This document shows, piece by piece, positions 1 through 64,000 of a stretch of DNA of 64,000 nt. The notes under the pieces are model-generated. The model did not search any database. It worked only from the letters and a program-made list of their open reading frames with translations, and was not told where the DNA came from. Numbering within the stretch: position 1 is the first letter of the stretch; every line of letters begins with the position of its first letter. A program made the translations under genes and the position numbers. The stretch is from Eledone cirrhosa (lineage: Eukaryota), in contig OZ024740.1 in assembly GCA_964016885.1 (NCBI GenBank), forward strand, positions 119,784,001 to 119,848,000, given 5' to 3'.

Positions 1-61
1 ATAATAACTTGTGTGTTACACCTCTATTCTTTTAACTATATATATATATATATATATATAT

Positions 62-116
62 TACTCTTTTACTCTTTTACCTGTTTCAGCCATCCGGCTG
101 AGGCCATGCTGGGGCA
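62..116 (-). mobile_element. 3' tail fragment of OK-like octopus SINE
   Basis: Reverse complement reads ...ccagcatggcctcagccggatggctgaaacaggtaaaagagtaaaagagta, resembling the recalled octopus SINE 3' end; abuts (TA)n. Confidence 0.55.
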
Positions 117-297
117 TATTTTTTTTTCGGAATGTATTGACTGCTGTTTCTTGTAAACAGACATTCGTCTCATTCTGACGTCACTAGCTATGTTCTCCAT
201 GTGTGTTTATTTTCATAATTCCACACGAGGTGCACTAGCCTGCTTTTAAATTCCCTTTCTGTCATATTTTAGTAGTAGTATTGGTTATCGTGTTTGA

Positions 298-378
298 GCT
301 CTACTGATGAACGACTCCAACCGTGACTAACCCCACTGAAAGGTTTCGTGAAATAGTCTTTTTAAGACTATATAGAGC
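298..378 (+). ncRNA. Type I hammerhead ribozyme, canonical core
   Basis: Stem I gctcta(298-303)/tagagc(373-378); CTGATGA 304-310; stem II acga(311-314)/tcgt(346-349); GAAA 350-353; stem III tagtctt/aagacta with ttt loop; cleavage triplet ATA ending at 372. Confidence 0.88.
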
Positions 379-608
379 ATTTGTAGTTTTTCCAAATTGA
401 ATAATTTTATTCTGAGTTAAGACTCTATTGGTTTTTTCCCAGGATTTCACAAAATCTGTGGATAAAATTTCTGTCTTGACTTTTTTTTTAATTGAGCTGG
501 AATTATTTTCCCATATCTTACGTTAAATATTTTCCCTCTTCACGTTATAGTCACTTAAATATTATGAAATACTGTTGGCTTCTTGGTCACATTAATTTCT
601 CTATTTTC

Positions 609-612
<4 letters not shown>

Positions 613-680
<68 letters not shown>

Positions 681-703
681 ATATATAAATATATATATAT
701 ATA
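613..703. repeat. (TA)n microsatellite
   Basis: Direct reading; source of the spurious IYIY ORF 492-716. Confidence 0.95.
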
Positions 704-929
704 TTTATTAAAATAACAGATTAAAGTTTAAGCGGATCTTCTGAAACTAAAAAAATCCCGTTAAGTGTGAAATCAGCGATTCTTTGCTTAAACTTTAATC
801 TATTAATTTAATAAATATTTGCCCTAGTGTTCTTATATATTTGATATATATTTATCCTTATTGAGCCCTCTTTGGATTTTAGTCTTCAGATTTATTATTA
901 TTACTATATATATATATATATATATATAA

Positions 930-1450
930 CAAACCCATGACTTCCAAATATCTGATCCACCGAAACTCAACTGATTCGGATCACACCAAAATCAACATAC
1001 GGATTGCAGATTTGGTATGGGTGATGAGAAACGTTCCCCGCATGTGCAACCCCAAAGAACTAGGTAGACACATACAACACTTCATCCACCGTATGCAGTT
1101 CTCTGGTTACAATCAGAGTGATAAAATAAGAGTATATAGAGGAGCCAGAACCAAATGGGAAAAAATGGTAAATAATGATACAAATGGGACCTGCCCCTTG
1201 TATAGGAGCAAATTTTGGAATAGAATAGAAAGAACTAGGAATAAGGTTAATAGAATAAACTCATTGTATGATAGCAATAAATACCAGAGTGTAATGTTCA
1301 TCAATACAGCCCTAGAGGTGAATTAGCTTACAAAATTAGAAGGGCCCTAGATAAACGTAAACTTAATATTAAGATAGTAGAAAGACCAGGTACCTCCATA
1401 AAAACACTTATTAGCAATACATACCCTTTTCAAAGACCTCCCTGTATAGA
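930..1450 (+). mobile_element. Penelope-like element fragment (post-RT thumb/linker region)
   Basis: ORF 937-1326 KPMTSKYLIHRNS...KINI...MRN...FIHRMQFSGY resembles the PLE region following the RT core; 5' end fused to (TA)n; followed by a ribozyme-bearing pLTR. Confidence 0.65.
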
Positions 1451-1469
1451 TACAGACACCTGGATGTAA

Positions 1470-1755
1470 CACATGTGCAAACTAAGTACACAACACACAC
1501 AGAAACAAGATGGCGTAGGACAGAACAAAGGAGAGGCACAAAACAAAGAAAAGAATACCCAGTCACTGAAGAGGTCACAGAATGTGTGACGAAAGAACTT
1601 TGACAATATATGAACAACCGTCCGGTTATGGAACCAACCAACCGGAAATTTATAAATTCTTAAATTTATAAATTTAATTTATAATAAATTGGAGTGAATG
1701 CAACTGGTGCGTGTGTTTCTTATTGACAACATGACCCTCCCAAAGTATAACAATA
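1470..1755 (+). repeat. PLE pseudo-LTR-like repeat (second copy inverted at ~16857-17110)
   Basis: Clear reverse-complement homology to 16857-17110; contains a minimal hammerhead. Confidence 0.7.
1562..1604 (+). ncRNA. Minimal type I hammerhead ribozyme (PLE-type)
   Basis: gtca CTGAAGA g gtcaca-gaatg-tgtgac GAAA gaac TT tgac: stem I, core with one extra nt after A9, 6-bp stem II, rudimentary stem III. Confidence 0.7.
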
Positions 1756-2599
1756 TCGGTTTCAACACACGTTTTCAGATAAAGAATCTTGCTAAACAAA
1801 TTCAGAAACGAAATATATATATATATATTTATATATATATCATTATCAACATTTAATGCCCAACTAGCAAGGGGCCGATGGGTAGTCACAGAGCACATTG
1901 GTGTTTAGTCAGAGCTACAGACCCCTCAGATGGGCTGAGGATGCTTCACATATCACATATGTTCTGTCACTCTATTGAGTGCATTGGGCACATTTTACCA
2001 TGGCACCAGCTCTAGCAGGATTTTTTTGCCTTTGACATAGCTGAAGAGTCCTCTAAACAATTACAACTGGGTGCTCTTCTTATTACCAACCATTTTACAG
2101 CATGTACTGAGAACGGTTTATAGCACCAGCAGTGGAGAGACTGTTGTGTCATGACTACCTTTTTGGCATGGATTCTACTGCTAAAAGTGATATCTATCAC
2201 GAACTCCTTTAATAGGAAGATTCTTTTCATTGAATCAACTGAAAAGACTTCACTACACTATGGGGTGGGTGGAGGATTGAGCTAATTTAGGGGTGGCAAG
2301 TAGGATGATGTCCTGGTTAAGTGACAATCGATGCAAGGGAGAAGAGTGAATGACAAGAATGATATCATGGGTATATAAGTGTGGCTGAGTTAACAAAGTG
2401 AGATGTGAGAGGGGCAGGGTGAGGAGGAGTGATTCTCAATAGAAGCAGGTACACCAATGCTGAGAGCAGTCACTAAAGATCTTTGTCTGGTGTGATGTGA
2501 TTTAAAAGGGGTAAGAGTGGGAGATACAGTAATCTTATAGCTAGTTATTAGGGAGCAATGGTTAAGGGGGCATGAATGGGCCAGATCACATTCACATTT

Positions 2600-3390
2600 T
2601 GTATAATGTTAGGCAAGTCTTCTCCAGTACTGTATGTTGCCAACCCATGTTGTTCTTTGTCACCTCTGTTATGATATTCAGCTTCTTTAGGTCAGTCTTC
2701 AATACCTCCTATCATTTCTCCCTTGATCTACCTCTTCTATGATTCCCTTTCACTAAGATTTCTCTGTATTTCTTTATGTAGTGGCCATGTCTATACCAAC
2801 ACAATATTTTCTCTTGCTCACTACACCCAATTCCTCTTATGCCAAGTTTTTCTCTTAACTCACTTATGCTGATCATTCATGTGCACTAACATTACACATC
2901 CAAATGTTCACTTCATTTCTTTCTAGCCTTTACAGATCTTCTGCAGTCAAAGTCTATGCCTTCCTTTATAGCTTTGCAGTTCACATATAGGCCTCATACA
3001 GTACATATATGTATATATACTAAAGATATATCCATATATACACAAGTATAGACATACATATGAGGGAGTTAATTGATTATAGGTTGCTGATTCATGCTAA
3101 CTTTACACATCTATTGGAGCATACTCACTTCATTTTTTCCTACCCTTTGCATGCCTTCTGCAGTCAAGGCCCATGTTTCACTGGCATGTAGCATTGCAGT
3201 TTAGATTTTACCCTTCTTTCTGAGAGAGAGGTCCTTTTTTGTCAGCAGGGGTACCAACTCCCTAAACCTCTTCCAGCTTGTTCTTATGCTAATTATCACA
3301 CTTTCAGAGCATCCTACTCAACTACTGTTTAGGTCATCTATGTAACAAAAGCTGTCAACAACTAAGGAGCTTCCTTGGCAATTGAGGTTA
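2600..3390 (-). mobile_element. Decayed RTE LINE 3' fragments
   Basis: Minus strand retains remnants of VDSFCY, GWKRFRELVPLL and ETWALT, homologous to the intact copies in this window. Confidence 0.7.
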
Positions 3391-6300
3391 TAGACAAGTC
3401 AGATCAGATTGATGTGTCTTGCTCAATACAGAACTGTTTCTGGCATGATTTCTATAGCTAGATGCCTTTCCTAATGCCAACCCCATTTACAGTGTGGGCT
3501 AGGTGCATTTTTTGATGCAACCAAAATGACCACTTTAAAGTGTGGAATTGGCACCTCCTGTCATATCCCCAATGTGATCACCTTACAGGATGGACAGGGG
3601 CGTATTTATCTTGTCACAAGTATGACCACCTTTCAGGGAGGGATCAGTGCTCTTTTGACAGATTACAGGAAGGACTAAATTCTTTTTTGTCATAACATAA
3701 ACATAAGCACCTTATATAATGGACTAGAAGCTTTTGTTGTGTTACCAGCAGCACCACCTCACAGGGCTTTTAACCATTTCAGCAGCATTGTGGGAGAGTA
3801 TTTTCAGCTTTCCATGCTTATATACATGGGTTGGTCAAGAGAAGTGCATCAGATGTGGAAAGTGGGGATAGGTATGTGTGCATGTAGATTGGAGAAATAA
3901 GTCTAGGGTGAGATAATTAGATGGTGAAGAGGTGGAGTGTTAAGGCTTTGGGAGGAGTATCAAAAGGGAAGGAGAGTGGTGGTGCATACTAGAGCCCACT
4001 AGATGTTGCTTCATCTTATGCACATAATAAGGCTGATCTGCAATACTGCATAACATCAGAGATCTTCATCCTGGGTCATCCCTTTTGGGAGGAGCTATTG
4101 TTTGAGGTCAGTTTTTATCACATATATACTTAAACATTTATATATATATATACACACACACATTCTCATTTTTTACCAGACACATCTCCAAATTTGTATG
4201 TGTGTGTTTTAATATGCATATATACCTGCGTATGAAGAATATATGTCAATTTTTAAGAATAAAAGAGCATGTACATACGTGCTAAATGTGTGTGCATGTG
4301 TATGGGTATCTATCCATATTTGAATGAACACCTGTCAGTATGTATTTGAACCTGTTTGTATGCTTGTGTGCCAAGTGTTATTTTTTTTTTCAGCAATATC
4401 TGATTGGCATTAAAATTTGGAAAATTTTTAAATTAGAAATTAGTAAATGCATAAAAATATATTTGAAGATGGTGTCTTTGTTTTATTTTCTTTTCTTACT
4501 AGCTGTAATTGAAATGAGATATCTGCATCATTAATCACAAAAGAGTTGATTGCTGCAGGATAATCGGTCACATATTTATTCATTATTACTGTGCATACAT
4601 TTTTATATTTTGTGGATGACTGGTGGTTATAATTAACTTATGTGTTACATGCCTGGTGAATCTAACTGCTTACCCTCTTGATACTAACCCAGTGATATCT
4701 GGCTCTGGTTCTATGAAATGAAAGCATCAATTTTAAATGGTTCTTATTTAAAAGAGAATATTCCAACTTAATTTAACACAAGAACCATATGTTATGTTAC
4801 TATCCAAGTAAAGAAATAATTAAAGATTTTACTAAATACCTCAAAATTCTTCATTAATTACTTGAATTTTAATTAAAGAGTATTTCTTTAGAAATACAGT
4901 CACAGAAGTTTTTTTTCTACATAGATCATGTCTGTAGCTAATATCTTTGTTATATATTTGATGTGACTGTATCTGGTCAGTTTCTTACATATCTTGTAAC
5001 TTGTGATGGATAACTGTGACTGGCCTATTGTTACATGTCTAACTTTATAGTTAAATATCTTGTGGTTGTGATTGGCTTCATTGTTACATATCTAATGACT
5101 GAGGATGGTCTGTTTCTTACATGACTGTGAATGATCAATATTTTACGTGTCTAATGATTGTGATTGACCTGTTTGTTAGCTATCTGGTGAAAGTGAGCCG
5201 AGACACTAGATAAGATGGTAATGAGAACAGACAGTAGATGGTGGAAGTGGTGGGGAGATGTGGACTGTAGAGAGAGAGAGAGAGAGTGAAAGAGAGAGAC
5301 AGAGAGAGTGGGAGAGAGAGAAAGAGAGAGAGAGAAATAGAGGGTTGTGGGCATGTGTGAGTAGCTTAATGATATCTGCTTTAATTAACAAGCTCCCCCA
5401 GTGATGAAAGGCAATATTACTCCCAGTAGTATGTCGATACAGATGTGTCTGTCCAGATCTTTATAATTTCAGCCTAAAACTATAATAAATGTCAGTTTGC
5501 TGAATTAACAGATTTAGTGGAAAGGTGGACAAAATGACATGTACTATTTAGTTACATCATCATCATCATAATCTGTTTAACATCCATTTTTCCACGATAG
5601 AATAGGTTTGATGAGTTGTCCCATTGGGGCATCAGTCAAATCAGATGATTGTGTTTTGCTCATACAGAACTGTTTCTGGCTTGGTTTCTATGGTTAGATG
5701 CCCTACTTAACGACATCCACAGTGTAGACAAGGTCCATTTTATTGTGACATCAAAATGACCCCTTTAGAGTATGGACTGTGTGCTTCTTATTATAATACC
5801 AACATTACCACTTTACAGTGTAGACTAGATGCCTTTTGTCTTGTCACCAACACGACTACTTTACTGAGCAGTCTGGGTGCCTCCCACCTTACACCTCTCT
5901 ACATCTCTTTTCAGAGTCAATAAAATAAATATTAGTGTAATAGTAGGGTGAATATAACTGATGATACCAATCATGGATTGGTAGAGTCAGGGAAATGTTA
6001 TCTAACATAGCTCTCTTTACTTTCAGTTCAATTATACCTAAGTTCATTTTCACCTTCACCGTTTTGGAATCAATAGAATAAAAGAACAAATCCATGGAAG
6101 AAAATTAGTAGAACTGTTAGAGCATCAAATGAGATTCATAGCAGTACCCATTTTAGAATTATTCATTCAAAGTCCAAATTCCATCTAGGGATACAAATCC
6201 CACCAATAGCCTGGACATGAGTTAACTGGCCTTAACTGATTATGAAAGCTGATATATGAGGTACAGGATAGTGATCCTCTGCTACTGTAGCTTAATGATG

Positions 6301-6639
6301 ATGGTGACCTACTCTACGAAATATATAGCTTTCAGACTATGTTATGTTAAATGCCTGTCAATGATCTATACATTTTGACATTTATCTAAATATCCATATT
6401 TTTCATAATTAGCTAACTTTCATTATATAAAAATTATCTGATCTTTTGTAACCTTGCAACTTTAATTATAATTAATTAGTTCACACTACATTTATGGAAT
6501 ATATTTTGAATTTTAATTACATATAATTCCTCTAAACTTCCTTACTACAGCAAATTTTCACATCTGTGTTTATATGAGAAATTGTACCATTTCATATAAA
6601 GCTATCACAATATTCATTGCCTTGAAAAATACAAAGCCA

Positions 6640-7170
6640 AAGTCAAACTAAAAACAGAATGGCAAACATTCAGAGAGCTACTATTTGGCAACAAAGGGAT
6701 TATATGATGCTTGCATACAAAGTTTGACTTCTGCATGGTAGTAAGTCATAGGCATTGAATTTAGAGGATGCGTGAAGGTTAGAATGAAATGAGGCTAATG
6801 TGCTCTGCTGGATAAGTAAATGTTAGTGAACATGAACCATGAATGAATAGAAAAGAATACTGGGTGACAGAATATTAGAATGCTGTGTGTAGGATTACAC
6901 TGGAATGACCATATGATGCATTTGAATGATAATTGTTTGGTGAAGAAGTGCCAGGAGTTTCAAGTTGACAGAAGCAGAAGGGGAAGACTGAGAAAGAACT
7001 GGGCAGAAGTGATGAGTGCTGATCTCAGAATGCTGAACTTCACAGAGAAGATGACAAAGGAATGTGACATATGGAAGAAAGCTGTGCTGGAGATGATCCA
7101 TCGAGACAATGCAAGCATGGAAAAGTAGACATATAAATGATGATGACATTTATGAGGATGATGATGATGA
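6640..7170 (+). mobile_element. Decayed RTE LINE 3' end
   Basis: ORF 6880-7128 KKCQEFQVDRSRRGRLRKNWAEV; ends in gcatggaaaagtagac...(ATG)n tail. Confidence 0.8.
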
Positions 7171-7715
7171 TCAGTTTCAACATGTGTGTAGGAGATCAAT
7201 GGATAATCAAGATGAAACAGTTAGCAATTTATATTCTGTCCTCACTTAATATTTTTTCTTTATTCATCCCTCAAATGGACAAGTTCACTAAGCTATAGAT
7301 AGATAAATAATAGATTTCTGTTAGTTTTGATAATGCGTATTCAGATGTTTGACCAACTGAACTACTGGCTCATGGACTTAGCATACAAGTAGTTGAGTAT
7401 CACAGACATATGTACTGTTTCAGGCAGAATCCATATGATAGAATGTGTGATGTGTTTTGAATTACAGGTACAATCCAAGTGATGGGTTTCAGTACAGATT
7501 CTGATAAACCAATATCATTCACAAAGCTTGTATGTATCAATCTGATGCTATGGTAAAAAGAAAAAAGTAGGAAAAATATTTTCAAAAAATTAAATGAAGG
7601 ACCTTAAGATTATGAAGCAAACTTCTTCACCACGCAGCCATACCTGTTGTATAAAATATATAGTTGTATATAACTACACATATTCTCATATGTATGTATA
7701 AATATATATATATCA

Positions 7716-9560
7716 ACATCATCATTTTAACGTCCGCTTTCATTGTTACCAAGAGTTGGAGGGTCTACATAGACTGAGTCAGTACTGAAGCAGAGCCACT
7801 GATCTCTCAGACAGGAAGGGGTATTTGTCTCACTTATGTATGGTCTCACATTCCACTGAATGCTCAGGAGAGGTTATCATGTCTTTGACACAACTGAAGG
7901 TTCTCCCAACACTTTGTTTGGCAAGATTTCTATGGTTCGATGCCCTTCCTACCACCAACCACTTAGCATATACTGGGTGTGTTTATCATTAACATCACCA
8001 ACACTAGGGAGTTTGTTATGTTCTTGACATGACTGAGGAGTACTTCCAGCCCTTTGTTTGTAAAGCTTTCTGTGGGTAGATGTCCTTTCTATCACCAACC
8101 CCTTTACAGTGTGAACTGGGTATATTTATGCTGTAGGTTACCAAACACTAAAGGGGTTAACTTGTCCTTGACATAACAAAAGGGTCCTCTCAACCCTTTT
8201 TCAGGTAAGCTGTCTATGGCTGGTTGCCCTTCCTATCAACAACCACTTCACGGAGGTGACATCTTCTAGGAATGTGTGAGGGGAGCATAGTGGGATGAGG
8301 GCGTGTGCAGTAGTGCTGCAGGTTGAGTCTTCTTCAACTGCACATAGTGGTAGCCCTCATGGTCTTTAGTCATTTCTGCTGTGAGGTTTTTAAGGTCGGT
8401 CTTCACAACCTCATCCAATTTCTTTTTGGGTTTATCTCTTCTACAGGTACCAGCCATTGGGATTTTTCTGCATTTCTTCATGCTGCTTCTATCTTCCATG
8501 TGCATTGTATGTCTATACCAACACAGTATTCTCTCTCTTGCACACTACATCCAATTCCTCTTATACAAAGATTTTCACTCAGTCTACTTATGCTATGTTA
8601 CTCATGCACACTAACTTTAAACATCAATTGGTGCATACACAACTCATTTTTTCTAGCCTCTGCAGGTATTCTACAGTCAAAGCCTATGTTTCATTAACAT
8701 GTAGCACTGCAGTTCACACGCAGACATCATACAATCTACTCTTCATTCTAAGAGAAAAGCATTTTGTTGTTATCAGAGGTAAAAGATCTCTAAATGTTTT
8801 CCAGCCTGTTCTTATCCTAGATATCATATTTTCAGCACATCCTACCCAACTACTAATTTGATTGCCTAGGTTGCAAAAGCTGTCAACAACTTCTAGAGAA
8901 CTCCCTTGGCAGCCGAGGGAAGCTATTTCATATGTGCTCTTTGTGGTCACTTACCCTGTGCATCTGCTGCATATAAAATCCATCTTTTATGTTAGCGTAC
9001 CCATAATCCCACAACTTCTCTTGGGCATCCATGTTACACTTTGTACACCTTATGGAATTTCTACCCACCCTTTTCTGACATATCAAACAAGGCCAATTTC
9101 CTCATGGTATTACCTTTCTGTGTTCTTTTCTACTTCTGAAAACTTTCATGTTTGCTATATTTTCTGTAAGGCCTTTCAACTCTAAGTTCATCATCCACGC
9201 TTGAATTTTTATTTCTAACTCTCCTACCTTTTCAGCTATGAGGACTAGGTTGTAAGCATATCGGAGCTTCTGTGGAGTACCGGTTTTGGCTTGAAGTACA
9301 TTGATAAACAGGAAGGGACTGAGGACTGATCCCTAGTGGACACCTACCAGCACTTGAAATTCATCACTGTACTCATAGCCAAAGCTCACTGTGCTGGTTG
9401 CTCCTCTTTACATGGCCTGTACAACCCTCGCAAGCCATTTGTCTACACCTAGCTTTCCAAGTGCCTACCATATTATAGAGCATGGGGCCCTGTCAAAGGC
9501 CTTCTCCAAATCTACAAATGCTAGATACAGTGGGTTATTCTTAGCTAAACACCTCTCTGG
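7716..9560 (-). mobile_element. Decayed RTE LINE, RT to 3' UTR
   Basis: LAFVDLEKAFDR near 9490-9530, VVDSFCNLG...GWKTFRDLLPL (ORF 8714-8950), C-terminus in ORF 8266-8505, repeat-containing 3' UTR and (CAT)n tail at ~7716. Confidence 0.8.
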
Positions 9561-9778
9561 TGAATGTTTTGCCAGAAAGGATCTCTTAGTTCATTGGTGA
9601 GAGCACCTAGCCAGTATCAGGGAGATACAGAGATCAACCCTTCATAGCGGTCGCTGACAGCATTTTTCCATCTACAAGATTTGTTACTTGATTTTCATAA
9701 GCTATTTCATAGCAACTGATTGTAAATGCAATTATTTGCACCAGAGCTCCCTATATCTTCTTTTATATATATATCTAT

Positions 9779-11908
9779 ATACTTAGCTAGAAGGGAAGCA
9801 GAGGATAGAAGTATACTTAGCTAGAAGGGAAGCAGAGGATAGAAAATTCAAGCATGTTTTACAATGTGAGGACCAGAAACAAGAGGTATTCAAGATTGTG
9901 AGGCAGTGTGTCAGAGAGAATTGTGATGTCATTGGAGAAAAGTGTATCCGGAATGATAAAGGTGAGCTTGCCCTCACAAGTACCGAGAAGAAAGATGCGT
10001 GGAAGAGCCATTACGAAAGATTACTAAACGAGGTAAAAAGAGACCCTAATCCAAGTGGACCCTATAGAGGGGCCAGCAGTACAAGTCAGCAGCAGCGTAG
10101 TAAGTAAGGCAATCAAAGATATGAAGACGGGGAAGGCAACTAGTCCATGTGGTATAGCTGCCGTGATGCTGAAGGCATCAGGGTCAGTAGGTCACACCCT
10201 AATCACACGTATTGTTAACCAGGAAATACTAGAGGGTCTCATACCAAAGGATTGGTGCAGAAGCATCATTGTCAACTGCTACAAGATGATGCACTAGATA
10301 GAGGAAACTATAGACGTATAAAGCTGATGGACCAGGTTATGAAAGTAATGGAAAGAGTTATAGCACAGTTGATTAGAGACCGGGTAAAACTAGATGAGAT
10401 GCAATTTGGATTTGTGCCAGGTAGAGGCACCACTGATGCCCTCTTCCTTGTGTGGCAGTTACAGGAAAAGTACCTAGCTAAAAGTAAGCCGCTCTACCTG
10501 GCATTCGTCAATCTGGAAAAAGCCTTTGACAGAGTCCCCAGTGCTATAATCTGGTGGGCTCTTAGAAAACTAGGAGTAGATGTATGGCTTGTGAAAGCTG
10601 TACAAGCCATGTATAGGGGAGCAGTCAGCAAAGTTAGGGTTAGCAATGACTATAGCAAGGAATTTTGCATACAGGCCGGTGTCCACCAGGGCTCTGTTCT
10701 TAGCCCTCTCCTGTTCATTATAGTTTTGCAGGCAATAATAGAGGAGTTTATGACCAGATGCCCATGAGAACTCCTATATGTGAACCATCTCGCACTTATA
10801 GCTGAATCTAAGGTGAAACTATAGAAGAAATTCCAAACATGGAAGCTGGGACTAAAAAGAAAGGGTCTCAAAGTCAACCTGACAAAGACTAAGGTCCTCG
10901 TAAGTAGACGAGAAAACAGAACCCAGATCCCCTCAGGGAAATGGCCTTGCTCAGTATGTAGGAAAAGTGTAGGTAGGAATTCTATCCTCTGCCCAAATGC
11001 AAACAATGCATACACAAGAGATGTATTGGGATCTCAGGTAGCTTAACTAAGAACGTAGGATTCACATGTAGCAGCTGTGCTGGGACAGCAAGCAGCAAAT
11101 GGCCACAGGAAGCAAGCACCACCAAACTCTGGGAGGTCTCTGTAGAAACAGTAGACAGCTTCTTCTACCTAGGTGACCAAATTAGCAGCGGAGGTGGGTG
11201 TTTGGAAAGTACAATAACTAGGGTAAGAACGGGATGGAAGAAGTTCAGGGAGCTATTGCCACTGCTAGCTGCAAAAGGCTTTTCCCTCAAAATGAAAGGC
11301 AGACTGTATGATACGTGTATACAAACAGCAATGTTACATGGTAGTGAAACCTGGGTGCTGTCTGTTGAAGACTTGCGTAGATTAGAAAGGAATGAAGCTT
11401 GCATGTTCCGATGGATGTGTAATAGTAATATATGCAAACGGCAAAGCATAAACGAATTGAGAGAGACACTGAGCATAAGAGGAATCAAATGCTATGTGCA
11501 GGAGAGGAGGTTGCGTTGGTATGGACATGTGATGCATATGAAGGATGACAGCTGCATAAAAAGGTGCAGAGCACTAGAAGTCGATGGAAGCCGCAGGGGG
11601 CAGAGACCCAAGAAGACCTGGGATGAGGTGATAAAAGCCGACCCTACCCAATTGCACCTCTCAAAGGCGATGACACACAACTGTGACCTCTGGCGTCACA
11701 CAGTAATACAGAAGGCCCGACTCCCCATGAAGCATATAGACAATATGCCCCCAAAACCTCCCACTGCAAAGTGGTCTTGGAGGTGCCACGGCAAAAAGCA
11801 CCCAGCCCACACTGTAAAGTGTTCGTGTAGGTGCCACGGAAAAAAAGCACCCAGCACTCACTATAAATGAGTTTGGTGTTGGGAAGGGTATGCAGCTGTA
11901 GAAATCAA
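9779..11908 (+). mobile_element. 5'-truncated RTE LINE (frameshifted RT)
   Basis: ORFs 9898-10107, 10055-10297, 10252-10767 (QFGFVPGRGTTDA, LAFVNLEKAFDRV, GVHQGSVLSPLLF) and 11202-11870; ~33-bp tandem duplication at the 5' junction. Confidence 0.92.
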
Positions 11909-12518
11909 GGATAGAGATTTATATATTTATATATATATATATATCATCATCATCATCATGTTATATATATATATAACAGTGTTGCTATTATTGGGTATAT
12001 ACTTAACCAGCGGGTTTAAAGCACAATGCAGTAGGGTTCATGCAGAGCTGATATATAACCTCTTTCTTCTTAAGAAAATTCTAAGATTCTGATCATATAA
12101 TCTAATATCCTCGGGATAAATCTCTATCCGTTGAAACGTGTTAGTTTGATAACATATTGACTCTTTGGTGTTTATTATTCTTTATATAAATATGTGTGTG
12201 TGTGTAAATATAGGTCCATTTTCGCTTATAGACACAACTCATCTTCACAATTTCTTTAATCTATCTTTACTATTGCACACATGTGCTCATCCATGCTTCT
12301 GCACTTCTAGCCACTGCCACCCCTACTTTATCTGCCATTTCATGCACACACATATTCACTCCTTGAGTTTCCTACAGCTCTGTTAGTCAGAAACCCACCC
12401 ACTCACAGCTTTGTATAGACTAACAACAATCATGCACACACCTCTACACATACAAACACAACTCTGTGTGGACCAAACACACACCCACATTTGCTCTCTC
12501 AAACAGTTAGAGATGATG

Positions 12519-12557
<39 letters not shown>

Positions 12558-15227
12558 CACGTGCGTGTCTTTCAGAGAGATTTCAATTTCAATGAAGACT
12601 TTTTATTTCTAAAGAAGAGAGAGTTTTATTGTTTTTACACATTATAGTCTATTGCAATAGGATTAGATTAATAGCCCAAGAAACAACAACATCCTAAGCT
12701 GGCATAATAGTTAATCTCAACAACACAATTAAACTTTACCTCTAATTTGATCAATTTTGTCTATTTTTTTTTAATCTTCAAATCATTAAGTAACTAATCA
12801 GTAGATATATGAGCATAGATATATTTGTTTGTTTGTTTTTATTGCTGTTGTATTGTTTCTGATAATGTTGAATAAGTAGCCCTAATCACTACTTCTCCAA
12901 CAGAGCAAGGTATCTAAGAAGTTAAATGATGCTGAAAAGATGAATCAGTTTATGTGCTTGTATATTTTTCTTGCTGCACAAGAAGTTATGCAGTAAGCTA
13001 CATTGACAAGCTATAACCAATTCAAGTTACATGCCACCCTCTGTCTCCCATTGGGTTAACAACAAGATGAATATTTTTTATCTCCATATTAAACACATTA
13101 TATTGAAAACAAGTTTTTTCTGTGGTGTCCTATGGGCTACAGGACATCATATATAAATTGCATTCATTCTGAATAGTAATTGTACATGGTCATTCGCCTA
13201 TTCTGAAATTTGGCATACTGTCAACAGTAGTCAGTGATGAGCAGAGAGAGAAAGAGGAACATGGAGACAGTGCATGATATGGAACTAGTAATACAGTTGA
13301 TTGACTCATTACTAACAATACTGATTTAGGCCTGGCTCCAAGGATACAGAGCAGGAAGTATGGTTAAATGGAGTAATATGATACAAGTTGAATGAGTTTT
13401 AATAGCAATGAGCTGGAATAAAATTTCAGAAAGAGTGAATTGTCATAGATTTTTATCTTTACCAAGTATTTAAGTATCTGCTACAAAACAATGTTATTTA
13501 AAAGCATCCTAGTTTTCCTTTGAAATCAGCTTGCTTTTACAGATACAACACTAATTTTCTGGTAACTGGAGTTCCAAGTACCTTTTTATCTAAATAGAGT
13601 TATATATGGCTATGTGAAGATCTTGTAACATACCAGAGTAGGTAATCATGTTAGGAGGCATTATATATAATTTTAAACATTTGCCCCTTCATATTGTTAT
13701 AGTTGATGTGTAAGGAAAACACTTCTAAATGTTTCTAGTGAATTATTTGACAGTACTGACGTTTTAGTGAATTGCTATATAATCCAATATGGATCTAGAA
13801 CTGAGGATGCTGGAAAATCAGTATTGAACCCATATTATATTCTATAATTAAGTTACATTTGTAATATGAAAAGAACCACTGACCCAATGTTAATATGAAA
13901 CCACATATAAGAAACCACAACTCATAACCTAGTCAATGTTTACTAATCCCATAACTCCTAATGAAGTCGTAGGTGTGCCATGATGACATACACTATGTCT
14001 TGGTCATTTGTAGACCTACCAGTACTCATCTCTCTCCAAGTTTGACCACAGACAATTTCTTCCCGTGAGAAAGAGACAAAAAGCACAAGAAAAGGAAAAT
14101 TGACACTACTATGAAACTGGTGCATTATTCATTGACCTCAAAAGAATGAAAGGCAGAGTGAACACCTCAAAGTATTTTATGCAAACCCTAAAAATCTTCT
14201 GTTTCATCAATAAATTTAATAGTTAAATAATTTAATAGGTACGTTTTGTTAACTAGTTGTCCTTAGGATGTAAATACAAGCAAAGCAATTAACATTCGTT
14301 TGTTGTTTTTTCCTTAAATTTTCAGTATGGTCATATTTGTATATCAACTCTTCACTGAAATGTAATCTAATATTACAATATTTTCGAGCAATATTGAAAT
14401 ATATTTTTATTTCAGCTAGATGGCCTTTCAAATAGGAACCAATCTACTGAGAATTAGGAAAAGTGTCTATTTTCAGATAGTTAAACTTGAACAATAGAAA
14501 TAACATAAATGCAATGCCTTCAGCTAGGTTAGAACACACGACCCTTATGTCAGCAGTTTTACTTTAAAACTATAGTCACCTTACTTTCAACCTAATCTCT
14601 GTAGGTAAAAAGAAAAAAAGTATAAAAGCGGAAACAAATAAATAAAGCAGTTATGGGTGTTGGGAGCGATGAAGAGAATTAACAACAAAGATGAAATTTA
14701 AAAGAGATAGTCAACTTTACTATTGCTAAAAATGATGCTTGTGTCTCTTAACTTCTGATATCACAGTGGTTTAGAAAATTAGAGGAAGACAAAGATAGCC
14801 AAGATAAAAATAAGTGAAAAGAAAAAATATTAATAATAAAGCAAAAATAGAATAAGATGAAAGATAAGACGAAATGAAAAAGCATGGAAATATTTTCATT
14901 TTGGTTGTCTAAAATCGTCCCCCTTTATATCACTCTCACTCTCACACTTTCTTTACGTCTCTACATCGTTTCACTCATTTCTTAACAATAACTAGGTTAA
15001 TACTGAAGTGACTGACTGATAAATTCTTTGAACTTGTTTTCCTATCTCTTTCTAGAAAAGAACACCAGTGGTTTTGAGGTATTCTTGTCGAAAAACCTGA
15101 ACACTTGATTAGACTTGAGTTGTGCAAGAATATAAACGATGAAAGGGTGTGAGAGAAGGTGTGTTAATACTTGTGAGAAAGTCAAACCGAGAGACATACT
15201 TTATTGTTCATATCATATTACGTATAT

Positions 15228-15299
<72 letters not shown>

Positions 15300-15500
15300 A
15301 GAGTATATATGTGTGCGTGTGTATGGTGGCGAAGGTTTGTCTGCGTGCATGTATGTATGTATTTATGTGTAACACTTGATTTTATCATAAGTTACGTTTT
15401 TCTTTGAGATTGCATATTGTCTGCAAAATACGTGTATGTGGGTGTGTGTGTATATCGATTTATTTATGTATGCATACATGTATATATATATATATGTATA

Positions 15501-16524
15501 TCATCATCATCATCATCATCATCAGGTTTAGCGTCCGTGTTCCACGCTTGCATGGGTTTGGACGGGGGTTTTCCCACTTGAGGCAAGAGTGGTTGTCTTG
15601 CTCGCATAGGACTGTCTGGCGGGTTTTCTACAGTTGGATGCCCTTCCTAACACCAACCACATTTACAGTGTGGGGCTGGGAGGTTTTTACCGTGTTGCCT
15701 ACACGGCCACATTACAGCGTGGACTGTCTGGCGGGTTTTCTACAGCTGGATGCCCTTCCTAACACCAACCACATTTACAGTGTGGGGCTGGGAGGTTTTT
15801 ACCGTGTTGCCTACACGGCCACATTTACAGCGTGGACTGTGTGTTTTTTGTCGTGACACCTACACGATCTCATTTGTTTCGGCCTGGATGTTGTGGGACC
15901 AACATAACTTTACATTGAAAGGGGCGGTGTGGGTGGGGTGGAGGGTGGTGGGACGGGGGTGTGTTTTGATAGAGATGCCTACTGACTGTAGTAGGTTTTT
16001 ACTTTGTATTTAGGTAAGGCGGGTCTTCTCTATTACTGAGTACCGCCAAAGGTCTCGGTCCAGTGACATTGTCTTGGAGAGGTGTAAGCGTGTGAGGTCG
16101 GAATTTATCAGCTCGTCCCATGTTTTTCTGGGTCTGCCTACTCCGTGGCTACCGTCTATCTTTATTGCCCTGCACTTTGTTATACAGCTGTCGTCTTTCA
16201 TGCGCATCACGTGACCGTACCAACGTAGCCTTCTCTCGAGTAAACAACATCTGATCCCTCTTATTTCTAATTTTTTCCTTAGTTCGTTTATGCTTTGCCG
16301 TTCACGTATATTACTATTGCACATCCAGCGGAGCATGCAAGCTTCGTTCCTCTCTAGTCTGCGTATATCCTCTGCACACAATGCCCAGGTCTCACTGCCA
16401 TGCAGCATTGCTGTTCGTATGCAGGCATCGTATAACCTGCCTTTCATTTTTAGGGAGAACCCTCTAGCGGCTAATAGTGGTATAAGCTCTCTGAACTTTT
16501 TCCATCCAGTTCTGACTCTAGCTA
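15501..16524 (-). mobile_element. RTE LINE 3' fragment with 3' UTR and tail
   Basis: ORF 16010-16762 real part [18 protein letters not shown]...GRPRKTW; tandem duplication in 3' UTR; (CAT)n at 15501. Confidence 0.9.
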
Positions 16525-16555
16525 CTATATATATATATATATATATATACATATG

Positions 16556-16594
<39 letters not shown>

Positions 16595-16625
16595 GTATAT
16601 GTATATATATACATATGTGTGTATA

Positions 16626-16665
<40 letters not shown>

Positions 16666-16666
<1 letters not shown>

Positions 16667-16701
16667 TTTTGAAAAGCAGAAGAACTGCGAAACCGGTAAA
16701 G
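16666..16701 (+). ncRNA. Minimal type I hammerhead, U3-A8 core variant
   Basis: ctt TTGAAAA gcag-aagaa-ctgc GAAA ccgg TA aag; palindromic ACCGGT in place of stem III; stem I cut short by upstream (TA)n. Confidence 0.65.
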
Positions 16702-16856
16702 AACCAAATAAATATATACATTTAAAAAAAAAATAAGACTCCAGTTGCATTTTCGATTTCATCTTTTTTTCTTTATACTTTCACTCGTGTAGGACACCCC
16801 GGTTATTTTTCATTTTGTAAAAAAAACTCACTTTCTAATATATATATATATATATA

Positions 16857-17260
16857 TTGTTATACTTTCAATAAAAACACACACACCGCCTGGTTTTCAC
16901 TTCAATTTATTATAAATTTCTGGTTGGCTGGTTGCTTCGATAACCGGAGGGTTGTTTATATATTTTCAAAGCTCTTTCGTCACACATTATGTGACCTCCT
17001 CAGTGACTAAGTATTTACTTTGTGACTCTCCTTTGTTCTATCCTACACTATCTTGTTTTTGTGTGTTGTGTGCTTCGTTTGCACATGTGTTACATACAAG
17101 TGTGTGTGTCTTTATTTATTTATTTATGTGTTTAATTACTTGACACTAGTTGATTGTTTGTTGTATCTGTGTGTGTCTGCTTTGTTTTGTTAGTTGGCTT
17201 TTTGTGTGTGTCTGTATGCCTTCATTTTGTCCTTAATTATTAGTTGTGATGTTGCTATTC
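16857..17260 (-). repeat. PLE pseudo-LTR-like repeat with hammerhead at 16965-17007
   Basis: Minus strand gtca CTGAGGA g gtcaca-taatg-tgtgac GAAA gagc TT tgaa; homologous to 1470-1755. Confidence 0.7.
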
Positions 17261-17353
17261 CACTAATATTTTTGTGTAATTTTGGTGGAGTTCGTTTATG
17301 TTTGTTGCCTCTTTGATTTGTCTGAACATTGCATCTTTTCTCTGTGTGGATAT

Positions 17354-20115
17354 AATGTCACCTATGCCATGCAAGCTACGACAGAAGCTGTGTCAGCATC
17401 ACAATGGCTCAAATCGAAAGGCTTCAATACTGGACATGTAATCAGTGCCACTTCTGTTCCAACGTATTCCGTGGGGATGCCCCACATTTCGATGACCAAT
17501 TCTCTACCAAGGACTTTACCACAACCCTCCAGGATTTCTTAAAATCAATAGCTTGGAATAGCTTTGCACGTGCCCTCTCTAATTTATTGAAAAACGTTTG
17601 CTCATCCAACAATAGGTCTGACTGGCAGGAATTGTTTTCGTTTTCTCTCATCTCTCTTCACGTACACAATGCGAATTCGGATTCCCTCATGTCCTCTCTC
17701 AAGCGGCAATTCCAGCTGTTTGAGTCTACCTCAACCACGTCTCGCCTCAGTTTGACATCGAGCCCGGTGTCCACCAACAGACAACCGATAGACCTCAAGC
17801 GAGCGGTCAATGCCAAATTCAGCGAATATGACTTTAAAGGGGTTGTCTGTCTCCTCTCTTCTCTGTTAACCCTCGCTCCGTGCAACTCTGATTCTCTTGA
17901 GCGACTGAAAGAGAAGCACGCATCGGCACCCCCAGATGATCAGCTACACTGGCCCGAAACACCAGAATACTCAAGACCGGTTTACACCACCGATATCATC
18001 AGAAAGGCGATTTCATCTTTGCCTGCTGGGTCAGGCGTGGGAATTGACGGCCTTCGTCCTCAACACCTCAAGGATGGTATCTCTTTATAGGCCGGTGATG
18101 CCGGACTCGAGCTCTCGGAGAGTCTGATTCAGTTTGTGAATCAGTTCTCTTCAGTGAACGTTCTCCCGTTCATCCACCCACTGTTCTTCGGTGCGAAGCT
18201 ATTTGGTCTCACCAAGCCCAATGGAGACCTGCGCCCCATTGTGGTTGGTTGCACCCTTCACCGTTTCACTGCAAAGGCGTGTTTGCTGTTGGTCTCCGAC
18301 TCACTGGCGGAGGAGTTTTCCTCCATCCAGCTGAGGGTGGATACCAAGTTGGGATGTGAGGCTGCTGTCCATGCTACCAGAGCCTTTACCAATTTGCCCT
18401 CCTCATCCCCCAAGGTTATCCTCAAACTTGACATCAGGAATGCTTTCAACTCCGTCAGCCGCGACGTCGTCCTTGGCTCAGTAAGAGAGAGGACGCCACA
18501 ACTCTACCACTTTGCTTGGCAAGCTTATCGGGAAACCTCCTACCTCTCTTTCAGTGACCAAATCATCACCTCTGCCTCAGGAGTTCAACAGGGTGACCCA
18601 CACAGGCCCACTCTGTTTGTACTGGGCATTGATGACGTCACCAAGATGGGGGTTGAGTTGGACCTCAATGTCTGGTACCTAGACGATGCTTGTTTGGGGG
18701 AACTCTGGATATGGTTCTCACCACTGCCAACAAAATGGTTGAGGAGCTTAGCCGCTGGGGTCTCCAGGTCAATAGCTCCAAATGTGAGCTCTGGATCCTC
18801 AACCACCCGGCTTCTCAACACCATCGGCTAATCGACCTGTTTGCAGAGTCCTTCTCTTCCATCGCGGTCCCTCCTCCATTGGCTTGGTGCTCCTTAGGAG
18901 CCCCAATCACAGACCTGGCCTTCAAGTCAATCTTCCAATCGAAGATGGTTAGTCTTGAACAGCTGCTGAAGAATATTGAAGTTATCGAACCCCATCAAGG
19001 TTTCTTAATACTCAGGAACTACCTGTCTATTCCTAAGCTTCTGTATCTGCTCAGGGTCAGCCCCCCTCACAGATTTCCATCCTGCCTCCAACGCTTCGAC
19101 GACCTAATCTTCGAGAGACTGAGTGCCTAGTTAATGTTAGACTCTCTCCAGAATCCCGCAATCAGGCTGCATTGCCCAAGCGATTTGGGGGTCTTGGTCT
19201 TTGTAAGTGTTCATCCGTCTCTCTCCCCTGATTCTTTTCTTCCACCCACACTTGCTCCACCCTGGTGAGCAGCACCTTCGACTCCCTCTTCATCCAGTCG
19301 GATCAGTTTTCAAGGTGTCGCTTACTATCTGCCAGTGCGAAATACTCAGACGACTGGATTGATGCCCTACCCGTGGCCAACTTTGGTTGCCTACTCAGCC
19401 TGGACGAACTTCATGTCTCCTTCGCCCTCAGAGTGAGAGCTGACGTCTGCATGAGCTTGATGTGCCGATGCAGCAAACTCCTTGACCCCACAGGACTCCA
19501 TGGTCTTTCTTGCCGCCTGAATGCCGGCCACTTTGCACGTCACACAGAGCTAAATCTCATTCTCAAGAGAGCTTTGGCATGGGCGAACATCCCCTCAATC
19601 TTAGAACCATCTGGGTTGCCCAGAAGTAACGGCAAAAGACCTGATGGCCTTACCCTGTGCCCCTGGTCGAGAGGCAGGTGCTTTGTCTGGGACGTCAATT
19701 TTAGTGACTCTTTTGCTTCTTCCCATATCCTGGATACTGTGGTTAGGAGGAGAGCCACAGTTTCCGCAGCTGAGCGGAGTAAGACCCTCAAATACAGTGA
19801 TCTGTCGGCCAGCTACATTTTTCAGCCTGTAGCTTTCGAGACGTTTAGGGGAGTCGGGCCGCTGACTGCGAGGTTCCTCTCTTCATTGACGGTTCGCCTA
19901 ATAGAGGTAACTGGCGAATCTCGTGAGGGTGATTGGTTGTTCCAGCGCATTAGCCTCACCATACCCGAGGCAACGCTGCGATTGTGCTGGCTTGCCTAAA
20001 AAATCATTAGAGAGGTTGCCTGGTACTCCTCGCGATGCTGCTGTCTTTTGCTCTGGTGTTGACCTCAGTTGTTCACCCCTTCCTTTACGCATTCTTTAAC
20101 ATTGCAACATTAAAA
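17354..20115 (+). mobile_element. CRE-clade non-LTR retrotransposon (RT plus restriction-like endonuclease), disrupted
   Basis: GIDGLRPQHLKD, GLTKPNGDLRPIVVG, GCEAAVHATR, KLDIRNAFNSVSR, SGVQQGDP, WYLDD; C-terminal CRC..H..SC knuckle, RHTELN and KRPDG...WDV...AFET RLE motifs; GC-rich; several stops and frameshifts. Confidence 0.9.
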
Positions 20116-20547
20116 GAATATATCCTTCTGAAAAAATCGCGAGCAATTTATAATGTCATCTAAGCATTTGTAATGTTATTTATGTATATATTTAAAACAT
20201 ATTTGTTATGTTATTCTACTGTAAATTTATTTATATGCATTGTATTAAAACCCTTATACCGATTTTTATCTCTATTTTCTCTAATGTACCTCTATGTTGT
20301 ATTTCGGCATGTTGGTGGAGTACTGAGGTTCCGAGTTTTGCAGTTAGTTTGCGGGCTTAGCTTGCAGACTATGCATTTCCTATCAATACAGGGGGATCTT
20401 TGAAATGGGTATGTTTTACTATATACAGATATGCATATGTATGTATATATGTACGTATATATATATATATGTATATTTGTGAGTGGGAGTATGTATGTTA
20501 GTATGTGTGTGCATCTGTGTGTGTGTATATATATATATATATATAAT

Positions 20548-20585
<38 letters not shown>

Positions 20586-21599
20586 ATATATGTGCATATA
20601 CATATATTTAAATATATACATAATTATACATATATATAAATACAATTACAAATTGTACAATACTAAATAATAGTTATCCTCCTCTATCCTACTCACAATC
20701 GATCCTCCCAAAATTCTTTCCCTTCCCATAAGAGCTCTCTAGTAGAATTTCAATCTTGAAGCCTACAACAAAGATGGTGAACTGACGGACTGAATCCAAT
20801 AGCAACTTCCTCAGTCAAACATACATATTGGACATACGTAAATGTTGTAAAATTAATTTTGTATATATTTGTATATATGTGCATGTGTGTGTATATGTGT
20901 GTTTGTGCAATGCACTGAGTAATTGCTGGCCTTGTGCCAAAAGTAGAAACAATTATCACTGTTTAACATCTATTGTCCATGCTTGCATAGGTTGTCACAT
21001 TGAGGTACAAGCCAGGTCAGCTGACAGTGTTTCGTTCATATGGAAGTTTTTCTTTGTTCATACGGATGTTTTGGTTTCTACAGCTGGAAGCACTTCATGA
21101 TGCCAACTATATTACTGGGTGGATAGGGTGATTTTTACCATGGTGCCATATGACATTCTGACAGGGTGAACTGGAAGCTCCTTCATCATGGTACCAGCAT
21201 AACCAACTCCAGGGTTGACTAATTGATTTTGATCACATCACTACCATGACCACCTTACATGATAGACTGAGTGTTTTTTGTCATGCTACAAGTATGAACA
21301 CCTTACAATGCTTTTTATTTTGTCATCAACATAACAATCTTACAGAGTAGACTATGTGTATTTTGCTTTTTCTTGAGGCAGATTTCCATGGGTTAGACAG
21401 AAAAGGTGTATCATGTATGTGGAAGATAGGGGTTCGAGATGGGCTTATGAAATGTGTATTCAGGAAGGGATGCAAGAAGTGAGTAAGGAAGGTCTAATGT
21501 GGGGTACTTAGCTGGTGAAGAGGGGCCAGTGAGTATTAAGATGTGGGGAGGTGTGGGAAGGAGTATGGGTGGAGGAGAGGTAGGATTGGTTTAGACTAA

Positions 21600-22030
21600 T
21601 ATCTTCTAAATGTTTGCTTCATCCTGTGCACATGGGAAGGCAGGTCTTCGGCAGTACAGCATATCACCAGAGAAACCAATCCTGTGTCATTGCCTTTGAG
21701 AGTTTTAATTGTGCAAGGTCAGCTTTTATCATTTTGTTCCAAGATTTTTTATGTCTTCTTCTACCATAAATTCCTTGAACTGCAGGCATCCTGCACAATT
21801 TTATACAGTAGTCATCCTCCATAACCATATCCAACCACCACATCTCTTCTCCTGCACGCTGTATCTGACCTGTCTTGTGTCCAGTTTCTCTCTCAGTTCA
21901 TTAACTGCTATTACACATCCATTGGAACATGCAGGCTTAAGTTCTTTCCAATCTTCATATGTCCTCTGCACACAGTACCCATGTAACATGCAACATTGCA
22001 GTTCATAAACAAGCATCATACAATCTGTTT
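21600..22030 (-). mobile_element. Decayed RTE 3' fragment
   Basis: ORF 21801-22049 remnants (MLHG, NELREKL, SVQEKR). Confidence 0.7.
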
Positions 22031-24519
22031 TATAGTACTGGTGCCACAATAAAATACATTCAGTCCATTTTTAGAGTTAGGAAAGATTTTAGCCAAATAA
22101 ACCATGTCAAAAAGGGTGACAAGAACCTTCCAGACACATGCTCACCTTTCTTGTACCGGTGCTACAAAAATGCACCCAGTACAATCTGAAAGATGGTTGT
22201 TGATAAGAGGATCCTCCATCAATAGAAACCATATAAATAAAAAAAAAGAAAATTTAAATCCAGAGGTCTCTTCAGTTGTGTCAAGAGCATGACATCCTCT
22301 CTAGTGATCTACACTATAAATGCACTCAGTACACTATATAGAATGGTTGGTGAAAGAAAGAGCATCCAGTTATTGGAAACCTACTAAATGAAAGATTGGA
22401 AGGAATCTTCAACAGTGCCTAAGACAGGAGAAAAACCCTGCTGCTTTGGAAGGGGGGAACATATCTAAGTTAGTAATGGGCTCCCTCACCAGCTACTAAG
22501 AAGACAGTAGTTCTGATTACTGAGTAATTTCTGCATTGAGACTAATCCACCTCATACTAGCATGGAAAACAGGTGAGGATAAGGATATATATATATATAC
22601 TATAGTTATATATACCTAATCTACATATATTTTATGGTGTTTCTCTCATATTCACTCTGATGGAAGAATCAATTCATTTCTGGCAACATTGAGTGCTTAG
22701 GGACGTCCTCAAATAATTCAACTTTCAGTTTCAATATGATACTTGTATATTAATTGCACTCTAACTTTTGAATTTAGTACTTTCCTTTATGTAGTTTTGA
22801 AGATACCTACATATTTACATATATATCAACATTATCGTCATCATCATATGTATATATAGATATATAATGTTTTCACTAATTCCATTACATGAATCAAAAT
22901 ACAATAGGCACAGTAATGGGGCCAGACAGATACATTGTAAATGAATATATTAGCAATGTTTGTACATAATATATATAATCTGGCAAGTATATATCTCAAG
23001 TTTCAACAATATAACATTGTGACTAATAGATAAGTATGTGTTTTTGCAACAAAGATAGCAATTTGTTCTGTGTTCTAAGAGTGTTAATAATTGCTATTCC
23101 CAGACTATAGTTGGCGCCTAATGAATATTTTTAATAAAGCATCCAACCACTACCAGCTTGAATCAATCTTATTTCTCGCTATCCACTGACTTAATTGTTT
23201 AATATAAAACTCTATGATTATTACATTCACAACAGAACTTGATCACTCTTTCAGTTCGAATCACTTATGTTGTTTCCAAGGTCATCACAAAATCATATTA
23301 ATTTCATATTGTTTAATATTGAAGCTCTTATTATTCTTGCACTTTGTACCTATCGATTTCTATTGTTCTATTTCATATCATTACAAAGCATTTATCCTAA
23401 CAGAATAGAAAATATTTCTACCATAGCAATTTGTGCTTCTTGATAAATTTTTCATATGTATGTATATATTGGCTGAAAGTCAAACCACTTGTGAAGTTAA
23501 TTGATGCCCATATATAAGCAGTTCAATCCTAATATAATGTGTATTTTAATTTTAACCATTCACACTTCTTTTATTAATGCAATTGCCTTTTGTTTATATA
23601 ACATCTCCAAAACTTCTGGAAATTCCCTGTCTCATTGAGAGTTTGTTCAGAAGATTGATTAAAAACTAATTGGTTTCAATCAAGGAGATTACACAAACAT
23701 TTTGTGATGTGGAACTAAATATTCAAGAATCATTAATTCTATGATATCCTATTTTATTTAAGAAAAGAAGCACAATTTTTATACATGGCACTCCCACTAG
23801 TTTTCAATTATTTGAAATGCATCTGAACTCAGCATGAGAAATCATTGTTCCATTCCAGTAACATTGACCAACACAATGGCTTGATCTTTCACACTTTCAG
23901 AGAATATTATTGTTAATAAATTTGTTATTGTATACAGATGATAGATATGTCAGTTTCTACTGTGTTCTCTATTGCAAACATTTTGAATGAAAACTATGGA
24001 CAATTTCATTGGCATATATCTCTTATTAATCACATCATTTGAGGTTATTATTTTGATCATAATCAACATTGTCATATGGCTGAAACTGTGGTGTTATGGT
24101 CAGCACTTGAAAAATTGTGCATTTAACTATTTCAATTTCAAACTAGTTTTATATATGTAAGTAATCTCTTATTTATTATTAGAATATAAAAGTAGGTTTC
24201 TACTAATGTAATTTCCTAACCCTAAACTAAACATGGTATGAGTAGATTCAATAAGTTATTTCTTATGGTTTTTCTCTATCTACATTAGTGTTTTTAGATT
24301 CCTTACATCATTTCATCACAAATATGTACTGGACTGTACAACTGACTAACTTCAGATTAATTAAAAATGCATTAAGAAATCTATAAATCGGAACCAAAGT
24401 CCCTGAAATTATATTCTACTGTCTTTGAATAGGAGGAATATTGAATAATTTTATCCTATATGAAAGTCGAATGACAAGATCCCCAAACCCCATTTGCATA
24501 ACAAGTGGGGTGGAGCTCG

Positions 24520-24713
24520 TCAAATTGGAACAAGTAAAAAATGTTTCCATTGGTCTTTCCAATTGCTAATACTATCAGTCAAAAATCCAAATAGAAGGTG
24601 CAATGTGAAATAAAGTGTCTTGCTCAAGGACATAACGCATTGCCCAGTCCAGGAATCAAACTCATAACCTCACAATTGCAAATCAGTTCTCTAACTACTC
24701 AGCCATGCACCTT
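24520..24713 (-). mobile_element. tRNA-derived SINE (second copy at 50777-50977)
   Basis: Minus strand tggctgagtagtt (A-box-like) and gtttgattcc (B-box-like), then tgtccttgagcaagacactt core; homologous to 50777-50977. Confidence 0.75.
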
Positions 24714-24901
24714 CTGTTTGTGTATACTGGTGTGAATTGATGCATTGAATATAAGACCTATAATCGTAGACATTTCAGCCTTGATTATCTCATCTTATCC
24801 TATATATATATATATATAAGACGAGATAATCAAGGCTGAAATGTCTATGATTATAGGTCTTATACTCAATACATCAATTTACACCAGTATATACAAGCAG
24901 A
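24713..24901. repeat. Near-perfect palindrome centred on (TA)n
   Basis: ~86-bp arms that are reverse complements, differing mostly by transitions. Confidence 0.9.
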
Positions 24902-25082
24902 TGCATATTTAGACACATACCCTTACCATCATCATTATCATTTAAATATTCATTATTTTACATCAGTTTTCCACACTAGCATGAGTTGGGAGCATTGTAC
25001 CCATCTAAGTCAGTTCTTATCCAGAATTACTTCTCTCTTAGATAGGTCAGGAGGACTGGGGAACTATATTTTGCTTGCACAT

Positions 25083-25128
<46 letters not shown>

Positions 25129-25140
25129 CAGGAGGAGTAG

Positions 25141-25189
25141 TGAGCTTTGATAAGTACCAAAAAGTACGAAACAGAGCTCTGTCAGTTTA
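25141..25189 (+). ncRNA. Type I hammerhead, U3-A8 core variant
   Basis: tgagct TTGATAA gtac-caaaaa-gtac GAAA cag-agct-ctg TC agttta; GUC cleavage triplet; stem I has two G-U pairs. Confidence 0.72.
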
Positions 25190-25322
25190 TGTCCCTAGTT
25201 TGCTGAACATTTAAATAAGTGACATGGTCTTCAAAATACGTTTAATTAAGCATACAGTGTATTGCAAAATACACTATATATACATTCATATATATATATC
25301 GGTATTTCAGAGCACCAATTCT

Positions 25323-25355
<33 letters not shown>

Positions 25356-25577
25356 TAATTACGTATCGAGAGAGAGAAGAAGAGATAGGCGATACATGTA
25401 GTTATTTGCCAATAGCATATGCAAAGGGTGCTCAATGCTTGTGCCTGCAGTGTTAAATATTAGAAGTGTTAATATCTAGTGGGCGAGAAAATCAGCAGAG
25501 CGGATACGCGTGGAGAAATATATACAGGAGAACAAACCGTTAAAACATGTTTATTTAAGATAGCACCTACGTACGTT

Positions 25578-25778
25578 TAGACGACGTGTATTTGTGTATT
25601 TATGTCTTGAGAAAATATTCAGAAGAATACAAATGGCTGGTGCGTGTTTGTACAATCAGCTCCAAGAAAAATGCGTGTTGTCGCTCTGCATTTTTTTTTT
25701 TCGGGAGTGTCTGTGTTATTTTTATGACGTCCATTTGTGACGTCAGAGCTATCACACGACAGGTGTCGCTTCGCTACA
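25578..25778 (-). repeat. 3' LTR
   Basis: Direct repeat of 30371-30569 (about 12 substitutions plus a T-run indel by eye); minus strand starts TGTAGCG; polypurine tract ggaggagggc at 25783-25792. Confidence 0.93.
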
Positions 25779-26272
25779 TATAGCCCTCCTCCAGATGACC
25801 AATCGATGAAGAAGTAAACATATCTAGTGAGAAGCAAAGCAAAGATAGGTAATAAACAAAAGAAATGTTTGCACAAGCAGCAAACAAAAGGCAAGGCACG
25901 CAAAAATGTAACACCAGAAACATGCAAAACAATCAATAAAATGCAGCATATCGTAAGAAAGACAAAAGCAAAGGGCTGCAACGAGGGAAGCTTAAATGTA
26001 CAAAGTTTGGCACAGTTTTTTTCCAAAAAGGCTCCAGTGGCCAGTTCATATAATAAAAGTTTGGAAGAGCTCTTTTGGCCAGTGGGCCCTTCGACCCTGA
26101 ACGTGTCGTGGTCTTGTATCTTGGTGATGGGGGGGGGGGGCAAAGAAACAGGTGTGTGTGAAAAAAAGAAAGATGGGAGTGTATGTGGCTCAGATGTGTG
26201 AGCATCTGTGTGGACCGGCAATGGTCTCTCTGGATCCCTTAATGTCTACAATGAAATGTTTATCAGAACGAG

Positions 26273-29080
26273 CTAATACACGGTAGGGTCTAGAGTACGG
26301 TTGTGTGAGGTGGTCTCACAGCATCTTTTCTTACGAACACATGGGTCCACGATGCAAAATCCCTCGGTACTGCAGATTTTACAGTTTGTTTCCTTGTACA
26401 CATCGGCGGCAGGTCCTGAAAATAAAAACGCAGACGGGATACGTAGGAAAGCGGATCTTGTGCAGCAAGATCGACAGGGGCTAGAGGAGCCCCATATAAT
26501 ATTTCGGCCGGGGAGAACCCAAGGTCCTCCTTCATTGGTGGCCGAATCCTCAAGAACACAATAAGGAGGTACTCGCTCTAACGCGTAGTCAGGAGAAATC
26601 CGTAGAGCGGCTTTTAGTTGTCGGTGGAAGCGCTCCACCATTCCATTAGATGCAGGATGATATGAAGTTGTTCGGATGCGTTTAGCGCCAATGATCTTCG
26701 TCAATTCTGAGAAGAGATTCGATTCAAACTGTCTTCCACGGTTCGTTGTAATCGTGGTTGGCACTCCAACGCGGGCAATCCATCCCGATACTAGGGCACG
26801 CGCTTTCGTTTCAGCAGTGATGTCTTTCAAGGGGATGGCTTCAGGCCATCGCGAAAAACGATCAATAACAGTCAATAGATAAGTATGACCACCACCGACT
26901 GGCCAAGTTCCCACGATGTCCACATGAATGTGCCGGAAACGGGCGTCCCGTGTACTGAAAGTACCGAGCGGAGCCTTAACGTGTTTATGGATTTTCGATT
27001 TCTGGCAAGCGATGCAGGAACGGCACCAAGCAGTAATATGGCGCCTTATATTTGGCCAGAAGAATCTGGCTGTTATGAGCTTTACTGTGGCAGAAGATCC
27101 TGTGTAAAGCAAGAAACACAGTACGACGACAATGGTTAGGCGGGACGAATGGTCTTGGTGAATCCACGGAAACGTCGCAGAGAATCTGTCCCTCTGCGGT
27201 GGACAATGGCAGGTATTTCAAATTACTCGTCGCAAATTCGGCTGATGTAATATCCAACAATTCCAGTGCAGGTTGGTCTGCTGCCAAATGATTTAAATCG
27301 ATGTCGTGGGATGATGCAATCGAACTGATCGACAATCGAGACGGGGCGTCAGCCGCTGTGTTCAATGAGCCTGGAATGTGTTGGATGTCGTTGGTGAATT
27401 GCAAGATAAAGTAGAGATGCCTTGTTTCTCTGGGCGAGTACTTGTCGGACTTTGCCCTTAAAGCGAAGGTCAAACATTTATGGTCAGTATCGATTGTAAA
27501 ACACCTCCCTTCGAGCATATGTGAAAAATGTTTCACGGACAGGTAGATGGCTAACAGCTCCCGGCCAAAGGTGCTGTAGCGAGTTTCTGCAGGCTTCAAC
27601 TTCCTGGAGAAAAATTCCAATGGTTGTTGGTGATCGTCACTACTCTGTTGTAAGACTGCACCCAGTGCAGTATCCGACGCATCAACACAAAGCGAAAGCT
27701 TGGCATTGGACACTGGGTGGGCCAGCAAAGATGCACTAGCCAATGCTGATTTGGTTTTTTGAAAATCCTCGAGCTGAGTCTGAGTCAAAGAGATTTCCTT
27801 CTTCTTTTTGCGGCAATTTTTTCAGAATCTCAGTAAGAGAGAAGTGTAGATTAGCACAATGCGTCTATAGAAATTTATCAGTCCTAGGAATTGTCGCAAC
27901 TGACGAAGTGAGGTCGGCGGAGGCAAATCCTCTATAGCCTGAACTCGTTGAGGGAGGAATCGAATACCCTCGGAGTCAATGACATCCTCCTAAAAAAATT
28001 CAGTGATTCCGCACTGAAAACACATTTTGTGAGATTTATTTGAACACTGTAATCCTTGAGTCGACAAAACAAAAGATTCAAATGACCTATGTGTTCTTCT
28101 CTGGAGGAACTATCAATAAGCAGATCATCAATATATGTGTAGACGAAGTCTAAATGATGAGTCACCTCATCCATGAACCGTTGAAAGGTGCTAGCAGCAT
28201 TCCTAAGTCCGAAAGGCATGGTAAGAAATTCGAATGATCCAAATGGAGTTGTAATGGCCGTTTTCGGAATATCTTCTTTCTTGAGAGGAATTTGATGATA
28301 GTCTTGCACCAAATCGAGCTTCGAGAAAATTTTACATCCCTGCAACGACGATGCAAAATCTTGCAGGTGTGGGATAGGGTATTTATCCGGGACAGTTATA
28401 GCATTTAACTTCCTTTAATCCCCAGTGGGTCTCCAGTCGCCAGAAGTCTTGGGTACCATGTGAAACGGAGAAGCCCAAGGGCTCGTAGAAGGGCGAATTA
28501 TGCCAAGCTGCAGCATGTGGTCGATCTCGGACCGTGCTGCCTTCAATTTGTCTGCAGGCAAGCGACGAGGACGTGAGAACACTGGGGCGCCAGTTGTAGA
28601 GATAAAATGCTCCGTTGGGTGAGTCGGTTCGACAACTCGAAAATTTCCCTGAGTAAGCTGTGGGAAAGAATTCAACAATGCATGATAGGGATTCCCAGCA
28701 TTAGCGATGAAAAAGGTCGGGCTAACCGTTTGAAAATTAGCTTTCTGGCCACGAAGAGAAAAATCAGTAATACCGTCTACTAGGCGTCGGCCACGGACGT
28801 CCACCGTCAATGCAAAATGGTGTAGAAAACCCGCTCCCAAGATCGGATATGGTAGGTCAGCAACTGTAAAAATCCATTTGAATTCTCGTTGAAGATTTCT
28901 GAATTGCAGAGGAAGCGAGATTTGTCCAAAGGTCCGTATCGGCGAATGATTGACAGTAGATTCATTGATGACTCAGGAGTTTCTTTAACACAGTTCCCGG
29001 CCAAATGCTGCAGGAGGCTCCCGTATCTACGAGGAAAGATCTTCCGGACAGGAGGTCCTCAATAAAGAAGTGGCGGTTTG
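26273..29080 (-). pseudogene. pol: Gypsy pol (PR-RT-RH-IN), frameshifted
   Basis: Fragments in ORFs 28415-28840, 27932-28345, 26985-27788, 26273-27112 and 26290-26559. Confidence 0.92.
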
Positions 29081-29110
29081 GGTGTGTAGCACAGAGATCA
29101 GCTGCCGCCT

Positions 29111-29870
29111 TCAGTGACTCTGGTCTACATTTGCCGAAGTTGAATAGTTACACGGTGGCCGGCAGTGTTTTGCTTTATCGGCAAAGGTGGCATGATACCA
29201 GCAATAAGACGAAGTGCTGACGGGCAATCTGGCGTTACGGCGTGAAGTCGCGAAGGAACGCGAACGACTTCTTGGCCTACTCTCCCTACATGATTTCGCA
29301 ACTTGACGCGTCAATCGCTTTCAACGTGGCATCCTCGTGTGTCGAGGCGGGTTGGTTCCGAAAAGTCGAAGAAGCAACAAGCGAGTCCGACGAGGTAGCT
29401 TTCCTAGAGAATTCCACAATTCGATCGGCAGACCCAGCGATCTGCTCCACCGAGCTCGAGTCCACTATGGTAGCCAATATAATCTCTACATTGTTTGGCA
29501 AGCGAGAATTTTTGATAAATGAACTATCCTCATCGGGCGATTCACTGAGGTCCCGAATGTTGCGTAAAAATTCGGACGGCGACCTGTCGCCTAAACACTC
29601 GTCCTCCAATAATGCACGAAACCTGCTTTCAGCAGAACGGCAGTTTCTCCTTAATATTTCCGTCCTCAATGAATCATACGAAGTACCGGTTGGCGGGTCC
29701 GTTATTAAATCTTTCACCGTGATGGCGAGCGACGAAGGTATACCACTAATCAAAATATTGAGTTTCTGCTCTGTTTTAATTCCATTTGCAGCAAAATATA
29801 CATCCAGTTGCGCAAATCAGAGCTTGGGATCACCGGAGAACGCAGATAAATTAGGACTACTCATCATTAG
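29111..29870 (-). pseudogene. gag: Gypsy gag, disrupted
   Basis: ORF 29286-29753 (VKDLITDPP...YDSLRTEIL...LGDRSPSEFLR) and CHCC motif in ORF 29111-29314. Confidence 0.85.
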
Positions 29871-30354
29871 CATGTATCAGTTCCACATAAAAAATACTAA
29901 ATGTTATCCAAGTAAAGAAATGCAACGCGTGTTAGATGTTTGGAACAACGGGAAAACAACACAAATTTCCCTCAACATCCATAAAGAAAGAAGAAATGCA
30001 AAATCCGGAATCGACAAGTCTCAATAATTCAAGGCAGAAAAATTAAATGTTTTCTTTTTTTTTTTTTTATTGGAGAAGGAGATGGCATCACATGATGCGT
30101 CTCAGCCAATCAGATGACTGCATTTCGAAGAAGAAAGACAATTGGCGGGAAAATTGGGGGATCAGTCAGCCATTGTGAATATTTTTTTTGTTAAACGAAC
30201 AATTTTCAATTTCGTTATTTTCGCATAGTTGCAAGAAATAAAATATCAGTTTCGTCAATTTTTTTTTCTATGTTTCTCTAGAAGTTTTTAGAAGTCTTTT
30301 AGAAGTTTTTCGAAGTTTTTTTCAAAGTTTTTTAGAAGGCTGTGTAATGCATAA

Positions 30355-30367
30355 TCGGGGTCAACCA
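30355..30367 (-). other. Primer binding site, tRNA-Trp-like
   Basis: TGGTTGACCCCGA 3 nt inside the 5' LTR; matches the Trp PBS TGGTGACCCCGA with one extra T. Confidence 0.75.
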
Positions 30368-30370
30368 CTT

Positions 30371-30569
30371 TGGACGACGTGTATTTGTGTATTTATAACT
30401 TGCAAAAATATTCAGAAGAATACGAATGGCTGGTGCGTGTTTGTACAATCAGTTCCAAGAAAAATGCGTGTTGTCGCTCTGCATTTTTTTTTCCGGAGTC
30501 TCTGTGTTATTTTTATGACGTCCGTTTGTGACATCAGAGCTATCACACCACAGGTGTCGCTTCGCTACA
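30371..30569 (-). repeat. 5' LTR
   Basis: TG...CA termini; direct repeat of 25578-25778. Confidence 0.93.
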
Positions 30570-32514
30570 AACGTTTCGCCCGACTGGGCTTCTCAATGGC
30601 ATACAAAATTAAAAAGCGTTCCTTACATGACCCCTAATGTGTTTCATAGATAAGTTCACATCACAGTCCATTCTTCGTAAAAAACATGTATTGATTTTGC
30701 AGTAGGTCAATAGTAAGCCATACCTATAACCGAATACGCGGTGGCTTTGAAAGGGTCAGAAATAATAGTATAGAGAATCGCACTAAGGAACACGGCCGCA
30801 TGTCAATTACACAAGCGATAGTATTGGAAGGTTACTACATAATAAGGACCACGCCCCCGGTGACAGTGACCACTGTAGCCTACTACAAGATCAACAAAGG
30901 CGATGGCCTACTACCAACGCCTTCCAACCAGCATCTTCCTATACATAAAAGTAGCAGAAGGAAGCCGAATGCACCCGAGCATAAGGCGAAAGGAACACGT
31001 AACAGGCTACAGCACAATAACATGCATAAGAACGTATAGCACAACCCTTAGCAAACATACAAGACACGGAATCGCCACCGCAATGTCCTATGGTTCCATT
31101 CTCCCTACTCTCGGAGTGTGACCTCCGACTTACCCCGGATATTCTTCGAAGCCTTAGAGAAGAACTTCCCACGAAACCATAAGTATAGGAAAATCCTTAA
31201 TAGGAACAATATAAAAACATCCTTCTCTACTACTCCTAACCTAGCAGACATCATAGGAACAACTAATCACGGTAAGATCACCAAAACACAGCGCCTTAGC
31301 ACCGATGCACCTACACCTGATAACAACTATATCGGCCTTAACGACTCCCTAGCTGCACTCAATAGTGCTGGCAACAGCCACTACAGACGCATCCAACATA
31401 ACCGCGACACGACTGGGGAATATGCAGGTGACCCGTACGGATAACTCAATGACAACAGAAGGTGTGGCGGCGTCGGGAATGATAATGGTACTACTCCGCG
31501 CACAGTGGGTTATAATGGTACCAATGACAGGTGTAGGGGCGTAGGTAACAACATAGATAGCAATAATAATAGCCTTACATTGGGAACTAGAAGAAACTGC
31601 GACTGAAATTGCAACTGCCGTGACAGGGGATGCTGCCCCGTTAGGGGAAACTGTCTGACTGAGGGTTATTTATAGATGCACCGTAACTAGCCATAATAGC
31701 ATTAAACATTATATAGGGGCTACCTCTGGCCTGTTCAAATATAGATTTCGAACACATTTCCACTCTTTCGCAAACAAGAAACTAAGACACTCCACTTCGA
31801 TCGCGAATTACATCACAGCATTAAAAGACTCAAACACCAGCTTCTCCACACCCTGGGAGATTGTCGGCAGGGCAGCACCGTACAATTTCAAGAGGAAATG
31901 CGAGCTTTGCCTCATGGAGCTTTACCATATCATAACGGCACCGCACGAACTCATCAACAGTAGAGCAGAAACAACGATAAGCTGTACGCACCGCTTAAAA
32001 ATCTCTTACTCCAGATGGAATAAGAATAAGGCATGAGAACCGTAAACCGGGTCACCCTGCACCAAACCTTAACACCCCGGCGGGCAGGCATGGTAAAAAA
32101 AACATCCGGAAACTAACCATGCATCCTAGACCCGGCATGAATCGACCCCGGAGGGCAGGCGTAGCAAACAAACATCTGGAAACTAACTTTGCATCCCTAA
32201 CCCTGCGTGAATCGACAATGGTAAAGCAGTAATAACGGATAAAAGTAGCCTGGGGAACATTGCTCTAACACCGGCTAGAGTTATATCCCTTGACCTACTG
32301 CAAAATCAATACATGTGTTTTACGAAGAATGGACTGTGATGTGAACTTATCTATAAAAGCCATTAGGGTTTTATAGATAAGGAACGCTCTTATAGATAAG
32401 GAACGCTTTTTAATTTTTTATGCGCTTGTGACGCCCAGCCGGGAGAAACGTACGTAGGCGCTATTTTAAATAAACATGTTTTAACGGTTTGTTCTCCTTT
32501 ATATATTTCTCCAC

Positions 32515-32549
<35 letters not shown>

Positions 32550-32550
<1 letters not shown>

Positions 32551-33315
32551 GAGGTGTGTCAGAAAAGAAACAGGATGTGGTCATAAAAACAATATTTCAA
32601 ATCAAAACTACAAGTTTGAGTCTAATGCACTTATCCATCCTTTTCTGCTATGCTTCATGCATTCCTGGAAATATTATCCTGGGATTCTTTGCAACTACGT
32701 TGTCACAGTCGTCTTGATGGCTTCCACATCCAGAAAATTGGTGGTACTCAAAGATTCATGACTTTCCCCAGCATGTCTGGTTTGGTTTTAAGATGCATGG
32801 GGATTTTTTGACACACCTGCATATGTCATTCCTCCTTGTGATTGTACAGCACCATCTTCGCATAGACCTTCTGCATGCCTAAATCTTTAGTGATAATCTT
32901 CCAAACACTGATGTGGTTCAAACTCAGTTGAGAAATCAGCTGATGATCGTCAAGTACACATGCCTCAAGAACTCATGTTAGCTTCAGTCCTTCTCGTTGA
33001 AGACTTTTCACTCATGGGGTTGTCTTTGAACCTTTTGTGCCACTTAAAAACCCATGAGTGTGATATCATCTCATGTTGGTATACTTGCTGCAGTATTTTG
33101 AGTGCTTCTGAAGTAGTTTTTCCCAGCCAGATCAGAAATTTCAAGTTGGTTCGTTGTTCTGTGCCCTTCACTCGATGGCTTAAAATTGAGGAACTGTTAA
33201 TAAAAACACCTGATAAAACATACAATAGGTGCAAAAGCTGAGATTGCAGTGATGTACTCCCCTGATATTAACACACAGGGCACATTAGGTCCTGTTAGTT
33301 TTCTAATACATTTCA
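32550..33315 (-). mobile_element. Mariner transposon, internally deleted
   Basis: TA-flanked imperfect TIRs (cgaggtgtgtcagaaaagaaacagga / tcctgttagttttctaatacatttca); ORF 32965-33234 EQRTNLKF...GKTTSEA...VFKWHKRFK (HTH). Confidence 0.85.
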
Positions 33316-33878
33316 TATGTATGTGTGTGGAAGGGAATGTACATTCCAATATATGCAGTCATGTCATGAACATGACAGACTCCCTAGTTTTGGTGATCTA
33401 CACAATAAACTTACCCAGTACATGATGTAAAGGGGTTGGGGATAAGAGTGGCAACCACCTGTAGAAAGCTTGCCAGACAAATGGTCAGGAGTACTCTTCA
33501 GTCGTATCACACAACCTCCTTAGTGATGGTGATTTACACAATAAATGCACCCAGTACAAGCTGCAAAGTGATTGGTGATAGGAAGAGCATCCAGCCATAG
33601 AAATCTTGTCAAACAAAGGGGTGGGAGGATCCTCAGTTGTGTCAAAGGCATGGCAACCTCTCCAGAGTGCTCAATGGAAGGTGAGGCTGTACATAAATTG
33701 AGACACATCCCTGGCCTGCCTGGGAGATCAGTGGCTCCACTTCAGTACTGACTTGATCTCTATGGACCCATCCAACCCATTCTAGCAGAGAAAACAGATG
33801 TTAAATCGACGACGATGATGAGGATGATGATGATACATAACATTTCTCTTAATTATTGCAAGTATTATTATCGTTATC

Positions 33879-34012
33879 ACGGCCCTTGCCATTCTGAGTT
33901 CGAATCCCACCGAGGTTAACTTTGCCTTTCATCCTTACGGGGTCGATAAAATAAAGTACCAGTAATACACTGGGATAATTGCTGGCCTTGTGCCAAAACT
34001 AGAAACAATTAT
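33879..34012 (+). mobile_element. OK-like SINE, 5'-truncated
   Basis: B box gagttcgaatccc, then gaggttaactttgcctttcatccttacggggtcgataaaataaagtaccag core; same family as 51625-52379. Confidence 0.85.
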
Positions 34013-34802
34013 TATCATTATCACCATCACATAAGGCAGAAATACAAAAAATCTGTCTCTACTTATATAACTTATGTTTTAATTTTCTAATGAAATTCTT
34101 GAAATCACAATATATTCAATGAAGATAATTTACAATAAATTATGAAATTCTTATTTTATATAAAACAATATACTTTAGATATAGAAAATATAAAAACTGA
34201 AGATGTCTTTCCTGTTCTATTTTTATTTCATTTCATCTTGAAGACACCAAAAATAGAAATGTCTTCCATATATTTACAGCAAAAAGAATAATACAAGAAA
34301 ACAAAACAATTATAAAATTTTAAGTAAACCACAAAATTGATATTACAACCATTAGTAGTAAGGAATTATTTGTCTGGTTTAGCATCTGAAAACAAAAGTA
34401 TATTTGGAAACAAAACAAAGACAAACTGATATATATATATGTGTGTGTAGATATAGATATGCATATATATATATATATTAAATATAGAAATGGCTTCTAC
34501 AGCACTAGAACTGTTTCATTCGAAGGAAATCATCTGGAAAGAGACTGTCAATGTGATATGGTGGTATTTATACATTTTCTGGTGGTAGGGGAAGGTGGTG
34601 GTTGGGATGGGTGGAGGTCATTGGCTGTCGGATTTAAAGAATGGGGATTCTTTGAAAAAACTATATTTAGAGAAAAATACAGAATGATACAAATATAGGC
34701 ACTCTTAATTTTCAAGGTTCATTTATTCTAAGCAAACAAAGGGTTTTCATAAAGTGGCTGTGTTAACAGTGAAGGCTGCAACATGGTAAGGGGTTTACAG
34801 TT

Positions 34803-34834
<32 letters not shown>

Positions 34835-34908
34835 GTGTCATCATCATCATCATCATTGTTTAACGTCCATCTTCTATGCTAGCATGGGTTGGACGGTTTT
34901 GAGAGACC

Positions 34909-36155
34909 ATAGCTGAATCTATGGTAGAACTAGAGAATAAATTCCAAACCTGGAAGCAGGGACTAGAGAGAAAGGGCCTCAAAGTCAACATGACAAAGAC
35001 TAAGGTCCTTATAAGTAGACGAGAAAACAGAACCCAGATCCCCTCAGGGAAATGGCCTTGCTCAGTATGTAGGAAAGGTGTAGGTAGGAACTCCATTCTT
35101 TACCCCAAATGCAAACAATGGGTACACAAGAGATGTAGCGGGATCTCAGGAAGCTTAATTAAGAATGTAGGATTCACATGCAGCAGCTGTGCTGAAACAG
35201 CAAGCAAACAGCCACAGGAAACAAGTACCACCAATCTCTGGGAGGGCCCTGTAGAAACAGTAGACAGCTTCTGCTACCTAGGTGACCGAATTAGCAACGG
35301 AGGTGGGTGCTCAGAAAGTACAATAACTAGGGTAAGAACGGGATGGAAGAAGTTTAGGGAACTACTACCACTGCTAGCTGCAAAAGGCTTCTCCCTCAGA
35401 ATGAAAGGCAGACTGTATGATGCGTGTATCCGAACAGCGATGTTGCATGGTAGTGAGACCTGGGCGCTGAAGGTGGAAGACTTACGTAGATTAGAGAGAA
35501 ACGAAGCCTGCATGCTCCGATGGATGTGTAACAGTAATATACGTGAACGACAAAGCATAAATGAATTGAGAGAGAGACTGAGCATAAGAGGAATCAAATG
35601 CTGCGTGCAGGAGAGGCGGTTACGCTGGTATGGACATGTGATGCGTATGAAGGATGACAGCTGCATAAAAAGGTGCAGAGCACTAGAAGTTGATGGAAAC
35701 CGCGGAGTGGGGAGACCCAAGATGACTTGGGATGAGGTGATAAAAGCCGACCTTACCCAACTACACCTCTCAAAGTCAATGACACACGACCGTGACTTCT
35801 GGCGTCACGCAGTAATACAGGGTACCCGACCTCCCATGGGTACATGCTGAAGCATATAAACAATATGCCCCCCCCCCCCCCCCCACCGCAAGGTGGTCGT
35901 GGAGGTGCCACGGCAAAAAAGCACCCAGCCCACACTGTAAAGTGGACGTGTAGGCGCCACGAAAAAGCACCCAGCACTCACTGTAAATGAGGTTGGTGTT
36001 AGGAAGGGCATCCAGCTGTAGAAATCAAGCCAGATCAGTTCCTGTATGAGCAAGGCATGGTCAGCCGACCAGACACTGCCCACAACAGGACAACCCGTCT
36101 AACCCATGCTAGCGTGGAAGAACGGACGTAAAACGGTGATGATGATGATGATGAT
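34909..36155 (+). mobile_element. 5'-truncated RTE LINE, relatively young
   Basis: Uninterrupted 309-aa ORF 34921-35850; 3' UTR repeats; (GAT)n tail; appears inserted into an older antisense tail (34838-34900 and 36156-36310). Confidence 0.92.
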
Positions 36156-37802
36156 GTATTGCTCATACAGAACTGTTTCTGGTAGGTTTTCTACAGCTCG
36201 ATGCCCTTCCTAACACTAACCACAGTTAGTGTGACTGGGAGCCTTTTTACCATGTCTCCTACATGACCTCTTTACAGTGTGGACTGGCTGCTCTTTGTCG
36301 TGTCATCTAGGAAAAAGTATATAATTCAAGGTGAAAAAGTTGTTATTTTCATTATGGCCACCATTTCATTGTTTGCAAACCAAAGCATAAATCAATCTAA
36401 ACAATCGATTATGGATTACCAACTGTCTATTTTGGTAGAATTATGGAAGACATAAAACTAATTATCAGAAGGGAATTTTCTTTGTATAATTTACAATAAA
36501 GTACAAAACATCTTTATAGCTGTCCTGTTTTAAGGAGGTAGTCAAAACTATACCTTATGATATGAAGAATGTTTTAACCGTGAGGGCAGAAACAAATCCA
36601 CTAGAAAGAGGTGTGAAGCATTTGTCACAGCATAAGTAGATCAAACTAATGCGAACCATGTTGCTAAATACAGTTAAATCCCAATATTGTGAAAGTTACA
36701 GTGTGGCCATCTTGCCAGACTTGGCTCATAACAGGACTACCCAGTAACATGGCTCTACTATGTGTAAGGCTTGGTGTGGCAAACTGGCCTGACTTCCAAA
36801 TTATGGTTCTGATGTAAGCAGGGTATGGTGTGGCCAACTGGCCACATCCTCCACATAACAGTGCCACCCAGGGCCCCACTATGAGTTAGTGTTGGTGTGG
36901 CTAATTGGACAGACTTCCCTCATAGTGGGACGATTCAGCTCGCAAATTATGGTTCTGATGTGAGCAGGGTATGGCACGGCTAACTGGCCAGACCTTGTCA
37001 CACTGTAAATATGGTTGGTGTTAGGAAGAGTACCCAGCTGAGCAAGATACAGCTCTGCCAACTAGCCAGACCTGTCTCATGACGTGGGTGAGTCATCTAA
37101 CCCATGCAAGCATGAAAATATAGACACTATACAGTAAGGGCGATGATGATAATATATTTTTCACATTAAAATTTATCTGGATTATGTTCAAAATTATTTG
37201 GATATCATCAGTGAACTCAGAATGCAAAGAATCAAAAGAGATTCTACAAAACAGCATTGTCTGTTTCTCTAATAATTCTGCCAATCCACAGCTGGTACTT
37301 TATTTATCATCCCTGAAAACATGAATGGCAAAGCTGACTTCAGCATGATTTTAGTTCTGAGTTCAGAGAAGCAGAAGAAATACCACAAATCTAATGCTCT
37401 AATGACTCTTATAGAGAATAATACAGAAATTGCATAATATGTATTAATACATGTTAGAACTTTTCTGTGTCCTAAAAGGATTAGATGAACATTCTTTGTA
37501 GGAAAAGAATATAATCTATTGTGTCAATTATAGCAAATTGTTTGTAGTCCATTTAGCATAGTTACAGATGGATGCTCTTCTTAATGCTAAACGGCATAAA
37601 ATGGAAATCATAGTGATATATATTATTAACTACTTACAATGCATTGGCTGCAATATGGTTTGTATTTATTCATCCACACCTTTTTCTCTCTCTCATGCAC
37701 TCTGCCCTATTTTTTTCTATCTGTTTTTCCTAGCATATGAGATATGGTTATATTTTTCATTTTACAGCAGCAGTTATTTTTGTACACCTGACTATATTTC
37801 AT

Positions 37803-38862
37803 ACCAGATAGAAAAATGCGTACAGCAAAAAAAAGTAATATTGTTGGAATATAAACCTTTAAAAATACAGGACAAGAAACTAAAATAAAACTTTAAAAGA
37901 ATAGGACAAGAGACTAAGATAAAACTTTAAAAGAATAGGACAAGAAACTATGATAAAACTTTAAAGAATTGGACAAGAAATAAAAAATTTTACAATAATA
38001 TTAGTGGCAACATTTTTATTGGTAAAAAATCGAGTTCCACATTCATAGGTCGTCGTCAGACCGGGGGGATCATTTGATCCTGGTTTGAACACCAATTGGG
38101 CCATAACCATACCCCTATTTCATCAGCGACATGCCTCATGTGTCATGCATAATGTGAATGGACCCATGGGTCTATGAGCACAGATCTTGAGCAGCAGCGG
38201 ACGGTCTTGTCGTCCCGCTCATCCTTGATCTTGACCAACCCGTCCATCTTCTCCTTGCATCTTGTCCTTCAGTTCAAGTCCGGCAGTCCAGATGAATACG
38301 TGCCACAGCTTTCTGGTACAGGAAGGAGGAGCAGGAGGACTGGAGGGATGACGGGACAGAGGGAGGGAGGACCGGTGGTTGAGGGAGGTGCCGTAGTCGG
38401 TGGTCAGAGTCGACATCTTGTCCCGGTCGTCTTCTCCATCTTCGTCTGGTGTTGCGGGACCAGAAGTGCAATCTTGGAGGAGACCTGCAGCTGCATCGGC
38501 CAATTCTTCTTGCAATGGTCATTCTGACGGAGTAGAACTGCTCAGCCAACCAACCCCAACCAGAACCAACCGCTCAGGGGCAACGCACAATGAGAGCATG
38601 ACAATTATTATGCACTAATCAAGAAGATTAGCACAGGAAATGAATAAAAAGATTTTGCCACTAATATTATTGTAAAATTTTTTATTTCTTGTCCAATTCT
38701 TTAAAGTTTTATCTTAGTTTCTTGTCCTATTCTTTTAAAGTTTTATCTTAGTTTCTTGTTCTATTCTTTTAAAGTTTTATTTTAGTTTCTTGTCCTGTAT
38801 TTTTAAAGGTTTATATTCCAACAATATTACTTTTTTTTGCTGTACGCATTTTTCTATCTGGT
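37803..38862. repeat. 208-bp inverted repeats (37803-38010 and 38655-38862) enclosing a GC-rich 644-bp insert
   Basis: Arms are reverse complements with 3 mismatches by eye; each has ~3.5 copies of a 34-bp unit ggacaagaaactaagataaaactttaaaagaata. Confidence 0.93.
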
Positions 38863-39147
38863 CTACTATTTTTTAAGGCAATGCAAGCAACAATGCAAGC
38901 AACAACTATCTAATAATTAAATGATCATAGTGAATTACTGACAAGTGATTGACATTTTAAAGTTCTTTTGAGTATAATTGCAATCTAGTTGAGGCAACTG
39001 GCTTAATGACAAAGCTAGTAAATCATGAATGCATTTGAGATGATTAGTGCATAATAGTGAATTGGTGAAACTTGTGCATTTCAATGGTGTTACAACAATA
39101 GATGTAAGTTATATAGTAGTAATACTTTATCATTTTAACTTTTTAGA

Positions 39148-39495
39148 ATGGACAAAAACCCATGCAAAGCAATGACTTTGACTGCAGTGATTCTCTCCAA
39201 TTTACTTACAAAGCAAAACGGGGTCAAATACCTTATCATCTCTGATAAAATGCCCATTGAATCACTGAAAATCGGATGCATGGAATTCCTCATAAAATGC
39301 ACCTATGATTCGGAAGCCATCACATATATCAATGGATATAGGGAGTTGTTCACACTGGAAGACCATCACTTCATTTGTTATCTCCACGATTATCTCAGAC
39401 ATCCAATGCCATTGATGAGAGGTGATCCAATGTGTGAGCATGTAACTAATCTTATAGAAGTTGTTATCGACCACCTGGCTTTTAGTGACATTTGA
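39148..39495 (+). CDS. Orphan 115-aa protein of unknown function
   Basis: ATG-initiated non-repetitive ORF; preceded by a 43-nt GTAAGT...TTTTAG intron (39104-39146); AATAAA at 39581. Confidence 0.5.
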   Translation: MDKNPCKAMTLTAVILSNLLTKQNGVKYLIISDKMPIESLKIGCMEFLIKCTYDSEAITYINGYRELFTLEDHHFICYLHDYLRHPMPLMRGDPMCEHVTNLIEVVIDHLAFSDI

Positions 39496-39675
39496 CTGAT
39501 TTAACTGATAATGATGTATTTTTAAAAAGTATGTGTACATTCTTGTTACTATTTTAAGGCAATGCAAGCAACAACTATTTAATAAAATTTAAATTTAAAA
39601 ATGACCATTGTGCATTACTAGTATGATGACATTTTATTAAGTCACAAAATTAGTCAGTCAGCCATAGAACAAGGA

Positions 39676-40465
39676 TCAGGTGGCAAAAACATTGGCAAAA
39701 ATGGGTGTCAATTTAAGATTTCCAACATTGTTCAAATGAATCATATCTGGTTTGAAGTCAGATTTGTCAAATTTTGACCAATTTTCAATGTTGTGAAGAT
39801 TGGGCAAGTTCAATTTTTGAATCATTTCTTTCATGCAGTAATTAAACTTTTCCAAACGAGAATTTCTCTTGCCCAAGTCATTTTTATTTTCAATTAGTGG
39901 ACGTGGAATGACACCACTGTAGAAAATGGGTGTACAGTGGTGCTTTTCCGCTATTTTCTGTAGCCTTGCAAAGAGACTCTTCCCCTGTTTTTCCGGTTTT
40001 GTGCCTCGAATGGGCACTTTGTCCTTAATTTACAAATAAATGATTAATAAAAAATACTTGGGCAAAAATTATTGTATTACTTTGCACAACTTTGTAGTGC
40101 CAACGGTGCGACGAGGATTCAGATCGTTAGAGCCGACATTAACCACCAATACTTTTACAGAAGGACAACAGATAACAATGTTGGCGATTAACATTACCTG
40201 GCCCTGACGGGCCCCAGGTATACAAAATATCTAAGTATTTTTGTTGGTATGATAAGTAAATACATTTGAATTAATATTTTTATACCTTCTGGTCATTCGA
40301 TTTCGCCACATTTCTAATTATGGATTTGTAAAAACTGGCATGAATGTGAATTTGATTAGTCCAATTGCCCGATTTTAGTGAAAAGTTTTGATTCGAAATG
40401 GAAATACTCCATTTCCGTGCCATGGAAAAAATGAATAAGCCGATCAAATAGCCGCGAAACATCAT
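39676..40465 (-). CDS. Three-exon SGNH/GDSL hydrolase-like gene (exons 40465-40286, 40230-40081, 40023-39676)
   Basis: Phase-0 GT-AG introns of 55 and 57 nt join one open frame (~225 aa) with block I-like KSIIRNV, block II IPGA, block III VVNVGSND, SGVIPR and block V DMIHLN; start codon uncertain. Confidence 0.8.
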
Positions 40466-40512
40466 TTGTAATTAAGCGAAATTAGTGGATGCAAATCTCA
40501 GAAAATATTGTA

Positions 40513-40862
40513 CACTATTCGCACCTATCGCACTATTCGCACCTATCGGTACAAAAATATAGCGCACTATTCGCACCTATCGGTACAAAAAATCGCACGA
40601 CTGTTAATAATACTAGAAGTGCAAACTATCTGTTGAATACCTGGTATATGAAGAGCAACCGATACGATCGGTCGGCGATCGGTCTTGATGAAGAATGAAG
40701 TGAAATTTTGGTCTGGTTGTTGTCATCGATGTTTCGCAGAGATGCCGGCACGAACAAAGGTGTCAGTGACACAAAGTTGTCCGCTTGAACAAAGGTGTCG
40801 GTCCGACAAAGGTGTCAGTCAGACAGTGTCACAGTCGGTGCGACAAAGCGATCGATGCGATT
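40513..40862. repeat. Two short-period arrays (cactattcgcacctatcg at 40513-40590; gacaaaggtgtcagtc-like at 40750-40862)
   Basis: 17-18-nt units seen directly; the last right-hand units (tcggtgcga, atcgatgcga) are complementary to the left unit. Confidence 0.7.
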
Positions 40863-41019
40863 AAAAAAAATTTAACTCACATGTTTACCTATATTTTCGC
40901 AAACTATTGATAGATTGGTACAAAAAATAGCTTTGATAATAAACATAAATTTTTAACGAAGTATTTAAAAAGCATTTTAGCAGTGAAAAGTGAAGTAATG
41001 TTTCACACTGACGCACGTA

Positions 41020-41100
41020 GGGCCGTTCAGAAATGACGTAGTCAATTAGGAGGAAGGGATTCGGCGATTTGACTACATTTGACTAACGTAATCACAATCA
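41020..41100 (+). mobile_element. Possible solo PIF/Harbinger-like terminus
   Basis: ta|gggccgttcagaaatgacgt resembles recalled Harbinger-type TIRs; no partner end found. Confidence 0.35.
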
Positions 41101-43169
41101 CAAGAGTTCCGTCACGCTTACTACTCACTCACTTGAACACAAGATTTATCAGCAAACTTTGATTATAAACTTTTTCCCGCTGGACCAAATTTATAGATTT
41201 TTAAGCCAAAAGATGCGTAATAATCTACTGTTCATGCTCATATAAGTTTTATCTCAGTTAAATAAAGTAGAGCCATGCTGTACTGTCGTAAACAGACGAT
41301 TGCCAACGAAAACAAGACCACAACAATATTACTAAACGGACTACCATCCGTTTAGGATATATAAGCACACAAGCAAAGGAGCTGAACCTAAAAGCAATCA
41401 AGCAAACTGAAACAAGGCTCACAAATATTTTGGAGAATTTCATAATGCTGACCAAAACAGAACACAGCACATATAATTTACTTGAAGTGATTGTAAATAT
41501 AATTGTAGTGTAATTACGAAACTGTTTGTGACATGACTACTTAGAATAAATAAAAGAAAGGAAGAAAGTAACACAAATTACACTGGAAAATGAGGTATGT
41601 GAAGAAATAATTAGTAATATTATTAAGATCCTTAAAAAATACAAAGAAAAGTGATGAAATGCTCCCCACCCTCAGGGATAATTTATAAAGGGAAAGAATA
41701 GTTAGCAACACTAAAATGTTATGAATCTTTGAGCGTGTGTGACTATGTGATCACTTAATTTAGTGACTCCCCTTTCTCTCTTACTTACTTTCTCTATATT
41801 TCACTCTCACTCTAACTATATTTATTTACTCATCTCTTTTTCTATCTGTCAATATGTATGTGTGTGTGCATGCAATATCATCATTGTCATCATGTATTAT
41901 ACTTTACCAGAGCCTCTCTGACAGATCATATTCTTCATCTTCAATAGCATGGCAGTGGCTCTCTTGGAGAAAGGGATATTGTGAGGGTTTGCCATTAGTC
42001 TCACACTGCAGCACAGACTGTTCTGAGAAAGAAAAAGAAAGAGATATCAACTCTAGTAGTTGACTTTTACTTTATTTTTTGAAGGCAAATGGATGAAAAG
42101 GATATGAACCAAAGATGAATAGAATATGAGCCTTCTGCAATATGGTATATCAACATTGGTTTTGAATGTGTCATCTCATCTGAGAAAATATGAAATATCA
42201 GTTCAGATGTCAATACTTCTTCCCATATCCTGTCCAAGATAAATACTCTACTCTCAACAAACTTACATTTTATCTCTGACCCTCAGCATGTGTTTTTTAA
42301 GATGCATTTCATATTCATACTTGCTCAGTCATCTCTCTTACACCCAACAACAAATGACTTTAATACTCACTCACTTTCTCATCTCCCTGACGCTAAGCAT
42401 ATTTATCCAATAGGCCCTACAAAACTTATTCTATATTTGGAGTTTCATATGTCAATGTTAAGTAGCAATGTGGTCCTTTGTTCTGCTATATGCTCTCTCT
42501 GATATGTACAGAGACAGAAAAAGTGGTTCTATTCAATGCAAGCAATATACCTGAGAAATAAACTAGCAATTATTTTCTTGTCTCAGGTATTTATTTGTGA
42601 CATTATCTATCCTTAGTTCAGATGTTTTTGTGGTCAAATTTGCCTTTCATGCTTTTGAGTTCACTAAAAAATGTTCCAGTCAACTATTGAATAGGGCAAC
42701 ATAAAATTCCTAGGATCTTAGATATGAAGAGCATTATAATAGAAGAAAACTGCAGAAGAATTAAATGCAAAGGCAACCATGGCGGGATTTGTTCTCAGAA
42801 TGCAAAACGTCATAACTAAATATTACAAGGCATTATGTACAAATCTCTACTAATTCTGCTTAAACAGCAATGGAGTTACACAAAGGTATAAAGATAGCAT
42901 GAAACAAAATTATTAGCTTTTCTTTGTTTTTTGTTTTTTGTTGCTTTTTTTTTTGTTTTGTACCTAACAAGTTTCAGCAATGATTACTAAATATGGCTCT
43001 ACAGCTTCAGAGTTATTACAGTTATAAAAGTAATTTCTGAAGTTTGGAAATAATATGTATGTATCTATCATCATCATCATCATCATCATCTTCGTTTAAC
43101 GTCCGTTTTCCACGCTAGCATGGGTTATCTTTCTATCTAGTTCTCTCTTCCACTGTCTCTCTCTCTCTG

Positions 43170-43558
<389 letters not shown>

Positions 43559-44649
43559 TTTATATATGTATGTATAATTGGTTTTATGTCCATTATTTCA
43601 TGCTGGCATGATATACATACATAATACACTTATATATGTATATATATATATATCTTTACACCAAACACAGTAAGAAAAATAAAACCAAAATCACAGTCCC
43701 AAAGTATATATATTTGGGCAGAACTCATATAGACTTGCTGTGGAATAAAACTTCGAGTTACACCCCAATTTCTTGGCAAAATGACATAGGTAATAGGAAT
43801 ATCAGCTTCTAGCTCATTAGCATTCGTTTCAAACATAAATAACTTCAGTATAAGGTATGTTTTAGATTTCATGCTGTGCTTGGTGAAAAGAGAAATCTTT
43901 AACAGTTGTAAAAATAGCACCAATATATGACTTAGCTTACCCATTTCCAAGTCAAGCAGCCTTTTCTATGTCTATAATCTGCAATATCTTGGCAGAATGA
44001 TGAGGTAAAGCAGAAACTAATGAAGTTTAACAAGCAGGAAATTAGTATTTCCATTAACTATATTATTCTGCAGAGAACGTTATGATGCATACTGTATATT
44101 ATTCATTCATGGCTATATGTCATATATACTAGTAGAATACCTAGTTTGAAATGTAGATATAAATGCATCAAAAATGTTGATAAAGACGGCATATTTGGCA
44201 TAATAAAACATTATTTGATTTCAGAAAATTGTTTTTATTTTAAGAAATTACATTGTTTCTAAAAATGTTTAGAGAACTGTATTTTTTGTTAAACTGTCTT
44301 ACAGGTACTATCTCAAAATGAATAGTATATTTCATCATTTAGTTGTCTAAATGTTATGTAGTTGATTAATTCATATGATAATATAACAACACAAGAATTA
44401 GTGAAAGTGAAAATTCATTTCAGGCAATAATCAAAAATAATATATTTTCTTTAAAAATAAATTTCCCAGTTCTTAAAAGAAATTTGAAAATGAATAGAAA
44501 CTGGAGTGTTGTAAATTAAACTCTTCATGGAAATAAAATCATTCTTATATGATATTGGATTTGTAGCCATCATACATGCACACACACATGCAGACAAACA
44601 TACACTCATATATACTCACATACATACACACACATATTTATATTAAATA

Positions 44650-45269
44650 CTAGACCACCTGTGACTCATTAGGTCACGTTCACTTCAAAATATTTTTTTA
44701 AATCCTGTTCATTTAAAAATAATTTTTAGAGAATTAAAATATAGACAGACATGTATATAATGTGAAATGAAACTGGAAGGCCCTTTTACGTGTGTATGCA
44801 TATATAAATGTGTGTGTCTGTGGGTATATATACATATATATGTATGTGTGTGTGTATATATACATGTGGGTATCTGTGATCTATATACACTGGCCATAGA
44901 CACACAGACACATATATATATGTATATATATATATATATATATATACAACAAGATCACCAGCTCTCTCTCTCTCTTCCATTCTCCTTCTCTGTCTCCTCT
45001 CCCTCTCTATGTCTCTCTTTCAATCTACTCTCTCACAACCACTATCTCATTTTCTCTATTTTTCTCTCTCTCTGTTTATGAAGGTACCTGGAAAAACCCC
45101 ATATCTCGGGAACTCATGCTCTGATTTACATGAAAATTGTTTTATTCCATTTGTATTCTCATTTTAGGGTCAACTTCCTTTCAAAGTATTTTCCCATTAT
45201 GTGCCCTTTTGGCTGTATTACATTACTGACAAGCAAGCAAGCAATCACAGAGTTTTAGTAGTATATAGA
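44650..45269 (-). mobile_element. Non-autonomous Helitron
   Basis: Minus strand begins A|TCTATATACTACTAAAA and ends with a gtgac..gtcac hairpin then CTAG|T; internal microsatellites. Confidence 0.75.
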
Positions 45270-45356
45270 TACATGTGATTAAAAGAAACTGGTTCTGCAG
45301 ACATTTTGTGTTACTATACATTCATTTTCTTATCATTCAACATTAAATTTCAAGAC

Positions 45357-45890
45357 ATGGCAGATGCAACGTCATAGAAATGGGATCTCCAGCTTAGGAT
45401 TTGCTGTGTAAAACACTACTATATTTGTGACTCATGCAAGTAAATCCAGGAGCAATTTCATTCATCTTTTGAAACATGCTCATCCCCCATCAAAGCCAAT
45501 ATACCAAAGCTGGGTAAAGAGGTTTCAGTCCTATAGGACAGTGGAAAACCTCAATACAATGTCTGAGGACTATCCTACTCCCCCTGGAAGCTCCAAGAAG
45601 CATACACAGGAAATTATTGACATGGTCTAAAAGTCTCTTCAGCAGAGGCCAAAATGATCACTGTGCAGGAGAAATCAATCCTTGGGTCTCTCCACAGAAA
45701 CTTGCAGAAAGCTTGTCAAACACGATCTTAAGAACTGCCCCAACTGAATACAGACTACACAAAAGCTTACTGTCACTAATAAGACCAGCGAATAGGCTAT
45801 CACTGAGAAAATGCTGGAGAAAATTGAAGGCAACCCAAATTATTTGAATCTGCTGTGAACCTCTGAAGAAATCCACTTTCACTTAGATCA
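45357..45890 (+). pseudogene. Tc1/mariner-superfamily transposase N-terminal relic (DUF4817-like HTH)
   Basis: SWVKRFQSYRTVENL, EIIDMV, RRNQSLGLS, KHDLK, IQTTQKL and SEEIHFHL across frameshifts. Confidence 0.7.
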
Positions 45891-48800
45891 ACATTTCGAT
45901 CAACTCTAAGAAGAATGTGTCCTGGGCGTTGACGAAAAAAAATATATGTATATCATTATCATCATCATCATCATTATCTTAACATCCACTTTCCCTGCTA
46001 GCAAGTTTTAGATGGATCTACATAGACCAAGTCAGTACTGAAGCAGAGTTGCTGATCTCTTGGGCAGTCCAGGGATCTGTATCTCGCTTATGTACTGTTT
46101 TCCATTTTATGGAGTGCACAGGAGCAGTTATGTCTTTGACACAACACAACTGAGGGTCCTCTCAAACCTTTGTTTGGCAACCTTTCTATGCCTGAATGCC
46201 CTTCCTATCACCAAACGCTTTACAATGTGTACTGGGTGTGTTTAACATGTAGGTCACCCACACTAGGGAAGCTATCATGTCCTTGATATGACTGAAGGGT
46301 TCTCCCAACCCTTTGTTTAGCAAGCTTTATATGGTTTGAAGCCCTTTCTTTCACCAGCCACTTTACAGTATGTACTGAATGCATTTATTGTGTAGGTCAC
46401 TAACATTAGTGCTGTTGCACTGTGGCACAACTGAGGGGTCCTCTCTATACCCAAGTTCTTTTCTCCCTCTCTTTCCAGGAGACAAGAATACTGAAAACGG
46501 AAGATGTAGGATGGAAAGAATAGCTAAGGAGCGATGGTGGAGGGCACATGTGTGGGGTTTTAAATTGCGATAGTGGGGGGTATCTAACGCTTTTAGCAGG
46601 GGGTGGGGGACAGCATCTAAGGGATGAATACTGGATAGGGCATGTTGTGATTGTGAGATTAGCTGCTATGGCATGCTAATAGAGGCGGGATGGATGGGGT
46701 GTATAAGAGTGAAGTGTGTGGCTACTAGAGTATGATAGTAAATAGTACTTTCTGATTTATTGGTGCAGTTTGTAGAATTAAATGTTATAGTATTATTCAC
46801 AAATTTGACTAACCTTCAGTGATAAGAAATTAAATCAAAGTAAAAAAAAGTAGACCTATTCTTAATTATAGACTAGATTATGTCATATATGGCCATTGGT
46901 TGAAACATGAAATACATTAAATTATAGACGTATTATATTAAGAAATATGTTATCTGATACAGTTAATTGAAAAAGAAGGAAACAACATATTTTCCTTGAT
47001 TTTTCAAATGAAGTTACTTTCATGTGATATATTTGATATATTTAGTTCTGCTTCCTTGATATTAGATCACATGATACAAAGTGATTCATATTCTTTCTTC
47101 AATGAAGAGAAATTTTTCTTACTTTTTCCATTTGATGATTTTGATTACTCTAAATCTAAATGCAACAAGTTTTTGAAATCTGTATCAAAACAGTTTAAAC
47201 AAGATGAAAGATTTCAACAACTCCAGAATGTTTAATAGAGTAATTCAGTATGTTTTATTTTTTAACTGCAATCAATAAAACTAGATCTTCATTAGTTACT
47301 ATAAAAATGGCTTGAATGAAATAAGTCTTGTTTTGCAAGGGTGTCAAAATTAGTCACAACTGTCTGATTGGAAATATTGATAGTTGTCCAGAGTAGAAAC
47401 AATTGGAATCTTTAGGTGAGTCAAAAACACCCTCGGTTCTAGTATTGATGCCATGATAAAATGTATCCAGTACACACTGTAACATATCTGATGTTGTGAA
47501 AGGAATCCTCATATTAGAAACCATGCCAAAAATGATAAGAACTGACTCAGACATTGACAACCTGTTGTTCAACACATATCATCATGAAAGCAAAAAGTAA
47601 AATGCTGCTGCTACTGAATATGATGATGATATTGGAGAGGAGGAGGGAGAGGCAGATGGGGATTAGGGATGAGGAGGGAGGATGGAGACAATGAGTCTAT
47701 CCAGTTCTCTTTAGCGAAATGGGTTGTTGGTATTAAAATATTAATAGCTTTTCAGATGAAAGGAGAAGGTTTTCATCTCAGCTGGAGCTCATTCTGAATA
47801 TTCCTATGTTCAAGTAAGCTAGCTTGGCAACCAAATGTACACCTTCAACATATTCATTAAAATAATTATCTTCAAATTGGAAAACTACCATATATATTTG
47901 TCAAGAAATATGTGACAAAAAAGCAGTGGTATAATGTGATTCCAATTATATTTGAGGTCAAAATGTGTGATTGATGATTTTCACCAACTTCAAATTCTAC
48001 ATAAATGAGGTGCTAAAATATTTTCACTTCATATGTGAAACTTGTTTTAACTTTGATGTGTTTTGAATGAATATGGCCTTCAGGATACTCAAAAATTGGT
48101 AAAAAAATATTACATAATCGAGTTGTGACACTTAAATCATTTCAAATATCAAAATATAATAATTTCATAAATATATTCTCCACTTACGAGAACTTTAAAA
48201 CCACATCATATAAACATAATGTCGATTTGCTGACTCAGCTAATGTTAGATTTTTGCCCATTTCTCAGATATAAAATAGAAACCTTGCCAAAGAAAGATTT
48301 GGGAGGACCTTCAGTTATGTCAATGACATCACAGCCTCCCTAGTATTGGTGACCTACAAGATAAAAGCAGCCAATTCACCCTGTAAAGGGGTTAGTAATA
48401 GAAAGGGCATCCAACCATAGAAAGCTTGACAAACAAAAATGTGTGTGGACATTTAGTTGCATTAAAAACATGACAATCTCTCCTATGTAAGTAATAAGTG
48501 AGATGCAGATCCCTGAACTGTCTGGGAGATCAGCAGCTCTGCTTCAGTATGGACGTGGTCTATGTAGACCTGTCCAACCTTTGCTATGGAAAATAGACGT
48601 TAAAACGATGATAATGATGAAAATAGGGGTTGGTTTATATTTGGATTAGATTAAATTTGAGTATATACGGTATGTTCTATTTGTCCTTCAAATCATAAAC
48701 TCGAGCAACATCCCATGACATCTGTTCACTATTCTATATGTAAATCTAATATTCATAAAGCAAGACCATGAATTCATAATGCTGTTTGAAAGACAGTGTC

Positions 48801-48957
48801 ATAAGGAATTGTGATTCTGTAGCAATTGATCTAACATAGACAGATTTATCCCTTTGTTTTTCCAATAATACAAAAAATCTTAATCAATGCTGTTATGAAT
48901 TTACATGAACTGAAGCTTATTTATTAGGATTTTGATACAAATACTTGTCATATTAAG

Positions 48958-49080
48958 TGCAGGCATGGCTGTGCAGTTAAGGAGTTTGCTTCACCATCAC
49001 ATAGTTCTGTGTTCAGTCTTACTGTATGGTACCTTTAGCAAGTGCCTTCTACAATAGCCTAATGTCAACTTCTACAATAG
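48958..49080 (+). mobile_element. Decayed tRNA-derived SINE 5' part
   Basis: gcaggcatggctgtgcagttaag...gttcagtc...ttagcaagtgccttctacaatagcc. Confidence 0.55.
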
Positions 49081-49256
49081 CCTAATGTTATTTACTTTTA
49101 TGTATGTCAAATACACACAAACATGAAAGTGTATATTTTTTTATGTATTTATCTCACTTTTTTTGAAAGCCACCTATAAATTTTCTTATCCATTCTTTAT
49201 CTTGTTATCTCAAACGCTTCTTACCAACAGAGCAGTTCTTCAATCTGTTGCACCAA

Positions 49257-49425
49257 GGTCGGTGAATTGGCTGTATTGGTAGAGGGTTGGACGTCATGCT
49301 TTCCAGCATAGTTACACCCCTTTACCGTCTAAGTTCAAATCCCATTGAGGTTAACTTTGCCTTTCATCGTTACGGGGGTCGATAAAATAAAGTACCATAA
49401 AGTGCAAAAAATAGAAACAATTATT
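49257..49425 (+). mobile_element. OK-like SINE
   Basis: Homologous to 52190-52379. Confidence 0.8.
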
Positions 49426-49834
49426 AATGCATGAAATTGCATGGGAGAAAGGTGGTTGATGAAGTAAAGATACAACTGTCTGTTCACATTATATAACTGT
49501 ATGCACATTTTGGTGTACGTATATATATATATATATATATTTACAATAATTCAAGGGTAAAAAATTATTGAGACAAAAAGCATCCAAAATCCATAAACAT
49601 TTATTTAGTATTTGGATACATCTTGTCTTGTCAATTTGTTAACCTTGACTTATTGTATTAATGCTCCTAATTAAAGTTTTTAAATTCTAAATTAGTAGAG
49701 CAGGCTTTAGGTTCTAACAGTGGCTACTTTTATCACTCTGGTTGACATGTGCATTTGTCAGACAATTTGATTAATGATAATTTTTCGTATTAATGAAAAT
49801 GTTAATATACATACACACACACACATATATATAT

Positions 49835-50735
49835 CCCTCAAAATGAACGGTAGATTGTATGATGCATGTATACAAACAGCAATGTTGCATGAGCCCGTGT
49901 TCTGAGGACTTGAGAAGATTGGAAAGAAATAAAGGTGCCATGCTTCAATGGATGTATTATAGTAATATACATGAACTGAGATAGAAACAGGCATATGAGA
50001 GATCAGATGCAGTGTACAGGAGGGGAGAATGTGTTGGTATGAACATGTGATGTGTATGGAGGTTGACGATTGTATAAAAATGTGCAGGGTGCTAAAAGTT
50101 AATGGAAGCTATGGAGCAGAAAGATCTAGGAAGAATTGGGATGAGGTGATAAAACTGACTTTGCAGAATTTAACCTCTTGAAAGCAATGGCATAAAAGTG
50201 AGATCTCTGGCATTATGCAGTAATGCAAAAGACTTGCCTTCTCATGTGCTCAGGCTGAAGCATGCATCTAGTATGCACCACTTTCCCCCACCTCTCCCCC
50301 TTCCATAAATCTCCCATATCATAACACTCCACCAACGTCCTAACACTCAACCCAGGTCCTAACACCCCAACCCTCATCCATGTCCTTATACATCCACCCA
50401 TTATAAGACAAATGCCCCACAGTAGATCTACCTCTCATTTCCCAACATATCTCCCCTGTTCCAAGCCCACACTCTAAATGTGGTAGTTTTGGTGCCACAG
50501 TAAAAAGTGCCCAGTTCCCACTGCAAAGTGGTCAACAAAAAGCACCCAGTCCACACTGTTAAAGTGGTTGTGTGGGTGTCACAACAAAAACGCCTAGTCC
50601 ACACTGTAAATGTGGTTAGCGTTAAAAAGGGTATCCAACCATAGAAACCAAGTCAGACACATTTCTGATTGAATAAGTCATAGTCATCTGATCTGGCTTG
50701 CGTGGAAAAATGGACATTAAATGGAGATGATGGTT
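49835..50735 (+). mobile_element. Decayed RTE 3' end with repeat-bearing UTR
   Basis: [18 protein letters not shown] remnant at ~49837, C-terminal remnants, UTR repeats and tail. Confidence 0.75.
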
Positions 50736-50776
50736 ATGTTGATATATATATCGACAGTCAATCAACTTTCTTTTGT

Positions 50777-50977
50777 CAAATTGAACTGAAGAAACAATAT
50801 TTTCATTGGCCTTTCCAATTGCTAATACTACCTATTGGTCACAACTCTAGGTAGAAGGAGCAACGTGAAATAAAGTGTCTTTCTCAAGGACATAACGCAT
50901 CACCCAGTCTGGGAATCGAACTTGCAAACTCACAATTGTGAATCCAATTCTCTAACCACTCAGCCACATGTCTTCGC
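50777..50977 (-). mobile_element. tRNA-derived SINE
   Basis: tggctgagtgg A box, gttcgattcc B box; homologous to 24520-24713. Confidence 0.8.
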
Positions 50978-51624
50978 ATATATATATATTTGGATGGAAT
51001 ACCATTTGGTAATTCATGAACAAATGACCTCCTTAAAAGTCCCAAGTTTGTTTAAATATACAAAATGTTGAATATAGGTTTACCTCTTCTATTTAGTAAC
51101 AAAATTAACTAAATTTAATTAAATATTAATTAGGGGAGGTTAAACAGTGTCGATATTCTTTCCAGAGCCTCAAAGATTAGTAAAATTGATGTAATTCATC
51201 ATCATCATCATCATCATCATTTAGCATCCATTTTTCCACGCTAGCATGAGTAGGATGGGCTGTCCCTTTGTGAGAGATCAGATCAGAGGACTGTGTTTTG
51301 CTCACACTGAACTTTTAATTTTTTTCCCAGGGAAACAATTTTAATCTTTTTCCCAATGACTTATTTCTTAGGAGTTCTTGAATGGTATTTTAATTCTCCA
51401 ATAACCAGGGCATCTTCTTCAAATATTCGGTACTACAAATAATAACACTGGACAGTCTTTCTATCTCAATCAAGTTAACCGAATACTGCCAATTGATATT
51501 ACTTCTAAAAATCCCAATCAGCATTAATCTGAACCTGAAGAAAATAAGTGTACTTTTATACAAATTTTATACAAAAAATAATACTGTTAAATTGATCACT
51601 TTTATACAAATGTTATACAAAAAT

Positions 51625-51815
51625 AATTGTTTCTACTTTTGGCACAAGGCCAGCAATTACCCAGTACATTACTGGTACTTTATTTTATCGACCCCGTAAG
51701 GATGAAAGGTAAAGTTAACCTCGGCGGGATTTGAACTCAGAATAGCAAGGGCCGTAACTCTATGCGTCAAAGCATGGCGTCCAACCCTCTACCGATACTG
51801 CCAAAATTCACCGCC
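51625..51815 (-). mobile_element. Full-length OK-like SINE with 14-bp TSD
   Basis: tgttatacaaaaat at 51611-51624 and 51816-51829; inserted in an AT-rich minisatellite. Confidence 0.9.
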
Positions 51816-51994
51816 TGTTATACAAAAATGATACTGTTAATGTGATGACTTTTATACAAATTTTACACAAAAATAATACTGTTAATGTGATCACTTTTCA
51901 GATTATATTTGTTTCTAATAAATCTATGTATTGTCTTTATTGGTATAGAAGAATGAAAATAAAATACAGCTCCACACAGATCACAAAACATTAT

Positions 51995-52172
51995 GGGCAG
52001 TGTTGGTAGAGGGTCGGACGCCATGCTTTGATGTATAGAGTTACGGCCCTTGCCATTCTGAGTACAAATCCCGCCAAGGTTAACTTTGCCTTTCATCCTT
52101 ACGGGGTCGATAAAATAAAGTACCAGTAATGCACTGGGTATTTGCTGGCCTTGTGCCAAATGTAGAAACAAT
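51995..52172 (+). mobile_element. OK-like SINE
   Basis: Near-identical to its neighbours, slightly 5'-truncated. Confidence 0.88.
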
Positions 52173-52189
52173 CATCTAATATACAGTAT

Positions 52190-52379
52190 GGCGGTGGATT
52201 GGCAGTATCGGTAGAGGGTTGGACGCCATGCTTTGATGTATAGAGTTACGGCCCTTGTCATTCTGAGTTCAAATCCCGCCGAGTTTAACTTTGCCTTTCA
52301 TCCTTACGGGGTCGATAAAATAAAGTACCAGTAATACTCTGAGATAATTGCTGGCCTTGTGCCAAAAGTAGAAACAATT
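52190..52379 (+). mobile_element. Full-length OK-like SINE with 16-bp TSD
   Basis: atctaatatacagtat at 52174-52189 and 52380-52395; A and B boxes present. Confidence 0.9.
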
Positions 52380-52486
52380 ATCTAATATACAGTATTTTAA
52401 ACTGAATTTAGTATATAAACTCTCAGGCAGTTATTGGTCATACCAAATGAGATTACTAATTGCATTACAAGGAGGTAGGTGCAAAA

Positions 52487-55455
52487 GTGTATGTGCAGAT
52501 ATTTTTCCAACACATAGGGCCTGTTAGAGAAGAAAACTCAAATTCTTTATTTGTTATATGTTGGACTGTTTCATCTTCACAACTGAAAAGAGGATAATAG
52601 CCCTAAAATATGTCAAATTACACTGGGTAAAATATTACTTTATTCATATTTTCTACTGGCTTTTAAAAAAGCTTATCGGTCATTTACTACACACACACAC
52701 ACACATATATATATATAAAGGAAACAAACAGAAGATAAGTGTACTTGAAAAAGTTTGAAAGATTACACATGGAAAATATGTTGGACCCTTCTTTAATCTC
52801 ATGTATTTAATGAGGACATTATTAATAAATGCTAGCAATGAATAGGTACAAATTTTCATGTAACCACCGGGTTCTTTCCCACAGTATGGCACCACAGGCA
52901 AGTATCCTTTACTTGAGTATCAGATTATTTACCAATATCATGTGAGTGGAATTTGGTAGTGGGGATTTGTCGAGAAACCTATATATAAAATGATGGACTG
53001 AATATGTACACGTTTTTCCCCCTTTTTCTCCCAATTTTTCCTCTTCTCATTGTTTATCTTTTTATTTTATCTCCTATTTCTAGCTCTATCTTCTGATGAA
53101 GGAGTAGTTAAGACTCTTTCCTGCTATTTTAAGTGTTAAACTAATATATTTCTTCAATGTACTGTGTTGTTTGCTTTGCTATTTCTGTTTACTTTATATA
53201 TATATATATGTGTACTAAGAGAGAAGCTAGACGTCAGGTGTACTTAGCACGCAGGGAGGCAGAGAGTAGGAGGTTTGCCAATGTTCTGCGACGGGAAGAT
53301 CAGAGGCGTGCGGTGTTCCACATTGCAAGGCAGTGTGTCAATGCAAATCAAGATGTTGTTGGAGATAAATGTGTCCGGGATGATGCTGGTGTACTTAGTG
53401 TCACGAATGATCAGAAAAAGGAGGCCTGGAAATGTCATTATGAGAGACTGATGAATGTGGAGAACGAATGGGAGAGAGAGAAATTACCCTTGGTAGATCC
53501 GACAGAGGGACCAGCTATTGAGATTGACGAATATAGGGTCCAAGAGGCGATTAGGGAAATGAAAAATGGTAAGGCGGCCGGACCATCGGGAATAGTTGCT
53601 GAGATGCTGAAGGCATCAGGGGACGTAGGCACTAAACTAGTTGCACACGTCATCAATCAGGCTATATATGGTGGTGTCATACCCAAAGACTGGTGCAGCA
53701 GTATTCTCATAAATTGCTACAAAGGTAAAGGGGATGCTTTGGAGAGGAGCAATTATAGGGGTATAAAACTGATAGATCAGGTTATGAAAGTGGCAGAAAG
53801 GATTTTAGCACAACTAATTAGAGAAAGGGTCAAACTAGATGAGATGCAGTTTGGTTTTGTGCCTGGGAAAAGTACAACAGATGCCCTCTTCTTGGTGAGA
53901 CAAATGCAAGAGAGGTTCTTAGAGAAGAATAAGCCACTATACTTAGCCTTTGTTGACCTAGAGAAGGCCTTTGATAGGGTACCCCGATCTGTCATCTGGT
54001 GGTCCCTAAGGAAGCAAGGTGTTGAGGAATGGCTTGTAAGGACAGTGCAAACTTTGTACAGAGGTACTCTCAGTAAAGTCAGGGTAGGAATTCCAGATAC
54101 AAGTAGGAGTACATCAGGGTTCGGTCCTCAGCCCGCTCTTGTTCATTATAGTCCTCCAAGCCATAACAGAGGAGTTTAAGACTGGCTGTCCATGGGAACT
54201 TCTCTATGCTGACGATCTGGTTCTTATAGCAGAATCAGTAGAGGAGCTAGAGAATAAATTCTGGCTATGGAAACAGCAGTTGGAAGCAAGAGGACTGAGA
54301 GTGAATCTAGCTAAGACAAAAGTGTTGATGAGTAGAAAAGAGGACAAAACCCTGATTCCGTCAGGGAAATGGCCATGTTCGATATGCAGAAAAGGAACTG
54401 GCATAAACTCTATAAAATGCACACAATGCAGATCCTGGGTACACAAGAGATGTAGTGGGATAGCAGGCAAACTAACAGGTAGGGAGAGATATGTATGCAG
54501 TAGATGTACAGGGAAATTAGACAGTAGAAGTCGCACTGATAGACACATTTTTCAAATGCAAGAGGGCGCTATAGAAGTGGTGGATAGCTTCCGGTACCTA
54601 GGAGATCAGATTAGCATGGGAGGAGGGTGTTCCGAGGCCATAGTATCTAGAATAAGGACGGGTTGGAAGAAGTTTAGGGAGCTGCTTCCTCTGTTGACGA
54701 AGAAGGGTTTCTCCCTGCGTACGACAGGCCGGTTGTATGATGCCTGTGTGAGGAGTGCGATGCTGCATGGTAGTGAGACATGGGCAGCAACCGCAGAGGA
54801 TATGCGACGGCTGGAGAGGAATGAGGCAAGCATGCTCCGTTGGATGTGCAGTGTAAATGTGCGTGAACGACCCAGCATAAATGTGTTGAGAGAGAGACTG
54901 TGTCTGAGAGGGATAGAATGTAGTGTACGGGAGAGGAGACTGAGGTGGTATGGACATGTGATGCGCATGGAGGATGACTGATGGGTGAAGAAGTGCCAGG
55001 AAATGCCAGTTGAAGGAAGACGTGGTAGAGGTAGACCACGAAAAACATGGGCGGAGGTGGTGAGAACAGACCTCAGATCATTGAAGCTCACGGTGGAGAT
55101 GACGAGGGACCGTGACGAGTGGAGAGATGCTGTGCTGAATAAGACCCGTCCCACCCTTGCAACCAGGGAAAAGTGGACGTAAAATGATGATGATGATGAT
55201 GATGATGATGTGTGTGTGTGTGTGTGTAGTAAATGACTGATAAGCTTTTTTAAAAGCCAGTAGAAAATATGATGGGCAAATGAAATAAAACAAAACAGAA
55301 TAAAGTAATATTTACCCAGTGTAATTTGGCATATTTCAGGGCTATTATCTTCTTTTCAGTTGTGAAGATGAAACAGTCCAACATATAACAAATAAAGAAT
55401 TTGAGTTTTCTTCTCTAACTGGCCCTATGTGTTGGGAAAATATATACACATACAC
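52487..55455. repeat. Inverted duplication (arms ~52487-52703 and ~55209-55455)
   Basis: Arms are reverse complements with scattered substitutions and one insertion in the right arm; inner ends are (CA)n/(TG)n. Confidence 0.88.
53209..55210 (+). mobile_element. 5'-truncated RTE LINE, second subfamily
   Basis: ORFs 53157-54179, 54139-54981 (LLYADDLVL) and 54985-55182; one frameshifting deletion near 54088 and one stop; very short 3' UTR and (ATG)n tail. Confidence 0.93.
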
Positions 55456-55633
55456 AGGGTTGCTATCATAACCATTTCACCTTGTGTCTTTCTGACCTTT
55501 TATTTATTTCTGGCTTTAACCGTCTGATGAAAATAACTTCCTTAATTCTTAAATTTCCTCTATTCCTTTCACTTGCCTCTATGGTGACATCAATGTCTTT
55601 GTTACAGCATCTGTGAAGATGTTTTTTTATGGA

Positions 55634-55745
55634 CTAGGCTCTCACTGTCACATGTTCCTTGATTCGTTTGTGTAATCTCTTTATGTACCTTCTAATGTAT
55701 GAGGAGCTGCATTTTTTGCATGTGATCTTATAGACCACATATGGG
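55634..55745 (-). mobile_element. Penelope-like GIY-YIG endonuclease fragment
   Basis: VVYKITCKKCSSSYI....RLHKRIKEH. Confidence 0.75.
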
Positions 55746-55989
55746 GTGCTGGGGGTCTCAAGAGAAGCACTGAAAAGTACAGAATGTGGGGGCAGTAAAA
55801 GGCAGAATGTGGTGAGCGAAGAAGGCAGCAAAAATATAAAATAGTAGTTGCTCGTAAATACGGTCACCAAATGTTTAAGTGAAATAAACTGATGAAAATC
55901 TAATTTCAGTTTATAATTTTTCATACAACATATAAGGGGTGATGTGCTGATGAAATATATTAACTAGGGAGGTGGAGCAGACCAAAACA

Positions 55990-56860
55990 TTTGTAAAACT
56001 TGTTTAAATAGAACATTTGAAAGTCAAAATCTCTGGGATTTTTGTTCTTTAATCAGATCTGGATATGAATGAACATTTAGTATATAACTCATTACGCAGA
56101 AATCATATGGTTATCTCACAGGAAAGTGTTGCACAGAGTTATATTACAACTAAGTAAAGTAGAATTTTTTTATCTATAACAAAATCATCTTTTAACTTCA
56201 AGATTTTCCAATTTCTAGTGGATGCTTCAATTATCTTATGTTTCTGATATTATTTTCTACCTTAAATGACTTAAATATCTTTCCATGATGCTATCAAACA
56301 ATTATTGGTTTAATGGAGAAAATAAATCCATTTAAAGAAAACCTCAAATTGTGGAAATGGAAAAGTGAAGCAACAAATTTTGCATCTTTTCCATCATTCA
56401 ATCTACTGAAACAAGATTACCATAATAATTTTGACGACATGAAGGATATTATTTTAAACTGTCTAAGAAATTTGATAACAGAATTCAGTCAATACATTCC
56501 AACAGATGCTGATGAGAAATGCATTTGCATTCTATTTATATGCAGTACTGATATTATCGATAGGCATCTGGATTTTTGTCAACATTAATAAATTTCAAGA
56601 GCCGTTTATTGAATTTCAAAATGATTCAAGGATTAGTTATAATTTCAATAAAAATGTGAAATCTATCAATTTGTCTGAAAGGAAAAAAAGCACTTGTTAG
56701 TAATTGAAAATGAAAGTGCTTTATCCCTTTATTTGCATTTGCTACAACATGACTCTGGAGGTTAAAGAGTTTTCAAAAATAACAATTGCAAAAACTGATC
56801 TACGAAGTTGATTGCAACTAAATAATGCAGTTTATCAAAGATGAAATATAAACTGGAAAA
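55990..56860 (+). pseudogene. Decayed hAT (Charlie/Buster-like) transposase C-terminal half
   Basis: WLSHRKVLHRV remnant at ~56108; MEKINPFKENLKLWK...FASFP...LITEFSQYIP. Confidence 0.65.
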
Positions 56861-58066
56861 ACTTTATAAACTTTTCATAAAATTGCAGACATGTCCATAC
56901 ATTTTACTGTATGGTAAGGTAAGCAAAGGCTTTTTTTAATATAATCATAACATGGAGGAGTGTCAGAGGTGTACAGAGCCTACATAGAGACTGAGTTTTA
57001 CTAATGTATGAATTTAACCATAGTCTTTTCTGTTCTGAACAGTGAATGTAATTTTATTGCAACAAGTTAAACAATCAGTTTATGAGGCATAAGCCATATG
57101 AAGTTATGAATAGCTAACTTTAACATAAATCTTTGTTGTAAGGCATATCGATAAAGATTTTCATAAAATATATAGCCTTGAAAAAGTAAATAGTCATAAT
57201 CATTGATCATTTTCAGTTGCATATTTAGTTTCAAGTATTAATGTTTGTTAGTGTTACTGAGAAAATTAGGGAAATTCAGTGACTATTTTCTCATTTTAAG
57301 GTAGTTAGCTAGCCCATTTTACTTTTTAATAAGCAAATTGAGAAATCACATCTCCAATACTATGGGCATGTGGTTAGAATGTCTCAGGAAAGAATGCCTG
57401 GACAGATTTTACGGGCAAAACCAAAAGGCAACAGAAACAGGGATAGACCCCCAAGCATGATTACATTCATAAGCTCATCTGGTCTTGCTTGGAGATCCAG
57501 CTGTATCAATTGGAGAAAAGGAGAAAGAAGAAGACAAATTACTAATGGCCAAAATTTTCATCATTTTTTTCTATGCTAAAATCCTTTTTAGACTAAACCA
57601 CCAGGCTTGGTTTTAGCTGAGATTGGCTTACAATGCCCAATAAGACCAAAATATATTGGTAGCAATCATCTTGCCTGTTAACAATTGAGATTCTCACTTA
57701 AGCTTGTAATTATCTCTCAATTTTCTTTGGGAATCACTCTGTTTTTATTTTCTTACTAAACTTTATTGATAGATCTCAGCATAGCTATCAGTTTAGTTTT
57801 TCATAACTTTCTTAATAATGTATATATTTATTGAAGTTTGCAGAGATACATTATCGAAGATAAAATTTAAAAGAAAAAGGTTTAAATTATTTTCTTTTTC
57901 AAATCATATTTGCAATATTATCTTGATTAACATCTTATTCTGCATCAACAGGAAACTGCAATGTATGATGAAAACATTTCCTAGTTTACATTTAGCTTAA
58001 TATAAGTCGTAAGTATTCAGCAGAGAAAGTTAAAAACACTAACATATACAATAACAAAAAGATTTA

Positions 58067-59226
58067 CTAGGACTAACTAAAAAGTTTTGAGCCTCACACA
58101 GAATACAAATAGATATACAAATGGAATTTTGTCTGTGAAATCTGCAACATGTTCTTACAGTGATAGCCAGGTTTTATGGTCTAAACACTTTTTCATTTCT
58201 TCTCGCAGATTCTTAATTTTGATGTACTCAGGTTTTTTAAATGAAAAATGGAGAAACACAAGTATTGAACAGTTACCGAGTATCTGCAGCTGAAAGGCAT
58301 GACCCCCAGCAGAAATTCATAAGGATATGCAAGAGATATTAGGCAAAGATACCCCTTCATATACCATGGTCAAATACTAGATAAATGAATTGAAGTGTGG
58401 CAAGGAAAGTGTGGAAGATGAGGTCTGGGAGGCCATTAATAATGATCACAACAATGACCTTGTCCTTGGTATGATGGAGGATCGAAGACTGTCATCTTGT
58501 CAGATAGCACTCATTGCACCATATACTCCAACAATTTGGAACATTTGAAGCTGATCCGGAAGATTTCCTGGCACGATTTGTAACCATGGACAAGACCTGG
58601 GTCATTCACTACCAGCCTGAAATAAAAGAGCAGTCTAAACATTGGAAGCACCCACCCTAACCCAACCCAACAAAGGCCAAGGTTACACCATCAGCAGGAA
58701 AAGTCATGACTACGATCTTCTGGGATGCACATGGAGTGTTTTGGTGGGTTATCTCCAAAAGGGCTACACCATCACTGGACAATATTATGCTGAACTTCTT
58801 AAACCTGTGTTTGAGGACATCAAGAGGAAGAGGTTAAGATTGCTAATGAAAGGGGTCTTGTTCCATCATGACAATGCTCCTACCCACACCTTGGTAGTTG
58901 CAATGGCAACAATCCATTACTCTGGCCTTCAACTCGTCCCTCATCCATTATACATGCCAGACCTTGAACCCTCTGACTTCCACATGTTCCAAAACATGAA
59001 CAATGATATGGCTGGACAACACTGTGCTACAGATGACGATGTCATAGATGCTGAAGACACCTACCTGAAGGCCAAACTAAGGAGTTCTACATTAGCTTGA
59101 TTCAAGCACTTCAGCACCTGTGGAAGAACTGTGTAGTCTTGAAGGGAGCCTATGTTGGAAAATAAAACTAGAAAATAGTTTTATAACTAGTTTCTTGGAG
59201 GCTCAAATCTTTTCAGCTGCCCCTCA
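58067..59226 (+). mobile_element. Mariner transposon, near full length, decayed
   Basis: TA-flanked TIRs (...aaaagttttgagcct / aggctcaaatcttttcagctgcccctca); FVTMDKTWVIHY, HHDNAPTH and HPLYMPDLEPSDF motifs. Confidence 0.9.
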
Positions 59227-62200
59227 TAAAATTGTATTTCTCCTTTCATCAACATAATTGTGATTAAAATGAGGTAAAATGTATAAAATTTAACTTTTAA
59301 TAAAAAATATACATTATTCAGAAAGTAATACGGAAACGAATTTGATGGGGTGGGGAAAATCACTAAAGTGTAGCTATGCCAACATTTCAATTAATTGAGA
59401 ACATTTTGCTGAAGTCATTTAGCACATTATTCCTAAGCAGTTAAATGTTAAATCTGAATCTCTACCATTTTTGCCACTCTGCTATCGTTATAAAATACCA
59501 ACTGTATTATACTTGACGTATTTGATGACAAGTGCAGCAAAATATTTAAATTATTATAAGGTATTTTTAAATTGAAAAATTACTGAAAACATGAAAAAAT
59601 TATTACGCTAAATATTTGGACATGGAAATGCTTTTTTTTTATTCAGCTATTTTTCCCCATCAATTTTCCATTAAAATAAACCATCTATGGCATCCAACTC
59701 TAAATCATAATTTTACGCCAACGAAATCCCTGAATTAAAGAAGTATAAAAAGCTGTAAAAAGCAGGAAAAGGAAAATATATTCATATCTGTTTTGCTCAG
59801 AGTAATTTGAAGACTTATCGTAAATTCAATTACTTTCACTGAGTCAAAGTCACTTCTCCCTTTAAGTGACATATTAGAATGTCAGTGAATTTTTTCTCTC
59901 TCAATGACATGATCATTATCATTATTATATTTATAATCATCATTAAAATAAAACACACTTTTCAAAATATGAACCTTAATATCAACGTTATTATCAGCAT
60001 TGCTGTCAGGTAATAGAAGCATCTTTGGGGTCACTTCACCTACTAAAAAGAGCTGACAAATCTCTATCTTAAAAAAGGAAATACAAATTGGATAATGAAC
60101 GTACTTCAAGTTATACATTAAAATGGGATGGAACATCTTTAATCATATGTCTACATGATCTGGGCAAAACAACAATCATCATCATCATCATTATTATCTC
60201 CTAATTTTACTTTCCTCCTTATTATCACCCATACGTTTTAAAAAATATATACATTGCTTTGTTAGAATTCGTTAAACTGTCCCAAGGAAAATAATTGTGA
60301 TTTTATGAATAAGAACTACTGAATGTAAACCAAAAAGTTATTATTACCTAACCTTTCATGAAATACACTGTATTTGAATTAATTGATAAAGAATTTGGTA
60401 AGATTTATTAAAATTATAAAATGTTTTATTAAGATGGTATTCATGACATAAAACAAAGATTCTTACATAAAATTATGTTGGATATTATTAAATTAAATAG
60501 GAACCTATCCATATTAGAGGTGTTTAATCAATTTTGCTATACAACAAACCATCAAAGAAGACTACATGATCGCTTGAACTTTTAAAAATAGTAATCAAAT
60601 TCCTATAAAACCAAATCCTATGTTTTGAATAAGGAATAAAGACATTACGTAATGTGGTCCTACATACCTCTAAAAATCTGGTTGGTCATGGCAGGAATAC
60701 CTTTGATTTTTAGTCTGTTTGGTCGGGGCTAATATGGCTGAACTACATCTTTTTCTCACAGAGACAAATAATTTTAAGGGAGAGTAATATAAGAATGTGG
60801 TGTTTATAGTTTTCTCCAAGACCACCAAATCCAACAAAGATCAGTAGATATATAATTGAAGATATTTGAGCTTTATTTTTCTTATATTCAGAAAACATAG
60901 GACCATATTATTCAGTGTGTCCATTTTAAAGATGGTAGGCTGTATTTCTAGTAGATTAAGCTACCACTTAAAAGATATAGATTTCATTTATAGAGAGTGG
61001 TGGCATTCATTAACTGAGTATTTTATCTGGTAAGACTGAGCTCAAATCCCATAGGCATAATCTATTGCCCAGTGCTCAAGGTCCATTCTGAATTTGATAC
61101 TCTTTATAACATTTGTATAAGATTAAAAAAATAACACATCTTTTACTTGCAATACTTACTAAAAGTTTTGTTTAGTCGCAAATTAGCCTACCCCACCTTT
61201 TTCTTAGACATTACATATATATGACTATATTAGCAAATGTGTCTTCCATGTTTTAACATAATGGGGTATAATTTTAAGGAGATTTGGTTGAGAATTTTTG
61301 CAGGTAGTATGATCGCATAAAGGTTCTCTCCTTTCGCTGGTGTTATTGAATAAATTCAAATAAGTATACAATCAGTTCACTGTTTATGTGACAACCACAT
61401 TCAATTTTCAGCATCAGATACACAGAGTTGTTTTGAATATCATAGACAAATGGTTTATTTGATCCCTTTTTATATTGAAATAGCATATTGTTCATATTGT
61501 TCAGTTTTATCTACTCTCTCAAGTGAAGTACTTTCATTTTGTCTATAAAGTAATAATCAACCACTTGGTTATACAAAATTCTGTGCCCAACATTTTATGT
61601 ATAGCATGATTCGTTGAATGTATGATTAAATAGAATCCTGTTAAATCTCAGGCTTTCAGTATACGTGACTTTGCAGCCATCATAGCAGTCTATGATATCT
61701 ATGTGATTAGAATACCTGATTCATGATTTATGGATTGTTGATATACGGCAAGAGTTGCAATTTGTCTCTGTAAACTAACAATTTATTGTAATTATATAAC
61801 TCTAGCTTGGCTTCTGATTGTGAAAGTATTGTTGGAAATATAAAACTATACCTTGATTTTTCCTAAGCTATACCATCATTATAAACCAGACATACCAACA
61901 AAAGAGGGCTCAGAATAGACGTTAATTAACTAACAAACCATCTTCATAAGAAATATTGTTTATTCTATGGTAATATTTATACTCTTAATGTTTTAATTTT
62001 CATATGTAGTCAGTCATCTTCTTTGTTTTTACATGACGTACATTTAGCTTTGTTTTATTTCATAATCCTTATTAGAGATTCAGCAGCTCATCATACTGCT
62101 TTCATCCTCCTCATTATGAGAAATATATTTAATCTTTTGATGTCTGTGCTTAATCTGAATCCTATATTCTTTATCATAAAGGAAAAAAACGAGAGAATTG

Positions 62201-62999
62201 TCAACATTTTATTATTTTATTTCCACCACACCTTCTCGCCAGCAAGATCTGCTTGTCAGTATTAATCATAGTTAGAAGCCTTTTAGATGGTTTTACTCAT
62301 GTCTCATGTTTCGATTATTTTTTTACTATTGTTCCTACCACCAACCATTTTAGAGGATTATTGGGTGAATTTTGTCATGGCACATGCATTAGAGATGTTG
62401 TCACGTCCTCAGCATGACTTAAGAGTTCGTTGACAGACATTAAGTTTGTACATTTGCAAACCACATTACAGAGCTTACTGGGTTCATGTTATCATGACAC
62501 ATACACCAAAGAGGCTTCCTTGTTTCTGGGAGTACTAAAGACTCCTCACTTCTCTATGTTTTCTCTGTTTGTTCACCAACACAACAGGGTTGTTTTATCC
62601 CCAGGAAGACACTAATACATCTCTTAAGTAGCACATTTTTTCAGGCTACAATACTAATACCATTTCACTGCTATTGATACTATCCATTGTAACTCAGTAT
62701 TATAATCATTAACAGTATGAATTATATATTAATTATGTGTTTCAGCATTGGAGTAACAGCTTTGTTCAACAACCAAGAGATTCTAGGTTTGATCTTACTG
62801 TATTACACTTTGGGTGCTTTAGATTAAATAATATGTTAACAGAGAATTGTGGTGGATCTAAATTATGCAAAATTCCAACATATGTCTGTCTGTCTGTCTT
62901 TCTATCTGTCTGTATGTTTGTCTGTATGTATGTATGTGTGCACGAATATATATGTGTGTGACATGCATTTATGAAAACATGTTTTATTAAAATGACATT

Positions 63000-63310
63000 T
63001 TGTCAGATTAACTGTTTTAAAATTACATAAATATATGGATGTACCATTGTAAGGAAACTTGCAGAAATATTTGAGAGAGAAGGATAAACAATGAATTGCA
63101 GTTGATGATGGGAACAAGACCAGCAATAAATATTTTGAGTTGAGGCAGAATGAAAGAGGTGTAATAGAAATAAATGCGGAAAGAAATAGAGAAAGGGGAA
63201 GATGAAGAAAGGTATGGTTAAAGATGATGGCAGAAGAAATGAAATTCAGAAGGTTAGTGAGGGAAAATGTAGACAATGAAGAAAAATAGAATGTGTGGCA
63301 AGTGACCTGC
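63000..63310 (+). mobile_element. Highly decayed RTE C-terminal fragment
   Basis: R.RGR.RKVW-like remnant near 63185-63220. Confidence 0.4.
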
Positions 63311-63739
63311 AAAGCTAACTTCTGCTTTGGCCTGAAGGGTGGCCTTCAAGTACTAGTAATTGTTTTACACTTTACTCAAGTGAAGTGAAAACTAATTTAA
63401 GAATTGTATCTCCCCAAAATTAAATGAAGCTCAGGAAAAGATTTAATATTTGTCATTACACTGGCAAGTATCACCTTGAAGAGATTAAATCACAGGACTT
63501 TCCATAGACTGTTAATAAGAATCAAACTGACTCGTTTCATCTTTCATTAAGGACAGCTGCATTTTGGTTTGGTAGTTTAGAAGACAGAATTATCAATCCC
63601 TAATGCATCTAGTTAATTCAATCTTCAGTCTTTGCTACTAACAGGCCTATGGTGTAACCACAAAGCTTAATTTCATAGCAAGACAAAATTAATGCAGAAT
63701 AAATATATATGTATGACATATTTAATCATACTCATGTGG

Positions 63740-64000
63740 TATTATCATCATTATCATCGTTTTTATGACTGATTTTCCACACTTATATCGGATGGACAGG
63801 CTATTTTCAGTACAGCATCTTTTCAGTGATGCATTCCTGTGCCATCTCCTCTGTCAGTCTCAACAATTTGCAATCAACACTCAACAGCTGTACCCATATC
63901 GTTCTTACTCTAACTTTACAGAGGATTTATTCCACTGAGATTTCCTGGTACTTCTTCAACAAGCAATCATCATCCATGTGCATCACATGTCCATATTAAC
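63740..64000 (-). mobile_element. Decayed RTE 3' end, continues beyond the window
   Basis: YGHVMHMDDDCL on the minus strand at the window end; (CAT)n-type tail near 63745. Confidence 0.7.

Follow-up and report, generated by a model that had tools for sequence, protein, structure and literature searches.

A probable internally deleted Helitron-like element with an HLE2-type full-length partner and a long inverted arm near its 3' end in Eledone cirrhosa

Helitrons are described as moving by a rolling-circle chemistry in which a nick at the 5' end and unwinding by the helicase are followed by a second nick and a circle (PMC13085455), and the ends described for canonical Helitrons are a 5' TC and a 3' CTRR lying between A and T of the target (PMC4067079). 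As presented in the HELIANO survey (PMC11417382), DUF6570 is a marker of HLE2 proteins and UCH is typical of the HLE2 subgroups c and d; its supplement already counts HLE2s in cephalopods, and in 404 genomes it found nothing similar to the proto-Helentron of Phytophthora infestans. NADAR domains are reported from retrotransposons (PMC12477816). Here we place into this context a compact cassette within a 64,000-nucleotide stretch of Eledone cirrhosa DNA, the whole of which is called the window. A previous sequence-only reading had taken the cassette for part of an unrecognised, possibly virus-like, mobile element. Our analysis identifies it as very probably an internally deleted non-autonomous copy, on the minus strand, of a 12.6-kb Helitron-like transposon with a RepHel of the HLE2 clade and TC...CTRR ends at A^T, likely moved in trans by rolling-circle (peel-and-paste) transposition. 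The identity is Helitron-like because of the ends and the full-length partner, which also settle the class that the earlier reading had left undetermined. The cassette is neither a virus, nor a host locus, nor a contaminant; it is a member of a known superfamily and apparently an undescribed variant of it (Table 1).

Table 1. Features of the element in the window (positions counted from the first letter of the 64-kb stretch).
Feature	Position	Strand	Remarks
Whole non-autonomous Helitron-like element, 3554 bp	37804..41357	-	5'-TC...CTGG-3', between A and T
Terminal arm, ending in CTGG (37807-37804) plus target T	37803..38017	-	Inverted-repeat search
34-bp subrepeats of terminal arm	37851-37980		
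Loop between arms, 630 nt	38018..38647	.	Family-specific, low-complexity open frames
Inner arm, repeating the element's 3' end in inverted orientation	38648..38862	+	Includes CTGG and following T
34-bp subrepeats of inner arm	38685-38814		
First direct block flanking orphan	38864..38959	.	Contains a motif found next to the inner arm of each of the four families
Orphan ORF, 115 aa, antisense to element	39148..39495	+	Predicted 43-nt intron upstream
Second direct block	39547..39636	.	Contains facing AATAAA signals
SGNH-hydrolase half of NADAR-SGNH cargo gene	39676..40320	-	In-frame fusion to RepHel start
First RepHel codons (MARKW...)	40321..40423	-	~9-kb internal deletion cuts at ~40321; compared with G000:C28:42.94 Mb copy
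Short-period arrays, 18-bp and 17-bp units, CpG-rich	40513..40825	.	Upstream of RepHel start, within the 5' region of the full-length element
5'-terminal hairpin	41332..41355	-	Immediately behind TC

The boundaries are defined by alignment of copies, in which similarity ends at ~37803 and ~41360. The cassette had been thought to end at 40862, and copies align 500 bp further. The minus strand of the window copy reads A|TC...CTGG|T. Among the 5' ends listed, A|TC is found on the minus strand in 27 of 27, and CTGG|T is abutted by 49 of 50 modules, the sole exception being a mis-oriented match. A target-site duplication, which the sequence-only reading had wanted looked for, is absent from the ends of the window copy, and the flanks of other copies are often (TA)n, again without duplication. 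One copy (L033) lies inside another repeat, and two of 29 paralogous loci, with the same flank variant, run uninterrupted through A^T; these two empty sites are identical letter for letter to the flanks of the copy around A^T, and the other paralogous loci are further variants of that repeat. Another copy, L004, is missing 4 flanking bases. The boundary could lie one base over, as CC...CTGGT inserted into AT^, which is also compatible with the empty site. L004 and L033 share their A^T insertion position, within two variants of a high-copy repeat (2393 candidates; L306-L334), which suggests an insertion hot spot.

The element is one of many. A search of this 3.0-Gb animal genome with a 2-kb query gave 625 first-look candidates, of which the best 40 were scored and all 40 match at 93-100% over most of the query; the inverted-repeat module as query gave 644 candidates. 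Mean identity is 98% over 3 kb in 17 aligned rows, in which the window is counted twice and the best-scoring copies bias the sample toward young ones. Shorter copies derived by other internal deletions are frequent. The earlier suggestion of a recent insertion holds, and the insertion belongs to a dispersed multi-copy family.

The full-length partner was reached by tracing weaker SGNH matches to a copy that runs on into a RepHel gene. With the RepHel part as query, about 20 near-identical loci were found among the best 40 of 86 candidates. A copy at G000:C28:42.94 Mb is complete at both ends and spans 12.6 kb, and the window copy corresponds to it with ~9 kb removed, the deletion having joined the RepHel N-terminus to the SGNH gene directly after the G-D of G-D-S. 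The 12.6-kb element encodes a RepHel with DUF6570, Rep, PIF1 and UCH regions, a predicted spliced NADAR-SGNH gene and the orphan. It could thus be confirmed that the cassette belongs to a large DNA transposon with cargo genes, and the linked transposase for which a search had been proposed lies between the same ends in long copies. An unbroken RepHel frame was found in none of the long family-A copies (the family of the window element) examined. A sister family, B, is 88% alike in the helicase region, and its best copy, on C13, carries a RepHel-UCH frame of 1904 + 507 aa with one in-frame stop between (2412 codons). In Pfam this protein matches Helitron_like_N (1.5e-26), PIF1 (3.2e-20), DUF6570 (9.2e-18) and UCH (2.2e-10), and an endonuclease domain is absent. 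Over 794 codons, the A and B RepHels differ by 157 synonymous-only versus 92 amino-acid-changing codons, an excess of synonymous change.

Database relatives of the RepHel number 98, among them nematode, insect and sponge proteins, at 33-48% identity, and Helentrons with an endonuclease, at ~25%. The RepHel falls inside an endonuclease-less HLE2-type (Helentron-side) clade with SH-aLRT 96, and four canonical RepHels of the same genome, used as outgroup, group apart with support of 100; this is a quick tree of 100 Rep regions, with 3 short rows dropped, in which long branches meet near the family. The outgroup came from a PF14214 genome scan that returned mainly other RepHels, its 30 fetched loci having no match to the DNA of the element. 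Near-identical canonical RepHel matches (L073-L100; C16, C19, C20, C27) lie on the same strand at ~100-150 kb spacing, which suggests very large tandem arrays. Rep motif 2 of the element's RepHel reads FWRLEYQQRGAPHIH, so that the HLE1 marker G-L-P is absent, and the HLE2 markers DUF6570 and F/Y-x-R before motif 2 are present. The protein has G-A-P in motif 2 and UCH in place of an AP endonuclease, where a strict Helentron has G-S-P and a C-terminal endonuclease.

Additional families are recognizable by their ends. Family B is represented by 11.2-kb elements at G000:C13:18885149-18896352 (L155) and C10:33.07 Mb, in which NADAR-SGNH and the orphan were not seen and the loop holds a different low-complexity frame. 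Family E (L276-L285, e.g., G000:C1:3557513) is non-autonomous and ~1.7 kb long, with the same hairpin loop, an inner arm and a GTAA 3' end. Nested in one long family-A copy (L141-L143, G000:C28:136.46 Mb) is a family-B derivative whose 5' end is doubled, and doubled 5' ends also occur among the listed TC-stem-loop matches.

The termini of these families share an architecture. The 5' hairpin of the window copy has a predicted energy of -8.2 kcal/mol (z -4.8), with none of 200 shuffles equally stable. At the 3' end only a 3-4-bp stem is found (z -1.0; 29 of 200 shuffles equally stable), and the 16-20-nt palindrome of HLE1 type is absent. The TC-stem-loop pattern has 572 matches in the genome versus 27 for a reversed control, and the 100 matches listed comprise four different perfect stems with one loop. 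Four families (A, B, D and E) have this loop in common on different stems, and all four carry an inner inverted arm of 150-215 bp about 1 kb inside the element that includes the T following the 3' end. The arm is present in 4 of 4 family-D loci, in 2 of 4 further family-D loci among the matches listed, and in 9 of 9 family-E loci, two of which have common flanks; in family E the end is GTAA, not CTRR. Each inner arm matches the end of its own family, the A and B arms being 9% apart and the B arms identical. When 30 loci were drawn by their 5' end alone, 16 had an inner arm within 1.5 kb and 14 were uninformative; a 3' end lacking an inner arm was found in none of the 30. The RepHel-bearing copy at C1:73.64 Mb has the terminal arm and lacks the inner one. 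The repeat had been noticed from the sequence alone as a 208-bp module; it is real and 98% complementary in the window, and each arm measures 215 nt, with 3.9 copies of the 34-bp unit. The inverted repeat is a family-wide feature of the 3' end, neither cargo nor a MITE.

We rejected homogenization of the arms copy by copy, as arms from the same copy are no closer to each other than arms from different copies. In family A the arms differ by 1.6% within a copy versus 1.5-1.7% between copies, with 4 of 79 variants shared, and it follows that they are not re-made at each jump. One of 46 family-A copies has the loop between the arms in flipped orientation; a second apparent inversion (L025) proved to be a mis-oriented match and was dropped. 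Among 80 metagenome relatives the arm and hairpin architecture was not confirmed. Long inverted repeats downstream of RepHel in L191 and L192 are without CTRR ends and look like separate MITEs, and the TC-hairpin that L174/L177 have upstream of their RepHel is a candidate end only.

Long copies contain the part missing from the window, a predicted five-exon NADAR-SGNH fusion gene. NADAR (PF08719) is matched on two of three exons with E 7.9e-8 and 33.2 bits versus a cut-off of 35.1, and the SGNH half (Lipase_GDSL_2) with E 0.037-0.24, under cut-off. S, G, N and H blocks are recognizable in the SGNH half, and the long copies between them show all of the G-D-S, G, N and D-x-x-H blocks. Four NADAR-SGNH copies were examined, three of which were modelled and one of which is open for 335 aa, with Asn replacing the Asp of D-x-x-H. 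In the window copy S, G, N and D-x-x-H are kept. The SGNH gene predicted there is a chimera of the RepHel start and SGNH that has lost NADAR and the GD of GDS. As had been read from the sequence, short candidate GT-AG introns exist (43 nt at 39104-39146 on the plus strand; 55 nt at 40285-40231 and 57 nt at 40080-40024 on the minus strand), and removal of both minus-strand introns leaves a 211-aa open frame; what had passed for the first SGNH exon is the start of RepHel. No spliced joint for these introns was found in contigs of 3 public runs, and no RNA dataset is listed as containing the stretch, neither of which is informative on expression. Of 50 SGNH loci, 45 have the window-type chimera, with an open frame in 26, and open frames at ~2% divergence need not be a sign of selection; the truncated fusion gene of the window copy is likely inactive.

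Pfam on single window exons returned nothing useful. Protein searches with SGNH exon 3 and with a read-through NADAR/SGNH stretch gave no match, both being weak searches that required shared 5-residue words, and PDB sequence searches gave chance matches only. A host parent gene for NADAR-SGNH was not found among the best 40 of 99 candidates. Metagenome contig L191 has an SGNH-like ORF (2182-2820, minus) that precedes an HLE2-type RepHel by ~4 kb. In 47 of 60 loci the orphan frame is open, and a search of 1.84 billion representatives gave no homolog; BTB-type clusters in Atlas at 0.85-0.89, with recognition under threshold, provide a weak lead, and its single-sequence fold is unusable (pLDDT 41). 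The orphan lies between two direct blocks and has left no trace in the stretches of families B, D or E examined, which suggests a later addition to the family. We infer that the element can do without its cargo, the NADAR-SGNH gene and the orphan.

Several smaller observations of the sequence-only reading stand. The facing polyadenylation signals are there (AATAAA at 39581 on the plus strand, TTTATT at 39633), the duplicated intergenic blocks are ~74% alike, short-period arrays lie toward one end (40513-40548, 40754-40825), and a repeat scan found no microsatellites inside the element. Retention of CpGs holds for part of it: observed/expected is 0.75 overall and 1.48 in 40280-40865, but 0.31 in 39001-40000, and window positions 25001-33000, outside the element, reach a comparable 0.74-1.18. 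Most of the 64-kb window consists of repeats, and no gene of the host was identified there. By eye, broken Gypsy-type LTR retrotransposon frames, CpG-rich and gag-, protease-, RT-, RNase H- and integrase-like, occupy 25600-30000 (minus); broken non-LTR reverse-transcriptase frames with the look of a C-terminal restriction-like endonuclease occupy 17350-20000 (plus); and RTE-type LINE fragments lie at 10200-11900, 34900-35850 and 53100-55000. Left of the element, at 36688-37073, are six diverged copies of a 35-50-nt unit at a spacing of 54-79 nt.

These observations can be combined with known Helitron chemistry into a proposed mechanism. RepHel from a full-length copy would nick A|TC beside the 5' hairpin and unwind the strand 5' to 3' until a second cut at CTRR|T, and the freed strand would insert at a new A^T. 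The last 215 nt of the displaced strand could fold onto the inner arm into a long stem with CTRR|T at its base, and fold prediction of the module places the end of the element at the stem base. Whether this stem takes the place of the short 3' hairpin of canonical Helitrons as termination signal is, in our estimation, evenly poised. NADAR enzymes reverse ADP-ribosylation of DNA. It could be speculated, as a tentative and on balance unlikely proposal, that these families form an undescribed animal rolling-circle subtype, with an HLE2/UCH transposase, TC/CTRR/A^T chemistry, a start at a 5' hairpin with conserved loop, an end at a fold-back stem of 150-215 bp and a NADAR that strips ADP-ribose from DNA intermediates or proteins as counter-defence. 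Counted against our main explanation, a Helitron-like copy that probably moved in trans and may end at such a stem, are the copy at C1:73.64 Mb without inner arm, the GTAA end of family E, the non-homogenized arms, the broken RepHel frames, the possible one-base shift of the boundary and the architecture not being confirmed in the 80 metagenome relatives.

The same Helitron could carry an inner arm that has no function, as a relic of reverse self-insertion or self-templating whose likeness to the end is kept up by occasional recombination between the arms. We regard this as possible, if somewhat doubtful: PMC5148889 proposes such self-insertion, in opposite orientation, for Fusarium Helitrons, the inner arm has CTRR plus T as a real 3' end does, and the flipped loop shows that arms do recombine, but four families with different loops and stems have all kept the arm, ~1 kb from the end, and it is found in 16 of 16 informative short derivatives. 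Improbable, in our view, is a reversed element of DINE-1/Helentron type, in which the inverted-repeat module would be the 5' end, the hairpin the 3' end and RepHel reversed ("HLE2-reverse"). TC, CTRR, the A^T target and the reading direction of RepHel all agree on the minus strand, and neither a TT target nor a short repeat pairing the two ends of the element was found, even though an HLE2-type protein would fit such a reading, DINE-1 is described as having an inverted repeat at its 5' end and a palindrome at its 3' end (PMC4067079), and reversed ORFs are described for FoHeli4/5 (PMC5148889).

The 215-bp arms with their 34-bp subrepeats also resemble terminal inverted repeats, so that a MITE or foldback element (37803-38862) might by chance lie beside host or viral genes, or the stretch be a contaminant. 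This is hardly credible, as the sequence that follows the inner arm downstream is the same in 40 of 40 loci, no target duplication surrounds the element, copies are spread over many large contigs, and the stretch is covered in three public runs from a single study. Our preferred reading remains an internally deleted Helitron-like copy with a partner of HLE2 type.

Taken by itself, the window locus is a single, decayed member of a many-copy family. An HLE2 protein combined with HLE1-type ends in an animal bears on the evolution of Helitron end recognition, and the covarying 5' hairpin and the conserved long inner arm offer a handle on how rolling-circle transposition starts and stops. Annotation would mistake such elements for MITEs or for orphan genes. 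Finding NADAR on a DNA transposon would add to the reports from retrotransposons in PMC12477816. In the literature we found no report of NADAR on a Helitron and, the accounts in PMC13282606 and PMC12001565 included, none of a long inner arm; the search covered literature, and Repbase or Dfam may hold these families.

Comparison with known systems places the element between described groups. It has the features of the superfamily, with Rep (HUH) and a Pif1 helicase in an autonomous partner with the same ends and no target-site duplication. With canonical HLE1 it has in common the 5' TC, 3' CTRR, A^T target, lack of duplication and non-autonomous deletion derivatives, but its transposase lies outside the HLE1 clade, its strong hairpin is at the 5' end and its 3' palindrome is weak or absent. 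From HLE2 (Helentron/Helitron2) it differs in being without short asymmetric end repeats, a 3' hairpin or a T^T target. HELIANO subgroups c and d, enriched in UCH, are similar by description in having DUF6570 and UCH without AP endonuclease, but are mainly from lungfish and axolotl, and such termini do not figure in that account. FoHeli3-5 of Fusarium oxysporum (HLE2-reverse; PMC5148889) are likewise described with an HLE2 protein, a 5' hairpin, no 3' hairpin and a length of 9-11 kb, but these fungal elements carry asymmetric repeats of 13-16 bp at both ends, have TGCCT/CTCCTGT as termini and, as described, lack an established target. The fish Helitrons with texim genes (PMC4021074) also carry a spliced SGNH hydrolase gene, whereas that of our element is predicted to be fused to NADAR, downstream of an endonuclease-less RepHel; because no similarity to the pipefish RepHel-lipase protein P0075 was detected, the SGNH is probably a separate capture.

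By description, the element resembles the oomycete proto-Helentron, which joins an HLE2 protein to HLE1-like ends. The accounts of the Phytophthora infestans element (PMC4067079; PMC11417382) give it an endonuclease-less HLE2 RepHel with DUF6570, A^T insertion without duplication, a CTRR-type 3' end and a 5' stem-loop, and families B and D end in CTAG, the window family in CTGG. It begins with TT, however, and has ~12-nt inverted repeats near both predicted ends, whereas our element begins with TC and has arms of 150-215 bp, both downstream of RepHel; it is reported only from Phytophthora and has SET/TIR cargo, versus a RepHel with UCH and NADAR-SGNH cargo here. Strict membership in HLE1, Helentrons and proto-Helentrons is excluded by at least one tested feature each. 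A proto-Helentron-like combination, reported in these accounts only from an oomycete, now appears in an animal as several recently active families.
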